Positions 1 through 64,000 of a DNA stretch of 64,000 nt are shown here, one piece after another. The position numbers and the translations under genes were made by a program. Under the pieces are notes generated by a model, which saw only the letters and a list, made by a program, of their open reading frames with translations, was not told where the DNA came from and made no database searches. The stretch is from positions 640,001 to 704,000 of the forward strand of contig CAVTUQ010000002.1 in NCBI GenBank assembly GCA_963737905.1, written 5' to 3'. This DNA comes from an uncultured delta proteobacterium (lineage in GTDB: Bacteria; Desulfobacterota; Binatia; UBA9968). Each line of letters starts with the position of its first letter. Within the stretch, counting starts at the first letter, position 1.

Positions 1-2077
1 CGTACGATTTTGGCCGTTGCTTTCAACTGACGTACTGGTGGCATCGGTATCTCACTATCGAGCACGACTTCTCGTGTTGGATCGAATCCCGCGCTGGATA
101 ACCGCTGCAGCACCTGCCTAGAGTCTTTCTCCACCACTGCCCTGTTGACAATATAGGCGCGTGAAATAGTTCCCTCGATTTCGTAAAGCCACGAAAAGGA
201 ATCGGGAAAATGCCCAGTCCGACGAGTGCCGTTCTCGGGCAGAGCTTGAAAAGCCACGAGGTATTTTACGTTAAACGTACGCAAGAGCTTTATCTGGGTG
301 GTGAAGTCAAGCTGGTTGGCGAAGAAGAGGAAATCCGTATACGGCTGTCTTCCCAGCGCGTCGATTTCCTGGAAATAATCAACGCCGTAAAATAGCCCTG
401 CATTAGGGAGAAGGTTTTCAAACGATAGCGCGATTGATTCTTTCAATGTTGGGTGGCCCAGAACGGTTACCGCACTGGGGTGTAAATCTCGGGCCGACGG
501 ATAGTAAAAAAATCGATTCAGGTCACTCTCTCGTGTCTGCAAGACCCGCTTGCTTTCATATACGAAGCCGGGGTGTAGGGGAAATAGAAAACCTTTGTGC
601 GCCCAAGCGAGATCGACAAAAACCGCCGATACCATAAGAACGCCAAAAACGCGTAGCCGGATCGCTTTGGTTTTTGCCAAGACAATCAGCAATAGAAATC
701 CTAGAGAGAGGGCAACTTGCCTATCCAAATTTGACATTGCCCCAGCGATCTTCTTGGCGTGGTCGGGAGACAACACCGGAACCCAGTTTTGAGCGGCGAT
801 GAAACGACCGAGTAGGTCCAGATTGGACCTAGAAAAAATATAGATCCCCAGCCACGCTACGCATACCATGGAGAGAGCTACTAAGGGTCCCTTAACGCTG
901 CCCCCTTCGTTCAATAGCGAATCGCTGAGTCCTTTGAGAGCTACATATAAGAGAAGTACGTAAGTGAAGAAAAAAAATTTTGCCGGGAAACGAAATGCTC
1001 CGAGAAACGGTAGATGACGAAACAGGAAAGGATAAATAGGCGTATAGCTACCCAGAGCAACTATCAATGACGCGGCAACTAAACTCATGAGCGCAATTTT
1101 TTCGCGTAAAGAACTGAAACAAAGCCAGAGACTTATCCCAAAGGCAGAGATTGCTCCCAGATAGTAACTTACGAAAAATGGCGCTTCACGGCCAAAAAAA
1201 AGACGGACCCCCTTGGAGGTCGTCGGGTCAATCTCTTTGTCCAAGAAAAAAAGGTTTAGAAGGTTCATGGGGTTAAGGGACCAGTGCAAGGCCTCTTGCG
1301 GTGGGATTGGTTGTTGTCGCCGCGATTCCAAGAAAAGTTCGGCAGTGGGAAGAACTTGGACCATCACGAGTCCCAAGACTAAAAGATTCGCGGCTATTAA
1401 AACAGACACCAGCTTTCCACGCGATAAGGTGGACACAGACCGCCTCACCTTCATTCCATCGAGAAGAACCAAGACCATGCTGATCGCAAATAGTTCGGGA
1501 GAACCTGCTAGAAATTGCATCGCGGTAATCAAGGTGAACGCTAGAAAATTCTTCCACGAGCTCGAACGAAGAAGTTTCTCCCAGCTCAAAATGACCCAAG
1601 GGAGCCAGACCGCGGTTTGAAAGTGATTCAGCAAGTTGCTCAGGGAAACAACGGTCCCCCCGAGGGCGAACAGCAACGCCCCAACGATTGACAAGTAGGG
1701 AGGAAATTTCCAGTTGCGGCAGAGAAGATAAGCCCCAATCCCTGCTATCAAGAAGTGGAATATGAAAATGGCGCGGATCGCTGGGAAGAAGGACAGAATC
1801 AAAAATAGATGTGCGGCGGATAGAACACACCTGACTGGAAGGCAGCCAACAGCGGAAATCCCATGGCCATGTGGCGGTTCCAGAGGGGCAGCTCTCCAGA
1901 CCGAAAACTCTCATAGAGAGTAAATCGTAATGGATAAAAATATGGACCTAAGTCGCGGAAGAACGGGACTTGTTCTTGGAGAATCAAGTCTTGGCAAAAC
2001 CAGAGGATTAACAAAGATAAGATGAGTAAAGGCATGAGCCTGGATAAACGATTTCCCCAAGCGATTCTCGAATCCAT
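1..2077 (-). pseudogene. YfhO-family / GT-C-type polytopic membrane protein; frameshifted near 1801-1805, appears to run off the window start
   Basis: The N-terminus MDSRIAW...FFRDLGPYFYPLRF...GELPLWNRHMAMGFPLLAAFQSGVFYPPHIYF stops at 1799. Adding one T to the T5 run restores ...IYFLILSFFPAIRAIFIFHFLIAGIGAYLL...AVWLPW...QVLPTAELFLESRR...WSLNP...FRFPAKF, which I translated by hand as open to at least position 541. Confidence 0.75.
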
Positions 2078-2131
2078 AAGTCGTTTGTCGTTTGCTGAGT
2101 AGTTAGAAGACGGTACGGGTAACCAACAAAG

Positions 2132-2166
2132 AAAAAGGGGGTGGTCGCTCACGACTCACCCCCTTT
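2132..2166 (-). terminator. Intrinsic terminator after pilA
   Basis: Hairpin AAAGGGGGTG(A)GTCG-TGAG-CGACCACCCCCTTT followed by a T-run on the minus strand. Confidence 0.7.
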
Positions 2167-2201
2167 GTAAACAATTTCAGCTAAAGTGAGCGATACTCTC
2201 G

Positions 2202-2585
2202 TTACTGACAAGGACCTCCCGTTATCTGTCCAGTCGCACTACTAAAAGTCCAGGTGTCGCTAGCGCAGTTCGCGTGCTGAGCAGTTATGGAAAATGCGTT
2301 CGTTGCAACCGTCGCAGTTGACGTGACATCATTGCTCTTGTTAAACCCTGTCGGCGTTCCACTGGCCATCGCTCCACCCTTGTACGTGAAAGCTTGGGTA
2401 AAATAAGCTTCCTGCGCCGTAGCCGCATTCCTGAGATCGGATTTAACTTGTGCTTCATAGCCACGTTTTCTATAGGCCGAGAACTGAGGAATCGCAATGG
2501 CCGCCAAGATACCTATGATTGCGACAACAACAAGAAGTTCGATAAGTGTAAACCCGGATTCGTTGCGTAACCTTAAATTGTCCAT
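2202..2585 (-). CDS. pilA: Type IVa major pilin
   Basis: Prepilin cleavage site G|FTLIE with E5. FTLIELLVVVAIIGILAAIAIPQFSAYR closely resembles Geobacter PilA. There is a C-terminal Cys pair. Confidence 0.95.
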   Translation of the reverse strand: MDNLRLRNESGFTLIELLVVVAIIGILAAIAIPQFSAYRKRGYEAQVKSDLRNAATAQEAYFTQAFTYKGGAMASGTPTGFNKSNDVTSTATVATNAFSITAQHANCASDTWTFSSATGQITGGPCQ

Positions 2586-2748
2586 TTGTGAAGTACTCCC
2601 TTCGTTTATATTTTCCCGTTGTTAATGTCTCCTGCGACCTCCTACGGGAGTGGAGGTCACAAGCAACTAGATCATAAAAAAACAGTCCCCTATATTCTCA
2701 CCTCCTTGGGCAAAGGCGTTCGGAAGCTAAGACCTAAAAATGTGCACC

Positions 2749-2764
2749 GCAAATCCAGGGCCAG
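2749..2764 (-). promoter_or_regulatory. sigma54 (-24/-12) promoter for pilA
   Basis: Minus strand CTGGCCCTGGATTTGC = TGGC-N7-TTGC (GG-N10-GC), in the gap between the sigma54 activator gene and pilA. Confidence 0.75.
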
Positions 2765-2938
2765 CCTGATTTCGCGAGACGCAGGGTCACAACAGAGGGT
2801 GATTGTGGATTTTCACTTGTTTCAAAAATTGCGACTTATTAAGAGCTTATAGGTTGTCCGAAAAGATCGAGGCCCCTTGGAAGTTTAGCTAGTAGCGGGC
2901 GGGATCATTCTAGTTTACGTAAAAGAGAATTTGGATTG

Positions 2939-2953
2939 TAACAAAATTTGTTA
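2939..2953. promoter_or_regulatory. Candidate upstream activator sequence for the PilR-like domain
   Basis: Palindrome TAACAAA-A-TTTGTTA about 175 bp upstream of the -24 element. Confidence 0.35.
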
Positions 2954-2972
2954 TTGACCCGCCGGCGAATCA

Positions 2973-5003
2973 TCAGCGAGCGACGGCGTTTTTGGAGTTC
3001 AGCAATCCATATTTTTCCAGTCGATGGCGAAGAGATCTATAGTTAATGCCCAAAATCTCGGCAGCTCGCTTTTGTACCCCATTTGTCCTTTTAAGCGCGC
3101 CCAAAAGGATGCATTTTTCATGCGTTTCCAATTCAACGTCCAAAGACAAGCCTTTGGCGAAAAACAGATCCGCACCGCCGGGCGCGGTTCTCTCAAAAAC
3201 CTCGGCTTCCTCGTTGATTGCCACTCCTTTGATATGGGCTGGTAGATCTTCCTCAGTCATAATATTCTTATTCGCGACCGCGACCGCGTGTTCGATTATG
3301 TTTTCTAGCTCACGGACATTTCCCGGATAGCTATATCCCATTAGATGCATCAAGGCGCCGCTAGATATTTCCTCCACTTGCTTGCCGTGGGAAGCTGCAA
3401 ATTTGCGCATAAAGTGATGTGCCAGCGTTGGAATGTCCTCCTTTCTGTTGCGAAGCGGAGGCATCACTATCTGTACGACGTTAAGCCGATAAAATAGATC
3501 TCTCCGAAACCGACCGTCTTCCATCTCTTTGTGCAAATCTCGGTTCGTCGCGGAAATGACCCGTACATCAACTTTGATCTGCTTGCTGCCCCCCACCGGG
3601 GTAAAAGCTTTCTCTTGCAAAACCCTCAGCAGTTTTACCTGCAGGTGGAGCGGCAATTCCCCGACCTCATCTAGAAAAATCGTTCCTTGATCAGCCTGTT
3701 TGAACAACCCCAGATGTTCGGCAACAGCACCGGTGAAGGCGCCACGGGCATGTCCAAACAGCTCGCTTTCAATCAGGGTTTCGGGTATGGCGCCGCAATT
3801 GACCGCAACGAAAGGCATGTTTTTCCTTGATCCATTAAGATGAATCGCGCGCGCGATGAGTTCTTTGCCGGTCCCGCTTTCCCCTGTAATCAGAATGTTC
3901 GTGTTGTTTCTCGCCACCTTTTGAACCAGATTATAGATCTTTTCGATTCCACCACTCTTGCCGATGATACCCTCGAAATAGAAATCCGCATCCTCAATCC
4001 CACCAGGCCTTTGCTCCAGGTCGAACTCCCGCCCCCGACGCAATTCGTCCTCAAGTCGCAACTTCTCCTCAACCTCTCTTTGCTTACTGATGTCTTCGAA
4101 GATCGAGACGTAACCGACCAGCTGGTCGGACGCGTTGCTCAACGGTGCCAGCGTAAGTCGTAGCTGTTTCTGGTGTCCCTCGGAGGCAGCGAACGCGATC
4201 TCATCGGTCGAGATGCTTCGCCCTTCTCGTGAGCCGAGAAAGTTGGGCGTCATCCCTGGAAATATCTCATCCAACTTCTTTCCCTTAACATTTGCCTCTT
4301 GGAGCGACGTCAAATTCTGAGCCTGGCTGTTAAAGTAGTTTATGCGCCCTTCCGCATCCGTAATCGCAACACCGCTACCCACTCCCTGGAGAAGAGTCTC
4401 TTTAAGCGCGTCGAGCTCGAGGTAATCCGTATGTTTTTCCTTGAGCAGTCTTTCAGTCTCACTCAGTTTACGAGCGAGAAACCCGCCCAGTCCGGCAATG
4501 GCGAAAAAACTGCCAATGTTCAGTACCCCCGGCATCAGCTGCGACCATGACACGGGAATGCCGCTGCCGTGATGGAAAGTGCTGGTCCAACTCAGAAGAG
4601 CCACATAGCACAAACTGGAAAACCCTGCGGTAAAGAACGCCCCTCGATAAAACAACAGAATGGCTCCGTTCATCACGGCGAGATTGTAGAGAAAAGGGAA
4701 CGGGCTCGTGAAATCTCCGGTAAGCCAGATAATGCCCGTGATCAAGACAACATCGAAATCGATTTGGAGATGCGCAAAGAAACGAAGGTCAGGGATATAC
4801 GGGAGGACGAGAGCTGATCCAATGGAAATGGCGTAGGCAATGATGAGCGGGATCGAAAGCGTATAAAAAAAATGAAGATCCCCGTTGTTCTGCTTGAAAA
4901 ACTGGAAGAGCGCCGTCGCGCCCAAGAAAAAGGATAAGATGACAACCCGGAGAAAGAGCAGCCATCTGATTTTCTCTGTCAAATCCTTGCGCTCGTCGAT
5001 CAC
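2973..5003 (-). CDS. PilS-like membrane sensor + PAS fused to PilR-like sigma54 AAA+ activator and Fis-type HTH (no HisKA, HATPase or REC domain)
   Basis: N-terminal TM helices with WLTGDFTSPFPFLY; PAS (GVAITDAEGRINYFN...FEDIS); Walker A GESGTGKE; GAFTGA; FLDEVGEL; YPGNVRELEN; C-terminal AAEILGINYRSLRHRLEK. Confidence 0.9.
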   Translation of the reverse strand: MIDERKDLTEKIRWLLFLRVVILSFFLGATALFQFFKQNNGDLHFFYTLSIPLIIAYAISIGSALVLPYIPDLRFFAHLQIDFDVVLITGIIWLTGDFTSPFPFLYNLAVMNGAILLFYRGAFFTAGFSSLCYVALLSWTSTFHHGSGIPVSWSQLMPGVLNIGSFFAIAGLGGFLARKLSETERLLKEKHTDYLELDALKETLLQGVGSGVAITDAEGRINYFNSQAQNLTSLQEANVKGKKLDEIFPGMTPNFLGSREGRSISTDEIAFAASEGHQKQLRLTLAPLSNASDQLVGYVSIFEDISKQREVEEKLRLEDELRRGREFDLEQRPGGIEDADFYFEGIIGKSGGIEKIYNLVQKVARNNTNILITGESGTGKELIARAIHLNGSRKNMPFVAVNCGAIPETLIESELFGHARGAFTGAVAEHLGLFKQADQGTIFLDEVGELPLHLQVKLLRVLQEKAFTPVGGSKQIKVDVRVISATNRDLHKEMEDGRFRRDLFYRLNVVQIVMPPLRNRKEDIPTLAHHFMRKFAASHGKQVEEISSGALMHLMGYSYPGNVRELENIIEHAVAVANKNIMTEEDLPAHIKGVAINEEAEVFERTAPGGADLFFAKGLSLDVELETHEKCILLGALKRTNGVQKRAAEILGINYRSLRHRLEKYGLLNSKNAVAR

Positions 5004-5055
5004 AGTAAAGGCTTGCGCTCCAACGAAGGTGAAGATATCGGACTCTACGTTTGTT

Positions 5056-6276
5056 CTAAGACACCACGGAACCTAATTGAAAGATCGGCAGATACATTGA
5101 GATAACCAATCCGCCGAGGATCACTCCGAGGACAACCATGATCATGGGCTCCATGAGGGCAGTCAAATTGGCGACAGCATCATCTACTTCGTCTTCATAA
5201 AGCTCAGCCACCTTTCTAAGCATGGTGTCCAGCCCGCCGGTGTTCTCGCCGACGGCCACCATCTGGCAAACCATTGGCGGAAAGATCTTGCTCTCTCGCA
5301 AAGGCTCAGCCACCGTTCTTCCCTGACTGATGCTTACTCGGCTGTCCATGATCGCTTTTTCAATGACACGGTTACCTGCGGTCCTGGCCGTGATCGCCAG
5401 GCCGTCGAGGATTGGGACGCCGGAACTCAGAAGGATAGCCATGTTTTGTGAGAAGCGAGCTACCGCTACCTTGCGCAATAAATCGCCCACAACGGGCAGC
5501 CTGAGGAGGAATCGATCAATGTTCATCTGTCCATTATCCGTTTGATAATAGAAGCGAATTCCGACAATGATTCCGACAAGGGCAAAAACCATATAGAGAA
5601 AGTTGGCGCGGAACCAATTACTGATGTTGATCGTTATCTGTGTGGGCGCCGGCAAGGCTTTACCCATGCTACCATAGAGTTCCGCAAAAACGGGGATAAC
5701 GAAGATCAGTAAGATGGCCACAACGACGATAGCGACTACAATGATCGTGCAAGGATAAATCATCGCCCCTTTAACTTTTTTCTTGAGCTTGTTGGCCTTT
5801 TCGATAAATAGGGCGATTCGATTGAGGATTGCGTTCAACACACCGCCAGCCTCACCGGCTTGGACCATATTGACATACAGGTCGTCGAAGATTTTCGGGT
5901 GTTTTCGAAGAGCCTCAGCCAATGTAGAACCGCCTTCGACATCTTGCTTGATCGCACGCAGGGTATTGCGTAGTACCTTGCTTTCGCTTTGTTGAGTCTG
6001 AATATCCAAGCATTGTACGATGGGTAGCCCGGCATCGATCATCGTAGCGAACTGCCGGGTGAATACAGAAAGGTCCCGGGCCTTAATCTTTTCGCCAAAA
6101 CCGGGGATTTTGATTTCTGTATCCAATCCCCGGCCTTTTTCCCGAATCCGGTTCGGGATCGGCCGAATTCTGCGATCCCGCAGGATCGCAAAAACGGCTT
6201 CCAGATTGGGCGCTTCGACTTCCCCTTTCAGGACTCGTCCCTGCGCGGTTTTTCCTTCCCACAGGAATATTGCCAT
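5056..6276 (-). CDS. pilC: Type IV pilus inner-membrane platform protein (T2SS F family)
   Basis: FTRQFATMIDAGLP, GEAGGVL, MYLPIF motifs; downstream of pilB. Confidence 0.95.
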   Translation of the reverse strand: MAIFLWEGKTAQGRVLKGEVEAPNLEAVFAILRDRRIRPIPNRIREKGRGLDTEIKIPGFGEKIKARDLSVFTRQFATMIDAGLPIVQCLDIQTQQSESKVLRNTLRAIKQDVEGGSTLAEALRKHPKIFDDLYVNMVQAGEAGGVLNAILNRIALFIEKANKLKKKVKGAMIYPCTIIVVAIVVVAILLIFVIPVFAELYGSMGKALPAPTQITINISNWFRANFLYMVFALVGIIVGIRFYYQTDNGQMNIDRFLLRLPVVGDLLRKVAVARFSQNMAILLSSGVPILDGLAITARTAGNRVIEKAIMDSRVSISQGRTVAEPLRESKIFPPMVCQMVAVGENTGGLDTMLRKVAELYEDEVDDAVANLTALMEPMIMVVLGVILGGLVISMYLPIFQLGSVVS

Positions 6277-6364
6277 CGATTACGTCCTCTCTTGAAAACC
6301 TAATCTTAGTTTGCTCAACGGCGTTAAAAATCACCGGGGACCGGTCTTTTGCACCGGCCGGGCG

Positions 6365-8092
6365 TCAGAAACCCAATGAGAAAACCGATCCAAACCCTTT
6401 GTCCGTATCGGTTACGCGAACGGTTTCCTCAATAGTCGTTAGCCCCTCACGAACCTTCTGGAGGGCGCTCATACGGAGCGTGCTCATGCCCAGTTTCACG
6501 GCCTCTCGCTTGAGCTCAACCACCGACGCATTCCGCAGAATCAACTCCTTGACACCCTCGTGCATGACCATCACTTCATAGATGGCCAAACGGCCTCGAT
6601 ATCCCGTGCCGTTACAATTGGCACAACCTCGCCCATGAAAGGTGGAAAAGCCGGCGCCAACCTCTGTTGGGTCCACACCTAAATTGATCAAAATCTCAGG
6701 ACTCACTTCTCCCGGTTCTTTGCACTTTTCGCAAATTCGCCGTACCAACCTTTGGGCCGCGATCAGATTAATGGACGAAATCAGCAAGAAAGTCTCGACG
6801 CCCATGTTGACCAAGCGATCAACGGTAGAAGGAGCATCGTTGGTATGGAGAGTGCTGAGGACCAAGTGACCCGTCAACGCGGCTTTGACGGCGATCTGCG
6901 CAGTTTCAAGATCGCGAACTTCTCCGACCATAATGATGTCGGGATCCTGTCGAAGAAATGACCGCAGGGCGGCGGCAAAGGTTAACCCGATTTGCTCCCG
7001 GACCTGCACTTGGTTGATTCCAACCAAGTTGTACTCGACCGGATCTTCGGCCGTGGAAATGTTGACGTCGGGTTTGTTGAGCTCCGAGAGCGCGGAATAG
7101 AGCGTAGTCGACTTTCCGCTACCCGTCGGACCGGTGATAAGAATCATGCCGTATGGTTTGTGTATCGCTTCCAAGAAATCTTTAAGGGTTTGCGGATCGA
7201 AACCAAGTTTGGACATGTCCAGTTGGAGATTGGATTTGTCCAATAACCGCATGACGACTTTCTCGCCAAATAACGTCGGTAGTACCGAGACGCGGATATC
7301 CAATTCTCCGCCTACTCCCATCTTTAACTTGATCCGGCCATCCTGGGTGAGGCGCCGCTCAGCAATATCCAGTCCGGCCATGACCTTGAGGCGGGACACT
7401 AAAGGATTTTTTAGCCGAAGGGGCGGACTCATGATCTCCTGAAGAACCCCGTCCACTCGGAACCGCACGCGAAAGATTTTTTCGTAGGGCTCGATGTGAA
7501 TGTCGCTGGCTCGTCGCTTCGCGGCGTCGGCCAAGATCGCATTCACTAAGGTCACTACAGGCGCCTCCATAGTGGCCTGCTGAAGTTCCTGGAGGTTAAC
7601 GTCATCGCTTTCGTGGATAACCTCCATCTCTCCATCGCCAAATTTTTTCAAAACCTCATCGTAGCTTACTCCCCCAAAGCGGTGATCGAGAGTTTTTTTG
7701 ATCGCTGAAGGGGGAGCCAGCATAACCCTCACGCCGTAGCCCGTGATAAACTTCACTTCATTGATTGCAACGAGGTCTGTTGGGTCGGCCATGGCCACCG
7801 TGAGTGTAGAACCAAGAAGTTTTACCGGCACCAGCTGATGCTTTTGAATGATTTGAGGTGGAACAAGGCCAAAGACCGAATCTTCGATTTCTGAGGGACT
7901 TAAATCAACTTTTTCGATACTGAACTGCTTGGCAAGAAACTCGGTCAGGGTATCTTCGGCAGTAAAACCAAGCCGAACCAGCTCTCTAATGACACTGGAG
8001 CCCGTATCACGCTCCTTTTCCTGAGCCTGGACGAGCTGATCGCGGGAAACAATCCCTCCCCGCACCAATAACTCTGCAATACGCGGTTCCAT
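6365..8092 (-). CDS. pilB: Type IV pilus assembly ATPase
   Basis: ASDIHIEP, GPTGSGKSTT, AEDPVEY, LRQDPDIIMVGE and two CxxC pairs. Confidence 0.96.
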   Translation of the reverse strand: MEPRIAELLVRGGIVSRDQLVQAQEKERDTGSSVIRELVRLGFTAEDTLTEFLAKQFSIEKVDLSPSEIEDSVFGLVPPQIIQKHQLVPVKLLGSTLTVAMADPTDLVAINEVKFITGYGVRVMLAPPSAIKKTLDHRFGGVSYDEVLKKFGDGEMEVIHESDDVNLQELQQATMEAPVVTLVNAILADAAKRRASDIHIEPYEKIFRVRFRVDGVLQEIMSPPLRLKNPLVSRLKVMAGLDIAERRLTQDGRIKLKMGVGGELDIRVSVLPTLFGEKVVMRLLDKSNLQLDMSKLGFDPQTLKDFLEAIHKPYGMILITGPTGSGKSTTLYSALSELNKPDVNISTAEDPVEYNLVGINQVQVREQIGLTFAAALRSFLRQDPDIIMVGEVRDLETAQIAVKAALTGHLVLSTLHTNDAPSTVDRLVNMGVETFLLISSINLIAAQRLVRRICEKCKEPGEVSPEILINLGVDPTEVGAGFSTFHGRGCANCNGTGYRGRLAIYEVMVMHEGVKELILRNASVVELKREAVKLGMSTLRMSALQKVREGLTTIEETVRVTDTDKGFGSVFSLGF

Positions 8093-8120
8093 ACGACCTT
8101 AGCTATCTGAAGGGATGTAA

Positions 8121-8150
8121 ATTATCTTAAAAGAAAGCCAATTCTGTCAA
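8121..8150 (-). promoter_or_regulatory. Putative sigma70 promoter of the pilB operon
   Basis: TTGACA-N18-GATAAT on the minus strand just upstream of the pilB ATG. Confidence 0.5.
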
Positions 8151-8211
8151 CAGTTTTAAATAAAAGAACGGGCTTCTGTTTGGGAGCCGAGAAGAAGCAA
8201 GCTTTGGCAAC

Positions 8212-10932
8212 CTAGGGTTTTTCGCGCAGTGCGGCCTGCGCGGCGGCGAGTTTAGCGATGGGAACGCGGAAAGGTGAACAACTTACATAGTCCAACCCGA
8301 CCTCATGGCAAAAGGCAACTGATTTTGGATCACCGCCGTGTTCTCCACAGATACCGATCTCCAGGTTTCGGCGTATTTTGCGTCCTTTTGTGATGGCGAT
8401 CCGCATCAATGCGCCGACTCCGTCACGATCGAGGCTAACGAAGGGATCTTCAGCCAATAGCCCGTCGAGTACATAGGTGGGGAGAAATTTCCCGGCATCA
8501 TCCCGCGACAAGCCCAGACATGTCTGCGTTAGATCGTTGGTGCCGAAAGAGAAAAACTCGGCTTCCTCGGCGATTTCATCGGCCACCAGGCAGGCTCTAG
8601 GAAGCTCTATCATGGTCCCGATCAGATAGCGGACTTTAACCCCATAAGAGGCCATCGTCTCACGAGCGACTTGTTCGACAATCTTCCGCTGTGCGACCAA
8701 TTCTCCACGGGATCCGACCAAAGGAATCATCACCTCCGGAAAAGGATTTTTTCCCTCTTTGCGCAACTCGCATGCCGCTTCGAAGATTGCCCGCGCCTGC
8801 ATCTCGGTGATCTCCGGATAAGAAATCCCCAGACGGCAACCCCGATGCCCCAACATCGGATTGAATTCCTGCAGAACTTTGACTTTATCTCGAAGCCGGT
8901 CAGCCGGAACTCCCATGACTTGTGCTAGTTCAACGATTTCGTCATCCCTATGGGGGAGGAATTCGTGCAATGGAGGATCCAGCGTACGGATGGTCACGGG
9001 AAGATCACCCATGATGTCGAGGATACCTTTGAAGTCTTCTTTTTGCATAGGCAGTAATTTTGCCAATGCCCGCCGCCTTCCCGCTTCGTCGTCCGCCAGA
9101 ATCATCTCGCGTACGGCTTGAATCCTGTCGCCTTGAAAGAACATATGCTCCGTACGGCAGAGACCGATGCCTTCGGCGCCAAAGGCCTTCGCCACGCGCG
9201 CTTGGTCGGGTTGATCCGTATTGGTCCGCACGCCAAGGGTGCGCACTTCATCCGCCCACTTCATGAGCGCGGCGTATTGCTGAAAGACGTGTGACTTCTT
9301 CGGTGTTTTCTCTCCCCCCAGCAGCAGCTGAAGAACCTCAGATGGACGAGTCCGAATTTCTCCCTGGATCACCTCTCCGGTGCTTCCGTCCACTGAGATC
9401 CAATCGCCTTCATTTAATACCAACTCGCCAACCCGCAGCGTGCGCGCTGTATAATCGACGTTCAATGCTTCACATCCGGCCACACAAACCTTTCCCATTT
9501 GCCGGGCGACCAAAGCTGCGTGGGATGTCATCCCTCCCCGGGCTGTAAGAATTCCCTCAGCTGCCTCCATGCCGCGGATATCATCCGGGCTGGTTTCCGT
9601 TCGGCATAGGACGACCTGTTCGCCGTTTTCCCTTCGTGCCACCGCATCCTCTGAGTGAAAAACAATCTTTCCAGTGGCCGCCCCGGGTCCAGCGGGTAGC
9701 CCTTTGGCAAGAATGCGTCCCTCCTTGGCGGCTTGTTCTTTGTCTTTATTGTCAAAAATAGGGCGTAAAAGCTGATTTAGATGGTCTGCCTCAACTCTCA
9801 GTAAAGCTTCCTTCTTGCTGATGATCCGCTCTTTGACCATATCCACCGCGATCCGCACCGCGGCAAAACCAGTCCTCTTACCACCCCGAGTCTGAAGCAT
9901 CCATAGCTTGTTGTCTTCCACCGTGAACTCGATATCCTGCATGTCCTTGTAGTGCGTCTCGAGAATCTTGCAGACCTTTTGAAGTTCTGCGTAGGGCCGG
10001 GGCATTACCGTTTTCAGCTCCGCGATCGGTCTCGGTGTCCGGGTGCCCGCGACCACATCCTCTCCCTGAGCGTTGATGAGAAACTCACCATAGAATGACT
10101 TTTCTCCGGTCGAAGGATTCCGCGTGAAAGCCACACCCGTAGCGCACTTTTCGCCAAGATTTCCAAACACCATGGCTTGGACGTTCACCGCCGTCCCCCA
10201 ATTGTGCGGGATGTGGTAAAGTTCACGGTACGCGACGGCGCGATCGTTGTTCCATGAACCAAAAACAGCTCCTATCGCACCCCAAAGTTGTTGCTCGGGA
10301 TCGCTGGGGAATTCTTTTCCTGTATGCGACTTTACGAGTTCCTTGAATGCAGCGACTAGAGCTTCTAGGTCCTCGGCTTCGAGCTCAGTATCAAAGCGCA
10401 CGCCGCGCTTCTTTTTTCTTCTCTCTAAGATCTCTTCAAACGGGTCACGCTCGGTTCTTTCCTTAGGTTTAAGTCCCAAGACGACATCCGCGTACATTTG
10501 CACAAAGCGCCGATAAGAATCGTACGCAAACCTGGGATTCTGCGTGCGGCGGATTAATCCCTGCACCGTCTCATCATTGAGGCCCAAGTTGAGAACCGTA
10601 TCCATCATTCCGGGCATTGACTCGCGCGCGCCCGAGCGCACGGAGACTAGCAAAGGATTGTCGGAATCGCCGAATCGTCGTCCGAGGATCTTTTCGATTC
10701 TGGCAAGACCCGCCATAACGCCAGATTCCAGCCCCTTCGGGTACTGCCGCTGATGCGCGTAATGGTAGTTACATACGTCAGTTGTGATGGTAAAGCCTGG
10801 CGGCACGGGCGCTCCGATACGTGTCATTTCATGCAGGCCCGCTCCTTTCCCTCCGAGCAGCTCGCGCATGGCTGCTCTGCCTTCGGCTCTACCGCCACCG
10901 AAAAAATAGACTAACTTTTTCTTGTTAAGCAT
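8212..10932 (-). CDS. ppdK: Pyruvate, phosphate dikinase
   Basis: [39 protein letters not shown] (phospho-His), [21 protein letters not shown]. Confidence 0.97.
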
Positions 10933-10997
10933 GATCCTCGATCCTTATCCCCGGTTGTTAGAATGCTCGCTACAGCAAAGACCTAGCGGAAGCTACT

Positions 10998-11759
10998 TCA
11001 TGCCAAAGAGAATTGATGAAGAAACGCAGCCGACTTGATCTCCCGCTCCATGTGAAACTCGATGAATCGAATCACGACGGAACGAATCTCCTTTACCACC
11101 CCCGTTGAGAGCGAAATATCCGGTGAGCGTCTTTCCTCTTGGAGGTTCGTCAGGATTTCCAATGTTGCTGCCGAAAGCGAAAAAATTTCTTTCCGCATTC
11201 GCGAACAGGACTCACAAAGAATTCCACCATCCCGCGGACTGAAGTGCCAGCGCGACGCCCATCGATCTCGACGCTCTCTGCCGCAACGTCGGCAACTCTC
11301 CAGCCAGGGCTGATAACCAGCCAATTTAAGGAGCTTAAGCTCAAAAGAGGTTAGAAAAGTTAGCGACGTCGCTTGCTCTTCAAGATGGGTGAGGCCGTCC
11401 TTCAGATGTCTGAACACCAAACGGTTCTCTTCCCGTTCACCAATCAATCCATCTGTAATCTCGACCAGATAAGAAGCAAAGGAAATTTTCTCCAGACTGG
11501 TTAGTAGATGCTTAAACCCGAACGCAAGGTCTGAAGCTATAATAAACACCAAATTACCCTGGGCCCGGTCGTGAAAACGGAGATTGACCAGAGAAAAAGG
11601 TTCTAGAGAATTGACAAAGCGCTTGCGTGAGCGTTTCGCCCCCTTGGCAATGCCGGTAAGTTTCCCATGACTCTCGGTCAGGAAAGATACAATCTTGTCC
11701 GACTCCCCGAAAGCCCAAGTGCGCAACACAATAGCCGGGGTGACGTGGCAAGGAAGCAT
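10998..11759 (-). CDS. recO: DNA repair protein RecO
   Basis: AIVLRTWAFGESDKIVSFLT...GKLTGIAKGAKRSRKRF and a CxxC...CxxC Zn finger. Start placed at ATG 11759. Confidence 0.92.
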   Translation of the reverse strand: MLPCHVTPAIVLRTWAFGESDKIVSFLTESHGKLTGIAKGAKRSRKRFVNSLEPFSLVNLRFHDRAQGNLVFIIASDLAFGFKHLLTSLEKISFASYLVEITDGLIGEREENRLVFRHLKDGLTHLEEQATSLTFLTSFELKLLKLAGYQPWLESCRRCGRERRDRWASRWHFSPRDGGILCESCSRMRKEIFSLSAATLEILTNLQEERRSPDISLSTGVVKEIRSVVIRFIEFHMEREIKSAAFLHQFSLA

Positions 11760-11857
11760 GGTAAAAAATGATCGGAGTTTAAGCTTAAGAGAATTTATCA
11801 CTTTTTATCGAAGCAGACAACTATTTAAAATATCAGAGGTTTTGGCGAAGATGAAAC

Positions 11858-11883
11858 TTGACAATGGAAAACACGATGATTAA
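11858..11883 (+). promoter_or_regulatory. Heat-shock-type promoter motif, copy 1 (grpE)
   Basis: TTGA-caatggaaaacacga-TGATTAA; the same motif and spacing recur before dnaK and lon. Confidence 0.6.
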
Positions 11884-11911
11884 GTTTCCTAAACCTTTGT
11901 GAGGAAAAATA

Positions 11912-12544
11912 ATGGCCGACGAAAAGATTGACGAACAGACAATGACACCTCCACCCGGTAGCGAAAATGAGCCCTCGTCGAACAATCCGGAATCTGCGAC
12001 ACTAGATCAGGCATCCGAGCTGGCAAAGCTACGCGAACAGCTGGAATCAAAAATGAAAGAAGCCAAGGAGAATTACGACCGCTACCTCCGTCAAGTCGCA
12101 GACCTAGAAAATTTTAGAAAGAGAGCTAGTCGGGAAAGGGACGACGCGATTCGCTTCGCTAATGAGGCTCTGGTCAAAGATCTTCTTCCGGTTGTGGATA
12201 ATCTGGAACGGGCCGTGGCGCATTCAAAAGACGGAGGTAACGGAAAGCCACTTGTAGAAGGTGTCGAGATGGTTCTCAAAGCGTTCTTCGATATTCTCGC
12301 CAAACATGGCGTCGTGCCTATTGCAGCCGTTGGGCGGCCCTTTGATCCCGAGAAACATGAAGCAATGGCTCAAATAGAGAGTGGCACCTACGAACCAAAT
12401 ACGGTCGTCGAAGAATATCACAAGGGTTACCTGCTCCGGGATAGACTCCTTCGCCCTGCCTTGGTAAGCGTAGCTAAGACGCCGAAATCTCAAGGGAAAA
12501 AAAACAGCGGCGGCGAGGTTGAAAACGAACCTGGAGATGATTAA
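11912..12544 (+). CDS. grpE: Nucleotide exchange factor GrpE
   Basis: ADLENFRKR, LLPVVDNLERA, FDPEKHEA, KGYLLRDRLLRPALVSV. Confidence 0.96.
   Translation: MADEKIDEQTMTPPPGSENEPSSNNPESATLDQASELAKLREQLESKMKEAKENYDRYLRQVADLENFRKRASRERDDAIRFANEALVKDLLPVVDNLERAVAHSKDGGNGKPLVEGVEMVLKAFFDILAKHGVVPIAAVGRPFDPEKHEAMAQIESGTYEPNTVVEEYHKGYLLRDRLLRPALVSVAKTPKSQGKKNSGGEVENEPGDD
12519..12544 (+). promoter_or_regulatory. Heat-shock-type promoter motif, copy 2 (dnaK), inside the 3' end of grpE
   Basis: TTGA-aaacgaacctggaga-TGATTAA; the final TAA is the grpE stop codon. Confidence 0.55.
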
Positions 12545-12594
12545 ATTTTCACTTGATTATCCGAAATCTTACAGAATTTTAAGGAGTAATTAAG

Positions 12595-14514
12595 ATGGCA
12601 AAAGTTATTGGCATTGACCTCGGGACAACCAACTCCTGCGTTGCAATTATGGAGAGTGGCGACCCGACCGTTCTCGCCAACTCAGAAGGCAGTCGCACGA
12701 CCCCGTCTGTGGTCGCTTTTACCGATAGCGGTGAGAGATTGGTCGGGCAAATCGCTAGAAGGCAGGCCATCACCAACCCTGAAAACACTATTTTTGCCGT
12801 CAAGCGTTTGATCGGCAGGCGTAGTGACGATCCTCTGGTTCAGAAGGCAGCCAAGGTGTTGCCCTATAAGGTGGTTCGTAACGAGAACGGTGACGCCTGG
12901 GTGGAAATTCGGGGTAAACAGTATAGTCCGGCAGAAATTTCGGCTTTTATCTTACAGAAGATGAAGCAGACCGCAGAAGACTATCTTGGTGAAAAGGTAA
13001 CCGAGGCTGTGATCACCGTACCGGCTTACTTTAATGACAGCCAGAGGCAGGCCACCAAGGATGCCGGACGCATTGCAGGGCTTAACGTATTGCGCATTAT
13101 CAATGAACCTACAGCCGCCTCTCTCGCGTACGGACTGGACAAGAAGAAAGACGAGAAGATCGCCGTCTTCGACCTTGGTGGCGGAACATTCGATATATCG
13201 ATATTGGAACTGGGTGACGGTGTCTTCGAAGTTAAAGCAACAAATGGGGATACCTTTCTGGGCGGTGAAGACTTCGACCAAAGAATCATCGATTACCTCG
13301 CAGATGAATTCAAAAAAGATCAAGGGATTGATCTGCGCAAAGATCGAATGGCGCTGCAGCGCTTAAAAGAAGCGGCGGAAAAGGCAAAATGCGAGCTCTC
13401 TTCTTCTATGGAGACCGATATTAACCTGCCGTTTATCACCGCGGATCAGCAAGGACCAAAGCATCTCAACATGAAATTGACCCGCTCTAAGCTTGAGGCG
13501 CTGTGTGCGGATTTGATCGATCGTACGGAAGGCCCATGCCGGCAAGCGCTTAAGGATGCTGGACTCTCCCCCAGCGACATCAATGAAGTTATTTTGGTAG
13601 GGGGCATGACTCGCATGCCTGCCGTGCAGGAACGAGTAAAGAAAATCTTCGGTAAAGATCCCCACAAAGGGGTCAACCCCGATGAGGTTGTCGCTGTAGG
13701 GGCTGCCATCCAGGCCGCCGTTTTGAAAGGTGAGGTCAAGGATGTGTTACTTCTCGATGTTACGCCCCTTTCACTGGGGATCGAGACCCTTGGCGGGGTA
13801 TTTACAAAATTAATTGAGCGCAACACCACGATACCGACGAAGAAAAGCCAAATCTTCTCCACAGCCCAAGATAACCAAACCGCCGTGTCGATTCGCGTAT
13901 TTCAAGGAGAGCGGGAGATGGCGGTCAATAACAAGCTTTTGGGGCAATTTGATCTGGTTGGAATTCCGGTAGCGCCGCGCGGGGTCCCACAGGTTGAAGT
14001 GACTTTCGACATCGATGCCAATGGTATTGTTCACGTCGCGGCCAAAGACCTCGGTACGGGCAAAGAGCAGTCCATCAAAATTACCGCATCGAGCGGTCTC
14101 AGCGAAGATGAGATAAAACAGATGGTCAAAGATGCTGAAGCCCATGCCGCAGAAGACAAGAAACACAAAGAGACGGTCGAAGCACGCAATCAGCTTGACT
14201 CGCTTGTCTACTCGACAGAGAAATCGCTCAAGGAGTATGGAGGCGACTTGGATGCCGGCGTCAAAGAAAATATTGACAGCGCGCTCAAGAAAGCCAAAGA
14301 GGTCTTGGAAGGACAAGATGCCCAGGCGATGCGCTCGGCTGCCGAGCAACTGAGTCAGTCTTCTCATAAACTAGCGGAAGCTATGTATGCTAAGGCTTCG
14401 CGACAACAACCGGAGCAGGAGGCTTCGGGAGACGCCAAGGAACAGCCGACGAGCGACGGTAAGAAAAAGAAAGACGATGTCGTCGATGCGGACTTCGAGG
14501 AGGTTAAAGACTAG
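12595..14514 (+). CDS. dnaK: Chaperone DnaK (Hsp70)
   Basis: [39 protein letters not shown]-terminal VVDADFEEV. Confidence 0.98.
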
Positions 14515-14561
14515 AACTAGATTTCCTAAAGTAACGCAGTGACTGATCTTCGTGACAAAAA

Positions 14562-14605
14562 AGAAAGCCCCTGCTCCTACTTTTGATTGAGGAGAGGGGC
14601 TTTCT
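14562..14605 (+). terminator. Stem-loop or terminator between dnaK and dnaJ
   Basis: Inverted repeat AGAAAGCCCCT(G)CTCCT...AGGAG-AGGGGCTTTCT. Confidence 0.55.
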
Positions 14606-14634
14606 AACGTATGCAGATTTTTTGAGGTCCAGAC

Positions 14635-15744
14635 TTGAGCGATAAAAGAGATTATTACGACTTGCTAGGTGTCGATCGCGGCGTCGGCGAAGACGAGATA
14701 AAGAAGGCTTATCGCAAGCTTGCGCTAAAGTACCACCCGGATCGCAATCCTGGTGATAAACAAGCAGAGGCCAATTTCAGGGATGTCTCGGAGGCTTATC
14801 AGGTCCTATCGGATTCACAGAAGCGCGCCCAGTATGACCAGTTCGGTCACGCGGCGTTCGGTAATGGCGGTCCGTTTAGCGGCGGATTCGATTTCACTGC
14901 GGGATTCGAAGATGTCTTTGGTGACATCTTCGGCGAGTTCTTCGGCGGCACGAGCCGCCGCAGGAGTCGCGCCCGCGGAGAAGATCTCCGCTACAATCTA
15001 ACCTTAACTTTTGAGGAAGCCGTCACGGGCACCGAAAAGAAAGTCAAAATACCCAGACAAGGTCCGTGCGAGGTCTGCCACGGCAACGGTGCTAAACTCG
15101 GAACCGCGCCGCAGACTTGTCCAACCTGTCGCGGCAGAGGACAGGTGAGCTTTCAACAAGGTTTCTTCAGCGTTTCGAGGACCTGCAACCAATGTCAAGG
15201 CCACGGTACTATCATCAAAGATCCCTGTGCAACCTGCGGCGGCACAGGTCGCGTACGGAAGTTACACACCCTCAGCATCAAGATCCCGGCCGGTGTCGAT
15301 ACCGGATCACGGCTCAAACTGAGAAATGAAGGGGAAAGCGCGCCCACCGGGGGAGCCCCGGGAGATCTTTACGTCGTCATCCAGGTGGACCCTCATCCGA
15401 TCTTTGTTCGCGACAACCTGGACATTGTTTGCGACGTTCCCATAAGTTTCGTGCAAGCGGCCCTGGGTACAGAAATCGATGTGCCGACTTTGGACGGCAA
15501 AGTTAAAATGAAAATTCCTGCGGGGACGCAATCCGGCAAACTTTTTCGCATGAAGGGCAAGGGTGTGAAAGACGTTCAAGGATACGAGCAGGGCGACCAG
15601 CATGTGCGCGTCGTCGTGGAAACACCGACTCACCTGACGCCACGCCAGAAAGAGCTTCTGAAAGAATTTGCTGTTAGCGGTGGAGAGGAAGTCAATCCTC
15701 TCTCGAAAGGCTTTTTTGATAAGGTTAAAGAACTATTCGGGTAG
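14635..15744 (+). CDS. dnaJ: Chaperone DnaJ
   Basis: J domain with HPD, G/F-rich region and four CxxCxGxG repeats; TTG start. Confidence 0.97.
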
Positions 15745-15827
15745 ACCTGCGAGTCCCAGGAACATCCCTGTCCGGCTCTTATTTGCCTCCAACCACTACC
15801 AAAGACACGTCGGCCCCAAGATTTGTG

Positions 15828-15853
15828 TTGACCTCTAACCCCACTGTGACTAA
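15828..15853 (+). promoter_or_regulatory. Heat-shock-type promoter motif, copy 3 (lon)
   Basis: TTGA-cctctaaccccactg-TGACTAA, ending 14 nt before the lon ATG. Confidence 0.55.
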
Positions 15854-15867
15854 GGTGATGGAAGATT

Positions 15868-18375
15868 ATGAGTGAAGCTGAATGGAAAATTGAAGGTCAA
15901 GAGGGCAAGGGGTCGCAGGTAGAGATTCCGGATGTACTGCCTCTTCTGCCGATTCGCGACATCGTGATTTACCCTTACATGATGTTGCCACTGTTCGTCG
16001 GCCGGGACGTCTCAATCCGTGCTGTTGAAGAGTCTCTCTCCCGTGACCGACTCATTTTCTTGGTCGCGCAAAAAAATTCCGCCGAAGAAGTTCCGACTCC
16101 GTCGGACATCAACCGCGTCGGAACCATCGCTTCGATCATGCGCATGCTCAAGCTTGCAGATGGCCGGGTTAAGATTCTTGTCCAAGGTTTGTCAAAAGGG
16201 GAAGTCGACACCTACTTGCGCGAGCGACCCTTCTTTGAAGTCAAAATACGTAAGGTCATCGAACCCACGCTGCCCGAGGTCCCCATCGAGGTCGAAGCCT
16301 TGATGCGTACCGCTAAGGAAAAAATAGAACAGATCCTAAATCTAAAAAATCTGCCGCCTGAAATCGTCATGGTCACGGACAACATAAGTGATCCTGGCGT
16401 ACTGGCGGATCTCGTGGCGTCAAACCTGCGCCTCAAAATTGAAGAGAGCCAGGCGATTCTCGAGATTTTTGATCCCATTGACCGTTTAAAAAAAGTCAAT
16501 GAACTCCTTAGCCGCGAGTTGGAGCTGTCGACGATGCAGGCCCGGATCCAAAATCAAGCCAAGGAGGAGATGAGCAAAACCCAAAGAGATTATTTTCTGC
16601 GTGAACAGCTAAAGCAGATCCAGCAGGAATTGGGTGAGGGCGACGAACGCACTGAGGAAATCAACGAGCTTAAGAAGCAGCTCGATAAAGCCAAGATGCC
16701 CGCGGATGTGAAACGGGAGGCCGACAAGCAACTCAAGCGATTAGAGCAGATGCACCCGGAATCTTCCGAGGCATCCCTAGTGCGCACCTACCTGGACTGG
16801 CTGGTGGACCTGCCCTGGAGCAAAAAAACCAAAGACAATCTCAATATTAAAAAAGCCAAACAGGTCCTCGATGAAGATCACTACAACCTGGAGAAAATCA
16901 AAGAACGGATTTTGGAATACCTCGCGGTCAACAAGCTGAGACGGAAGATCAAGGGCCCCATTCTCTGTTTTGTCGGTCCCCCCGGGGTTGGAAAAACTTC
17001 TCTGGGAAGATCCGTCGCGCGCGCTTTGGGGAGAAACTTCGTCCGCGTATCCCTGGGCGGTGTTCGCGATGAGGCAGAGATTCGCGGCCATCGGCGGACC
17101 TATGTGGGCGCTTTGCCGGGTCGTGTCATTCAGGGAATCAAACAAGCCGGGTCGAACAATCCGGTGTTCATGCTAGATGAAATCGACAAAGTCGGAGCTG
17201 ACTTCCGTGGGGACCCTTCAGCAGCTTTGCTTGAGGTTTTGGACCCCGAGCAAAACCATGCCTTCAGCGATCATTACCTGAATTTGCCTTTCGACCTTTC
17301 TAATGTCCTGTTCATATGCACCGCAAACATGCTGGACCCGATTCCGCCTGCCTTGGCGGATCGGATGGAAGTCATCCATCTCTCAGGTTACACCAACGAA
17401 GAGAAACTGGAGATTGCTCGCAAATACTTGCTCCCAAGACAACTCGAAGACAACGGCATCTCAAGCAAGTATCTCGAGTTCTCCGATGACGCCGTGTTGC
17501 GCATTATCGCCGAGTACACCAAAGAGGCAGGTTTAAGGAACCTCGAGCGGGAGATCGCCTCTATTTGCCGCAAGGTTGCACGAAAGATTGCGGAGGAAAA
17601 AAAAGATCCTACCCGCATCACCCGCGCCAACCTTCACTCATTCTTGGGCGCGCCAAAATTTCTACCGGAAACCGAACAGGAACACCATGAAATCGGCGTT
17701 GCCACTGGGCTTGCGTGGACAAGCGCTGGTGGTGAGCTTCTCTTTGTCGAAGCCTCCCTTTCAAAGGGGCGAGGAAATTTGACCTTGACGGGACAATTAG
17801 GCGATGTCATGAAAGAGTCCGCTCAAGCCGCGGTCAGTTACGCTCGCGCCCACGCACGCAAGTTGGGAATCGAGGAAGATTTTTATCAGAAGCTCGATAT
17901 CCACATCCATGTCCCTGCAGGAGCCATCCCCAAGGACGGACCCTCAGCCGGAATCACCGTGGCGACCGCCCTGATTTCCGCTCTGACAAAGCGGGCGGTA
18001 AGCCGGGATGTGGCAATGACCGGAGAGATCACGCTGCGCGGCAGAGTGCTGCCTATTGGCGGGCTAAAAGAAAAATCTTTGGCCGCCTTTCGGGCAGGGA
18101 TTAAGACGATTATCCTTCCCGAAAGGAACGAAAAGGATCTTGACGAGGTTCCCAAATCGCTCCGCCGTAGGCTTCGATGGATCGTCGTTACGAACATGTC
18201 GGACGTGCTAAAAATTGCTTTGCTGCCAGAGCACAGTCGTGCTCGGCGCGCTGAATACACAGGCGCTGCTAAAACAAAACTTAGAGCACGCAAGGGAAGA
18301 CGCTGGAAGCGCAGCGAAAGACCTTTACGAAAAAATCAAAGAGAAAGATCCATTCCACTTATACCCAGCCACTAA
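15868..18375 (+). CDS. lon: ATP-dependent protease La (LonA)
   Basis: Lon N domain, GPPGVGKTS, LDEIDK, PKDGPSAG (catalytic Ser), GGLKEK (catalytic Lys). Confidence 0.97.
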   Translation: MSEAEWKIEGQEGKGSQVEIPDVLPLLPIRDIVIYPYMMLPLFVGRDVSIRAVEESLSRDRLIFLVAQKNSAEEVPTPSDINRVGTIASIMRMLKLADGRVKILVQGLSKGEVDTYLRERPFFEVKIRKVIEPTLPEVPIEVEALMRTAKEKIEQILNLKNLPPEIVMVTDNISDPGVLADLVASNLRLKIEESQAILEIFDPIDRLKKVNELLSRELELSTMQARIQNQAKEEMSKTQRDYFLREQLKQIQQELGEGDERTEEINELKKQLDKAKMPADVKREADKQLKRLEQMHPESSEASLVRTYLDWLVDLPWSKKTKDNLNIKKAKQVLDEDHYNLEKIKERILEYLAVNKLRRKIKGPILCFVGPPGVGKTSLGRSVARALGRNFVRVSLGGVRDEAEIRGHRRTYVGALPGRVIQGIKQAGSNNPVFMLDEIDKVGADFRGDPSAALLEVLDPEQNHAFSDHYLNLPFDLSNVLFICTANMLDPIPPALADRMEVIHLSGYTNEEKLEIARKYLLPRQLEDNGISSKYLEFSDDAVLRIIAEYTKEAGLRNLEREIASICRKVARKIAEEKKDPTRITRANLHSFLGAPKFLPETEQEHHEIGVATGLAWTSAGGELLFVEASLSKGRGNLTLTGQLGDVMKESAQAAVSYARAHARKLGIEEDFYQKLDIHIHVPAGAIPKDGPSAGITVATALISALTKRAVSRDVAMTGEITLRGRVLPIGGLKEKSLAAFRAGIKTIILPERNEKDLDEVPKSLRRRLRWIVVTNMSDVLKIALLPEHSRARRAEYTGAAKTKLRARKGRRWKRSERPLRKNQRERSIPLIPSH

Positions 18376-18456
18376 CTTATAGTGCACGCAAAGCTGTTTT
18401 GGTCCGTCTCGCTGTGATTTCACTCGTTGAATACCAAGTGTAGCGGCCATCCCCCA

Positions 18457-19446
18457 ATGAAACTCAGTCGTTTAGGTGAGTTTGGTTTGATCGAACGGGT
18501 GCGGCACGCGACGGCTCCTGGACGCGGTGTCAACCTAGGCATTGGTGACGATGCGGCCTGGGTCCAGACAAGGTCCGGTTCATGTCTATTGACAGCAGAT
18601 CTTCTGATACAGGGTGTCCATTTCGACCTTAAATGGACATCGCTCTACGCCCTCGGTTATAAGACTCTTGCCGTCAACATGAGTGACATCGCGTCTATGG
18701 GAGGTACACCCGCTTATCTGCTTCTCTCTCTTGGAATTCCTGCCGCCTTTGAGATTGAGGATGTGGAGGAGTTCTATCGCGGTATTCGCTCTTTGGCTCT
18801 AGAGAGCGACGTCTCCTTGGTCGGAGGAGATACCAGCGTCGCGAAATCTTTGTTTATCTCAGCCTGCTTAGTGGGGCAGGCGCCTTATCGGCCTATCACT
18901 CGCAGCGGAGCACAAGTCGGGGACGACATCTATGTCACCGGCACACTAGGCGACTCGGCTCTGGGCTTGAAGTTGCTCAAACGAAAGTCGCCTAAGCTCA
19001 GACAGCGCGCGGGCAAGTTTCTTGTCTCGCGACATCGATTTCCCAGTGCTAGACTCCGAGCCGGAGCTAAATTAGCGCGAGAGAAGCTCGCGCGCGCCAT
19101 GATCGACATCAGCGATGGATTGCTTCAGGACTTAAGCCACATCTGCAAAGCCAGCCATATCGGCGCTGTCGTTGCAGAGGAGAAGCTACCGCTCTCGCCA
19201 GCATATCGCTCTCTGGCTGGACAGTATCGGACGCGTTACGCGCTCGCCGGCGGGGAGGACTACGAACTTCTCTTCTGTGCCCGGCGACGCGATCGGTCGC
19301 GTATCGAAAAACTTCAAGGGCACATTGATACTCCGATTACCCGTATCGGTGTCTGTGTCCGTGCGCGCGACGGCATGACGGTCTTGAACCGGAAGGGTCA
19401 ACACATTTCTTTCCGCACTTGGGGTTACGACCACTTTAAACATTGA
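18457..19446 (+). CDS. thiL: Thiamine-monophosphate kinase
   Basis: GEFGLI, GIGDDAA, AVNMSDIASMGG, IDISDGL, GGEDYELLF, GYDHF. Confidence 0.94.
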   Translation: MKLSRLGEFGLIERVRHATAPGRGVNLGIGDDAAWVQTRSGSCLLTADLLIQGVHFDLKWTSLYALGYKTLAVNMSDIASMGGTPAYLLLSLGIPAAFEIEDVEEFYRGIRSLALESDVSLVGGDTSVAKSLFISACLVGQAPYRPITRSGAQVGDDIYVTGTLGDSALGLKLLKRKSPKLRQRAGKFLVSRHRFPSARLRAGAKLAREKLARAMIDISDGLLQDLSHICKASHIGAVVAEEKLPLSPAYRSLAGQYRTRYALAGGEDYELLFCARRRDRSRIEKLQGHIDTPITRIGVCVRARDGMTVLNRKGQHISFRTWGYDHFKH

Positions 19447-19500
19447 TAGAAGGGTCCCCAGAATACTGACAGTAGCGCTGTGATTGAGACAAAGCCCTAA

Positions 19501-20250
19501 ATGGACTCGGAACGTATCGCAGAACTTTTAACAGAAGTTCGGCAGGGAAAAGTTAGCGTAGCGCAGGCGTTGGCGCGCTTGCGCCATCTCCCCTTCGAAG
19601 ATCTTGGATTTGCGAAAGTCGATCATCATCGCGCCCTGCGTCGGGGTTTCCCCGAAGTCATCATGGGACAAGGCAAAGAACCAAGAGAGATTGCGGGTAT
19701 TGTACGGGCTTTACGCCGCCGCAAAGCAAACGTACTTGTAACCCGGCTGTCAGCTGAGAAAATGACAGCGGTTAAAAGGCTGGCTTCCGGGCTCAAATAT
19801 CATGCCGCGGCGCGCGCCGCGACCTGGATCGGGAAGCCGATAAAGATTACAGGCAAGGGTGCGGTGTTGGTGGTTTGCGCCGGCACTTCTGATATACCCG
19901 TCGCTGAGGAGGCCGCGCTAACGGCTGTTATGATGGGCAACCGAGTCGAAAAGCTTTTTGACGTCGGTGTGGCAGGAATTCACCGTCTCCTAGGAAACAG
20001 ACAGCAGCTATACGCCGCCTCGGTTGTTATCGTAATCGCCGGTATGGAGGGAGCGTTGCCGAGTGTCGTTGCCGGACTGATCGATAAGCCGGTTATTGCG
20101 GTGCCTACCAGCGTCGGATATGGGGCGAGTTTCAATGGACTTGCCGCGCTGCTGGCAATGCTCAATTCATGCGCCTCTGGCATAACGGTGGTCAATATTG
20201 ATAATGGCTTTGGAGCGGGATTTGCGGCGAGCCTCATAAACCGGGTATAA
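19501..20250 (+). CDS. larB: Nickel pincer cofactor biosynthesis protein LarB (AIR carboxylase family)
   Basis: AKVDHHRALRRGFPEVI, AGTSDIPVAEEA, DVGVAGIHRL, AGMEGALPS, NIDNGFGA. Confidence 0.9.
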   Translation: MDSERIAELLTEVRQGKVSVAQALARLRHLPFEDLGFAKVDHHRALRRGFPEVIMGQGKEPREIAGIVRALRRRKANVLVTRLSAEKMTAVKRLASGLKYHAAARAATWIGKPIKITGKGAVLVVCAGTSDIPVAEEAALTAVMMGNRVEKLFDVGVAGIHRLLGNRQQLYAASVVIVIAGMEGALPSVVAGLIDKPVIAVPTSVGYGASFNGLAALLAMLNSCASGITVVNIDNGFGAGFAASLINRV

Positions 20251-20456
20251 AGAGATTCAGTGTACACACGGCGATCCAACGAAAGAGAACTTACAACATA
20301 ACAGACTATCTGTTCCACACCGAAAGAGGAGCATGGTCTTTTCCAACAACGCTAAAGAGGATGCCCCAACCCGCCGATATCTTAAAAAACGCTCTCTCGT
20401 GCTAATTCAACGCCAACCCAGTGATCAGGCCACGACTAATTCCACAGGCATGAATC

Positions 20457-20882
20457 ATGGAGAACCAAAAGAAATATCGTCTGACACCTCGGCAATCTGA
20501 GCTCGCTGTAAGGGTTTCGGGTAACTCTCAAGCCGATCTGTTCGCCAACTCCGCTTTCGCGCTTTTCGACGTCATGACTGATGTCGACAAGGTTGATATT
20601 AAGGATCGTATCCCTCTGGAGGTAGAGGGGGCGGATCGGGACGACCTCATGGTCAATTGGATGCGCGAGCTACTATATCTCTATCAGGGAAGCGGTTATG
20701 TGCTGAAGGAATTTCATATCCGCGAGACAAAAGATACGCTGGTGAAGGCGGAAGTATGCGGCGAGAAAATCGATCCCGATCGGCATGAGATTAATAAAGA
20801 AATTCTGGGCGTCGCTTACCACCAAAGCCGAATGCAAAAGACCGGTGAGCAGTGGACCGCACAACTGATCTTTGAAATCTGA
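20457..20882 (+). CDS. Archease family protein
   Basis: DLFANSAFALFDVMTD, LMVNWMRELLYL, GEKIDPDRHEINKEILGVAYH, WTAQLIFEI. Confidence 0.8.
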   Translation: MENQKKYRLTPRQSELAVRVSGNSQADLFANSAFALFDVMTDVDKVDIKDRIPLEVEGADRDDLMVNWMRELLYLYQGSGYVLKEFHIRETKDTLVKAEVCGEKIDPDRHEINKEILGVAYHQSRMQKTGEQWTAQLIFEI

Positions 20883-20888
20883 AAACTC

Positions 20889-22292
20889 ATGACCCAGCTC
20901 ACGGACACAGAATACGAGGGAACCGCGCTGATCGCTGACCCCATCCACCGTTACATTCAATTCACCGTCCCGCAAAAGAAATCCGAAGTCACTGAGAAAG
21001 CACTCATCGACTCCCCCTGGGTGCAGCGGTTGCGCTACATTTATCAACTTCAGAGCGCCCGGTGGGTCTATCCTTCTGCCGAACATAGCCGGTTTCAGCA
21101 CTCTCTGGGTGCCATGCACATGGCGGGAGAATTTGCCAAACATCTCTATCCTTCCCTAAAAAAAGTGCTTGGCAATGAGTGTCCTTCGGCTCCCTTTATT
21201 GAAGAATATATGCGGGTTACGGGGCTTCTGCACGACGTGGGACACGGACCCTTCGGCCATTTTTTTGATGACAATTTCCTCTCTACATACGACTTAACCC
21301 ACGAGGATCTAGGACAGATCATCATTCAAAACCATCTGAGTGAGATTATTAGTCAACTACGACGCAGTCCCAGTGGACCCTTCGATCCAGGCGAGGAGCT
21401 GCGTCCTGAGGATATTGCGTTTCCAATTAAGAAAGATGGCAAGGAAGACCATCGCAAGCCGAAATGGGTAAGATTTCTGGAACCTCTCACAAGCGGCATC
21501 TTTACCTTCGACAATATGGACTATGTATCGCGCGACTCCTATATGTGCGGGGTCGCAGCGGGCCCGGTAGATCGTGCACGACTGATCTACTACACGTTTT
21601 TCTCGCCGAAAGGCCTCACCTTGCACAAGGCAGGCAATAGCGCACTGACGATGTTTCTAAACACTCGCCTCTATCTTTACACTAACGTCTATTATCACCG
21701 CACAACACGGGCCATCGATCTACATCTAAGAGAGATTTTTCCCGAAACCATGCGTGTCCTCTTCCCGGGCAACCCTGCGGAGCATATGGACGAGTATCTT
21801 TATCTGACGGACTGGTCATTACTCGAGGAAGTTTCCCGCTGGCGTCGAAACAACGGCGAGCTCGCGGCATTAGCCAAGGAATGGGAAACCGTCCTCCACC
21901 GTGAGGTCAAGTGGAAGATGGCGTACGATCGGACCCTGTCCCTCAACGAGCTTCGTTACGGAGTGGCTTTGATCCAAGACACCGACTGGGAAAAGCGAAT
22001 TCGCTCAGCGCTGCCGGCGGTTGCGCGAGATCTAGTGTTCCGGGTAGACATGGCGACCCAAGATCCACGACCGGAAAATCCGTTCGCCATGGGAAAGAAA
22101 CAAATTCACATCTTCGATCCTTCCACCGGTGAGATCACCAAAGAGTCCTTGGCGGAGCTTTTCGAGTTTATTCCATCCAAAGTGGTCCAATTTAGAGTTT
22201 TCGCGCTGGACCATGAACAGGATCAGCTATTATCCGAGGTCGCTGAAAGCACACTGAAGGGACAGTCCCCATCCGTAAAAACCAGCGTTTAG
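20889..22292 (+). CDS. HD-domain phosphohydrolase (SAMHD1/dNTP triphosphohydrolase-like)
   Basis: DPIH...QRLRYIYQL...YPSAEHSRFQHSLG, LLHDVGHGPFGH, DNMDYVSRDSY, VYYHRT. Confidence 0.88.
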   Translation: MTQLTDTEYEGTALIADPIHRYIQFTVPQKKSEVTEKALIDSPWVQRLRYIYQLQSARWVYPSAEHSRFQHSLGAMHMAGEFAKHLYPSLKKVLGNECPSAPFIEEYMRVTGLLHDVGHGPFGHFFDDNFLSTYDLTHEDLGQIIIQNHLSEIISQLRRSPSGPFDPGEELRPEDIAFPIKKDGKEDHRKPKWVRFLEPLTSGIFTFDNMDYVSRDSYMCGVAAGPVDRARLIYYTFFSPKGLTLHKAGNSALTMFLNTRLYLYTNVYYHRTTRAIDLHLREIFPETMRVLFPGNPAEHMDEYLYLTDWSLLEEVSRWRRNNGELAALAKEWETVLHREVKWKMAYDRTLSLNELRYGVALIQDTDWEKRIRSALPAVARDLVFRVDMATQDPRPENPFAMGKKQIHIFDPSTGEITKESLAELFEFIPSKVVQFRVFALDHEQDQLLSEVAESTLKGQSPSVKTSV

Positions 22293-22433
22293 CGGCAGGA
22301 TCGTATGCTCGACAAAGTGTACAGCGAGTTACCAGGGTCGATTAACGCCTCTGTACCTCATCGAGCCACCGCCGAGCACACATCCATGTGCTGGGCTGCC
22401 ATTCACAACTGCCCGGAGTCCTCCTGATCATTG

Positions 22434-23609
22434 ATGCGTCTAGATCTTCTCATCTTCGGGGGAGGGGCTGCGGGACTATGGTGTTTAGATCGCTTTCGCC
22501 GAGCAGGCTATCTTGCCATCCTCCTCGAAGCGGCGGCTCTCGGCCGGGGACAGACGATTCAGGCACAGGGGATCATCCACGGGGGAGGAAAATACGCGCT
22601 TCGCGGCGTGCGTGATTTTACAGCCGTGCGGGTTACGAGGGAAATGCCGGAGCGATGGCTGCGCAGTCTAGCGGGAGACATCAAACCAGATCTGCGCGGC
22701 ACCCAGGTTCTTTCAGACCAATGTCACCTTTGGCTGCCACGAGGGTCAATAGCAGCACGGGCATTGTCTTGGGGATTCATGTCGCTTCTTGCACAAGGGG
22801 GGCTCCTGTCAACGCCGCCCAAACAGCTTCCGGATTCGATGTGGCCGGAGGCGCTCCGAGGTTCGGCCTTTGCTGTCTATGCGATGGCGGAACCGGTTGT
22901 TGCAACGGGTTCACTCCTTCACACGCTGGCGCGCCCTTACCGCAAGTGGATTTTATCCTACGATGTCTCTACCCTTGATTTCGCTGGCGAACAAGTGCAG
23001 ATCGCTGACGCGCTTTTCCAACCGCGCTCGATCGTGTTCGCGGCAGGCGAAGGCAACGCCGAACTTATGCTAAGGGCCGGAATCCACGGCGACCTCATGC
23101 AGCGCCGGCCGCTTAAAATGGTACTCCTCAGGGGCACGGCCCTGCCCGTGCTGTTTGGCCATTGCATCATGCGTGGAAAAACGCAGCTTACAATCACTAC
23201 GCCCACCCAGGGTATCTGGCAAGTCGGGGGCGAGATTGCGGAACAACTGGCGCACCAGGAAAACTTGGAAGAAGCGCGACAAGCCGCCATGCGTGAGGTC
23301 CGGCGTTGCCTTCCCGGGCTGGATTTCTCGAGTGTCGAGATCGCCATTTACCCGGCTACTCGGGCAGAGGCAAGAACTGCAGAACAAAAGCGCCCGAGTG
23401 GCGTCCACGTCTCGCGCGTCGCCCCCAGAATCGTTGTAGGCTGGCCCACTAAGCTCTCGATGGCGCCGATTCTGGCAGAGGAAATTTTTGCCTTGGTGAG
23501 CGCGGAACTCAAACAACCCGGCGATTACGAGGAGCCATCAGTACCATGGCCGACGCCCCCCGTCGCGCGGTATCCGTGGGAGGAGATTGAATGGTTTGCC
23601 GGTCGCTAG
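22434..23609 (+). CDS. FAD-dependent oxidoreductase (DAO family)
   Basis: Rossmann motif DLLIFGGGAAGLW, GQTIQAQGIIHGGGKYAL, WPTKLSMAP. Confidence 0.8.
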   Translation: MRLDLLIFGGGAAGLWCLDRFRRAGYLAILLEAAALGRGQTIQAQGIIHGGGKYALRGVRDFTAVRVTREMPERWLRSLAGDIKPDLRGTQVLSDQCHLWLPRGSIAARALSWGFMSLLAQGGLLSTPPKQLPDSMWPEALRGSAFAVYAMAEPVVATGSLLHTLARPYRKWILSYDVSTLDFAGEQVQIADALFQPRSIVFAAGEGNAELMLRAGIHGDLMQRRPLKMVLLRGTALPVLFGHCIMRGKTQLTITTPTQGIWQVGGEIAEQLAHQENLEEARQAAMREVRRCLPGLDFSSVEIAIYPATRAEARTAEQKRPSGVHVSRVAPRIVVGWPTKLSMAPILAEEIFALVSAELKQPGDYEEPSVPWPTPPVARYPWEEIEWFAGR

Positions 23610-24355
23610 GCCAAACGGGCTTGATTGTAAGTCGCATCGGGCTTGGAACGACCAAACTCGGGAGAAATACCGATGTGAAATACCCTAACGCTTTTGCGCT
23701 CCCGTCGGACAAACAGGTTGGTGAGCTGCTCGACAGTGCTTTAACATTGGGAGTGAATTTAATCGACACTGCGCCAGCCTATGGTGCGAGTGAGACGCGA
23801 TTGGGGGCCTTCGTCGGGGACCACCGTGACCGTTTCGTCCTTAGCACCAAATGCGGCGAACAATACGGCAACGGCCGCTCTATTTACGATTTTTCCGCGG
23901 GCGGCATCACAGCTTCGGTGGAGACGAGCCTCAGGCATCTCAACGTCGATCATGTCGACATCCTCTTATTGCACTCCGACGGGAGGGACATTGAAATCCT
24001 GACGCGAACCGATGCGCTGGAAGCCCTGATCCGTCTGAAACAAGATGGTAAAACAAGGGCCATCGGTATTTCCGCAAGGACTGAGGAGGGAATCCGCGAA
24101 GCCTGCCGAGGACTCGATGTGGTCATGGCTCCATTTAGCCAGAAAGATCCGGGCCTAGCAGAGGCCCTGCGACACGCGCACGAAATGGGGCTTGGCGTGC
24201 TGGCGATTAAAGGACTTTCCAGCGGCCATCTGGAAGCGCGCCCCGCCATTGAGTTTGTCCTCCACCATCAATTTATCGATGCGCTCATTTTGGGAACGAC
24301 AGATCCGGTACACCTCCACGAAGCGGTTTCAATAGCGGAACACACCGCCAGTTAA
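23591..24355 (+). CDS. Aldo/keto reductase
   Basis: IGLGTTKLGR, NLIDTAPAYGASE, STKCGE, SLRHLNVDHVDILLLH; overlaps the upstream gene. Confidence 0.9.
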   Translation: MVCRSLGQTGLIVSRIGLGTTKLGRNTDVKYPNAFALPSDKQVGELLDSALTLGVNLIDTAPAYGASETRLGAFVGDHRDRFVLSTKCGEQYGNGRSIYDFSAGGITASVETSLRHLNVDHVDILLLHSDGRDIEILTRTDALEALIRLKQDGKTRAIGISARTEEGIREACRGLDVVMAPFSQKDPGLAEALRHAHEMGLGVLAIKGLSSGHLEARPAIEFVLHHQFIDALILGTTDPVHLHEAVSIAEHTAS

Positions 24356-24419
24356 ACGGGACTCTCCCAACTTTGCGCCGACCCGCATCGGCGGAGGACT
24401 AACTAGGCCCGGGTGTTTC

Positions 24420-25671
24420 TCAGTCGGACTGGTTAACCGTGGTTTTTCGTTGGATTCCCGCGAACCAGTAAAAAGTAAGCCCAGTTAGAGCTATGGAGAC
24501 GAGTGAAGTGAGCGCCAACCCTGGAGCGGCGCCAAATATTGTCACGAACGCGCCCATCGCCATTGAACCCAAGGAGCGCATTCCCTGATCCATCAGAAAA
24601 ATGCTCATGACCCGCCCGAGCAACTCCCGGGGGGTTTCTATTTGTATAATCAACCGGCTGATCGTGCGAAAGATAATCTGAGCTCCACCCACGAGCCCGA
24701 GTAGAAAAACCGACAGCCATAGGTACGGCGACAGGCAAAACAAAATGAGCAGCAGCGGTGTCGCCTTTGCCGAAAACCAGAGTAGGCTCACTCGATCCCA
24801 GCGTTTCTCAAGGATCCCGAGAATAATCAGACAGAAGACGGCGCCGAGGCCCGGTGCCGCCATGAGCAGCCCCAAACCCTCCGGACCAACATTTAGAACA
24901 TCTTTGGCGAACACCGGCAAAAAACGTGTATAGGTTCCCACGAAGATACTGAGCACGTAAGCCGCAATGGTGCTGGCCAGGATAAGCGGGGTAGCACGAA
25001 TATAACGGAACCCTTCCTTAAACTCTTGGACCATATCTCCTTCCGAGTGATGTTGGCCTGTCTTATCTAAACGGATCCACAGCAATTCAATGCCGGATAA
25101 TAAGAGGGAAACACCATAGAAAAGAAAGGATCCTCCAACACCGATCCAAAGAATTAAGACTCCCCCAATGGAAGGACCGACGATGCGCGCAAAGTTGAAC
25201 CCGATGGAGTAGAGGGACACGGCGCTCAGCAACTCCGCTTCCGGGACCAAGTCGCGCAGCAGCGATTGGCCCGCCGTGGGGTTCATGCTGCGCACGATAG
25301 AGAGCAACGTTTCCAGCACCACGATGTGCCAGAACTGCAAGATTCCCGCAAAATAGAGCCCCACCAACCCGAATACGGGCAAACAACAAAGAAACTGAAT
25401 GCCGGTCAGTAGACGCAAGCGATCGTAGCGATCTACGATCACACCGCCGACGGCGCCCAAGAGTAGTCTCGGCGTGGCTTCGCAAAAGCCCAGAATACCC
25501 AGAGCCAGAGCCGAGCCCGTGATCTCATAGGCGAGCCAGTAGAGCGCTACTTCGCGCACGAACTGACCAATGGAAGCCATTAGATCGCTTGACCAAAACA
25601 GAGCGTAATTCCTGTACCGCAGCGAATGAAAGACGCGAATCGGCAGACTCCCAGAAGGAATTTGTTCACGT
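24420..25671 (-). CDS. MFS transporter (MFS_3/enterobactin-exporter-like); true start uncertain
   Basis: Hydrophobic multi-TM pattern with GVIVDRYDRLRLL and LLGRVMSIF. The in-frame segment VFHSLRYRNYALFWSS lies upstream of the called ATG (25580). Confidence 0.8.
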
Positions 25672-25790
25672 GTAGATCCTCCTTATAACTTTTCCCCTTC
25701 TACGTGAAAAGGGATCATGCTTAGCCTTCTTAACCTTTACCTCTACTCCCGTTTCCGTTAGATTCAGTTCACCTACCGCTCGGCTATCCT

Positions 25791-26573
25791 ATGTTGATAA
25801 CGCTCACCACCGATTTTGGCTACGCGGACCCCTTTGTGGGGATCATGAAAGGCGTCATCTGTGGAATTAATCCGCAGGTTCGGATCGTGGACATTAGTCA
25901 TGGCATACCTGCACAGGACATCCTGGCCGCCGCTCTAGCTTTGCGGTATTCGACACGATACTTTCCACCGAGGACGATCCATGTCGTGGTGGTGGACCCC
26001 GGTGTGGGCAGTGCACGCCAGCCGTTGCTTCTAGAGTTCGAGGAAAACTATTTCATAGGGCCGGACAATGGAGTGTTGAGCCTTGCAATGGAAGGAAAGG
26101 GGCCTACACGGATCGTTCACCTATCGAATCCGAGTTATCATCTGCGGCCCACCAGCACGACCTTTCACGGACGAGATATTTTTGCCCCAACGGCTGCGTA
26201 TCTCTCCCGCGGCGTTGCGCCCGAGGCTTTGGGCGAACTGACAGACCACTTCGCGAGGCTGTCATGGCCCACGGTTGTCAAAACTGAGACGAGCATGACA
26301 GGCGAGATTGTGTACAGTGACGGTTTCGGTAATCTGATTACGAACATCGGCGCGGATGATCTAAAGGAGCTATCGGGACAACAACTTAGGATCACGCTTT
26401 GCGACCTCTCGATTCCCGGCCTGGCGGCAAATTACGCCGCAGTTGAGCGAAACAGGTATGTCGCGCTGATCAACAGTTGGGGATTATTGGAAATTGCGAT
26501 TTACAAGGACAGTGCCCAGAAATGTAGCGGCGCGATCATCGGCGACAAAGTTCAGATCACCTGGGTTCCGTAG
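25791..26573 (+). CDS. SAM hydrolase / chlorinase-fluorinase family (DUF62)
   Basis: [45 protein letters not shown]. Confidence 0.9.
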
Positions 26574-26598
26574 GAGGAACACCAACCGGAGGTCACTT

Positions 26599-27060
26599 AT
26601 GAGCGAACGGTTAAGCTGGGATCAATATTTCATGACCATAACGCAACAGGTCGCGGAACGTTCCACGTGTGCCCGCGCCAAGGTCGGGGCGGTTATCGTC
26701 CGGGATAAGAATATCCTCGCCACAGGCTACAACGGCGCACCGGCCGGTATGCCTCACTGTACAGACGTCGGTTGTCTCATCTATCAATCCAAAACTCCTA
26801 ACGGGGAGACCGAGGAGAACTGCTTCAGAACCATCCACGCCGAGATGAATGCCATTGCCCAAGCTGCAAAGAACGGCTCAAGTATAAAAGATGCGGCTAT
26901 CTATATTACCCATACCCCCTGCATTCACTGCCTCAAGGTGCTAGTCAACACCGGCATCAAGGACATTTACTACTTAAAACCTTACAAACTTCACACCTTG
27001 GACGAGTTGCTTCGCTATACCCAGGTCCATCTTTACGGAGTCGATCTCCCGGCTAAATAA
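26599..27060 (+). CDS. dCMP/cytidine deaminase (ComEB-like)
   Basis: SWDQYFM...RSTC...ATGYNG, HAEMNAI, PCIHC Zn motifs. Confidence 0.9.
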
Positions 27061-27089
27061 AAAGGGCGGGGTTCTTCTCCCCGCCCTTT
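27059..27089. terminator. Bidirectional intrinsic terminator
   Basis: AAAGGGCGGGG-ttcttct-CCCCGCCCTTT between the convergent deaminase and atpE genes. Confidence 0.8.
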
Positions 27090-27112
27090 CGGTTTACGTT
27101 GCAATCGCGAGA

Positions 27113-27442
27113 TCAGATCCTACCGGTTAAAATAATCGCGATAACGAAGCCATAAAGTGCTAAAGCTTCCAGCAGCGCGAGAGTTAGCACTAACGGCAAG
27201 AACAGCCTATCGGCGGCGTTCGGATTGCGGCCGATGCTTTCCATCGCGGCGGCGCCCACTCGCCCCTGGCCTAGGGCTGCGCCGAAGCCGGCGACGGCGA
27301 CGGCCAAACCGGCGGCAATGGCAATGGCAGCTTTGACCTGGGAATCGCCGCTCGCGGCAGCGCCTTCGGCAGCGGCTATTGCCGCGCCCGAACTAAAGAG
27401 GCTGACGCAAAGTCCGCCCAATAACACAGTTAATTTTCTCAC
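27113..27442 (-). CDS. atpE: ATP synthase F0 subunit c
   Basis: GAALGQG...GRNP...LLEALALY with the ion-binding Glu; N-terminal extension. Confidence 0.93.
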   Translation of the reverse strand: MRKLTVLLGGLCVSLFSSGAAIAAAEGAAASGDSQVKAAIAIAAGLAVAVAGFGAALGQGRVGAAAMESIGRNPNAADRLFLPLVLTLALLEALALYGFVIAIILTGRI

Positions 27443-27511
27443 TCCTTCCTCCTTTCCAGCGAATCTGGCCTACCACTCCTCTGTCCTCATCCTCTCCGAG
27501 CGGCCTATCGC

Positions 27512-28303
27512 TTAATGACCTGGTTGATGTGATTCGTGTCCGTGTGCTTCATCATGTCCACTAACAGCCAAAGCGACGTAGATCATGCTCAAAACCATGA
27601 AGACAAACGCCTGTATTAGCGATACGAGAGTTCCCATAACGTAAAAGGCAACCGGTATGACAAGTTTCGTCAGCCCAGTGAAGGCACCAATGACTTCGTG
27701 GTCTCCCATTATATTGCCAAACAGACGCAAAGAGAGCGAAACCGGCCTAAATCCGTTGGAGAACAGCTCTATGATTAAGAAAAATATGACTGAGATCAGC
27801 AGGACCGGCAGGAATGCCAGCTTTGAGAGGAATCCCTTTCCCGGGAGATAGGTCATAGGCCCTATGAACTGCTTGAAATAGGCCATTCCCTGCTCGCGCA
27901 CTCCGATGAGGTTATAGCCAACGAAGGACACCAGCGCTAGGCCCAAAGTCGTGTTGAGGTTACCCGTGGGTGACCCGAATCCGGGTAGAAGCCCCATCAG
28001 ATTGCTAAAGAGGATGAAGAAAAAGAAACTCGCAAAGTACGGCACATACTTCCGCCCGCCCTTTCCGATGATAGCGTCACTTTGGCGTACGATTACATAC
28101 TCAAGCAACAATTCGACGATATTGCGTGCCCCTAGTTTTTCCTCGGGTACCGTGGGATCCTGGGCTCGCGCTAGCTGAGAGCGCGCACGTAAAGCAAAGA
28201 AAATAAGCAACACGGTTGCCAGGAGAGCGAAAAACGTGTGCTCTTGAAACGCTGCCTGCAACTCATGTGGCAGGAGATAGTACCAAGTGAATCCGTGCTC
28301 CAT
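27512..28303 (-). CDS. atpB: ATP synthase F0 subunit a
   Basis: NLMGLLPG, PTGNLNTT, RPVSLSLRLFGN, IQAFVFMVLSMIY. Confidence 0.95.
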   Translation of the reverse strand: MEHGFTWYYLLPHELQAAFQEHTFFALLATVLLIFFALRARSQLARAQDPTVPEEKLGARNIVELLLEYVIVRQSDAIIGKGGRKYVPYFASFFFFILFSNLMGLLPGFGSPTGNLNTTLGLALVSFVGYNLIGVREQGMAYFKQFIGPMTYLPGKGFLSKLAFLPVLLISVIFFLIIELFSNGFRPVSLSLRLFGNIMGDHEVIGAFTGLTKLVIPVAFYVMGTLVSLIQAFVFMVLSMIYVALAVSGHDEAHGHESHQPGH

Positions 28304-28306
28304 CGC

Positions 28307-28684
28307 CTATATTCCCAAGCTGGGTCTGGTTCTTATGGCCTCCACAAGAATGGCCAAAAGCAAAGTCGAAAACCCCAAAGCAAAAGATATCGCATCCAAT
28401 TGGACCCGAAAGAAGAGCGTAGCCAACAAAGCTATAAAGATCGCGATCTTGACCACTAACAACCCGACACCGGCCTTGACTCTTCCTCGACTAGCCAAAG
28501 GCGTTAACACCCAGGCAACGCCATAACTCAAGAGAAGGAAGTTTATTCCCATGAACAGGCCGCCGATGAGTAATCCTTCCGGCTCGACGAACCTCCCGGG
28601 CGCGAGGGTTACCAGCAGTCCTAAAAGCATGGCAACATGCCATAACTCAATGCGGAGTATTGTCTTTTTCGAGGCGGTTTCCAT
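28307..28684 (-). CDS. atpI: ATP synthase accessory protein AtpI
   Basis: Small multi-TM protein immediately upstream of atpB. Confidence 0.7.
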   Translation of the reverse strand: METASKKTILRIELWHVAMLLGLLVTLAPGRFVEPEGLLIGGLFMGINFLLLSYGVAWVLTPLASRGRVKAGVGLLVVKIAIFIALLATLFFRVQLDAISFALGFSTLLLAILVEAIRTRPSLGI

Positions 28685-28940
28685 CGGGTTTCCTGGCAAA
28701 GTACTTAAACCAGTGCACCAATCTCACAAAGGCTCCAGCGAAAGCGATTGCGCTAAGCGCGATCAAGAACCAAGGAGACGTACCTAAATAATTGTCCAAC
28801 AGGTATCCTACGAACAAGCCCCCCAGTATGGTTCCTGGAAGTTCGAGAGCAACGCCGAGATATAGAGTTGCTCGCCGTAGGAACGGAGTTTGGCTCTCTT
28901 GCTGGCGATCGGGGCGGCCCCCAACTTTCCCCACTGGCAT
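28647..28940 (-). CDS. atpZ: AtpZ/AtpI-family small membrane protein
   Basis: GLFVGYLLDNYLGTSPWFLI motif; upstream of atpI. Confidence 0.8.
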   Translation of the reverse strand: MPVGKVGGRPDRQQESQTPFLRRATLYLGVALELPGTILGGLFVGYLLDNYLGTSPWFLIALSAIAFAGAFVRLVHWFKYFARKPDGNRLEKDNTPH

Positions 28941-28968
28941 AATTTCCTATCATGAAGGTCTGGGGGGG

Positions 28969-30261
28969 TCAACTTTGGCTTTCTTCCGCCGCCCATTCAT
29001 CAAAGGCCGCGATGGTCTTACGTAAGTCCGCTGCAGTATGAGCAAATGACAGGAAGGCTGCCTCAAAGGGCGCTGGAGGCATGTAAATCCCCCGTTTCAA
29101 CATGCCGTGAAAAAATCTTGCGAATTGTTCCCGGTCACACTTTCTCGCTTCGGCAGCATTCCGAACCGTACCGACACCAAAGAAAATCGTCATCATGGAC
29201 CCGATCCGGTTAATCGTGGCGCGCATCCGGTATTTTCTCAATACTTTTCCGAACCCCTCTTGCAATGTCTCCCCGCGGGTCTCCAAAGCCTTATAGATTC
29301 CCGGACGCGAAAGCAATGTCAACGTCGTTAACCCGGCGGCCACGGCAAGCGGGTTACCTGAGAGTGTCCCGGCCTGGTAAACGGGTCCCTCGGGAGCAAG
29401 TAGATCCATAATCTCTCGCCTGCCGCCAAAAGCGGCCAATGGAAGCCCTCCACCTAAAATTTTTCCCAAACAGGTTAGATCGGGTCGAATTCCATAACAC
29501 CCTTGAGCACCACCGAGAGCGATGCGGAAACCCGTAATCACTTCGTCAAATATTAACAGCGCGCCGTAACTGCGCGTTATCATTCTCAAGAACTTTAGAA
29601 ATCCCGGCGACGGAGGAATAACTCCCATGTTCCCACAAATCGGTTCGACAATCACCGCCGCGATATTCTTTGCTTGACTATTGAAGACTCTTTCCACCGA
29701 GTCAGGATCGTTAAATGTTGCGACCAGGGTTTCCCGGGCGAATCCTTTTGGGACGCCGGGACTATCAGGCAAGCCCAGTGTTGCGACTCCTGATCCGGCT
29801 TTGACTAAGAGCCCATCAACGTGGCCGTGGTAGCAGCCATCGAACTTAACGATCTTAGTCCGACCCGTATAGGCCCGCGCCAAGCGTATGGCGCTCATCG
29901 CCGCTTCTGTACCTGAACTCACCAATCGCATCTTTTGGATGGATGGAACAAGTCGACAGACAGTTTCCGCGAGTTTGACTTCCCTTTCCGTGGGCGCGCC
30001 GAGGGTCGTTCCTTTTTTCGCGACTTGTTCGAGGTGACGTAAGACGGTCTCGTTCGCATGCCCCAAAATCAACGGTCCCCACGATCCCACAAAATCGATG
30101 TACCGCTTGCCGTCAACGTCGGTAATATGTGAGCCTTTCCCCGAGCGGAGAAATTTCGGGCCGCCGCCCACAGCTTTCCACGCTCGTACCGGACTGTTGA
30201 CGCCGCCAGGAATTCTTTCCGCAGCACGTTCGTAAAGTTGCGTTGACCTGCTCGTCGCCAT
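28969..30261 (-). CDS. hemL: Glutamate-1-semialdehyde 2,1-aminomutase
   Basis: PGGVNSPVRA, SWGPLILGH, SSGTEA, FDEVITGFR, LGKILGGG, YQAGTLSGNP. Start at ATG 30261. Confidence 0.96.
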   Translation of the reverse strand: MATSRSTQLYERAAERIPGGVNSPVRAWKAVGGGPKFLRSGKGSHITDVDGKRYIDFVGSWGPLILGHANETVLRHLEQVAKKGTTLGAPTEREVKLAETVCRLVPSIQKMRLVSSGTEAAMSAIRLARAYTGRTKIVKFDGCYHGHVDGLLVKAGSGVATLGLPDSPGVPKGFARETLVATFNDPDSVERVFNSQAKNIAAVIVEPICGNMGVIPPSPGFLKFLRMITRSYGALLIFDEVITGFRIALGGAQGCYGIRPDLTCLGKILGGGLPLAAFGGRREIMDLLAPEGPVYQAGTLSGNPLAVAAGLTTLTLLSRPGIYKALETRGETLQEGFGKVLRKYRMRATINRIGSMMTIFFGVGTVRNAAEARKCDREQFARFFHGMLKRGIYMPPAPFEAAFLSFAHTAADLRKTIAAFDEWAAEESQS

Positions 30262-30572
30262 GAGTGAAGTTCTCGTAACATCAGGGTTGCAGACTGTCAA
30301 GGTAACTGAAAACAACAAAGAAAAATTTTTATTCAACTTTTTTCTTGCAAACAAATCTGAAAAGGATTATGAAAATTTCTTCTGGAATCTCGTGCGATAA
30401 ATTTTTGTTGCGCTCGCACTCAAGCCGATGTTCCAAAAATTTTCTACGGTACTTGTTCATAGAAGAACTGCGGAAAGTCGCTTTTAGCAAACCAAAACTA
30501 TTGGCGCACAATTTTGTTGATATCTGTGTTGCTTACACGCGGTAAACGATGAATTTGACGCGTATTTTTGAG

Positions 30573-30592
30573 TTATCCACAGCTGTGGATAA
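30573..30592. promoter_or_regulatory. Inverted pair of perfect DnaA boxes upstream of dnaA
   Basis: TTATCCACA-gc-TGTGGATAA. Confidence 0.9.
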
Positions 30593-30663
30593 TATTGTTC
30601 GTAAGTCTTTGGGAGAGGGTTTCTCCAGCAACGTTTTAATCAGTTAAGAAATTGGTGTTGATC

Positions 30664-32001
30664 ATGGATGCTTTGTGGGAAGGAGCGCTCCCGGAACTTA
30701 GAGAGCAGCTCGGCAAACAAAATTTTGAAGCGTGGATCAAGCCCATCCGTTTTAATGAACAAAAAGGTAACGAAATACGGCTTGATGTTCCAAACAAGTT
30801 CTTTCGCGATTGGCTGACGGATCACTTTATGGCGTCGATCGAGCAAGTATTGAGCTCCATTGCGCGTCACGAAGTAAAGGTCAGCTTGACCGTCAACGAG
30901 AACTTGCAAACTAGAGACGGGCCGTTAAGAGGCGAAAGAAAGATCGATCGGGAGCATGACAGGCCGCCACGTACAAGCAATAACCTCATCGCCAAATACA
31001 CGTTTGAAAATTTTGTTATCGGTGCAAGCAACCAATTTGCCCACGCTGCTTCAATGGCAGTGGCTAACCAACCGGGCGAGCATTACAACCCTCTTTTCAT
31101 TTATGGTGGAGTTGGGCTGGGAAAAACTCACCTGGTTAATGCTATTGGTCACCGGGCTAGTGCTAGACGTCCAAGCCTGAAGGTTGTTTATCTGAGTTCT
31201 GAATCATTCATGAACGAGCTTATCGGCTCACTCAGAAGAGATAAGATGGATGAGTTCAAAACGAAATTCAGAAATGTCGACCTGCTTATTTTGGATGACG
31301 TCCAATTTATTGCCGGGAAGGAGAGAACCCAGGAAGAGTTCTTTCACACCTTCAACTCTCTCTATGAGTCCCACAAGCAGATCGTCATCACCTCGGATAA
31401 GTTTCCCAAAGAGATTCCAGGGTTAGAAGATCGACTGCGGAATCGATTTGAATGGGGGCTGATAGCGGACATTCAGCCACCGGATGTGGAAACGAGAGTC
31501 GCAATTCTGCAGAAAAAGGCCGAGACCGAAGCTGTTCAGCTGCCCCACGACGTTGCCATTTTCTTAGCCGCTAATATCGACTCTAACGTCAGGGAGTTGG
31601 AAGGTTCTCTTACTCGCTTGGGTGCCTTCGCGTCATTGACAAAATCAATCATTACCGTCGATCTTGCAAAAGAGGTCCTACGAAATACATTAAAGGGAGC
31701 ACAACGGGAAGTCACTGTCGAAGGTATTCAAAAAACGATCTGTGATTACTACAACATAAAGCTAGGCGACCTGAAGGCGAAAAGGCGTACCAAAAACATA
31801 GCCTTCCCTAGGCAAGTGGCAATGTATCTATGTCGCAAGTATACTGAGACGTCTTTCCCGGCAATCGGCGACAAATTCGGGGGCCGCGATCATTCCACCG
31901 TAATCCACGCCTCCAAAACCATTGAGAAAAAGATAAAAGAAGACCCCTACATGCAAACAACCATCGAGAAGCTCGAGAGAAACCTTAACGTCAAGAAATA
32001 G
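30664..32001 (+). CDS. dnaA: Chromosomal replication initiator DnaA
   Basis: YTFENFVIG, YNPLFIYGGVGLGKTHL, LDDVQF, SNVRELEG, FGGRDHSTVIHA. Confidence 0.98.
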   Translation: MDALWEGALPELREQLGKQNFEAWIKPIRFNEQKGNEIRLDVPNKFFRDWLTDHFMASIEQVLSSIARHEVKVSLTVNENLQTRDGPLRGERKIDREHDRPPRTSNNLIAKYTFENFVIGASNQFAHAASMAVANQPGEHYNPLFIYGGVGLGKTHLVNAIGHRASARRPSLKVVYLSSESFMNELIGSLRRDKMDEFKTKFRNVDLLILDDVQFIAGKERTQEEFFHTFNSLYESHKQIVITSDKFPKEIPGLEDRLRNRFEWGLIADIQPPDVETRVAILQKKAETEAVQLPHDVAIFLAANIDSNVRELEGSLTRLGAFASLTKSIITVDLAKEVLRNTLKGAQREVTVEGIQKTICDYYNIKLGDLKAKRRTKNIAFPRQVAMYLCRKYTETSFPAIGDKFGGRDHSTVIHASKTIEKKIKEDPYMQTTIEKLERNLNVKK

Positions 32002-32221
32002 CTGTGGATATCCTGTGGCCATTTATGGCATTCTAAGTGGGCAACGTGGTTGCTAGAGCGGCCTTGACGGTCTTAGTCGCGATACCGGGAAAAAACATCG
32101 GTGTAAGCCACAGGCAAGATTATTGAAATTTCAGCGCAATATCGACTTTTCCCGTTTATCCACAGCCTCTACTAGTACTTCTTAATTACTTTATATTATA
32201 TAGTTATAGGTAGGAGGTAGT
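32002..32221. other. Replication origin unwinding region (oriC between dnaA and dnaN)
   Basis: DnaA boxes TGTGGATAT (32003-32011) and TTATCCACA (32156-32164), then GCC, the trio-like tract TCTACTAGTACTTCT and an AT-rich stretch. Confidence 0.85.
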
Positions 32222-33328
32222 ATGGAAATTAAAGCTAAGCGAGGAGATCTTCTCGCCACGCTTTATTGGACGCAAAGCATTGTCGAGCGTCGAAATACAA
32301 TGCCTATCTTGGCAAATGTCCTGATAGAAGCTCAAAAGAACGATATCCGTATTACGGCTACTGACCTAGAAGTTGGCGTCAGAGGCCGAGTCGATGGTGA
32401 AGTCATAAAAGAGGGAACGGTCACCGTAAACGCAAAGAAGCTTTATGAGATCATTCGAGAAGTACCGAACGAGCAAGTCCAATTGAAACGACTGGAAAAT
32501 GAATGGGTAGAGATCCGGAGCGGTAAATCGGTATTCAAAATTGTTGGAATGGAGGCACGAGAGTTTCCACAATTCCCTAAGTTTGATAGCAAAGGACTAT
32601 CAACGACTCCCGCATCCACCCTGCGCGAGATGATAGAGCGAACCATTTTTTCCGTCTCAACAGATGAGACCCGTTACAGTCTGAACGGTGTCTTTGTTGA
32701 AGAGAGCGAGAAGGGGAAAGTGAGAATGGTGGCAACGGATGGCCATCGTCTAGCTTTTGATGAGCGGAATTTGAGCTCGTTGGGGTTGACCAAAGGGGTG
32801 ATCTTGCCACGCAAAGGGCTGGCTGAGCTTAAAAAACTCCTTGAAACTGGTGAAGATGGAGTGGTTTCCATGGGTTTTAAGGAAAACATGGGATTGGCTA
32901 TCAAAGACAACGTAGAGCTATTTATGCGGCTCATTGAGGGCGACTTTCCCGATTATACAAAAGTGATCCCGAAGGGGAACCCTAACACCGTAAAGATCGT
33001 GCACAACGAGTTTTTGCAAGCGATACGCCGGGTGTCGATTTTGTCCAGTGAGCGCTACAAAGGAATCAAGCTCGAATTTAACGAAGACAAGGTTTCAATA
33101 TCTGCGAATAATCCTGATTTGGGAGAAGCGGTGGAAGAGCTGGAGGCAGAATACAAGGGGAAATCGGTGGCTATTGGATTTAATGCGCGTTATCTAATTG
33201 ACGTGCTTGGGGTCTTGGGAGGGGATGGGGATATCGAGATCGAGTTGAAGGATGAGCTGAGTCCGAGCATCATTCGTAAAGCTGGAGACGACGGCTATAT
33301 TTACGTGCTGATGCCTATGCGTCTTTAA
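32222..33328 (+). CDS. dnaN: DNA polymerase III beta sliding clamp
   Basis: ATDLEVG, TRYSLNGV, VATDGHRL, GDFPDY, GFNARYL, VLMPMRL. Confidence 0.98.
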   Translation: MEIKAKRGDLLATLYWTQSIVERRNTMPILANVLIEAQKNDIRITATDLEVGVRGRVDGEVIKEGTVTVNAKKLYEIIREVPNEQVQLKRLENEWVEIRSGKSVFKIVGMEAREFPQFPKFDSKGLSTTPASTLREMIERTIFSVSTDETRYSLNGVFVEESEKGKVRMVATDGHRLAFDERNLSSLGLTKGVILPRKGLAELKKLLETGEDGVVSMGFKENMGLAIKDNVELFMRLIEGDFPDYTKVIPKGNPNTVKIVHNEFLQAIRRVSILSSERYKGIKLEFNEDKVSISANNPDLGEAVEELEAEYKGKSVAIGFNARYLIDVLGVLGGDGDIEIELKDELSPSIIRKAGDDGYIYVLMPMRL

Positions 33329-33362
33329 GAAAGTCCTTGTGAGTCATCAATCCAATGCTGCT

Positions 33363-34226
33363 TTAAGTCCGGTATCTCTGATCTAGAGAATATTTCTCTT
33401 CAAGTCCAACGATTTCATTGAAGTCATCGAACGGCATGAGCCTGTCGAGTATCTTTGTAGTCGAGCCGTCGCGTCGCAATGTTGAATACACGTCTGTCAA
33501 TGATTTAGCGACCGAGTACAACGGAGCAAGAGGCCAGACAATAAGATCGAAACCCAATTCTTTCAATTCTTGCGGGCTCATTAGAGGGGTGACCCCGCGC
33601 TCCAGCATGTTTGCAACCAGGGGTCCAGGCACGTGACTGGCTATTTCCTTCATCTCGTCTTTACTTTCAGGCGCTTCCAAGAAAACAGCGTCGGCTCCGG
33701 CTTCCTTGAAAGCAATTCCACGGGTAATAGCTTCTGTTAAACCGAGGGCCTGACGGGAGTCCGTTCGAGCAACAATATAGAAGTCATGGTCGTTTCTCGC
33801 CTCAATCGCAGCGCGTAGTTTCTTCAACTGCTCATCCAGAGGAATCACCTGTTTTCCCTTCATATGACCGCAACGCTTGGGCCATATCTGGTCCTCTAGG
33901 AACATTCCGGCGGCACCGGCACGGATGAGGTCGTTAACGGTCCTGATGACGTTTATAGCGTTGCCATAACCCGTATCCGCGTCTACAATGACCGGAGTAT
34001 CGACAACGGAGCAAATCCTTTGGGCTGCGGTAACAACTTCGGTTTGGGTGAGGAGACCGAAGTCGGGCTCACCCAGTAACGTGGCGGAAAGACTGTAGCC
34101 GGTAATAAAAATCACTTCGAAGCCCGCCCGCGCAGCAATCTTGGCACTCAATGCATCGAAGACGCCGGGCATAACCAGCTGCCCTTTTTCAGTCAAATAT
34201 CGACGAACTAGCTTTGCCTTGTCCAT
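33363..34226 (-). CDS. Isocitrate lyase/PEP mutase family enzyme (methylisocitrate/dimethylmalate lyase-like)
   Basis: DADTGYG, LEDQIWPKRCGH, ARTD, AGADAVF. Confidence 0.88.
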   Translation of the reverse strand: MDKAKLVRRYLTEKGQLVMPGVFDALSAKIAARAGFEVIFITGYSLSATLLGEPDFGLLTQTEVVTAAQRICSVVDTPVIVDADTGYGNAINVIRTVNDLIRAGAAGMFLEDQIWPKRCGHMKGKQVIPLDEQLKKLRAAIEARNDHDFYIVARTDSRQALGLTEAITRGIAFKEAGADAVFLEAPESKDEMKEIASHVPGPLVANMLERGVTPLMSPQELKELGFDLIVWPLAPLYSVAKSLTDVYSTLRRDGSTTKILDRLMPFDDFNEIVGLEEKYSLDQRYRT

Positions 34227-34296
34227 AAGGCTCCCCCGTTAGCGAAGTTGCTGCTCATGGCTAAACGCAAGCCGAGAGCAATGAATAGATTCGGTA

Positions 34297-34659
34297 TTAT
34301 CTCCCGGGTGACCGGCCGAAACCCCGCTGATGTGTGCTGGGTTCGGGTTTGGGCGATGCACGCAAGAGTTTTGCAGACTTGAGTCCTAGGATGTCGTCCC
34401 CATAGCGCGATTTGTTCAGGTGATCGTAGCGAGCCTTGATTCTCTGACGTATTTGATGCCGCTTGGCCATGTCGTTTTTGGCCATTTTGAGTTCCTCGAG
34501 ATCGAGAGAGACCGCGGTTTCATGGACGCGTAGTTTTAAGTGGAGCGTGAATCGTGTGCCTTCACTCTCACGTGCTGTGTAGTCGATTTTTTTATTGATG
34601 CTGCGAATTATGTCGCGCAAAAGCGTTTCTTCTTCCTGGTAGACACCTTTCCCAAACAT
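34297..34659 (-). CDS. Hypothetical basic protein
   Basis: Open frame with a GGAGGAG ribosome-binding site; no recognisable motif. Confidence 0.6.
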   Translation of the reverse strand: MFGKGVYQEEETLLRDIIRSINKKIDYTARESEGTRFTLHLKLRVHETAVSLDLEELKMAKNDMAKRHQIRQRIKARYDHLNKSRYGDDILGLKSAKLLRASPKPEPSTHQRGFGRSPGR

Positions 34660-34682
34660 GATCTTCTCCTCCAGTAAGAACA

Positions 34683-34915
34683 TCACAATCGCGAGCGAAA
34701 TCCCTGTCGCGAAGGACCTCCGTCTCCATGGTTACGAATGTCCGTCGTGTTAAGGAATAGCTCGTCAAGAGACATTTTTCTACCCAGCAATCCCTGCTCC
34801 TGGGAATAGTGAATCAAAGTTTCCAGGTTCTTTCGGTTGCTGTCCCCGAGATCATAAGCGCGCGAATGATCTCATAATCTCCACATGCTAGCGTGAGGTG
34901 CACTTGCTTACCCAT
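34683..34915 (-). pseudogene. Internally deleted remnant of a 4,5-dihydroxyphthalate-decarboxylase-like / ABC substrate-binding gene
   Basis: By hand translation, the family N-terminus MGKQVHLTLACGDYEIIRAL is joined out of frame to the family C-terminus AYDLGDSNRKNLETLIHYSQEQGLLGRKMSLDELF. Confidence 0.7.
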
Positions 34916-35041
34916 GGAGCCTATCTAACACGGTTTCTAAACATTGCCAATGAATCCCAGGCTATATTGAGTTACGTAACTCCGTCTGGTACGCCATTTG
35001 TGTTAAATAATCCGACCCGAGACAATAAACGGAGGTTCATG

Positions 35042-36025
35042 ATGGAGAAACCGAACACAATGATCTGGTTCCTTCTAACGCTTGTGATTTCGACGGCTCC
35101 AGCTTTGGCGCAGAATAAGGTGCGCATCAACTGGACAGCGGTCACTGGAGCCCAAAGCGGTATGTTTATGGCCAAACAGGAAGGACTGTTTAAAAAGCAT
35201 GGTTTGGACGTGGAGTTGCTCCATATCCCTTCAAGTTCTCGAGCGATTCAAGCCATACTCGCAGGGGAGATTGCTATTTCCTTCATGGACGGTTCAAACG
35301 CCGTGCAAGCCAACTTGAAGGGAGCGAACTTGGCCCTCGTTGCCGGCGCGACGAACCGCATGGTCTTCTCGCTCATGGCGAAGCCAGAAATAAGGTTGGT
35401 CAGCGGTCTGCGCGGTAAGAAGATCGGTATCACACGGATCGGCTCCTCGACCCATACATCTGCACTGTTTGCCCTGAGCCAGGCCGGTCTGAAGCCTTCG
35501 GACTATCAGATCCTCCCCCTGGTTGAAGTGCCCAATATCTTGACTGCGTTGGCAGCAGGTCAGATCGATGCCGGAGTAGTCTCCCCACCCACCAACAGCA
35601 GGGCGCGCAAGGCTGGATTCAGGGAACTGGTTAATTTGGCTAGGGAGGGGCCGGAGTATGTATCGGTAGCGGTGGGTACAAGCCGGACTTACATGACTGC
35701 CAACGAGGATATCGTCCGGCGCGTTGTTCGTTCTTATACGGAGGGCGTCTACATGTTCAAAAGCAACAAGGCGGTTGCCCTAAAGATGATTGAAAGCCAG
35801 CTGCGAGTGAAAGATATTGATATTCAGGAGGACACTTATAATCAATTTCGTCAGTATCTGGAATACCCACCGTATGTTACCCGTAAAGCTATGGAGGCGG
35901 TCCTGGTAGAGCTAGGCGACAAGGATCTTGCAGCCAGAGCAGCCAAACCAGACGATTTTATCGATATGCGCTTTATCGTAGAGCTTGAAAAAGAGGGCTT
36001 CTTCAAGAAGTTCGCCGTAAAATAG
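35042..36025 (+). CDS. ABC transporter substrate-binding protein (NitT/TauT/SsuA-like)
   Basis: Signal peptide ending APALA|Q; GLFKKHGLDVEL; LRGKKIGITRIGSST. Confidence 0.85.
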   Translation: MEKPNTMIWFLLTLVISTAPALAQNKVRINWTAVTGAQSGMFMAKQEGLFKKHGLDVELLHIPSSSRAIQAILAGEIAISFMDGSNAVQANLKGANLALVAGATNRMVFSLMAKPEIRLVSGLRGKKIGITRIGSSTHTSALFALSQAGLKPSDYQILPLVEVPNILTALAAGQIDAGVVSPPTNSRARKAGFRELVNLAREGPEYVSVAVGTSRTYMTANEDIVRRVVRSYTEGVYMFKSNKAVALKMIESQLRVKDIDIQEDTYNQFRQYLEYPPYVTRKAMEAVLVELGDKDLAARAAKPDDFIDMRFIVELEKEGFFKKFAVK

Positions 36026-36067
36026 CCCCCGGCCCTACCGGTGTCACAAACAACAGAGCCAGCCCGA

Positions 36068-36775
36068 CTAGCCTGTGCTTTTGCGGAATTTTTTGACCCG
36101 ACGAACAAAGTAATCCCACATCGAGCCCAATCGATGTGGCGTGTATATCTGCTCGTATTTGACCCTCGCTTCCTCTTCGCTGGTCCAGGACGGATCACCG
36201 CAAGCGAGAGCCATCAACTGGATGCGCGCCGCCTTCTCAAGAAATATGGCGTAAAGGGTTGCCACCTCGATGCTCTCGCCTACTACTGTGGAGCCATGAT
36301 TTTTCATTAGCAGGCCACGGCATTTGCCAAGGCTTTTCGCTACTTCCTTCCCTAGCTCCGCCGACCGAATGAGCGCCGTTGTGTAATCAAATAGCGGCAG
36401 GCCATCGTGGAAGATGTTGCCTTCATGGCTGATGGGCCGGAGCGGCTGCCCGAGCGCGCCGAAGGTAGTGGCATATGGCGGATGCGAGTGGACGACACAG
36501 TTCACGTCGGAGCGCGCCTTATAGATCTCCGTATGGATAAAGACCTCGGAGTGACGCTCATACTTGCCCTCGACCTTTTTGCCGTTAAAATCCACGACGA
36601 TAATGTGTTGGGGGCGGATCTCTTCGAAACCAAAACTATGCGGCTTCATCAAGATACGATCCTGTCCGGGAATCCGCACGGAAACATGGCCTAGAATGTT
36701 ATCCCAATGGCCCTCGTAGGCGAGGATATTACAGGAATACGCCAGCGTTTCTTTTAGTTCCTTGATGCTCGGCAT
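36068..36775 (-). CDS. Class II aldolase/adducin family protein
   Basis: GHVSVR, HSEVFIHTEIY, VVHSHPP, LMKNHG. Confidence 0.88.
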   Translation of the reverse strand: MPSIKELKETLAYSCNILAYEGHWDNILGHVSVRIPGQDRILMKPHSFGFEEIRPQHIIVVDFNGKKVEGKYERHSEVFIHTEIYKARSDVNCVVHSHPPYATTFGALGQPLRPISHEGNIFHDGLPLFDYTTALIRSAELGKEVAKSLGKCRGLLMKNHGSTVVGESIEVATLYAIFLEKAARIQLMALACGDPSWTSEEEARVKYEQIYTPHRLGSMWDYFVRRVKKFRKSTG

Positions 36776-36806
36776 TGTCTCTCCCTATTTGCGTGCGGTT
36801 TATGCT

Positions 36807-38350
36807 TTAGCCTTGCGTCCGCAGTCGGAATCTTTGGATTTTTCCGGTGACCGTCTTTGGCAGGTCGTCCACAAACTCCACCCAGCGGGGATATTTATAG
36901 GGCGCGAGTTTGCTCTTTACGTGGGACTGAAGGTCGGTTTGTAACTGGGCGCTTGCCGTGAACTCGCTCTTCAATAAGACGTACGCTTTGGGTTTGAGCA
37001 ATCCATCAGCGTCCTGGCCGCCTATGACAGCGGCCTCCAGCACGGCTGGATGCTCCATCAGGGTATTTTCGATTTCTATGGGCGAGACCCAAAGGCCGCC
37101 AACTTTAAGCATGTCATCGGACCGGCCGCAGTACCAATAATAGCCCTCAGCATCCCGGTAGTAGGTGTCGCCGGTCTTGAGCCATTCACCCTGCATCATT
37201 TTCTTCGTCTGCTCGTGCTTGTTCCAGTAGTAGGGCGCATTAGCATCACCCTTGACCATGAGATTTCCCACTTCGCCCACCGGTACCTCGCGACCCTCGT
37301 CGTCAACGATTTTCGCTTCAAAGGCAGGTGTCACTTCGCCGCTGCTTCCCGCCTTGGCCCTTCCTGGCCGATTGGCAAGAAAGTCGTGAGTTGCCTCGGT
37401 GGAGCCTACCACGTCCAAAAGCTCGACGCCGAAGCGATCCTTCCATTGATGAAACAGGGCAGGCGGCAGAGGTTCGCCAGAGGAGAGACAGACGCGCAGC
37501 GAGCTCAAATCGTACTTTCTTTCTACCCGCAGGAAGCGAGCGAAAAGGGTCGGTACGGAAAAAAAGAAAGTGGGCTGATATTTCTCGATGACCTGAAGAA
37601 TTTTTTCGGGATCGGGTTTTTCGGGCCAGAGAACCGTTGTGGCGCCGAAGCGGAACGGGAAATAGAGCGAATTGCCCAAGCCGTAGGAGAAAAACATCTT
37701 GGAAGCTGAGAAGCATAAATCGGTTTCGTTCATTTTAAGTATCGGCTTCACGAACAAGTCGCTGATCGTGATCATGTCGTGCTGAAGATGAACGGCGCCC
37801 TTCGGCGCGCCCGTGCTGCCTGACGTGTAGGCCCAGAAGCCTACATCGTCTTTGCTCGTCTTTTCGGCCTCAAGTTGATCGGAAGCTTTATCGATAAGGC
37901 CCTCGAAGGAAAGCGCTTTTCCGATCGGCTTGCCGACGACGATGATATGTTTAAGAAAGCGGGTGCCGTCCCAGATCTTTTTGATTTCAGGAAGAACCGA
38001 TTCATGAGCGATGATCGCCCGCGCGCGACTATCATTTAGCAGGTAGTCATAATCTTTGGCGGCCATCCAGGGATTAGTGGGAATCGGCACGGCGCCGATC
38101 TTGATGGCGCCAAAAAAACTAAAAGCGAATTCAGGTGAGTCCGGCAATACCAATAAACACCCGGTGCTCGATCTCCACACCTAGTTCTTTGAGGGCGTTG
38201 CCGGTTCGGTTAACTTTCTCGAAGACTTCCTGGTAGGTGATCTTTCTGATCCTGATAATAGATCGCCGTGCGTTGACCACGTCCCTCGGCGATATTATCG
38301 TCCACAAAGGTCGTGGTGGCATTGTAAATATCAGGCAGGTCGACGTTCAT
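36807..38350 (-). pseudogene. Benzoate-CoA ligase family protein with two +1 frameshifts near the 5' end
   Basis: Three segments in different frames: MNVDLPDIYNATTTFVDDNIAEGRG...QDQK | ITYQEVFEKVNRTGNALKELGVEIEHRV | LLVLPDSPEF. Downstream motifs YTSGSTGAPKG, KMFFSYGLGN, GSTE, LPKTVTGKIQRF. The extra bases are in short runs at about 38244 and 38156. Confidence 0.8.
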
Positions 38351-38367
38351 GGATATTTTATACGCGT

Positions 38368-38413
38368 CGAGAATGGAGGATCGCGATCCTCCATCCTCGA
38401 TCTTCTATCCTCG
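38368..38413. repeat. Heptamer (ATCCTCN) repeat array with a perfect 22-bp palindrome
   Basis: ATGGAGGATCGCGATCCTCCAT (38373-38394); the right arm continues as ATCCTCC ATCCTCG ATCTTCT ATCCTCG. Confidence 0.75.
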
Positions 38414-38415
38414 CT

Positions 38416-39888
38416 TCACTCGCCGCCAACCATCTCCGACTGGGTCTCGGTTGCGATCACGACGGACTTCGAGTCGGTGTAATGTTCGATGGCCTCCTCG
38501 CCGTGCTCTTTGCCCAAACCGCTCTGCTTTACGCCACCGAATGGTAGCTCATCATAGATGATCTGTGCGGAGTTAACCCAGGTATATCCGGCCTCGATTC
38601 TCTCGGCCCCGGCCATGGCCCTGTTAATGTCGCGGGTCCAGATGGAAGAACCCAAGCCAAAGATGGAATTGTTGGCCTGTTCTATGGCCTGGTCGAGGTT
38701 TTTGACCCGAACAATCGGCAGGGCCGGGCCGAAGCATTCCTCCTGCAAGAGCCGAGACGAGGGGTCGACGTTCGCCACCAAGGTCGGCTGGAGATAGAAG
38801 CCTTTGTCGTACTCGTCACTCTTGGGTCGCTGAGCTCCGTACAGGAGCTTGGCCCCACGCTTCACCGCATCCTCCACTTGTTCTTCGACCTCTTGGCGCT
38901 GCTCTTTGGTGTGCAGCGGACCCATAAGAGTATCTTTGCTCAGGCCGTTGCCGACTTTGATTTTCTTAGCTTTTTCGACCAGTTTTTCCACGAAAGCGTC
39001 GGCGATGTTGTCAAACAGATAGAGTCGCTTGACTGCCAAACAGGCTTGACCGCAATTGAAAAAACGTCCAACAGACGCGGCGCTCACCGCCCGATCGATA
39101 TCCGCATCGTCGCAGACGATCATCGGATCGCTGCCACCCAGCTCCAAGGTGACGTGCTTAAAGTCCTTAGCGGCGGACTGCATCACCCGTCTTCCGGTGT
39201 CTGTCGCGCCGGTGAAACCAATCTTGCGCACGGTGGGGTTGACCAGCAGTTCTTCACCGACTACGCTTCCTGGGCCGGTGACGACGTTGAGAACTCCCTT
39301 TGGGCCACCGCCATCTTGAATCGCCTTGTCGATCAATTCGCAGACCCGAACATCCGTAAGTGGAGTGGTGCCGGCGGGCTTAACAACTACTGTGTTGCCA
39401 GCCAGCAGCGCCGGGCCGAGCTTGTTACCCATCAAGGATACCGGGAAGTTCCACGGCACGATGGCGCCACATACTCCGAGAGGTTTGCGCAGCACCAAGC
39501 CATGGCGACCGTTATCGAGGACGACCGCGCCGGTCCGGAGGCTCTTTGCCATTCCCCCGTAGTGATCCATAGTGTGAACGAAACGGCGAATTTCCAGTAT
39601 TGATTCGCGCAACGGCTTACCCTGCTCACGGGTGAGAAGGTCTGCAAGTTCCTTTTCTTGTTGAAGAATTAAATGGCCTGCCTGGAGTAATATAGAACCG
39701 CGCTTGGCCGGTGCCATCAGGGACCATTTTTTCAAAGCATTCGCAGCCACATCAATAGCCCGGCGGATGTCAGCAACTGTTCCTTTGGGTACCGAATCAA
39801 CCACCTCGCCCGTAGCCGGATTGCGGACCGGGGTGGTTTCTTTGCTTTCGGAATCAATAAACTCACTGGCGACCAAGAGCTGTGCCAT
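38416..39888 (-). CDS. NAD(P)-dependent aldehyde dehydrogenase
   Basis: IVPWNFP, FTGATDTG, LELGGSDP, FFNCGQAC, EECFGP, PFGGVKQSGLG. Confidence 0.93.
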   Translation of the reverse strand: MAQLLVASEFIDSESKETTPVRNPATGEVVDSVPKGTVADIRRAIDVAANALKKWSLMAPAKRGSILLQAGHLILQQEKELADLLTREQGKPLRESILEIRRFVHTMDHYGGMAKSLRTGAVVLDNGRHGLVLRKPLGVCGAIVPWNFPVSLMGNKLGPALLAGNTVVVKPAGTTPLTDVRVCELIDKAIQDGGGPKGVLNVVTGPGSVVGEELLVNPTVRKIGFTGATDTGRRVMQSAAKDFKHVTLELGGSDPMIVCDDADIDRAVSAASVGRFFNCGQACLAVKRLYLFDNIADAFVEKLVEKAKKIKVGNGLSKDTLMGPLHTKEQRQEVEEQVEDAVKRGAKLLYGAQRPKSDEYDKGFYLQPTLVANVDPSSRLLQEECFGPALPIVRVKNLDQAIEQANNSIFGLGSSIWTRDINRAMAGAERIEAGYTWVNSAQIIYDELPFGGVKQSGLGKEHGEEAIEHYTDSKSVVIATETQSEMVGGE

Positions 39889-39979
39889 GGAATCCTCCGT
39901 TTTGTTTCAGAATTTCAAGAACAATCATGTTCATAGGTGGTTGTCAAGAATTAGCGATGCAACACTAGGCAAACACAAA

Positions 39980-40016
39980 CATAGGGGCCCGACTCGGGGG
40001 AATTCGGGCCCCTATG
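39980..40016 (-). terminator. Intrinsic terminator after the deacetylase gene
   Basis: 13-bp stem CATAGGGGCCCGA...TCGGGCCCCTATG, then TTTGTGTTT on the minus strand. Confidence 0.65.
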
Positions 40017-40054
40017 GATGAAATCAACCTGGTTGAACTGTCTTGTTCGGCGCG

Positions 40055-40912
40055 TTAGGAGCCCACGGCCTCCTTCAGCCGTGTTCGCGGTCGGGCACCG
40101 GACGCCAGTTTAAGGGTCAGCTCGGCGATCTCGCTACCGCGCGCAAACCAAACCCCCTGGTGCTTTTGTATGTACTGGATCATCTCTTTTAAAGCCTTAG
40201 CGCGACCCGGCCGGCTCGAAATATAGGGATGGATCTGAAAAGGACAAAAGGTGGGTCCGTTTTTTGACTCCTCGTAGAGTTCATCGAAAAAAGCTTGCCA
40301 AATGACCTCTGCATCGCTCGGGTTTCCCGAGTCTCTGTGAGTGTAGACCCTGCCGTCACCGAAAGGATGTCTAGGCAGCTCAGCCAGCATACCATTGTCT
40401 CTTTCCCAGACGAAGGGAAGATCATGAGAGAATGAATTACTGTTCCAGAGGAATCCGTGCTCCATCAAGAGTTCTAGGCTATTGGGACTCTGCGTGCAGG
40501 AGCGCCAGCCGACCGGCCGCTTTCCTGTCCGCTTCTCGATCATCTCAATGGTCTTGCGCATGACTTCGCGCTCTTCCTCACGGGTCAGATCCCGCGCGAC
40601 CTCGTGATGATAGCCGTGGCCGGCGATCTCATGGCCTTTTTGAACGATTGCCTTGACCGCTTCGGGATAGCGTTCGGCAATGGCACCGCAGGTGAGAAAC
40701 GTCCCCTTCACGCCGGTCTCGTCCAAGATTCGAAGAATTCTCCAAATGCCGGTCTGGGGACCGTATTCGCCCTGCGTCCATTCCTCGTGGTTGATTCTTC
40801 CGTTGCGATCCGCCTTCACGTCCTCACCGCCCTGAAAATCAAACGTGAGCACGACGGCCATGCGATATCCATCCGGCCAGCTTAGCTTTTCTCTGAAATG
40901 CAGCTCTTGCAT
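40055..40912 (-). CDS. Polysaccharide deacetylase (CE4, PuuE-like) family
   Basis: SWPDGYRMAVVLTFD, GEYGPQTGIWRIL, GHEIAGHGYHH, HPYISSRPGR. Confidence 0.85.
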   Translation of the reverse strand: MQELHFREKLSWPDGYRMAVVLTFDFQGGEDVKADRNGRINHEEWTQGEYGPQTGIWRILRILDETGVKGTFLTCGAIAERYPEAVKAIVQKGHEIAGHGYHHEVARDLTREEEREVMRKTIEMIEKRTGKRPVGWRSCTQSPNSLELLMEHGFLWNSNSFSHDLPFVWERDNGMLAELPRHPFGDGRVYTHRDSGNPSDAEVIWQAFFDELYEESKNGPTFCPFQIHPYISSRPGRAKALKEMIQYIQKHQGVWFARGSEIAELTLKLASGARPRTRLKEAVGS

Positions 40913-41118
40913 GATCCTGTTTCTCCCTTCGATTCGGTATTCTAAGGCTGAATCTCGCTCAAACATAACAAAGAGGGTGACGGAGTTGCAAGGCGATTCT
41001 TGCCTGGCGATTTCAAGCTTGCTCTCAATTTCATCCCTGTGTTAACCATTGGACGTAGAAGACGCTCAGTATCGCAAGACGCAGCTTGGCCAAACTGCGT
41101 TGGGAGGAGTTTGAAACT

Positions 41119-42264
41119 ATGCGAAACGGCTTCAAAATCTTTGACGCGGATACGCATGTGAGACCCGACTCGGATCTTCTTGAACCCTACCTTTCAACAA
41201 CGGCGCTTGCAAAACTCGGCCAGTTCGAGCAGTACCGGACAAAAAACAAAGAAGGTGCGGTCACCTATCTTATGGGTACACGTCACTATAAGCGCCGGCT
41301 CGGAGCTGCTGATGATGAAGCTCCTGAGAATCAAGATTATATGCGGGGCTATAAGAGGCATCAGCACGGCAAACCTGATCCGCTCTGTGAGCGGGACCCC
41401 GCAGCGAGAATCAAAGATATGGATATCGAGGGCGTCGACGTCAATCTGATGCTTCCCTCCGGTTGGTTCGGTGCCTGGACCACAATCGAAGATGTGAGCC
41501 TAGAGATGGCTCTTTATGAAGCTTACCATCGCTGGATGGCAACTTATTGCGGAGCGTTTCCCAGTCGTCTGAAAGGCGTGATTCTCATCTCCGCGCGGGA
41601 TGTTAGCGGCTCTCTGGCTGAGCTCCACCGTTGTGTAAAGGAGTCATGGCCGCTGGCAGTCTTCGTTTATACCCCTTACCAGTTTCCACTCGATCATCCG
41701 GACTTGGAGCCGGTTTGGAAGGCTGCGGCCGAGAACGATTTGGCCATCGCGCTGCACACTTTCACGGTGATGCCGCCCTATGCGCCCGGCGGTTTGGACT
41801 CTTGGGATAATTTGTGGTTGCAAAGGTCAGCGGCTCATCCCTGGTGCGGCCAGCGTAACATGGCTGCGATAATCGGCGCTGGCATCATGGATCGCTATCC
41901 AAATATCAGGGTCGGCACATTGGAGGCCGGCCACGGATGGCTGCCGGCCTGGGTGAATCGCTTGGAAGAACACACCAAGCTCTGTCCTGAAGCTCTGCCG
42001 GAGCTAAGCCAAACGATTCGCGATTATGTAACCGGCGGTCGCTATTTTCAAAGCATCGAGGTCTCAGAGGGAGCGGCGCTCACTCAGATGGTCATTGATC
42101 TTCTGGGCCCCGACATTCTCATGTTCGGTTCGGACTATCCGCACGGCGAAAGCTGGTTTCCGGTGGCCGTGGATACGGTTTTCGGTTGGAACCTTAAAGA
42201 GGATCACATGCGCAAGCTCCTTTGGGACAACGCCGCCCGATATTACCGGCGTTACGCGGGATGA
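41119..42264 (+). CDS. Amidohydrolase_2 family metallo-hydrolase/decarboxylase
   Basis: IFDADTHV, DMDIEGVD, LEAGHGW, MFGSDYPHGES, LLWDNAARYY. Confidence 0.88.
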   Translation: MRNGFKIFDADTHVRPDSDLLEPYLSTTALAKLGQFEQYRTKNKEGAVTYLMGTRHYKRRLGAADDEAPENQDYMRGYKRHQHGKPDPLCERDPAARIKDMDIEGVDVNLMLPSGWFGAWTTIEDVSLEMALYEAYHRWMATYCGAFPSRLKGVILISARDVSGSLAELHRCVKESWPLAVFVYTPYQFPLDHPDLEPVWKAAAENDLAIALHTFTVMPPYAPGGLDSWDNLWLQRSAAHPWCGQRNMAAIIGAGIMDRYPNIRVGTLEAGHGWLPAWVNRLEEHTKLCPEALPELSQTIRDYVTGGRYFQSIEVSEGAALTQMVIDLLGPDILMFGSDYPHGESWFPVAVDTVFGWNLKEDHMRKLLWDNAARYYRRYAG

Positions 42265-43175
42265 GACCGACAACAAGATTGCGGCAGCTCCTGCGACGGA
42301 AAAATAAGGTCCTCGCCGTCCTTGGTGCCCCTAATGCTTTTCATGCGAAGATCATGGAGGCCAACGGTATCGAGGCCTGTTTCGTCGGCACGAGCATCAC
42401 CGGCGGCAACTACACCGGGCTTCCGGATCTCGGCATATTGTCTATGACCGAATGCGTCGAGATTGCCAAGTGGATCGCCCGCAGCGTGAAGATTCCTGTC
42501 ATCCTCGATGGCGATACGGGCCATGGTGGGATCATGGCGGTGCGCCGGCTAGTACGAGAATGCATCGATGCGGGCCTCGCGGGGCTGCGCCTTGACGATC
42601 AACCGTTAGAGCAGAAGCGGCGGACAATGTCCGCCGGTATCTCGATCGTCTCGCGCGAGGAGGCCGTCGCACGCTATCGCGCGGCAGTGGACGCGAAAAA
42701 TGAAATTGATCCCGACTTCGTGATTATGGCCCAGTGTTATGCGCGTAACGCTGTCAACGGCGGCATGGCAGAGACGCTGAAAAGGCTTAGGCTATATGAA
42801 AGGGAAGGGGGCGTCGATTGGGTGCAGTTCGAAGCGCCCCATTCAATCGATGAGATTAAGCGCGCTCGCAAAGCGGTAAGGGGACCGTTTTCGGCCATGA
42901 AAGGTCAATTGCCGAGGGCTCTAAGTCTAGAAGAGCATAAAGATTTACGGCTCAGCGCGGCTTGGTACACGTTCCTTCCCGACCAGGTTCTCAAAGCTTC
43001 GGCCTGGTCCTTCTTGCAGGCCTTTAGAGGGCAGGGTATTCGGGCATGGGAAGAGTTTATCGCTGCAAATCCTGACACGCCGTTTACCGGCGGCAAGAAA
43101 TGGAGCTGGGATGTGACCGGTATGATGGAGCTGAGTACGCTCGAAGCGAAGTATGCCAGCAAGCGGCGGAGATGA
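42261..43175 (+). CDS. Divergent isocitrate lyase/PEP mutase family protein
   Basis: GLPDLGILS, DGDTGHG, LDDQ; the catalytic loop reads KRRTMSAG instead of KxCGH. ATGA overlap with the upstream gene. Confidence 0.8.
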   Translation: MRPTTRLRQLLRRKNKVLAVLGAPNAFHAKIMEANGIEACFVGTSITGGNYTGLPDLGILSMTECVEIAKWIARSVKIPVILDGDTGHGGIMAVRRLVRECIDAGLAGLRLDDQPLEQKRRTMSAGISIVSREEAVARYRAAVDAKNEIDPDFVIMAQCYARNAVNGGMAETLKRLRLYEREGGVDWVQFEAPHSIDEIKRARKAVRGPFSAMKGQLPRALSLEEHKDLRLSAAWYTFLPDQVLKASAWSFLQAFRGQGIRAWEEFIAANPDTPFTGGKKWSWDVTGMMELSTLEAKYASKRRR

Positions 43176-44209
43176 ACCGAATGAGAAGAGTCATTTTTCT
43201 TATCGTCTATGTGAGTTTCTTTACGCCGTCGCTTCAGGCACAGAGCGATTTTTACAAAGGTAAACAGATGAAGATTGTCGTCGGCGCTTCCACCGGCGCA
43301 GCCAGCGATCTCTACGCCCGGGTGGTTGCTCATCACCTGCCCAAACAGATTGCGGGAAAGCCTGATATCATTGTGCAGAATATGCCTGGTGGCGGATCCA
43401 TAACTGCAGCCAACTATGTCTATAGTGTGGCTAAACCCGACGGACTGACTCTTGGAGCGGTTACTGCGCCGGTCTATTTCGCCCAGCTGCTGGGTCGCAA
43501 AGAAGTTCAGTTTGACTGGGGGAAATTCACCTGGATCGGGACGCCGGAAGAGAACGACGAGTTGTTTTTCCTTCGATCGGATCAGCCCTACAAGACGTTG
43601 CTCGATCTCCGCAAGGCCAGCGAACCGCCGCGCTGCGGTGCCTCGGGAGTTGGCAGCACGGGCTTCTATATTCCTAAACTTTTGGAGGAGATTTTCAGGT
43701 TGAAAATCAACATGGTCACTGGATATCCAGGGGCAGCAGACGTGGATGTGGCCGTGGAAAAAAACGAAGTTCACTGCCGCGGGACAACGATCAGCGCTTT
43801 TTTTGGTCGTGAACCCGGTCGAACCTGGGCCAAGAATGGGTTTGTGAGGTTCCTTGTGCAGACAGGGGACAAGAGAAATCATAGACTGCCGGACACGCCG
43901 ACGATCTGGGAATTGATGGACCAAGAAAAGGGAACGGAGGCAAAAAGGCGTTTAGCACGAGTCGTGCTGGGCCCGGGGGCCTTTGGTCGGCCGATTTTGG
44001 CGACGCCGGGGATTCCCACAGACCGAGTCAAGATTCTGCGCGAAGCCTATACGCAGATGCTTAAAGATCCGGAGTTCGTTGCTGATGCAAACAAACGACA
44101 GTGGGAGATAAATCCCGTCAGCGGTGAGAAGCTGGAAGCTCTGGCCAAAGAGGTTATCAATCAGCCGCCGGAAATCATCGAGCGGATGAAAAAAGTAATG
44201 GGAGAATGA
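43172..44209 (+). CDS. Tripartite tricarboxylate transporter substrate-binding protein (Bug/TctC)
   Basis: Signal peptide; FYKGKQMKIVVG...DLYARVVA, VQNMPGGGSITAANY, KPDGLTL, GYPG, ATPGIP. Confidence 0.85.
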   Translation: MNRMRRVIFLIVYVSFFTPSLQAQSDFYKGKQMKIVVGASTGAASDLYARVVAHHLPKQIAGKPDIIVQNMPGGGSITAANYVYSVAKPDGLTLGAVTAPVYFAQLLGRKEVQFDWGKFTWIGTPEENDELFFLRSDQPYKTLLDLRKASEPPRCGASGVGSTGFYIPKLLEEIFRLKINMVTGYPGAADVDVAVEKNEVHCRGTTISAFFGREPGRTWAKNGFVRFLVQTGDKRNHRLPDTPTIWELMDQEKGTEAKRRLARVVLGPGAFGRPILATPGIPTDRVKILREAYTQMLKDPEFVADANKRQWEINPVSGEKLEALAKEVINQPPEIIERMKKVMGE

Positions 44210-44222
44210 TTGGGGGACACCG

Positions 44223-45095
44223 ATGAATATTGAAAAATACATCGTCAAAGCGCGACCGGGGGTCGTCGGCGGAAAGTTCGAGGAAAAGCGGCCGCTACGC
44301 GAGCGCATCGAGCTTCCGGTCAAGAGACACATTTTCATCAACCGTGATTCCCACCCGGATGCCGACATCTATGTCGCGATCCATGAAGCTAAGGATCTGC
44401 CGGCGAACGTGCCGGACTATCAGGTACCCCACTTTCACAACACCGACGAGTTCTACTACTTCATCGGCAATAATCCCGACCTGTCTGGTCTGGAAGGCCA
44501 GATCATCTTCGAAGGTCGGGTGCATAAAATCGTTTCGCCTGCGTGTGTCTATATTCCTACCGGTGCGGTCCACGAGTATAAAGTCACCCGCGGCGCGGGG
44601 ACGGTGACGGTGCTGTTCAGAAACCGCGGTTACACACATGAAGATAAGCAACCTGACGTAGAGAAGGGAAATAGAGAAGCCGCTAAGTTTGCGAGTTACA
44701 TTATAAAACCCGCAGTGCGCCCGACGACCGAAATCAAATATCACACCGACGCGGCGCCCGGAGTACGTTACGTATTCGTAGACGGCAAGCTCAGGCCAGA
44801 AGCAGGCTTTTACACCGTCGTTCGGAGTGTCTCCAACGTCCAGCCGACACAGGCTAACTACGTGGAGAAGCACACACACAACTGCGACACTCAGCACATC
44901 GCGATTGGAACCGGGCCTGAACTTACCGGCCTAAAAATCGAATTCATTATCCGCGACGAGAAAGTGGTTGTCGAGAGCCCGGTGGGCGTATATATCCCGG
45001 CAGGCACGCCACATTGCCAGCGTATTATCGAGGGCTCGGGCCACTTCTTTAACTTCGTCCCGGCAGCCACTTACAACGAGAGTCTGGTTCAATAG
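44223..45095 (+). CDS. Tandem (bi)cupin protein of unknown function
   Basis: Two homologous halves: HFHNTDE...SPACVYIPTGAVH and HTHNCDT...SPVGVYIPAGTPH. Confidence 0.7.
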   Translation: MNIEKYIVKARPGVVGGKFEEKRPLRERIELPVKRHIFINRDSHPDADIYVAIHEAKDLPANVPDYQVPHFHNTDEFYYFIGNNPDLSGLEGQIIFEGRVHKIVSPACVYIPTGAVHEYKVTRGAGTVTVLFRNRGYTHEDKQPDVEKGNREAAKFASYIIKPAVRPTTEIKYHTDAAPGVRYVFVDGKLRPEAGFYTVVRSVSNVQPTQANYVEKHTHNCDTQHIAIGTGPELTGLKIEFIIRDEKVVVESPVGVYIPAGTPHCQRIIEGSGHFFNFVPAATYNESLVQ

Positions 45096-45165
45096 CGATC
45101 GTTACGAATGAGGAGAAAATGTCGAAGGTAAGAGAACGCGAAGCCACTCGAGATTTGGGGGGAAA

Positions 45166-45726
45166 ATGAGCAACGGCGAAAAACGAGACATTGCAGTTTT
45201 TGGTGGCGGTTGTTTCTGGTGTACGGAGGCGGTCTTCGATGAACTAAGGGGCGTGATCTCGGTGGTGTCGGGTTACGCTGGAGGCAATACCAAAAATCCG
45301 ACGTATGAACAAGTTTGCTCGGGAGACACGGGTCATGCAGAAGTGATCCGCATCCAATTCGATCCGACCCAGATTTCCTTCGGTGATCTGATGACCGTAT
45401 TCTTCGCGACTCACGATCCGACGACGCTCAATCGTCAGGGCAATGATGTCGGCACGCAATATCGTTCGGCGATTTTTTATGCCGACGAGGAACAAAAGCA
45501 GGAAGCAGAAGCTTTTATAAAGGAACTCAATGATTCAAAAGCCTTTGGCAAGCCGGTTGTTACGACAGTGGAACCTCTCGGGGAGTTCTATGAAGCCGAA
45601 GACTATCATCAGAAATACTATGCGAATAATCCCTACCAGCCTTATTGCCAGTATATGATTCCGCCCAAGCTGAACAAGTTGCACAAACAATTCAGCGCGC
45701 TCCTGAAGTCGCACGGCAAGTCCTAA
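45166..45726 (+). CDS. msrA: Peptide-methionine (S)-S-oxide reductase
   Basis: [45 protein letters not shown]. Confidence 0.96.
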
Positions 45727-45776
45727 AAGGCTGTCTCTGGGAATTTATCAAGGGCTGCTCTGTAGATTTGATCGAG

Positions 45777-46832
45777 TTAGATCCAACCCAACGACAACAG
45801 GACCGCGGTCCCGGCCATGATGATCAAGCCGAGAGGGACGCCAAGACGCGCCCACTCGGTGCTTTTGATGTGCAACGCGTGGGCGGCGATGATATTCGGA
45901 ATATTTCCCGGAATGAGCATCCCGCCGGAGATCAACAGGCCCAGTAGCGCGCTCTTGATTTGAGCTTCGGTCAACGACGGACCGATTTCGGCCGCCGCTA
46001 GAGTGGCATTGTCCAGGACGGCCGATACCATGTTCATCCAGAACAGAGCTTGGAAGGACATTTTTATCAGATAGGCGTCGATGAGCGGCTTGAAGCCGGC
46101 GCCCAGAAAGATCAGGGCCATGACAAAAACGTAGACCTTCGCCGCCCGCTTAAAGACCTCGCTTAGTTTTTCTTCTCCTTCCTCGGCTGCGAGAGAGGCT
46201 TCGGTATCATCCATGACTTGGCGCACAAGAAATATTCCAACTATGCTCAAGGCGATGACCGCCGGAACTACGTATGGGGCTAGAAATTTAGCCAAGTAAC
46301 CGAAGCCAGCGTGATACGGCGCACCACTCAGCTTGGATACCACGATGGTGGAAAGCGGCTCTCCTAGGGGAGTCAGGGCTGCCCCAAGACCGATCGCAAA
46401 GCAAGCGATGATCGTCAAGTTAACCTCGGCTTGCCGGTGCAGCGGCAAAACCGTGATCAACTCCACCAAGAGCAAGGCGGCGATGATGGCTGAAATGATG
46501 CTTGAGAGGAGACTCAGGATCACAATCCCTGCGCACACGATAGCAGGAAGAGGAACAGTGATCAGCACACGTCGCATTCCTCTGTCCAGGAACCTTCGCG
46601 TATAGTGAAAGAGCACACCCGCCACGAGAACGGCTAGGGTGATATTGATCGGCGCAACGAACCCTTCGTGGATAACCTCCGAAGTCCAAGCGTTGGAGAA
46701 AGTTGCGCTGACGGCTCCCATTACGAAGAGAAAGATTTCCAGATTACTTTCGATCCACCTGTTTAAAAAAGGGCCGATAAGCACAACCGAGAAGATTATC
46801 GTGAGGCCGAACGTCAGTGTGCTGCTGTCCAT
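45777..46832 (-). CDS. DUF1646-family membrane protein (putative ion transporter)
   Basis: IESNLEIFLFVMG, GLGAALTPLGEPLST, SAVLDNATL, GGMLIPGNIPNII. Confidence 0.75.
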   Translation of the reverse strand: MDSSTLTFGLTIIFSVVLIGPFLNRWIESNLEIFLFVMGAVSATFSNAWTSEVIHEGFVAPINITLAVLVAGVLFHYTRRFLDRGMRRVLITVPLPAIVCAGIVILSLLSSIISAIIAALLLVELITVLPLHRQAEVNLTIIACFAIGLGAALTPLGEPLSTIVVSKLSGAPYHAGFGYLAKFLAPYVVPAVIALSIVGIFLVRQVMDDTEASLAAEEGEEKLSEVFKRAAKVYVFVMALIFLGAGFKPLIDAYLIKMSFQALFWMNMVSAVLDNATLAAAEIGPSLTEAQIKSALLGLLISGGMLIPGNIPNIIAAHALHIKSTEWARLGVPLGLIIMAGTAVLLSLGWI

Positions 46833-47234
46833 GGATTAGCTTCTATGACATCGTCCACACTAAGAAGCAATGCGGATGCCGCTGCTTGAGTCGATAAGCT
46901 TGCCAGGAAAAGGGCGTGATGTGGTTCTTAAATTTTATCTAGAAATATCCTGTTTCCGTTGATAAGGTGAGAAAAATTCGTTCACGAAAGTCAGTTATGA
47001 ACCGAAAAACGCGGTTTACCCACGCGACCTTGATCGCGCTAACAACTGACTGCTCATTGCGCGGGCTGCCTGCGCCCAAGAAATGAGCTTGTGTGATTGT
47101 TTAGAACGCGCTCCTCAGGGTTATGGCCCGGATTTGAGTGGGGCAGGACGTGTCGGGTTTCCGAGTTTGTGGTTTGGAATTGAATCATAGGTGGAGAATC
47201 GAAGCTGAATTTAGGTCGTTTCAGGAGGTAGCCC

Positions 47235-48239
47235 ATGGTAATCAGGTTTGCTTTCCTGCTTGTGCTCTTGGTGTTTTGGTCCAGGCTCTCTTTCGGGCAA
47301 TCGCCTGAGATTTTGAGCCAAGCCAAAAAAGAGGGCGAGGTGATTCTCTACACGACGATGACAGTGCGGGACTTCGAGTTTTTCAGCAAGGCCGCCAAGG
47401 AAAAATATCCGTTTCTCAATATCCGCCATGTCTACCTTAGCTCAGGCCGGCAGGTGGCGCGCGTCATGCAAGAGTTTCGGGCGGGTAGAGTACAGGCGGA
47501 TGTTTTGGGCAACAGTCCGGATCCACTGCTGTACTTTAAGGCACAGGGCGTAACCGGTCCTTACCGTTCTTTGGAAAGTAAGAATTTGCTTCAGGGCGCG
47601 TGGGACACGGACGGCTACTGGTCCGGCATCACGACGGACCTGCTTCTTACCGGATTTAATCCCCGAATGATTTCTAAGGCAGCGGTGCCTAAGAATTACG
47701 ATGACTATCTGAAGCCCCAATTCAAGGGGCAAATGGCTATCAATCGTGGGACACCTTATCCATTGTCCGGCATGGTTTCCCTGCTAGGGGAGGAGCAGGG
47801 GATTGCTTACTTCAGGAAGCTCAGCCAGCAAGATCTGAGACCAGTCGAAGGTTACACCCACAACGTCAATATGATGGCCGCAGGGGAATACCCGCTGACG
47901 ATCTTTATGCAGGTCTCCAAGCTCGACGCCATGAAGCGAAAAGAGGCGCCCGTCGACTGGGTTGCCAGCTCGCCGACTCTGGCGACAATTTCCACTGTCG
48001 CGATGATCAAGAATCCGCTCCATCCGGCGGCGGCGCAGCTGCTCATTGACTTCTATCTGTCCCCGGAAGGGCAACGGGCACTTGCGTCGGCTGGAAAAAT
48101 TCCACTTCGTCGCGGTGTCAGGAGCGAGTCTCCCGACGTCGACCAGCTTATGGAAAGCGGCAATCTACACGTCCTACGGCCCGAGGGCGGCTATGACCGG
48201 TACATGAAGATGTACAGCGATTTCTTGGGCATTCGCTGA
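47235..48239 (+). CDS. ABC transporter substrate-binding protein (iron/AfuA-like fold)
   Basis: Signal peptide; AKKEGEVILYT, KEKYPFL, HPAAAQLLIDFYLSPEGQ. Confidence 0.85.
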   Translation: MVIRFAFLLVLLVFWSRLSFGQSPEILSQAKKEGEVILYTTMTVRDFEFFSKAAKEKYPFLNIRHVYLSSGRQVARVMQEFRAGRVQADVLGNSPDPLLYFKAQGVTGPYRSLESKNLLQGAWDTDGYWSGITTDLLLTGFNPRMISKAAVPKNYDDYLKPQFKGQMAINRGTPYPLSGMVSLLGEEQGIAYFRKLSQQDLRPVEGYTHNVNMMAAGEYPLTIFMQVSKLDAMKRKEAPVDWVASSPTLATISTVAMIKNPLHPAAAQLLIDFYLSPEGQRALASAGKIPLRRGVRSESPDVDQLMESGNLHVLRPEGGYDRYMKMYSDFLGIR

Positions 48240-48343
48240 GTTTGGCGCCGCTCTCGAATAAGCCGAGAATTCTCGGCCTGTCCCACCAGATCTCGATAAA
48301 GGGCGTTGCAAAGCGATCGGAGTGAAGTCACAAGGAGAAAACA

Positions 48344-49417
48344 ATGGATCCATCCACTGAAGGCATGACACGCGTTGATCACCGCAAGCTACGCCGCTTG
48401 TTGGTCGCATCCTTCGAAAAATTCGGTGTGTCAAGGAGCGATGCCGAGGTTGCGGCGAATGCCCTGGTGATGGCTGATCTCCGCGGCGTGGACACGCATG
48501 GAGTCATCCGGTTTAACCCGTATAGCTGGTATGTAAAGTGGCTCAGCGAGGGTTCCATGAAAGCCAAGCCAGACATCAAAATGATCTGTGAGACCCCGTC
48601 CTCGGCGCTCTTGGACGGCGACCGCGGTATCGGCATGGTCATCGGTCACCGCGCGATGGAATTGGCGATTCGCAAAGCCAAAGAGTCGGGCGTGGCCATG
48701 GTGGGTGTGCGTAATAGCCGGCACTTCGGCATGTCGGCAAACTACGCGATGCAGGCGTTGCCGCACAATATGATCGGCATCGCTATGACCAATGCGAGCA
48801 GACAGGTGGTTCCAACCTTCGGCCGCGAAGCCAGGTTTGGCACCAACCCGATGTGCTTCGCGGTGCCGGCCGATAAGGAGCTACCGTTTGTCTTGGACAT
48901 GGCAACCACGACAGCGGCCGCTGGGAAGCTCGAGTTGGCAGCGCGCCTAGGAAAGTCTGTTCCCGCCGGTTGGGCCCTCAATCAGCAAGCCGAGCAAACG
49001 ACGGATCCGCGAACCGCACAGAAGGCGCGGCGATTATTACCCCTCGGCGGATCGCGCGAAGGCGGCAGCCATAAGGGCTATGGGCTCGCCATTCTCGTGG
49101 AAATTCTTTGCGGTGTGCTGACGGGGACGATGACCGCGCTTAACGCCGATCAAGATCCGCGCGGTCATTTCTTTGGCGCGATTCGCATCGATTCCTTTCG
49201 GCCTGCCCATGAATTCAAGCAAGACATGGACAGATTGATTCGAGAGTTGAAATCTACGCCGCCCATCGAAGGCCAAGAGCGCGTTTACGTGGCGGGCGAG
49301 ATTGAATTCGAGACCGCACATGAAAGAGTCGAGCATGGCATCCCGTTGCACAGCACGGTGCTTAAAGGCTTGCGCGAAGTGAGCGAGCAGCTTTCACTCC
49401 TCTACGATCTAGAGTAA
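48344..49417 (+). CDS. Ldh_2 family (malate/L-sulfolactate/ureidoglycolate-type) oxidoreductase
   Basis: ADLRGVDTHG, RNSRHFG, GTNPMCFAVP, DMATT, SHKGYGL, VYVAGE. Confidence 0.9.
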   Translation: MDPSTEGMTRVDHRKLRRLLVASFEKFGVSRSDAEVAANALVMADLRGVDTHGVIRFNPYSWYVKWLSEGSMKAKPDIKMICETPSSALLDGDRGIGMVIGHRAMELAIRKAKESGVAMVGVRNSRHFGMSANYAMQALPHNMIGIAMTNASRQVVPTFGREARFGTNPMCFAVPADKELPFVLDMATTTAAAGKLELAARLGKSVPAGWALNQQAEQTTDPRTAQKARRLLPLGGSREGGSHKGYGLAILVEILCGVLTGTMTALNADQDPRGHFFGAIRIDSFRPAHEFKQDMDRLIRELKSTPPIEGQERVYVAGEIEFETAHERVEHGIPLHSTVLKGLREVSEQLSLLYDLE

Positions 49418-49464
49418 AACATGGGTAGCATCGGCTCAACACGCTCTCCCCAGCGCGCCGAATC

Positions 49465-50064
49465 CTAATAGCTCCCGCGTGAGATGATCACTTCCTGAAG
49501 CACCACTTCCTTAATCGGCCGGTCACGAAAATCCCGTGGCACGTTGGCGATGGCATCGACGACGTTTTGGCCTCTGACGACTTCGCCGAATACGCTGTGT
49601 TTACTGTCGAGCCATGGTGTTGCTTTCTGAATGATGAAGAATTGACTACCGTTCGTATTGGGCCCCGCGTTAGCCATGGACAAGATGCCAGGTTTGGAGT
49701 GCTTAAGATCGGGATTGAATTCGTCTTCGAAGCGATATCCAGGACCGCCGGTGCCGTTGCCCAACGGATCGCCGCCCTGGATCATAAATCCCGGGATGAC
49801 GCGATGAAAAATTGTGCCGTTGTAGAGCGGCCGCTTCACTTTCGCTGCTGTCTTCGGGTCGGTCCATTCCTTAGTGCCCGACGCTAGATCGACGAAGTTG
49901 GCGACCGTCTTCGGCGCCTTGTCCTCAAATAGTTGGATCACGATGTCGCCCATACTGGTTTTCAACGTGGCGTAAAGCGGCCCTTTCTTATCTTGAGCCT
50001 CGCCGGCGGATGTGCTCGACGTTCCGAGCAACAATAGTGTAATCAACAGCAAGTTTCTAATCAT
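49465..50064 (-). CDS. Cyclophilin-type peptidyl-prolyl isomerase, exported
   Basis: [37 protein letters not shown]; N-terminal signal peptide. Confidence 0.93.
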
Positions 50065-50146
50065 CGTCTCCTCTTTTCTAGTTGCACAACTGCTCCTTCT
50101 TCATTACTCTTGGCAAGTGTCGGATTTTAGCGTGAGGCTCGCTCTT

Positions 50147-50175
50147 TTGACAATGGGTTCCCTGGATGCTATAGA
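50147..50175 (+). promoter_or_regulatory. Putative sigma70 promoter for bactofilin (and possibly the atp genes)
   Basis: TTGACA-N17-TATAGA with an extended -10 TG. Confidence 0.55.
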
Positions 50176-50207
50176 CCAATTTTGTCCCGAGCAAGGGGTC
50201 TCTTGTT

Positions 50208-50753
50208 ATGAATTGGTTTGATCGAAGCCATGTTGGCAAAAAAGAGCCTCAGAAAACTGACAAGAAGCCCGATGTGGTGCAGCCGATTCCCGACCCGGCT
50301 CCAGCTGAAGCCGGACCATCGCTAGCCCTTGCGCCACGCGGGCTCGTTGGCTACCTGTACAAAGGGAGCCGAGTAACGGGTCAATTGACATTTCAGGGTT
50401 CTGCCAGAATAGAGGGCAATGTTGATGGGGAAATCCAGTGTCACGGCACCCTAACGATCGGGGAACGTGCTGAAGTTCGGGCGAAAATTTCCGGCGATGT
50501 TGTCGTTATCCGTGGAAGGGTAGAAGGCAACGTAGTAGCCAAAGAAAAGGTGGAGTTGGTAGCTCCGGCTCGATTGTTTGGTAATATCGATGCCCCCCGA
50601 TTGGTCATCACGGAGGGGGTCGTGTTTGATGGTGACTGCTCCATGGGAGTGGCCAGGCAAAAAGGTGGAATCGCAGGTTCACAGAATCTGAATGCTGACA
50701 AAGCTGCGGCAGCTAAAACGGTGAAGCTGCAACAAGTGGATTTCGAGAAATAG
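50208..50753 (+). CDS. Bactofilin (polymer-forming cytoskeletal protein)
   Basis: Beta-helix repeats GSRVTGQLTFQGSARIEGNVDGEI...GVVFDGDCSM. Confidence 0.88.
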   Translation: MNWFDRSHVGKKEPQKTDKKPDVVQPIPDPAPAEAGPSLALAPRGLVGYLYKGSRVTGQLTFQGSARIEGNVDGEIQCHGTLTIGERAEVRAKISGDVVVIRGRVEGNVVAKEKVELVAPARLFGNIDAPRLVITEGVVFDGDCSMGVARQKGGIAGSQNLNADKAAAAKTVKLQQVDFEK

Positions 50754-50903
50754 ACTTCGTTTCGCGGTTCATTCCATCCCTGCATCCTAAGTTCATAGAT
50801 AGACCGATTGTGAGGGCGGTTTCTTCCAATTGGGCGTTGATTGCTCTTTGCCCGATCGGATTGAAACAAGGACGAAAACGCAGCTGATCTCAAAAATTAG
50901 GCA

Positions 50904-51332
50904 ATGATCTCCCTAGACTATTCTATCGTTTATCAAATCGTTCTTTTTTTGGTCCTTTTTGTCATCCTGAGTAAGGTTCTCTTCCGTCCCTACTTGAACC
51001 TGCTGGAAGAACGCGAACGTAGAACCACGGGAGCCCAGCACGATTCGACGGACTTGGAACATGAAGGGGCTCGATTGCGCGTGCAATACGAAGAGAAAAT
51101 CGCCCAAGGACAGGCAGCGGGCTACGCAGCCAAGGAGGCGATCCGGCAAGAAGCCCACCAGCAACGCGAAAGAGTTTTGACTCAAGCCCGCGAGGAGGCG
51201 ATGGTGATGCTCGAAGGGGTACGGCGGGAAGTGGAGAGCCAGATACAGAAAGAAAAGCAATTCGCCGCAGCTGAGGTCGGAACGATAGCACAGGAGATGG
51301 CGAGCAAGGTCCTCGGGAGGAACGTGGGGTGA
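50904..51332 (+). CDS. atpF2: ATP synthase F0 subunit b'
   Basis: N-terminal TM helix, LFRPYLNLLEERE, coiled coil. Confidence 0.85.
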   Translation: MISLDYSIVYQIVLFLVLFVILSKVLFRPYLNLLEERERRTTGAQHDSTDLEHEGARLRVQYEEKIAQGQAAGYAAKEAIRQEAHQQRERVLTQAREEAMVMLEGVRREVESQIQKEKQFAAAEVGTIAQEMASKVLGRNVG

Positions 51333-51877
51333 GTTTTTTCGAGCTCTTTGGCGTTGCACAAGCATTGGCTTCCACGGCTGAAGCGGAGCACCACGCGCCG
51401 TCTATTCATGAAATCTGGTTCCCGCTCGGTAATTTTCTTATTTTTGCTTTTATCATCATTCGTTACGCGCTGCCGCCAGTCCGTAACTTTCTCCGATCGC
51501 GACGCGACGAAGTCCTAACGACGCTCCAGGAGGCTGCCGCCAAAAAGCAGCAGGCGGAGGCGATGGTCCAAGACTACAAGGGTCGACTGGCACGAGTGGA
51601 ACAGGAGCTTCAGTCCATCGCAGCGTCGCTCCGGGCTGAGGGCGAAAGGGAGAAGGCAAAGCTCCTGAGCGACGCGCAGATTCTCTCCGCCAAGATAAAG
51701 GAGGATGCACGGTTTCTGGCGGATCAAGAAGTCAGAGTGGCGCGGCAAAAAATCCGTGAAGAAATGGCCGCCGAGGCCGAAGCCAGGGCTCGGGAGCTGG
51801 TCCAACACCATCTTTCTTCAACTGATCAGGGGCGCTTGGTCGAAGATTTCATTCAAAGCATCGGACAGGTTACATGA
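51329..51877 (+). CDS. atpF: ATP synthase F0 subunit b
   Basis: NFLIFAFIIIRY...RSRRDEV followed by a coiled coil. Confidence 0.85.
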   Translation: MSFFELFGVAQALASTAEAEHHAPSIHEIWFPLGNFLIFAFIIIRYALPPVRNFLRSRRDEVLTTLQEAAAKKQQAEAMVQDYKGRLARVEQELQSIAASLRAEGEREKAKLLSDAQILSAKIKEDARFLADQEVRVARQKIREEMAAEAEARARELVQHHLSSTDQGRLVEDFIQSIGQVT

Positions 51878-52416
51878 TCGAAGGCGGTTTAAGTCGGAGA
51901 TATACCAAGGCGCTCTTTCAGTTGGCTCGCGAGGCGGGGCAAGAAGAGAAAATCGGCCAGGAGATTGAAAGCTTTCTCGGTGCCTATACAAGCTCAGAGT
52001 TGCAGAAGGTCTTGACCAATCCCGCCTTTGTAATAGACAGCCGCAAGAGAGTCGTCATCGAAGTATCGAACCAGCTGCAACTTTCGATTTTGGCGATTCA
52101 CTTCCTTTTGCTCTTGCTGGAGCGTGATCGACTGACTTATCTTCCCTCGATTGCTACTCGTTACCGTCGCTTGCTGAATGAAAGCAAGGGTCGTGTGGAG
52201 GCCAAAGTTGTCAGCCCTAATTCGCTGGAGCCGGTGATGGTGGATCGGCTACGTGAAGTACTGCATCGAATCTCGGGCAAAGAAATAGTGCTGCAGCAGG
52301 AGACGGACGCCAGCCTCATCGGTGGTGTTCTGGTAGAGTTCGAAGGCAAGGTTTATGACGGCAGTGTGCGGACACAGCTCGCTAATATGAAACAGCGCAT
52401 CGCGCGCGGATACTAA
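51874..52416 (+). CDS. atpH: ATP synthase subunit delta
   Basis: [27 protein letters not shown]. Confidence 0.92.
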
Positions 52417-52430
52417 GGAGCGATCTATTT

Positions 52431-53939
52431 ATGGAGATCGGGACAGCGGAGATTAGCCGGATCATAAAGGAACAGATCCGGGACTACGAAAAGTCGGTTG
52501 AGGTCCAGGAGATCGGGACGGTTCTTTCGACTGGGGATGGCATTGCCCGCGTATACGGGCTGGACAAAGTCGCGGCAGGTGAGCTGTTAGAATTTCCTCA
52601 TGGTATTTTTGGCGTCGCGCTGAACCTCGAAGAGGACAATGTCGGAACCGCTCTCTTCGGCGAAACCCATATGATCAAAGAGGGTGACACCGTCAAGCGC
52701 ACCGGGAGGATTGCTGAGGTGCCTGTAGGCCAGGGATTGATCGGACGCGTGGTCAATGCCTTAGGCGAGGCTATTGACGGCCGTGGCCCCATCGACACGA
52801 AGGATCGCCGCAGGATCGAGATCAAAGCCCCTGGTATCGTCGCACGCCAGCCGGTTAAGGAGCCTCTCCAAACGGGATTGAAGGCTATTGACGGCATGAT
52901 TCCCATCGGTCGCGGGCAGCGGGAATTAATCATCGGCGATCGGCAGACAGGCAAAACCGCGGTGGCCATCGACACGATCATCAACCAAAAAGGCGGCAAT
53001 GTAGTGTGCATCTATGTCGCCATCGGCCAAAAGAGATCGACTGTTGCACAAGTCGTCGATAAACTCCGAGAATCCGGCGCCATGGAGTTTACCATTGTGG
53101 TTGCCGCCACGGCTTCCGAGTCGGCTCCGCTCCAATATATCGCTCCCTATAGCGGTTGCACCATGGGCGAGCACATTCGTGACAATGGCGGCCATGCTCT
53201 CCTGATCTATGACGATCTTTCGAAGCACGCCGTCGCCTATCGTCAGCTTTCTCTGCTGCTGCGTCGGCCGCCCGGACGTGAGGCGTTTCCCGGGGACGTG
53301 TTTTATCTCCACTCTCGGTTGCTGGAACGCGCTGCGAAGATGAGCGATGCCCGCGGCGGCGGATCGCTGACGGCGCTCCCGATCATTGAAACCCAAGCCG
53401 GTGACGTTTCTGCCTACATTCCGACCAACGTGATTTCCATCACCGACGGACAGATCTTTCTGGAAAGCGATCTTTTCTATTCCGGTGTCAGGCCGGCCAT
53501 CAACGTCGGTATATCGGTCTCCCGGGTCGGCGGCAATGCTCAGATCAAGGCGATGAAACAGGTCGCGGGAACCCTACGGCTGGAACTCGCGCAGTATCGT
53601 GAAATGGCGGCCTTCGCGCAATTCGGATCGGACTTGGACCAAGCGACTCAGCGCCAGCTCAATCGGGGTGCTCGTCTCGTCGAGCTATTAAAACAGGGGC
53701 AGTACGAGCCCCTGCCGGTGGAAAAACAGATCCTGATCATCTACGCCGGTACCAACGGTTTCGTTGATGAATTGCCTTTGACGGCACTGAAAAAATATGA
53801 GCAGGAACTTTATTCTTTCGTCGAATCCAGACACCAGGATATTTTCGCGGACATTCTCAAGAAGCGCGAACTGGATAGTGACCTCCGTGCCAAGATGAAC
53901 AAGACGCTGGAGGAGTTCAAAGCGGTTTTTAAACATTAG
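52431..53939 (+). CDS. atpA: ATP synthase subunit alpha
   Basis: [42 protein letters not shown]. Confidence 0.98.
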
Positions 53940-53969
53940 ATTTCAGGGGTTTCTGGTGGATAAGGGATA

Positions 53970-56265
<2,296 letters not shown>

Positions 56266-56289
56266 CGCGGCTGAGGCGAAGTTAGCGAC

Positions 56290-56325
56290 TTGAACTGCTT
56301 GAACGATTTGAACCTTTTGAACGAG
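56290..56325. repeat. Four 9-bp tandem repeats (TTGAAC-N3) between atpD and atpC
   Basis: TTGAACTGC TTGAACGAT TTGAACCTT TTGAACGAG. Confidence 0.8.
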
Positions 56326-56401
56326 AAGCTGACTTTCATTCCAGCCGTCAAAGCATTCAACGGGTTACAGGTGAAACAGCGACGTTTGTGACTGAAAAAA
56401 G

Positions 56402-56818
56402 ATGGCTGACAAAATCAGACTTAGAGTAGTAACGCCGAGCCGGCTTCTGCTCGATGATGTAGTCGATGAGATCACGGCCCCGGGCGCCTTGGGCGAGTTT
56501 GGTGTTTTGCCGAACCATATCGCTTTTCTTACTCTTTTGGTGCCCGGCGAGATGAGCTATAAAGAGGGGACAACCAGGCATTACCTGGCCGTCAGTGGGG
56601 GCTATGCCGAGGTATTGGATAATGTTATGACCGTACTGGCTCCCGCGGCCGAATTTGCAGGCGAGATCGATACAGGTCGCGCACGTCAAGCCAAGGAGTT
56701 TGCTGAAATTAGGATCGGGGAGCTAAACTACGAAGATAAAGAGTTCAAAACCGCCGAAGCAGCGCTTCTTTGGGCGAATGCTCGACTCGATGTCGCTGCT
56801 AGAGAAGCGAGAAAATAG
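56402..56818 (+). CDS. atpC: ATP synthase subunit epsilon
   Basis: LRVVTP, GEFGVLPNH, AVSGGYAEV. Confidence 0.95.
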   Translation: MADKIRLRVVTPSRLLLDDVVDEITAPGALGEFGVLPNHIAFLTLLVPGEMSYKEGTTRHYLAVSGGYAEVLDNVMTVLAPAAEFAGEIDTGRARQAKEFAEIRIGELNYEDKEFKTAEAALLWANARLDVAAREARK

Positions 56819-56832
56819 ATAAAGGAGGTCTT

Positions 56833-57981
56833 ATGGCTAAAGTAGCTCAACCAGAACCCATGAAACAAGAGCCCGTCATTACGATGTGGAGCAAAGAATT
56901 CACCTATGATCGGTGGATGAAAACGAAGGGGATTCCGATTCATACCGGTTATTTTATCCCGGATTTGCGTACCATCGAGCTGGAGTGGTGGGAAGAACGG
57001 GGATGCAAAGCGGCTTTCATCCAACTGCTCGGGCAAGAAGGCGTCAGTGCGTCGCGTGTAACGGAAATTCCCGCCGGCAAATCGCTGCCGCCGGTGAAAT
57101 TTGCTTTGGATGAGATTGTCTATGTTTTATCGGGCCGCGGCCTCACGACGGTTTGGGGTGGAGAAGCCAAACCCAAGAAAAGCTTCGAGTGGCAGGAGCA
57201 TGCTTTATTTCTGGTTCCACGCAATCATTACCACGTTTTCAGCAATATGCAGGGCGACAAGCCCGTCCGGCTGTTCCACTACAGTTATATGCCCATGGCG
57301 ATGTCCGCGCTGCCGGAACCCGACATGTATTTCAATAATCCCTATGAATCAAAAAATGGCGCAACCGAAGGGGATTTTTATTCCGAGGCAAAGATGGTTC
57401 AGGCAGCCGACGCCGATGAAGGTTTGGGTATGCGGGCGTTCTGGTACGGTAATTTCTTTCCGGATATGCGAGCGTGGAACAAGCTGGACGCCAACGAGCG
57501 GCGCGGTGCTGGCGGCAAGAGCGTTTTTATCCAGTTTCCCAATTCAGAACTAACCGCACATATGTCTGTCTTCGCACCGAAAACCTACAAGAAAGCGCAC
57601 CGGCATGGTCCGGGTCGCGCCATCATTATTCCGGCCGGGGAAGGCTATTCGATCATGTGGGAGGAAGGCAAAGAGAAGATCGTGTGCCCGTGGCACGAAT
57701 GCAGCATGGTCACGCCGCCTAACAAATGGTTCCACCAACATTTCAATGCCGGCGGCGACATGGCGCGCTACCTGGCACTCCATCCGCCGATGCAGTTTCA
57801 TGGGCATGCGGAGAAAATCGAAGACCGCGCCAAAGACCAGATCGAATATCCGAACGAGGATCCCTATATTCGTCAGAAGTTCGAAGAGGAGCTGGGGAAG
57901 CGGGGCATCAAGAGCATCATGCCCGCTGAATGCTATACCAATCCGGACTACGAGTGGTCCAAGGCCATGGGGAAGCAATAA
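56833..57981 (+). CDS. Bicupin protein (gentisate-dioxygenase-like fold), paralog 1
   Basis: The N-terminal cupin lacks His ligands (DEIVYVLSGRG). The C-terminal cupin has AHRHGPG...WFHQHFN. Confidence 0.75.
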   Translation: MAKVAQPEPMKQEPVITMWSKEFTYDRWMKTKGIPIHTGYFIPDLRTIELEWWEERGCKAAFIQLLGQEGVSASRVTEIPAGKSLPPVKFALDEIVYVLSGRGLTTVWGGEAKPKKSFEWQEHALFLVPRNHYHVFSNMQGDKPVRLFHYSYMPMAMSALPEPDMYFNNPYESKNGATEGDFYSEAKMVQAADADEGLGMRAFWYGNFFPDMRAWNKLDANERRGAGGKSVFIQFPNSELTAHMSVFAPKTYKKAHRHGPGRAIIIPAGEGYSIMWEEGKEKIVCPWHECSMVTPPNKWFHQHFNAGGDMARYLALHPPMQFHGHAEKIEDRAKDQIEYPNEDPYIRQKFEEELGKRGIKSIMPAECYTNPDYEWSKAMGKQ

Positions 57982-58088
57982 GCGATCAGGCGGCAGCGAT
58001 TCCCAAAAGTCAAATGAATGAATCCCCGCCCCGCGCGGGGATTCCTGTTTATAAGGTATAGACAAAAATCCATCATTCGAGGAAATGA

Positions 58089-59606
58089 ATGCACGACGAC
58101 ATCTACGATCACGATCATCCGGAGAACTTTGAAATCAAAGAAGGTGAGATTGTAACCGAAATCGAAGGGCTGGAGATGTTCTCGCTCAAAAGCGTGGGCA
58201 TCGATATCGGCTCTTCCACGTCCCATCTGATTTTCTCGCACATCACCTTGCGGCGCCAGGGCGCCTCTCTCTCCGGCAAGTTCAAGGTGACCAATCGTGA
58301 AGTGCTCTATCGCTCCCCGATCATGCTGACGCCCTACTTGTCGGCAACCAAAATCGATACCGACAAGGTGAATCGATTTATCCACAATGCCTACGAAGAC
58401 GCGGGCCTAACGCCGGAAGACGTCGATACCGGGGCAGTCATCATCACTGGCGAAGCGCTGAAGAAAGAAAACGCGCAGCCGATTGTCGAATTCTTCGCCA
58501 AGTACTCGGGAAAATTCATTTGCGCGGCTGCGGGTCACAACCACGAGGCGCTGCTCGCGGCCTACGGCTGCGGCGCGGTGGATCTCTCCAAGTCCGAGCA
58601 TAAAACGGTTCTTAATGTGGACATGGGCGGCGGCACGACCAAGTTTTCGCTTATCGAAGACGGCATCGTGAGCCAAACGGCGGCCATCAATATCGGCGCG
58701 CGGCTGATTGCTTTTGACGAAAACGACGTGATCACGCGCGTCGAAGACGCGGGCCGGACAATGATGAAGGAGCTGGGCTATAAAGTAGAGTTGGGCCAGA
58801 AAATCACCGATAAAATGAAGGAGGATTTCGGCGCCTATATGGCGAAGATTCTCTTCGAAGTGATCGAGCAAGGACCTACCTTGCCGATGGCAAACCAGCT
58901 CATGGTGACGCCGCCTTTGGTGAATTACCGCGGTTTAAAACAGGTTCAACATATCGTCTTCTCAGGCGGTGTCTCCGAGCATGTCTATGACCGCGACCCC
59001 AAGGCCTATGGAGATATCGGTCCGGTGCTCGGAAAGAACGTGCGCGCCCATTTACAACATTTCCCGAAGGAAATTCTCCGGGAACCCACTGAAGGTATCC
59101 GCGCCACCGTCATCGGCGCCGGGGAGTACACGATTCAGGCGAGCGGCAACACCAGCTACGTCTCCAATGAGCAGGCGCTGCCGGTCCATGGTCTTAAAGT
59201 TATCCAGGCGTCGGTTCGCGACGGTCAGCCGGTGAGCGATACGTTGAAGCAATCGCTAAGAAAGTTCGACTTGCCGCGTTTCACTTCGGGTCTGGCTTTG
59301 TCTTTGACCGTGAACGGGGTACCGGACTATCAGTCGGTCAAACGGATCGCAGAGGGAATCGCGGAGATTCTCAAAGATGCGGATGATCCAAAGTGCCCAC
59401 TCTATCTCACGTTGGATCTCGATATCGCAAAATCGCTAGGCGGTATGCTGAAGGACGAATTCAAAGTGGCCCGCGACATTATCGCCGTGGACGGCATCGA
59501 AGTCGGCGATTTGGATTACATCGACATCGGTGAATGCCTCGGGATCACGGAAGTCATACCGGTGACCGTAAAATCGCTGATGTTTCCGACGAGTCACGCC
59601 GATTAA
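58089..59606 (+). CDS. eutA: EutA-like (ethanolamine ammonia-lyase reactivase-like) ASKHA ATPase
   Basis: SVGIDIGSSTSHLIFS, YRSPIMLTP, TGAVIITGE, NVDMGGGTTK, FSGGV, IRATVIGAG, DLDYIDIG, PVTVKSL. Confidence 0.8.
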   Translation: MHDDIYDHDHPENFEIKEGEIVTEIEGLEMFSLKSVGIDIGSSTSHLIFSHITLRRQGASLSGKFKVTNREVLYRSPIMLTPYLSATKIDTDKVNRFIHNAYEDAGLTPEDVDTGAVIITGEALKKENAQPIVEFFAKYSGKFICAAAGHNHEALLAAYGCGAVDLSKSEHKTVLNVDMGGGTTKFSLIEDGIVSQTAAINIGARLIAFDENDVITRVEDAGRTMMKELGYKVELGQKITDKMKEDFGAYMAKILFEVIEQGPTLPMANQLMVTPPLVNYRGLKQVQHIVFSGGVSEHVYDRDPKAYGDIGPVLGKNVRAHLQHFPKEILREPTEGIRATVIGAGEYTIQASGNTSYVSNEQALPVHGLKVIQASVRDGQPVSDTLKQSLRKFDLPRFTSGLALSLTVNGVPDYQSVKRIAEGIAEILKDADDPKCPLYLTLDLDIAKSLGGMLKDEFKVARDIIAVDGIEVGDLDYIDIGECLGITEVIPVTVKSLMFPTSHAD

Positions 59607-59629
59607 TTTTGTTGCACACTCAACTCGAT

Positions 59630-59663
59630 GGCGAAGTCCTCGCGCAACGGCGAGGCCTTCGCC
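59630..59663. other. GC-rich stem-loop after the eutA-like gene
   Basis: GGCGAAG-T-CCTCGC...GCGAGG-C-CTTCGCC, with no clear U-tract. Confidence 0.4.
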
Positions 59664-59710
59664 CCCTGCCGCTTACGTCATTCAACATCCTCTCCAAGTG
59701 AAGCTTTTTA

Positions 59711-60571
59711 ATGGCTGAATATTTTTCTTTTCAGGCTGCGCTTTGTTTTTCCATCGCCCATATCATGATCCGCCGCGGCTTGGTCCACTCCAACGCCATG
59801 ACCGGCGCCTTTATCTCGCTATGCATGAGCGCGGGGATTCTTTGGGTTTTGCTGCTATTCGTGATCCCGCTAAGCGCGTTATGGAGTCCGGCTGTCTTCT
59901 ATTTCATTGCCGCCGGTATCTTTGCACCGGGCATCGGCCGGACCTTGAGCTACGTCGGAATCGAACGAATCGGGGTCGCGCGCTCAGTCCCCATTGTCAA
60001 CTCCTCGCCGATCTTCGCATCTCTCTTCGCCGTTATCTTTCTGGGGGAGGTTTGGGTCGGCCAAAATATCATCGGCACAACATTGGTCATTTCCGGTGTC
60101 GTGATACTCTCCATGATCAAACCGGCGCAGGGCTCTTGGCGAAAAAGAGATGTCATTTATCCCGTCGTTGGAGCCGTCGCCTTTGGTATATCGGCGACTC
60201 TTCGGAAAGCGGGTCTAGATGTGGTGACGATCCCGGTACTTGCAGCCGCAGTTACGGCCGGAATGGCGGCGTTGTTTTCTTTTGTTCTTCTACAATTCCA
60301 AACCGGGCAGCAAGCATTCAAGCTCACACGAAAAAGCGCCGTTTGGCTAATTCCCGCCGGATTCATCAACACGGCGGCGATGTTGTCGGTCTTTTACGCA
60401 TTGAGCTTCGGCAAAGTCGTGATTGTCGAGCCGCTGGTCAGTTCCAATCCGGTGCTCACCTTGCTTTTAACGGCGATATTTCTCAGAGACCTCGAAGCGC
60501 TTTCTTTCCGCGTTATCATAGGTGCAGTGTTGACGGTGGCGGGAACCATTCTGGTCGTCACGGTAAAATAG
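59711..60571 (+). CDS. DMT/EamA family transporter
   Basis: Hydrophobic protein with duplicated EamA halves: SSPIFASLFAVIFLGE and SNPVLTLLLTAIFL. Confidence 0.85.
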   Translation: MAEYFSFQAALCFSIAHIMIRRGLVHSNAMTGAFISLCMSAGILWVLLLFVIPLSALWSPAVFYFIAAGIFAPGIGRTLSYVGIERIGVARSVPIVNSSPIFASLFAVIFLGEVWVGQNIIGTTLVISGVVILSMIKPAQGSWRKRDVIYPVVGAVAFGISATLRKAGLDVVTIPVLAAAVTAGMAALFSFVLLQFQTGQQAFKLTRKSAVWLIPAGFINTAAMLSVFYALSFGKVVIVEPLVSSNPVLTLLLTAIFLRDLEALSFRVIIGAVLTVAGTILVVTVK

Positions 60572-60634
60572 GGTCATTCTTTTCGCAATTTGATGATGAT
60601 ATGAGTGATGGATCGTGTAGGAGGTCTGGCTGTA

Positions 60635-61768
60635 ATGTCTAAGGCGATGCAAGCAGAACGGAAAATGTGGAGCAAGCATTATACCTATGATGAGTGGATG
60701 GAGGCTCAAGGGATTCCCATTTATCGGGGCTATTACATCGAGGATTTGCGAACATTGCAGCTCGGTTGGTGGGACGCGCGTCAGTGCAGCTCTGCGTTTA
60801 TCCAGTTGGTGGGCCAAGAGGGAGTCACCTCGGCGCGTGTGACCGAGATTTCCCCCGGCAAAACGCTGCCGCCGCTCAAGTTCGCTTTGGATGAAATTGT
60901 TTATGTGGTCGAAGGACGGGGACTCACCACGATTTGGGCAGGTGAGAAACGTCCGAAGAAAACTTTCGAATGGCAGAAGCACAGCATGTTTCTCGTGCCC
61001 CATAACTACGCGCACCAGTTCAGCAACATGCAGGGCGATAAGCCGGCGCGGTTGCTGCACTACAACTACATGCCGCTCACCTTGTCCGGCGTGCGCGACG
61101 TGAACTTTGTTTTTGGCAATTCCTATGAAGGTCCCGACATCCAGAACGAGTTAGATTTTTATTCCGAAGCCAAGATGATTGAGCAAAGCACTCTGGATAG
61201 CGCATGGGGCCGAAGGGCCTACTGGTACGGCAACTTCTTTCCTGACATGCGAGCCTGGGACAAGCTGGACGCAAATGTGCGGCGGGGCGCCGGTGGTCGC
61301 AGCGTGTACATTCAGTTTCCCGACTCCGAGATGTCCTGCCACATGTCAGTTTTCGATGCGCGCTTATATAAAAAGGCCCATCGCCACGGCCCGGGGAGAG
61401 TCATTGTGATTCCGGTCGGCGAAGGCTACTCGATCATGTGGGAGGAGGGAAAAGAGAAAGTCGTGGTCCCATGGCACGAGGCGAGCTGTTTCGTCCCGCC
61501 CAACAAGTGGTTTCACCAGCATTTCAACGCCGGCGGCGAGCCCGCGCGATATCTTGCGCTGCACCCGCCAATGCAGTTTCACGGCCACGCAGAGAAAGTC
61601 GAAGACCGTGCCAAGGATCAGATCGAGTATGTCAACGAAGATCGATGGGTGCGGGAAAAATTCGAGGCCGAGCTGGCAAAACAAGGACTAACATCCCTCA
61701 TGCCGGAGGCGGCTTACACCGATCCGAGTTTCGACTGGAGTTGGTCCCCGTTTCTACGCGGCAAGTAG
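60635..61768 (+). CDS. Bicupin protein, paralog 2
   Basis: Shares long blocks with 56833-57981, including FWYGNFFPDMRAW (YWYG here), AHRHGPGR and ALHPPMQFHGHAEK.EDRAKDQIEY. Confidence 0.75.
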   Translation: MSKAMQAERKMWSKHYTYDEWMEAQGIPIYRGYYIEDLRTLQLGWWDARQCSSAFIQLVGQEGVTSARVTEISPGKTLPPLKFALDEIVYVVEGRGLTTIWAGEKRPKKTFEWQKHSMFLVPHNYAHQFSNMQGDKPARLLHYNYMPLTLSGVRDVNFVFGNSYEGPDIQNELDFYSEAKMIEQSTLDSAWGRRAYWYGNFFPDMRAWDKLDANVRRGAGGRSVYIQFPDSEMSCHMSVFDARLYKKAHRHGPGRVIVIPVGEGYSIMWEEGKEKVVVPWHEASCFVPPNKWFHQHFNAGGEPARYLALHPPMQFHGHAEKVEDRAKDQIEYVNEDRWVREKFEAELAKQGLTSLMPEAAYTDPSFDWSWSPFLRGK

Positions 61769-61901
61769 CCGTATCGTGTTCTCCTGGCTGTGTCGACGCT
61801 TGAACGCTGGTTTGGGGTTCGCCTTATCGGCCTGCGCCGAGGGGTTCACTGAGTGGAGAAGCTGCTACTTCCAGCTCTCAGTCTCGCAGCGCTTCAGCTC
61901 C

Positions 61902-62807
61902 TCAGGACTTGAGATTCGGTAAGACCTTTTCGCCGAAGAGATCTAGCTGCGTCGGATCAGGATCGGCCAGGCCGATGATCAGGGTGTCGAGTCCTCTGGA
62001 CAAAAAGGCTTCGATACGGTCCGCGACGGCGACGGGGGAACCAACAAGGGACGTGCTTGCGACGTCTCCTCGAAGCCGACCGTAATAGCGCGTGACGTAG
62101 CTGTTTAAGGTTTCCACCGCTGCGGTCGTATTATCGTTGATGACCATGAAAGTGAGGCCGGCTTTTTCGATCTCGGCAGGATTCCGTCCGGCTGCGCGCG
62201 CATACTGGGCGATTTTCTCCCAGGTGGTAGGGAATTCGGGAATCGCCGAGCTGCCGCAGATGAAGCCGTTGGCCCAGGTACCGGCGCGTTTGAGGGAGAT
62301 TTCTGCGCTGCCGCCGGTGAAGATCGGAATCGGCTTCTGGATCGGCCGTGGCCCAAGCGTGAGATTTTGCAAATTAAAGAATCTACCTTTGTGTGTAACA
62401 TTTTCCTCGGTCCAGAGGCGTTTCATCAACTGAACGCACTCCACCGCCCTGCTGCCTCTTCCTTCGAAGGGAACTTCGACGGCGGTGAAATCATTTTCGC
62501 GGCTACCGAAGCCAATCCCAACGGTAACCCGCCCGTTTGAAATGAAATCGAGGCTTGCCACGATCTTGGCGAGCAGCGCGGGGTGACGCAGACCCGGCAA
62601 AAGTACGGAAGTGCCGATCCTGATCTTTTGAGTCGCGCCGGCGGCGGCGGCAAGAATAGTCAAAGGCTCGAGGTTATCGTAGGCGATGCGATCAATGGTC
62701 CACATGGAATGTAGACCCATCGCTTCGCATTTCCTGGCGAAGTTCACAACGTTTTGCGGCTTGGTTAACGGCGCGGGGTTGACGAAGCATAGGCCGATGT
62801 TTGCCAT
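61902..62807 (-). CDS. LLM-class flavin/F420-dependent oxidoreductase
   Basis: EPLTILAAAAGATQKIRIGTSVL, HPALLAK, SLDFISNGRVTVGIGFG, PRPIQKPIPIFTGG. Confidence 0.85.
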   Translation of the reverse strand: MANIGLCFVNPAPLTKPQNVVNFARKCEAMGLHSMWTIDRIAYDNLEPLTILAAAAGATQKIRIGTSVLLPGLRHPALLAKIVASLDFISNGRVTVGIGFGSRENDFTAVEVPFEGRGSRAVECVQLMKRLWTEENVTHKGRFFNLQNLTLGPRPIQKPIPIFTGGSAEISLKRAGTWANGFICGSSAIPEFPTTWEKIAQYARAAGRNPAEIEKAGLTFMVINDNTTAAVETLNSYVTRYYGRLRGDVASTSLVGSPVAVADRIEAFLSRGLDTLIIGLADPDPTQLDLFGEKVLPNLKS

Positions 62808-62863
62808 TGTGGTGTCTCCTTTGGTAAGTAACGTGGCGTGTCAAAATCCGTGGACCGTTCATC

Positions 62864-62966
62864 ATCATTCCGGCCAAGCGAGCGCAAACTCGCGAGAGCG
62901 AAATCCAGTTTCAGGAACGGGGTTCAAACCCGCCCCTACTCAATTCCGTCTGCACGCGAATGACGA
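62864..62966. repeat. Degenerate composite REP-like/palindromic elements
   Basis: TCATTCCGG...AATCCAG and ...ATTCCG...GAATGACG ends flank GGGGTTCAAACCCGCCCCTAC, which resembles half of a GTAG-family REP. Confidence 0.45.
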
Positions 62967-63113
62967 AGAGTGAGCGTCGCATTTTCAACAGTTATTTAAT
63001 GCAAAGCCTCAGCGCTGTGTTTGTTTGGGCCACGATAGTCCGGCAGCCACCCCTTTTCAAGGTTTAATGTCTGAGATATACCGGACAACATACAAACTAA
63101 GGAGGACACAGAA

Positions 63114-63548
63114 ATGGAAGCTTCTACATTCAAGCTCAAAACGCCACATATCACCGGCGGGCGCAGCCATATTCCCCTAGCAGCCACGGAAAATATGTCG
63201 GTGGGGCTGAATTACTACACGCAGGGACGGAAGAACAAACTGCACACCCATCCCGGGGAAGACCATACTTTTGTGGTTATGGAAGGCCAAGCGACCTTTT
63301 ACAACAAAGAGCATGAGCCCACCGTGCTTAATAAAGGCGAAGGGATCATGCTGCCGGAAAACCATTACTACTATTTTCAAAACACGGGTGACGGGCCATT
63401 GGCTCTCTTTCGGGTGAGCGCGAAAAAGGGCAATAAACCAAAGGTGGTGCGCGTCGACACCGAAGGCAACCGGAGAACGGAAGAAGAAAACGAGTTTATT
63501 GTCGTCGATGGAACAACCGTAGAGGGAAAATTCTGGGAGCTGGCGTAG
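63114..63548 (+). CDS. Monocupin protein
   Basis: LHTHPGEDHTFVVMEG...LPENHYYYFQN; strong AAGGAGG ribosome-binding site. Confidence 0.8.
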   Translation: MEASTFKLKTPHITGGRSHIPLAATENMSVGLNYYTQGRKNKLHTHPGEDHTFVVMEGQATFYNKEHEPTVLNKGEGIMLPENHYYYFQNTGDGPLALFRVSAKKGNKPKVVRVDTEGNRRTEEENEFIVVDGTTVEGKFWELA

Positions 63549-63556
63549 TGCGTCGA

Positions 63557-64000
63557 ATGAAGATCACAGACGTCAAGGCGATTCGGTTGCGCGCGACGAT
63601 TCCCACGGAAGGACAGGTTTTCAGCCGGTCGGGCGTGAGAAACTTTCGGTCGGCGACGCTGGTTCAAATCGAAACCGATGAGGGAATCACCGGTCTCGGC
63701 TCCTGCTCGGGCAACGGCGAGCTGATCGAAGTGATCGTTGGCAAGGTGCTAAAGCCGCTATTGATCGGGATGGATCCGACTGAGATCGATGAGATCTGGG
63801 ACAAAGCCTATGTGAGAGGCGGCCATAAGGAGTTTGGGACGCGTGGGATCGGTGTCGTTGCGTTGAGCGGAATCGACATCGCGCTTTGGGATATCCTCGG
63901 TAAGGTTCGCGGTGTTCCTATCTATCAACTTTTAGGTGGCAGGTGGCGTGACAGAGTACCGGTCTACGCAACGGCTCTCTACCCGGAAGAGCCGTCGAAA
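63557..64000 (+). CDS. Mandelate racemase/muconate lactonizing (enolase superfamily) enzyme, truncated by the window end
   Basis: Hand translation: MKITDVKAIRL...VQIETDEGITGLG...ALSGIDIALWDILGKVRGVPIYQLLGG...VPVYA. Confidence 0.88.
   Translation, partial: MKITDVKAIRLRATIPTEGQVFSRSGVRNFRSATLVQIETDEGITGLGSCSGNGELIEVIVGKVLKPLLIGMDPTEIDEIWDKAYVRGGHKEFGTRGIGVVALSGIDIALWDILGKVRGVPIYQLLGGRWRDRVPVYATALYPEEPSK

Follow-up and report, generated by a model that had tools for sequence, protein, structure and literature searches.

A predicted membrane-integral sigma-54 activator built from PilS and PilR halves beside the pilin gene of an uncultured Binatia bacterium

Genetic organization of the pilus locus

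The window analyzed in this work is a stretch of 64,000 nucleotides (contig CAVTUQ010000002.1, positions 640,001 to 704,000) from an uncultured delta proteobacterium of the class Binatia, which lives in soil and freshwater. A type IV pilus locus was recognized in it, with the following elements in the direction of transcription (positions are those of the window):

6365..8092, minus strand: pilB, pilus extension ATPase (T2SSE, 485 bits, plus MshEN)
5056..6276, minus strand: pilC, platform protein, separated by 52 nt from the regulator gene that follows it (T2SSF, 227 bits)
2973..5003, minus strand: fused PilS-PilR regulator gene (open reading frame, Pfam domains, orthologues)
2939..2953, minus strand: palindrome TAACAAATTTTGTTA, candidate enhancer (UAS) just past the regulator stop codon (conservation)
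2749..2763, minus strand: predicted sigma-54 type -24/-12 promoter TGGCCCTGGATTTGC, departing from the consensus at one position and lying about 165 nt before the ATG of pilA
2202..2585, minus strand: pilA, type IVa major pilin of 127 aa, the presumed target (N_methyl motif)

The regulator is encoded by one open reading frame of 676 aa with a GTG start, placed between pilC and pilA as originally predicted, and both neighbors could be identified by their Pfam matches. The order pilB-pilC-regulator-pilA-YfhO-like gene is also present in close relatives, and relatives with a split system show the order pilB-pilT-pilC-pilS-pilR. Of 21 loci compared from the whole class, all had pilC upstream of the fused regulator in the same orientation, and only 15 had a pilin gene in the 1.2 kb downstream of it. 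A comparison of 12 orthologues of the pilin itself showed no variation at G-1, F1, E5 and P22.

Domain architecture of the regulator

The protein could be divided into the following parts:

4446..4991, minus strand: PilS-type six-helix membrane domain, residues 5-186 (6TM_PilS PF25323, 66 bits)
4077..4400, minus strand: PAS domain, residues 202-309 (Pfam PAS, PAS_9 and PAS_4; aligns with the PAS domain of PilS)
3969..4076, minus strand: fusion joint, consisting of the post-PAS helix (306-325) and then a variable linker (322-340), delimited by alignment ends, conservation and pLDDT
3468..3968, minus strand: sigma-54 interaction AAA+ domain, residues 346-512 (Sigma54_activat PF00158, 244 bits)
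3861..3884, minus strand: Walker A, GESGTGKE, residues 374-381
3726..3743, minus strand: GAFTGA loop (sigma-54 contact), residues 421-426
3666..3671, minus strand: Walker B, D445/E446
3222..3452, minus strand: AAA+ lid domain, residues 518-594 (AAA_lid_14 PF25601, 92 bits)
3009..3131, minus strand: Fis-type HTH DNA-binding domain, residues 625-665 (HTH_8 PF02954, 44 bits)

This arrangement agrees with the original prediction, which had described PilS-type transmembrane helices and a PAS domain ending in FEDISKQREVEEKLRLEDEL (residues 302-321), followed by a short acidic linker leading into a complete AAA+ domain with both signature motifs and an HTH. The absence of phosphotransfer domains that it had noted was confirmed as well: a Pfam scan of the 676-aa protein at E <= 0.1 detected no HisKA, HATPase_c or Response_reg domain, and the alignments described below leave out the kinase core and the receiver. 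A cryptic receiver or kinase was also looked for and none was found, the 19-residue linker being too short for a domain. In the same Pfam analysis a winged helix of the ToxR/CadC type was absent, and the output of the protein consists of the AAA+ domain plus HTH_8. Pfam, the helices of an AlphaFold2 (AF2) model and the hydropathy profile together predict that a single chain contains both transmembrane segments and a DNA-binding domain. The best NCBIfam match was PrdR, over residues 193-666 and far under the cut-off of that family. It should be noted that the fused regulator carries the sole 6TM_PilS match of the host genome, and that each of the 17 host-family genomes having any such domain has exactly one.

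The AF2 model placed helices at residues 2-37, 43-69, 73-95, 105-148 and 153-207 and the strands of the PAS region at 211-304, with pLDDT below 50 at residues 325-342, that is, in the linker region; with a pTM of 0.42, its inter-domain geometry is unreliable. The AAA+ fold resembled the AAA+ domains of LuxO and FlrC (TM-score 0.94, rmsd 1.5 A), and the sequence match to NtrC1 (1ny5) begins at residue 315, within the helix preceding the AAA+ domain. Residues 1-310 had no match in the PDB, either by sequence or by fold, and a query of the ESM Atlas with residues 1-330 retrieved generic PAS clusters only.

Origin of the two halves

Each half of the protein was aligned with PilS and PilR of relatives having the split system, where the genes occupy the equivalent place (pilC-pilS-pilR). 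The PilS alignment covers residues 8-321 of the regulator and 14-335 of the kinase (27% identity) and stops just before the H-box, and the PilR alignment covers residues 341-672 of the regulator and 139-462 of PilR (55% identity); the linker between them (322-340) aligns to neither. Judged by these alignments, the regulator combines the N-terminal half of a PilS with the C-terminal half of a PilR. It is not a PilS kinase, because HisKA and HATPase_c are absent and the PilS alignment ends before the H-box, nor is it a response regulator, because it has no Response_reg domain and its alignment starts at residue 139 of PilR. Public annotation labels the fused proteins "response regulator PilR", which is wrong on mechanism.

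Once fused proteins and fragments were set aside, the nearest relatives of residues 1-345 were canonical PilS kinases, and HisKA plus HATPase_c were present in 22 of the 29 scanned. Eight positions of the membrane domain (R19, Q80, D84, T95, G96, S100, F102 and Y106) are each at least 80% conserved in 19 fused proteins and 55 PilS kinases. For the C-terminal half, two trees grouped the 19 fused proteins with 3 PilR (support 99 and 91), and the 30 other sigma-54 activators of the host genome, which were included, all fell outside this group. From the trees of the two halves, it seems that the system has changed between split and fused forms at least twice.

Distribution and conservation of the fused gene

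The regulator had been regarded at first as a single odd gene. This view did not hold, since the fused form is a widespread family that occurs in 40 of the 105 sampled genera of the class. Close relatives carry the fused gene near pilA, and not separate pilS and pilR. Among the matches listed for residues 1-345, all 120 homologues contained both PF25323 and PF00158, and HisKA, HATPase_c or Response_reg was present in none of these 120; chance is therefore an implausible explanation for this architecture.

We also considered whether the fused gene might be an artefact of the assembly or the product of a recent in-frame deletion that is heading for decay, for which two 1-nt length differences near the gene (see below) could speak. 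A misassembly at the joint was looked for, and an independent metagenome contig of 4053 nt from another study covers positions 2121-4579 and crosses the joint unbroken. Moreover, 74 of the 251 genomes sampled from the class have the fused architecture across the joint, and full-length genes without stops are present in 15 of 18 genomes of the host family (2 more are interrupted by contig ends). Such an origin is thereby refuted.

Thirty members of the family, with identities of 38-94%, were then compared. Residues G374-E381, D445, E446, R500, R506 and R564 are invariant in all of them, as are G421, T424, G425 and A426 of GAFTGA; the ATPase motifs (Walker A, Walker B and arginine fingers) and the sigma-54 contact motif are thus intact throughout, in line with the original argument against decay. 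The most conserved region is the HTH (0.81). Given this pattern of conservation, the fused gene is maintained under selection. A different C-terminus appeared at first to be present in five class members, where the match ended at residue 595; the one inspected shares the architecture of the family, its linker between lid and HTH being longer.

The predicted promoter and a candidate enhancer

The presence of a target promoter next to the regulator gene, as originally proposed, was supported by the finding of a conserved -24/-12 element with pilA downstream. The GG and TTGC of this predicted promoter are unchanged in all 10 close loci that were aligned. Of 15 loci, 13 contain the strict -24/-12 pattern, whose background frequency is 0.055 per 450 nt; on the class level it was present in only 13 of 21 loci. 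The host genome has rpoN (DNA-binding domain match, 210 bits).

The palindrome was aligned in 10 of 10 close loci, and in relatives the TAA stop codon of the regulator lies inside it. Of 15 loci, 9 have the pattern TRAC-N7-GTYA, which is expected 0.048 times per 450 nt from the background, and the palindrome with an A/T spacer has one site in the 6.7-Mb genome when both strands are scored. The looser form GTRAC-N7-GTYAC was not enriched genome-wide (36 matches against about 55 expected), and no larger regulon was found by this search. Among the class-level loci the palindrome was present in 2 of 21 and is thus lineage-specific, so we consider it a candidate DNA site proposed from its conservation. 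An Rfam scan of positions 2100-3100 gave no meaningful match.

A possible mechanism and its alternatives

We lean towards the reading that in this bacterium the PilS-PilR switch for the pilin gene takes the form of a single membrane-integral, one-component enhancer-binding protein for pilA, whose membrane domain reads pilin. In it, a short flexible linker joins the six-helix and PAS sensor of PilS to the AAA+ ATPase and HTH of PilR. The protein would form a dimer in the inner membrane through a long helix running from TM6 to the PAS domain, bind the palindrome, which lies some 190 bp before the promoter, assemble its AAA+ ring and remodel the sigma-54 holoenzyme at pilA, so that pilA would be controlled without phosphotransfer. 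As originally suggested, the control may be allosteric and the enhancer DNA may be held at the membrane. Given its homology to PilS of Pseudomonas, the membrane domain may sense how much unassembled pilin is present in the inner membrane; bound pilin would shift the unit formed by TM6 and the PAS helix and prevent formation of the AAA+ ring, which would amount to a negative feedback. For Pseudomonas PilS, PMC6058289 (citing Kilmury and Burrows 2016) describes six transmembrane segments that contact PilA directly for autoregulation, and it is by homology with this kinase that we infer pilin sensing by the fused protein.

The same architecture and target would be compatible with a membrane domain that senses another cue and switches the pilin gene in response to it; quinone-pool redox state, small molecules and properties of the envelope or membrane are candidates. 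This could be thought of because PMC12918730 places PF25323 also in RegB and GrtK, the latter an ammonia sensor kinase and both histidine kinases with other inputs and without a link to pilus genes, and because the PAS domain could have a ligand of its own. However, the N-terminal half is nearest to kinases of pilC-pilS-pilR clusters and shares with them the signature residues of the membrane domain mentioned above, and the gene lies between pilC and pilA both in close relatives and in the 15 distant loci with a nearby pilin gene. We consider a non-pilin cue rather unlikely.

The joint between the halves bears on how a signal would be passed on. The linker (322-340) is the least conserved stretch of the family (0.35) and its length varies from 0 to 19 residues among the 30 members, so control of a pilin-sensing regulator would more likely depend on its oligomeric state, for which NtrC1 and DctD are precedents, than on helices kept in a rigid register. 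A variable linker, disordered in the model, is also what a protease-accessible tether would look like. Regulated proteolysis of membrane-tethered transcription factors is an established principle, and here the membrane domain might merely keep the activator inactive or in place, for instance at the cell pole, until a cut in the linker frees the AAA+-HTH portion; a freed ring would moreover escape the geometric problem of a membrane-bound one. Nevertheless, the pilB-pilC-regulator-pilA-YfhO-like cluster contains no conserved protease gene, one member of the family has a linker of 0 residues, and the conservation of the PAS domain (0.57) and of the post-PAS helix (0.62) fits signaling better than a passive anchor, all of which makes proteolytic release improbable.

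The same conservation bears on the idea of a constitutive, unregulated activator, in which the sensor half would be a relic without signaling and pilA would be controlled otherwise. Some enhancer-binding proteins without a regulatory domain do act constitutively; PspF, which has none, is constitutively active and controlled in trans. Against this, conservation of the membrane and PAS domains extends to proteins with as little as 38% identity, functional kinases likewise have the invariant R19, D84, G96 and S100, and a relic sensor would have decayed or vanished. This explanation seems to us very improbable.

Comparison with known systems

PilS-PilR is a textbook two-component system. With the systems of Pseudomonas aeruginosa, Geobacter and Myxococcus the fused regulator has in common a six-helix and PAS sensor, an AAA+-HTH output, the position in the cluster and the type of target, a sigma-54 pilA promoter. 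In contrast to them, its output domain is covalently tied to the membrane, and since the DHp, catalytic and receiver domains are missing, neither phosphotransfer nor a balance of kinase and phosphatase would take place. Direct fusion of a sensor to the AAA+ domain, with phosphorylation-independent control, is known from NifA (GAF), DmpR/XylR (V4R) and TyrR/PrdR (PAS). These proteins are soluble, whereas the sensor of the fused regulator starts with six membrane helices. The helix before the AAA+ domain recalls NtrC1 and DctD, in which a linker helix locks the AAA+ domain in an inactive dimer, and a logic of oligomeric state may be shared by analogy; however, the fused regulator has a PAS domain instead of a phosphorylated receiver, and its linker is not fixed in length.

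ToxR, TcpP and CadC also combine a membrane sensor and a DNA-binding domain in one polypeptide, so that the target DNA must reach the membrane. They are single-pass proteins with an OmpR-type winged helix and act at sigma-70 promoters, whereas the fused regulator has six membrane helices and would have to form an ATP-driven ring on sigma-54. To our knowledge, enhancer-binding proteins have been described as soluble, and we found no description of a fused PilS-PilR regulator in the published literature. One-component members account for 15 of the 37 enhancer-binding proteins of Desulfovibrio vulgaris, according to PMC4641369, and a survey of Clostridiales states that transmembrane regions are missing from most regulatory domains of these proteins (PMC6615313). 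It may be, and we put this forward tentatively, that the fused proteins are the first recognized family of membrane-integral sigma-54 activators, in which the amount of pilin would directly control an AAA+ ring assembled on the inner face of the membrane, with enhancer and promoter of pilA being brought there.

In this family the kinase and the receiver are gone, the sensor and the output are kept, and the fused form persists in many genera; the membrane and PAS module of PilS is thereby predicted to be able to drive an AAA+ activator directly. With one protein and one output, it would offer a simpler system for studying how this module reads its signal. If the family indeed consists of membrane-integral, pilin-controlled sigma-54 activators, it would represent a natural experiment on what phosphotransfer contributes to signaling, and it raises the mechanistic question of how a ring ATPase anchored by up to 36 helices reaches the promoter-bound polymerase.

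Additional observations

A search of the ESM Atlas with the whole protein retrieved two look-alike clusters, in which the commonest phyla are Candidatus Binatota and Bdellovibrionota; we take these as leads only. In a soil RNA-Seq run, a kind of library that may contain DNA, two short contigs fell on the regulator gene, at 3076-3276 and 3685-3910; we do not take them as a sign of transcription. Two length differences of 1 nt with respect to relatives are located within 3 kb of the regulator gene, both in homopolymer runs. As a result of a 1-nt difference near position 2982, the tail of the regulator after the HTH is shorter and altered in comparison with close relatives, and all of its domains are left untouched.

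Domain architecture and conservation of the regulator

The regulator between pilC and pilA combines, in one chain, a PilS-type membrane and PAS half with a PilR-like AAA+ and HTH half. The features of the protein and of its neighbourhood are as follows:

Window 2973-5003, (-) strand: regulator ORF, 676 aa
Residues 5-186: PilS-like six-helix membrane domain, PF25323 (Pfam)
Residues 202-309: PAS domain (Pfam)
Residues 346-512: sigma-54 interaction AAA+ domain (Pfam, 244 bits)
Residues 518-594: AAA+ lid (Pfam)
Residues 625-665: Fis-type HTH (Pfam)
Upstream of the regulator, same strand: pilB and pilC
Downstream of the regulator: type IV pilin gene, 127 aa, with N-methylation motif

The ORF check and Pfam agreed throughout with the original prediction as to the reality of the ORF, the order of its domains and its neighbours. 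The claimed lack of kinase and receiver domains was also borne out, as Pfam matched none of HisKA, HATPase_c and Response_reg in the regulator, even at E <= 0.1. With NCBIfam many sigma-54 activators were matched, all of them sub-threshold, the best being PrdR (residues 193-666).

Given a mean pLDDT of 81 and a pTM of 0.42, the individual domains of the AlphaFold model can be taken as reliable and their mutual arrangement as unreliable. In the model, the last membrane helix runs unbroken (residues 153-207) into the PAS domain, which is followed by a helix (306-325), a disordered stretch (325-342) and the AAA+ domain; the latter fits the AAA+ domains of LuxO and FlrC with an rmsd of 1.5 A. The linker has the lowest conservation in the whole protein, and its length varies among members from 0 to 19 residues. 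Thirty members with 38-94% identity to the window's protein were aligned. Invariant among them were the Walker A motif, D445/E446 of Walker B, G421, T424, G425 and A426 of GAFTGA and a number of arginines, together with R19, D84, G96 and S100 of the membrane domain. Furthermore, conservation of each of R19, Q80, D84, T95, G96, S100, F102, Y106 and others was 80% or more among 19 fused proteins as well as among 55 PilS kinases, which argues that the membrane module operates alike in the two groups. The window's genome contains rpoN, and its one match to 6TM_PilS is the regulator gene; among 106 genomes (including the unpublished G586), exactly one such domain was present in each of the 17 family genomes having any.

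Origin of the two halves

Residues 1-345 had 13,653 hits in an exhaustive search, and the best 150 representatives were checked for the AAA+ half by local search. It was present in 11 of them, namely nine full-length proteins, whose fused architecture was borne out by Pfam, and two fragments. Among 29 other representatives scanned, 22 are canonical PilS kinases, since they carry HisKA and HATPase_c; three are shorter with HisKA alone, and four stop after the PAS domain. The best AAA+-only matches came from three genomes of the phylum with the gene order pilB-pilT-pilC-pilS-pilR. When the regulator was aligned to the proteins of one such split-system genome, residues 8-321 matched PilS 14-335 (27% identity) up to a point immediately ahead of the H-box, residues 341-672 matched PilR 139-462 (55% identity), and residues 322-340 matched neither protein. 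Together with the pilC-pilS-pilR gene order, these half-by-half alignments indicate that the regulator is a PilS devoid of its kinase core joined to a PilR devoid of its receiver, at the usual pilS/pilR site. In the C-half tree, 19 fused proteins and three PilR proteins formed a group that excluded the other 30 of the 31 sigma-54 activators in the window's genome (support 99 under LG+G4, 91 under the mixture model).

Within this group, 14 fused proteins including the window's formed one cluster (support 96), and the other five (P0158, P0157 and those of loci L015, L017 and L019) clustered with the PilR proteins (96 and 97). On the reading of these well-supported branches, two changes between split and fused forms are forced. 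In the membrane-plus-PAS tree the same five proteins fell among PilS kinases, and the remaining fourteen lay outside these; by itself, its well-supported branches force no more than one change. As the trees of both halves agree, there were likely two or more fusions, or else a fusion plus a fission, with the caveats that only three canonical PilR proteins were included and that the trees are unrooted and come from a quick search.

Distribution of the fused form

All 120 cluster representatives listed for residues 1-345 (69-99% identity) carried both PF25323 and PF00158, and none of them a kinase or receiver family. The sources name these homologues 'response regulator PilR' or 'sigma 54-interacting transcriptional regulator', and label the MAGs Candidatus Binatia or Deltaproteobacteria. 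Among the 30 nearest genomes, a full-length orthologue without stops (query 1-672, 65-92% identity) was found in 15 of the 18 belonging to the window's family; in two of the others the gene is cut by contig ends, and one (G012, unpublished) lacks it. The other two families of the order had it in 3/5 and 0/7 genomes. Of 251 genomes sampled from the class, 74 (in 40 of 105 genera) had a best match that covered the membrane domain and continued into AAA+. A phylum sample of 401 genomes, with only two candidates scored per genome, gave the fused form in five outside the window's family. The same architecture is thus present in relatives, and these orthologues rule out a decaying gene, a reading against which the original prediction had also argued. 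An assembly artefact is also ruled out: an independent 4053-nt contig from another study, with no joints reported, spans window 2121-4579 at ~97% identity and bridges the joint (3969-4076) without a break. It should be noted that no conclusion hangs on any one of the unpublished genomes used (G006, G012 and G586).

The region between the regulator and pilA

The intergenic regions of ten close loci, including L013 from the unpublished G006, were aligned. Two elements were located in the window:

Window 2939-2953, (-) strand: palindrome TAACAAATTTTGTTA, candidate enhancer, directly 3' of the stop codon and ~190 bp upstream of the promoter
Window 2749-2763, (-) strand: putative sigma-54 promoter TGGCCCTGGATTTGC, GG-N10-GC invariant in the ten aligned loci

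In the 450 nt that follow the regulator, 13 of 15 loci have the strict promoter pattern (background 0.055 per 450 nt) and 9 of 15 the palindrome pattern (background 0.048). With an A/T spacer, the palindrome had two matches in the 6.7-Mb genome, which are this one site counted on both strands. The palindrome of relatives includes the TAA stop codon. Across 21 more distant loci from the class, all had pilC upstream, 15 had an ORF with a pilin signature within 1.2 kb downstream (one locus ends 169 nt past the gene), and 13 had the strict promoter. The window's palindrome was found in only two of them, so the DNA site appears to be lineage-specific.

Other elements were also observed. A second small palindrome, TTTACGTAAA (window 2914-2923, (-) strand), lies ~20 nt downstream of the candidate enhancer; the three closest loci retain it, and others have part of it. 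The pilA 5' leader holds a further element, AAGGAGGTGAGAA (window ~2695-2707, (-) strand), conserved in most close loci. It is ~40-50 nt from the -12 box upstream of it and ~110 nt from the pilA start codon downstream. In the window a GACCTCC...GGAGGTC hairpin comes after it, and Rfam gave no match for this leader element. Not all family members are directly before pilA. In the distant locus L019, the gene after the regulator begins like PilM and not like a pilin, and the sigma-54 promoter pattern was not found downstream of the regulator. The pilin after the fused regulator of L015, another distant locus, (4517-4753, (-) strand) has only 78 aa and stops soon after its N-terminal helix, reminiscent of the truncated pilins of Geobacter.

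Proposed mechanism

The regulator is very probably a one-component, PilSR-derived activator of pilA. As a membrane-integral, phosphorylation-independent enhancer-binding protein, it would bind next to its own gene and activate the sigma-54 promoter of pilA. Since the linker is variable and disordered, we favour control via ring assembly over a fixed helical register. Alternatively, the activator might be set free by proteolytic release, or the regulator might be a constitutive activator. For the one-component activator preferred here, we propose the inner-membrane pilin pool as input, because of homology to PilS, in which direct interaction of the six membrane segments with PilA serves autoregulation (PMC6058289). 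The chances that the regulator senses pilin seem to us about even. This is the weakest step of the mechanism: RegB and an ammonia-sensing kinase have PF25323 as well (PMC12918730), which counts for the less likely alternative that the membrane domain reads some other input signal.

No description of a transmembrane or PilS-fused sigma-54 activator was found in the full-text literature searched. The one-component activators described in surveys (PMC4641369) have soluble sensors such as PAS, GAF and similar domains, whereas the regulator described here is predicted to be membrane-integral; most regulatory domains lack transmembrane regions according to another survey (PMC6615313). The architecture is already on record in automatic resources, as Pfam lists of homologues and an Atlas cluster name. 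The sequences are therefore known, but no interpretation of them was found in the literature searched.

Sequence quality and possible paralogues

A run of A near the 3' end of the regulator gene (window ~2975-2990, (-) strand) differs by 1 nt in length from that of relatives, which shortens and alters the end of the protein beyond the HTH. At 2982 or 2983, one base is missing from contigs of two other studies, and a 683-aa database protein has 99% identity to the regulator. Downstream of pilA, the gene of a YfhO-like membrane protein is broken into two reading frames (window 1799-2152 and 3-1802, (-) strand), with the break near 1800-1805, at a run of five T. Both parts form one continuous frame in L005, L008 and L011, and L005 has one extra base there. 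This split is either a homopolymer assembly error or a real frameshift. The difference at the regulator's 3' end is the second in a homopolymer within 3 kb, which suggests assembly errors.

Second copies in two relatives (G009:C149:17848-19236 and G005:C116:12171-13613) match only the PAS-AAA+-HTH part (residues ~200-670, 49-54% identity), with one in-frame stop within each match, and may be membrane-less paralogues or pseudogenes. In the window's own genome, two sigma-54 activator genes on different contigs (C11:53871-54677 and C19:168875-169681) have identical AAA+ sequences, possibly because a contig is duplicated; the contamination estimate is 6.7%.

Follow-up and report, generated by a model that had tools for sequence, protein, structure and literature searches.

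The 505-aa protein analysed here is a member of a large, uncharacterised branch of EutA-family ATPases, the usual partner of which is a bicupin encoded directly upstream, and it is not a reactivase of ethanolamine ammonia-lyase. The combination of an unstudied EutA branch, a His-rich tail and bicupin neighbours suggests that the ATPase probably serves as a helper, using ATP to load or repair the metal site of the bicupins. We assign a probability of about one half to the specific reading that it loads metal into, or reactivates, ring-cleaving bicupins in an ATP-dependent manner. A literature search found no paper on this ATPase–bicupin module.

A four-gene cluster with two bicupins

The open reading frames and their translations in the window (the whole 64,000-nucleotide stretch of DNA that was analysed) place a bicupin, the EutA-family ATPase, an EamA transporter and a second bicupin in this order on the + strand, so that the coordinates and gene order of the original prediction hold. 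The features are as follows.

56833..57981, + strand: bicupin 1, an open reading frame of 382 aa with a gentisate/salicylate-1,2-dioxygenase-like fold
58020..58044, + strand: terminator-like hairpin and T-rich tract in the gap that separates bicupin 1 from the ATPase gene
58089..59606, + strand: EutA-family ASKHA ATPase, an open reading frame of 505 aa (Pfam EutA, PF06277)
58089..58184, + strand: N-terminal His/Asp-rich tail of the ATPase, residues 1–32, MHDDIYDHDHPE...
59711..60571, + strand: EamA/DMT-family transporter, 286 aa (Pfam EamA)
60605..61768, + strand: bicupin 2, an open reading frame of 387 aa, paralog of bicupin 1

The cluster lies directly downstream of an ATP synthase operon: bicupin 1 starts 14 nt past the atpC stop, with a ribosome-binding site (AAAGGAGG) ahead of its ATG, and the open reading frames at 49465–56818, judged by translation, encode a peptidyl-prolyl isomerase, a small protein and ATP synthase subunits. 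The window had been described as free of eutB, eutC, shell and B12 genes; Pfam scans of 7 open reading frames and 42 upstream ones of at least 100 aa, together with the translations for 49465–56818, likewise found no eut, microcompartment or B12 gene in it. The transporter matches Pfam EamA in two stretches (86.8 bits) and is a variable member of the cluster, as 12 of 80 related loci have a homolog of it beside the ATPase gene.

Both bicupins match Pfam weakly (bicupin 1: Cupin_1, 26.3 bits, cut-off 22, and Cupin_2, 27.1 bits, cut-off 27.2; bicupin 2: Cupin_2, 29.8 bits) and are 64–68% identical to each other. The best VIA match to the AlphaFold2 model of bicupin 1 (mean pLDDT 85.5) is 3bu7_B (Z 21.5, rmsd 4.0, 269 aligned), and 2phd_A (Z 20.1, rmsd 3.6, 259 aligned) and 2d40_A (Z 19.3, rmsd 3.6, 246 aligned) also match. 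The likeness to gentisate/salicylate 1,2-dioxygenases (3bu7, 2phd and 2d40) covers fold, the H-x-H...H metal motif and a genomic company of aromatic catabolism; sequence similarity, in contrast, is marginal (E 0.01 to 3bu7), and the bicupins reach 18–25 bits against the nearest NCBIfam model, the cut-off of which is 650. Each cupin was predicted to retain one intact metal site (HRH...HQH), and the translations agree: KKAHRHGPG...WFHQHFN is found in both, forming H256-x-H258...H301-x-H303 in the C-terminal barrel of bicupin 1 and an equally intact C-terminal site in bicupin 2, and the first two metal histidines of the N-terminal barrel are lost in both (VKFALDE and LKFALDE). Solved gentisate/salicylate dioxygenases carry their catalytic iron in the N-terminal barrel, whereas in the bicupins that barrel is degenerate and the intact site is the C-terminal one. 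Invariant residues of the bicupins were read from a 48-sequence alignment (A3). The bicupin would be a ring-cleaving dioxygenase. The C-terminal metal motif is the same in helper-linked bicupins and stand-alone paralogs, so the metal site gives no clue as to why only some would need a helper.

In the bicupin tree, bicupins that adjoin window-type ATPases form one clade of 51 rows (SH-aLRT 100); orthologs of bicupin 2 have their own clade of 10 rows (SH-aLRT 98), beside a bicupin-1 clade of 27 rows (SH-aLRT 99). Within the window's own clade, only 16 of 44 loci carry a second bicupin (9 among the 25 with sufficient flanking DNA), and a hetero-oligomer of bicupins 1 and 2 therefore cannot be a general requirement.

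An ATPase outside canonical EutA

EutA is described as the ATP-dependent reactivating factor of adenosylcobalamin-dependent ethanolamine ammonia-lyase (PMC5821096). The window ATPase resembles it (E. coli b2451, PF06277) in family, domain architecture, ASKHA ATP-binding motifs and the proposed logic of an ATPase that opens its partner enzyme for cofactor exchange. The Pfam EutA match spans residues 33–499, or model positions 3–474 of 475 (E 2.2e-121, 406.5 bits). All of the motifs quoted in the original prediction, GIDIGSSTS, VDMGGGTT and the His/Asp-rich N terminus, occur in the translation; the two phosphate motifs are preserved, as is the adenosine motif, and the ATP-binding residues D178, G180–T183, G293, G294 and E153 are invariant in a 58-sequence alignment.

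The protein does not group with canonical EutA, an identity that we rejected. It shares 33% identity with E. coli EutA (residues 33–501 aligned to 6–467), falls below all four NCBIfam EutA equivalog cut-offs (best score 352.7 bits, cut-off 598) and belongs to a separate, strongly supported clade (SH-aLRT 99) in a tree whose root, E. coli EutA, is the sole canonical row and has a long branch. It also differs from EutA in its 32-residue His/Asp tail, in Cys145 (kept in 57 of 58 relatives; Val in E. coli EutA), in having a bicupin neighbour in place of EutBC and in belonging to a multi-copy family; eutBC was not found in its genome.

A very improbable alternative is that the ATPase is nevertheless a canonical B12-enzyme reactivase that serves an adenosylcobalamin enzyme at another locus, with coincidental cupin neighbours. 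The full-length Pfam match would fit, as would the seven B12-binding-domain matches (six above cut-off) in a genome that is only 87% complete; however, no B12-domain gene lies near any of the four EutA paralogs of this genome, the nearest on the same contig being about 300 kb away. Genome-wide, no EutB, EutC or BMC shell domain was found, although at 87.49% completeness (contamination 6.69%) this absence falls short of proof; the 27 other genomes with such EutA-like genes (2 + 25, several of them single-chromosome assemblies) likewise yielded no EutB. True EutB–EutA fusions do exist (P0401 and P0402, 33% identity), but they sit in the distant canonical branch. The sub-cut-off scores and the bicupin adjacency described below, about 60-fold above chance, also argue against this alternative.

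The VIA matches to the ATPase model (mean pLDDT 82.3) are generic ASKHA folds, including Ppx/GppA (3cer_A; Z 19.0, rmsd 4.1, 261 aligned), diol dehydratase reactivase (2d0o_A; Z 15.7, rmsd 4.3, 250 aligned), the benzoyl-CoA-reductase/dehydratase-activator subunits 9gai_C (Z 15.6, rmsd 3.9, 233 aligned) and the HgdC-type 4eht_A (Z 15.4, rmsd 4.5, 236 aligned), and RACo (3zyy_X; Z 13.6, rmsd 6.0, 257 aligned). Diol and glycerol dehydratase reactivases (DdrAB; 2d0o) are similar in being ASKHA ATPases that repair an enzyme by cofactor exchange, but a PDB sequence search detected no sequence relationship to the window ATPase. DdrA partners a small beta subunit and acts on B12 enzymes; no such small subunit was seen at the window locus.

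Conservation of the bicupin linkage

The bicupin is the only broadly shared neighbour among 80 related loci, all from other genomes: it is present in 45, and in 39 it occupies position −1 on the same strand. Of the 78 intact loci, 40 have a bicupin immediately beside the ATPase gene, another 3 have one within 3.5 kb and 35 have none. Of these 35, 26 fall into one 27-row clade, which also holds the C45 EutA copy of the present genome; one large Binatia clade of EutA-family genes has no bicupin at all. In the present genome, three of the four EutA paralogs lie immediately after a same-strand bicupin, and about 30 bicupins share the four. Bicupin-adjacent rows occupy the basal branches of the ATPase tree rooted on E. 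coli EutA, and the pairing therefore looks ancestral.

A census of 25 genomes (EutB, 0 of 25) yielded 533 bicupin matches and 104 PF06277 matches, representing 103 EutA-family genes, at 1–10 matches per genome. A bicupin lies directly beside 63 of the 103 genes on the same strand. By nearest bicupin, 58 genes have it immediately upstream and 5 immediately downstream, in both cases on the same strand, 2 have it adjacent on the opposite strand and 9 at a distance of 0.4–3 kb; in 3 the adjacent neighbour has only a weak cupin match, and 26 have no bicupin within 3 kb. With one bicupin per roughly 220 kb, about one adjacent pair would be expected by chance, and the observed adjacency is about 60-fold higher; the cupin linkage on which the original prediction depended is thus conserved far above chance. 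Of the 533 bicupin matches, no more than about 77 have an EutA-family gene within 3 kb. The many bicupins with no nearby helper run against a metal-loading or reactivating role, as do the 26 of 103 EutA-family genes (about a quarter) that lack a bicupin over that distance and the Binatia clade devoid of bicupins.

Recurrent neighbours in these loci include Amidohydro_2 (13 loci), a xanthine-dehydrogenase-type cluster (6 loci; family assigned through a counterpart in the 80-locus set), LigXa-type Rieske oxygenase (5), UbiD (4), dienelactone hydrolase (4) and ring-hydroxylating oxygenase (3), which point to aromatic catabolism. No nickel/cobalt transporter, NikR or other known metallochaperone gene was found among the neighbour clusters scanned.

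Co-folding of the ATPase with bicupin 1 gave a score of 0.58 (runs 0.58, 0.62 and 0.57), compared with 0.00 for the best of three controls; agreement between runs is at least 55% of contacts, with partner pLDDT of at least 79, and no interface was reported. Of 157 solved complexes, 116 attain the mark applied, as do 2 of 215 mismatched pairs; at scores of 0.60 or below it is attained by only 18 of those 157 and by both passing mismatches. These counts hold only roughly here because we used our own alignments. The model weakly suggests that the ATPase may physically bind the bicupin.

Such binding would also suit a co-catalytic subunit: the ATPase and bicupin would form one ATP-dependent enzyme that uses ATP in every turnover, for example to activate, carboxylate, decarboxylate or dearomatise an aromatic acid. 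We consider this unlikely. It is consistent with the tight gene order (bicupin directly upstream in 58 of 103 genes), the intact ATP-binding motifs and the fold matches to ASKHA catalytic or activating subunits (9gai_C and 4eht_A); however, the majority of family bicupins have no such gene nearby, neither the His-rich tail nor the poly-His linkers described below have an obvious role in substrate chemistry, and EutA, the sole characterised family member, is presented in PMC5821096 as a reactivase and not as a catalytic subunit. The DNA between the two genes also argues against it. A GC-rich hairpin of 10 pairs (7 of them G–C) precedes a T-rich tract, and this GGAATCCCCGC...GCGGGGATTCC hairpin with its T-tract is conserved in the window's clade (present in the window and in 10 of 10 close loci, and in 0 of 7 more distant loci). 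It looks like an intrinsic terminator or attenuator and would probably keep expression of the ATPase below that of the bicupin, suggesting that enzyme and ATPase are made in unequal amounts.

The His-rich tail and the possible use of ATP

The tail (residues 1–32) begins Met-His-Asp and has no counterpart in E. coli EutA, in which 7 residues, none of them histidine, precede the GIDIG motif. No earlier start codon is available between the preceding stop and the ATPase start, which has GAGGAA upstream, and residues 1–26 are disordered in the model (pLDDT <50). His2 is kept in 56 of the 58 aligned relatives, H8 in 39 and H10 in 40, and the M-H-[D/E] start is found at an ATG in 44 of 79 loci examined. 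In HypA, an N-terminal Met-His-Glu motif is described as binding Ni(II) through the N-terminal amine and His2 (PMC7055735), and the Met-His-Asp/Glu followed by His-x-His in the ATPase tail resembles this site. More broadly, nickel metallochaperones (HypA, HypB, UreE and SlyD) show nucleotide-coupled delivery and His-rich or Met-His-Glu sites. The ATPase differs in having an ASKHA fold rather than the HypA zinc-ribbon fold or that of a G3E GTPase, in lacking a CxxC zinc site and a hydrogenase or urease context and, in one large Binatia clade, in carrying a His-Glu-Gly-His motif internally instead of at the N terminus.

Histidine-rich sequence recurs in five protein clusters (P0392–P0395 and P0397; 28 member sequences), in which the ATPase is fused to a double ABC permease; the linkers of the four measured (P0392–P0395) are 64–99 aa long and contain 24–30 histidines (29–42%). 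A bicupin also occurs in 6 of the 22 metagenome loci that carry such fusions, and where other genes were scanned, these loci encode a solute-binding protein (L195 and L199) or an ABC ATPase (L193). The fused permease falls short of all NCBIfam cut-offs and could therefore have an organic substrate and not a metal.

If no metal is carried, the ATPase could be a reductive reactivator, with RACo-like ATP-coupled electron transfer, or an Hsp70-like assembly chaperone, both of which we regard as quite unlikely. RACo couples ATP to electron transfer to a corrinoid protein, Hsp70-type ASKHA proteins aid folding, and reductive rescue is a known requirement of ring-cleaving Fe(II) dioxygenases, for example that of catechol 2,3-dioxygenase by the ferredoxin XylT. 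The fold similarity to RACo and to HgdC-type 4eht_A would suit reduction, and the repeated duplication of bicupin paralogs beside the ATPase would suit assembly. HgdC-type activators, however, need two cysteines per monomer, whereas Cys145 is the only cysteine among the invariant or nearly invariant residues of the 58-sequence alignment, and no Fe–S or flavin domain was found in the ATPase. The conserved His-rich tail and the poly-His permease fusions point instead to ion handling.

The reuse of the EutA fold for cupins, as originally predicted, is partly supported, as each of the tests suggested with it spoke for it (no eutBC found, a noncanonical EutA and a conserved linkage); the more specific part, ATP-dependent metal loading or reactivation, is suggested indirectly by the tail, the poly-His fusions and the weak co-fold. 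In this metal-handling scheme, the ATPase would bind the bicupin and spend ATP on opening it, by analogy with EutA exchanging the damaged cofactor in EutBC, and would deliver or exchange a metal ion at the three-histidine site of the C-terminal barrel, the ion being held on the flexible N-terminal Met-His-Asp...His-x-His tail. In the window, one such putative helper has two paralogous bicupins and a DMT transporter as its neighbours.

Gene cluster behind the ATP synthase operon

Four open reading frames (ORFs) on the same strand bear out the gene order that had been predicted, bicupin – EutA-like ATPase – transporter – bicupin paralog:

56833–57981, + strand: bicupin 1 (382 aa), ORF with weak Pfam Cupin_1/Cupin_2 matches
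58089–59606, + strand: EutA-family ATPase (505 aa), ORF with a full-length Pfam EutA match
59711–60571, + strand: EamA transporter (286 aa), ORF with a Pfam EamA match
60605–61768, + strand: bicupin 2, the paralog (387 aa), ORF with weak Pfam Cupin_1/Cupin_2 matches

The two bicupins share 64–68% identity, and the EamA/DMT transporter carries two EamA repeats (PF00892, 86.8 bits over two stretches). The motifs quoted in the original prediction all occur in the window translations and, as it had claimed, no eut, microcompartment or B12 gene is present among the 49 window ORFs scanned outside the ATP synthase stretch (49465–56818).

The ATP synthase genes occupy 50904–56818, and a gap (56819–56832) separates the stop codon of the epsilon subunit gene from the cluster; bicupin 1 thus starts 14 nt past the atpC stop, with its own ribosome-binding site (AAAGGAGG). 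Placement directly behind the atp operon recurs in 17–21 related Binatia loci, and the cluster may therefore be partly co-transcribed with the ATP synthase. A GC-rich, 10-bp hairpin with a T-rich tail (58020–58044) lies between bicupin 1 and the ATPase gene. Each of the 10 close loci examined has it too, with altered loops; the 7 more distant ones, in which the spacers are mostly short, lack it. We infer that it is a partial terminator that holds the helper below the enzyme in abundance.

Downstream of the cluster (61902–64000) are a convergent F420-type LLM oxidoreductase gene (− strand), a gene for a 144-aa single cupin and one of the enolase superfamily (MR/MLE). They may act in the same pathway as the cluster; of the three, at least those for the LLM oxidoreductase and the small cupin also lie downstream in four related loci (L012, L022, L023 and L025). 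The presence of dnaA and dnaN in the window (30652–33328) makes it probable that the chromosomal replication origin is close by. The genes for subunits a and c of the ATP synthase (27113–28303, − strand) are apart from the F1 operon at 50.9–56.8 kb.

Divergence of the ATPase from canonical EutA

The window's ATPase matches the Pfam EutA model over nearly its full length (PF06277, 406.5 bits, cut-off 27; residues 33–499 on model positions 3–474 of 475) and falls below the cut-offs of all four NCBIfam EutA equivalogs, NF007991–NF007994 (352.7 versus 598 bits at best, then 267.9 versus 769, 242.1 versus 952 and 226.6 versus 799). It is 33% identical to E. coli EutA, in an alignment that begins only at ATPase residue 33. 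The question of whether the protein groups with canonical EutA is thus answered in favour of a separate branch. EutA sensu stricto is described in PMC5821096 as carrying out the ATP-dependent release of damaged cobalamin from EutBC, the subunits of ethanolamine ammonia-lyase. The predicted lack of eutBC elsewhere in the genome also stood: no EutB, EutC or microcompartment shell-domain match was found in the 6.7 Mb assembly (87.49% complete), in searches that did match the E. coli control, and EutB was absent from other genomes with this EutA branch (0 of 2, and 0 of the 25 in the census described below). A canonical B12 reactivase acting at a distance could draw on the seven B12-binding-domain matches in this genome, none of which is near an EutA paralog; we regard this reading as highly improbable.

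The ASKHA motifs are intact in the translation (phosphate-1 GIDIGSSTS, phosphate-2 VDMGGGTT and adenosine FSGGVSE), and D178, G180, G181, G182, T183, G293 and G294 are invariant in an alignment of 58 sequences (A2). In the AlphaFold2 model (mean pLDDT 82.3), the body resembles generic ASKHA folds: Ppx/GppA (3cer_A; Z 19.0, rmsd 4.1, 261 aligned), diol dehydratase reactivase (2d0o_A; Z 15.7, rmsd 4.3, 250 aligned), an HgdC-type activator (4eht_A; Z 15.4, rmsd 4.5, 236 aligned) and RACo (3zyy_X; Z 13.6, rmsd 6.0, 257 aligned). A sequence search of the PDB returned no EutA-family structure, the top hit being a chance match (E = 0.0024). The Pfam BcrAD_BadFG model matches marginally (32.4 bits versus a cut-off of 31.5) and over residues 36–150 only. 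HgdC-type activators require two cysteines per monomer for a bridging [4Fe–4S] cluster. Cys145, present in 57 of 58 relatives, is the sole cysteine among the invariant or nearly invariant residues of the ATPase; this is too few, and an HgdC/BcrAD-like Fe–S activator was therefore ruled out.

Recurrent pairing with bicupins

The genome encodes four EutA paralogs with 38–44% mutual identity. A same-strand bicupin lies immediately upstream of the copies in the window and on contigs C15 and C12, but not of the one on C45. Bicupins are numerous: 19 ORFs, including one fragment, are of the same bicupin family as those in the window, and roughly a dozen more are of a second type that resembles gentisate dioxygenase, about 30 genes in 6.7 Mb altogether. 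This abundance alone is insufficient to explain the adjacency. The C12 bicupin, which precedes its EutA-like gene (G000:C12:107366-113635), has two intact HRH...H sites, and the pair is flanked by three mutually paralogous proteins of about 235–258 aa. A third close paralog of the window's bicupins (G000:C2:361475-362555; 61–66% identity) may be a frameshifted pseudogene, because its tblastn match is split in two, with a change of frame between the parts.

Only 3 of 151 genomes in a search of the same phylum carry the EutA family, a sample of little use for neighbourhood statistics, and loci were therefore chosen by sequence. A scan of one genome per species, with an alignment of the four paralogs as query, gave 579 relatives, of which we analysed the best 80 loci. 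These are mostly from Binatia or ‘Deltaproteobacteria’ metagenome-assembled genomes and Chloroflexota/Dehalococcoidia; Rhodospirillales, Armatimonadota and others contribute one locus each. Neighbours were called using our own ORF calls and HMMs built from the bicupins of the window's genome. Two loci with a broken ATPase gene (L036 and L040), both with a bicupin beside it, were set aside. Among the 78 intact loci, a bicupin is directly adjacent on the same strand in 40 and lies within 3.5 kb in 3, and there is none in 35. When the neighbours of the best 80 of the 579 loci are clustered, only the bicupin is widely shared; it occurs in 45 of 80 loci, and at position −1 in 39. Next come clusters that reflect lineage synteny (ATP synthase genes in 19–21 loci and, in one clade, genes for DUF4175, TPR-peptidase and MoxR), followed by EamA (12 loci), LLM oxidoreductase (9) and a xanthine-dehydrogenase-type subunit (7).

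We also took a census of 25 genomes behind these loci, chosen by us to favour long contigs and diversity. They contain 533 bicupin matches (1–67 per genome) and 104 PF06277 matches (1–10 per genome), which correspond to 103 genes because two matches lie in one split gene. All 103 genes were examined with up to 3 kb of flank per side, or as much as the contig ends allowed.

Nearest bicupin to each EutA-family gene in the census (adjacent, gap of at most 400 nt by our own ORF calls)
Directly upstream, same strand: 58 of 103 genes
Directly downstream, same strand: 5 of 103 genes
Adjacent, weak cupin match only: 3 of 103 genes
Adjacent, opposite strand: 2 of 103 genes
Bicupin 0.4–3 kb away: 9 of 103 genes
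No bicupin within 3 kb: 26 of 103 genes

Same-strand adjacency thus holds for 63 of the 103 genes, in genomes that are mutually related and non-independent and with some genes partial at contig ends; about one adjacent pair is expected by chance (533 bicupins in about 117 Mb, or one per roughly 220 kb). Chance adjacency is ruled out by this comparison, and the cupin linkage, on whose conservation the original prediction hung, is recurrent in both samples.

A quick IQ-TREE phylogeny of the ATPases (86 rows, LG+G4, the two broken genes omitted) was rooted on E. coli EutA, a single canonical sequence on a long branch (2.17). All sampled ATPases but one form one clade (SH-aLRT 99). Bicupin-adjacent genes occupy the basal branches and occur throughout the 42-row clade that includes the window. 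A single 27-row Binatia clade, to which the C45 copy belongs as well, accounts for 26 of the 35 loci that lack a bicupin. On this tree, the simplest reading would be that the pairing is ancestral and was followed by a few losses. The bicupins beside window-type ATPases form a clade of their own (51 rows, SH-aLRT 100) on a long stem, consistent with joint travel of both genes. Within it, the bicupin 1 orthologs (27 rows) group apart from those of bicupin 2 (10 rows), and upstream/downstream pairs have arisen independently at least twice more, in the L021–L025 lineage and in L039. Only 16 of the 44 loci of the clade (9 of 25 where the flanking DNA suffices) have a second bicupin, and a hetero-oligomer of the two paralogs therefore cannot be a general requirement.

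The genes of the bicupin-less clade (G000:C45:862-2484 and L049–L083) are divergent from a DUF4175/TPR-peptidase/MoxR AAA operon. A small metallo-beta-lactamase-fold gene follows EutA-like genes of this clade in 5 of the best 80 of the 579 loci.

Putative metal-binding features and a possible role in metal loading

The model of bicupin 1 (mean pLDDT 85.5) has ring-cleaving dioxygenases as its top three fold matches by VIA: gentisate 1,2-dioxygenase (3bu7_B; Z 21.5, rmsd 4.0, 269 aligned), salicylate 1,2-dioxygenase (2phd_A; Z 20.1, rmsd 3.6, 259 aligned) and E. coli gentisate dioxygenase (2d40_A; Z 19.3, rmsd 3.6, 246 aligned). Seed globulins and oxalate decarboxylase score at most about 3 Z units lower, and VIA was needed to rank the gentisate dioxygenases first, as Foldseek against the PDB gave only generic bicupins (TM about 0.45). 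Other searches placed the bicupins less closely: their scores with the closest NCBIfam model (5-aminosalicylate 1,2-dioxygenase, cut-off 650) are 18.2 and 24.6 bits, the PDB sequence match to 3bu7 is marginal (E = 0.01) and a protein atlas yields only ‘hypothetical’ or ‘cupin domain’ clusters. H243, Y252, K253, K254, H256, H258, W287, H301, H303 and N305 are invariant in the C-terminal barrel, as are R224, Q336 and E338 across the bicupins. The three-histidine motif (H-x-H...H) is intact in this barrel; the N-terminal barrel lacks the first two histidines in both window copies and keeps one histidine and a glutamate in most paralogs of the same genome. In solved gentisate and salicylate dioxygenases, by contrast, the catalytic barrel is the N-terminal one.

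Census neighbourhoods are typical of aromatic-acid catabolism. They include Amidohydro_2 decarboxylases/hydrolases (13 loci), LigXa-type Rieske oxygenases (5), UbiD (4), dienelactone hydrolases (4) and ring-hydroxylating oxygenases (3), together with CoA-transferases, enoyl-CoA hydratases, TctABC or Opp-type transporters and a xanthine-dehydrogenase-type cluster (6 loci; family taken from a scan of its counterpart in the 80-locus set). The predicted activity of the bicupin is most likely that of a ring-cleaving dioxygenase.

The sole possible start codon of the ATPase is an ATG that gives Met-His-Asp-Asp, and residues 1–26 are disordered in the AlphaFold2 model. Only 7 residues, none of them histidine, precede the GIDIG motif in E. 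coli EutA, and 9, again without histidine, in a tail-less outlier (L087); the other sequences examined have a His/Asp/Glu-rich stretch there, with 1–7 histidines in the 24–60 residues counted. The tail starts with Met-His-Asp/Glu at an ATG in 44 of 79 loci (the window's clade and the basal lineages), and the Met position is coded by TTG in 5 further loci and by GTG in 1, some of which may serve as alternative starts. The bicupin-less clade has a similar motif, His-Glu-Gly-His, at an internal position, mostly preceded by Leu, Phe or Cys codons. In alignment A2, His8 is present in 39 of 58 sequences, His10 in 40 and His46 in 57 (Gln in E. coli EutA); Cys145 is missing only from the tail-less outlier and is Val in E. 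coli EutA. In HypA, an N-terminal Met-His-Glu is described as a Ni(II) site in which the N-terminal amine and His2 bind the ion (PMC7055735). The ATPase begins similarly with Met-His-Asp, with His2 in 56 of 58 sequences, but it lacks the CxxC zinc domain of HypA; this likeness of short motifs would be a resemblance, not membership, and a lead rather than proof.

The family comprises 774 clusters at 50% identity (E ≤ 1e-30). The best 150 of these score at least 283 bits by phmmer, compared with 224 bits by BLASTP for E. coli EutA, a rough comparison between different programs. No bicupin–ATPase fusion occurs among the 150 best representatives or 13 longer proteins. The long forms carry an N-terminal CxxC...HH domain, an ABC permease, a methyltransferase or EutB; P0391 looks like a read-through artefact. 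In five clusters (P0392–P0395 and P0397), with 28 member sequences between them, a His-tailed EutA-like domain is fused to a double ABC permease that is of the PotBC/FbpB/PhnU2 kind and scores under every NCBIfam cut-off. The linker, measured in P0392–P0395, spans 64–99 residues, of which 24–30 (29–42%) are histidines. Such a poly-His tether between the ATPase and an importer would be hard to explain unless metal ions are involved. Among metagenome loci with permease-type genes, many of them short, a bicupin is nearby in 6 of 22; where neighbours were scanned, we found a solute-binding protein (L195 and L199) and a TOBE-type ABC ATPase (L193). P0401 and P0402, in which EutB is fused to a canonical-type EutA (33% identity to the window's ATPase), show an example of a true client fusion in the other branch.

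Co-folding of the ATPase and bicupin 1 with our own alignments gave a score of 0.58 (runs 0.58, 0.62 and 0.57), compared with 0.00 for the best of three controls. Contacts agree by at least 55% between runs and the partner pLDDT is at least 79; no interface is reported. Of 157 solved complexes, 116 reach the mark used, as do 2 of 215 mismatched pairs, a calibration that is only rough with our own alignments; at scores of 0.60 or less, it is reached by only 18 of the 157 complexes and by both of the passing mismatches. The model lends weak support to binding; given the strong gene-order prior, it raises the odds a little and is not proof. An ATPase that is encoded beside a bicupin and may bind it could also be a co-catalytic, ATP-dependent subunit, which we consider unlikely.

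The best reading, to which we assign a probability of about 0.5, is that the ATPase is an accessory factor that uses ATP to load, exchange or repair the metal of the three-histidine site of the bicupin, with the ion carried on the His-rich tail. More tentatively, it may represent a new ASKHA-fold class of ATP-driven metallochaperone or reactivase. A metal ion would be picked up on the Met-His-Asp/His-x-His tail, in some lineages straight from the ABC importer fused to the ATPase through the poly-His linker; ATP would then be used to open the ring-cleaving bicupin dioxygenase, and the ion would be inserted or exchanged in its three-histidine site. Four observations count against metal loading: most bicupins have no helper, a quarter of helpers have no nearby bicupin, the metal motif is identical in helper-linked and stand-alone bicupins, and no nickel/cobalt or known metal-homeostasis genes recur among the neighbour clusters scanned, which include Opp/Dpp-type ABC ATPases (8 loci) and permeases (3). 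The ATPase could instead carry no metal and be a reductive reactivator, along the lines of XylT, which reportedly reactivates a ring-cleaving dioxygenase, or an assembly chaperone. However, the ATPase has no redox domain and a single conserved cysteine, and this alternative is quite unlikely.

On the preferred reading, loading of the bicupin metal site, a family of reactivases would have taken on clients of a new class. Our full-text literature search, whose coverage omits most subscription journals, returned no paper linking EutA-family proteins to cupins; the few matches concern the eut microcompartment or ectoine genes. Thousands of such genes are named ‘ethanolamine ammonia-lyase reactivating factor EutA’ in databases. 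Because the genomes examined here lack that lyase, the name is a source of error when pathways are reconstructed for Binatia, Chloroflexota and further uncultured groups, which are thought to be degraders of recalcitrant organic matter. If metal loading is correct, the cofactor-exchange principle of B12 reactivases would reach mononuclear metal enzymes of aromatic catabolism, and would partly explain the upkeep of oxygen-sensitive ring-cleaving cupin dioxygenases. It would also mean nucleotide-driven maturation or repair of a metal centre by a fold new to that role: to our knowledge, the ASKHA fold is not known in such systems, which are mostly G3E GTPases.

Several divergent relatives stand apart. 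The tail-less outlier (L087; G140:C12:22909-24312) is a basal gene without Cys145, from a genome without EutB; it adjoins an aldehyde:ferredoxin oxidoreductase and a 4Fe–4S ferredoxin, and may point to another non-B12 client. L189, L190 and L191 (from genomes G154, G151 and G159) belong to a divergent EutA subfamily (Pfam 187–194 bits) with only a weak upstream cupin match, and L190 holds the representative of a four-locus cluster of UbiD-family decarboxylase neighbours. In eight proteins (P0356, P0372, P0376, P0377, P0383, P0396, P0398 and P0399), apparently from low-GC lineages, an N-terminal CxxC...HH/HC domain of about 190 aa replaces the His-rich tail, and some have an extra C-terminal extension of about 170 aa; judged by its motif, the N-terminal domain may be an alternative metal-binding module.
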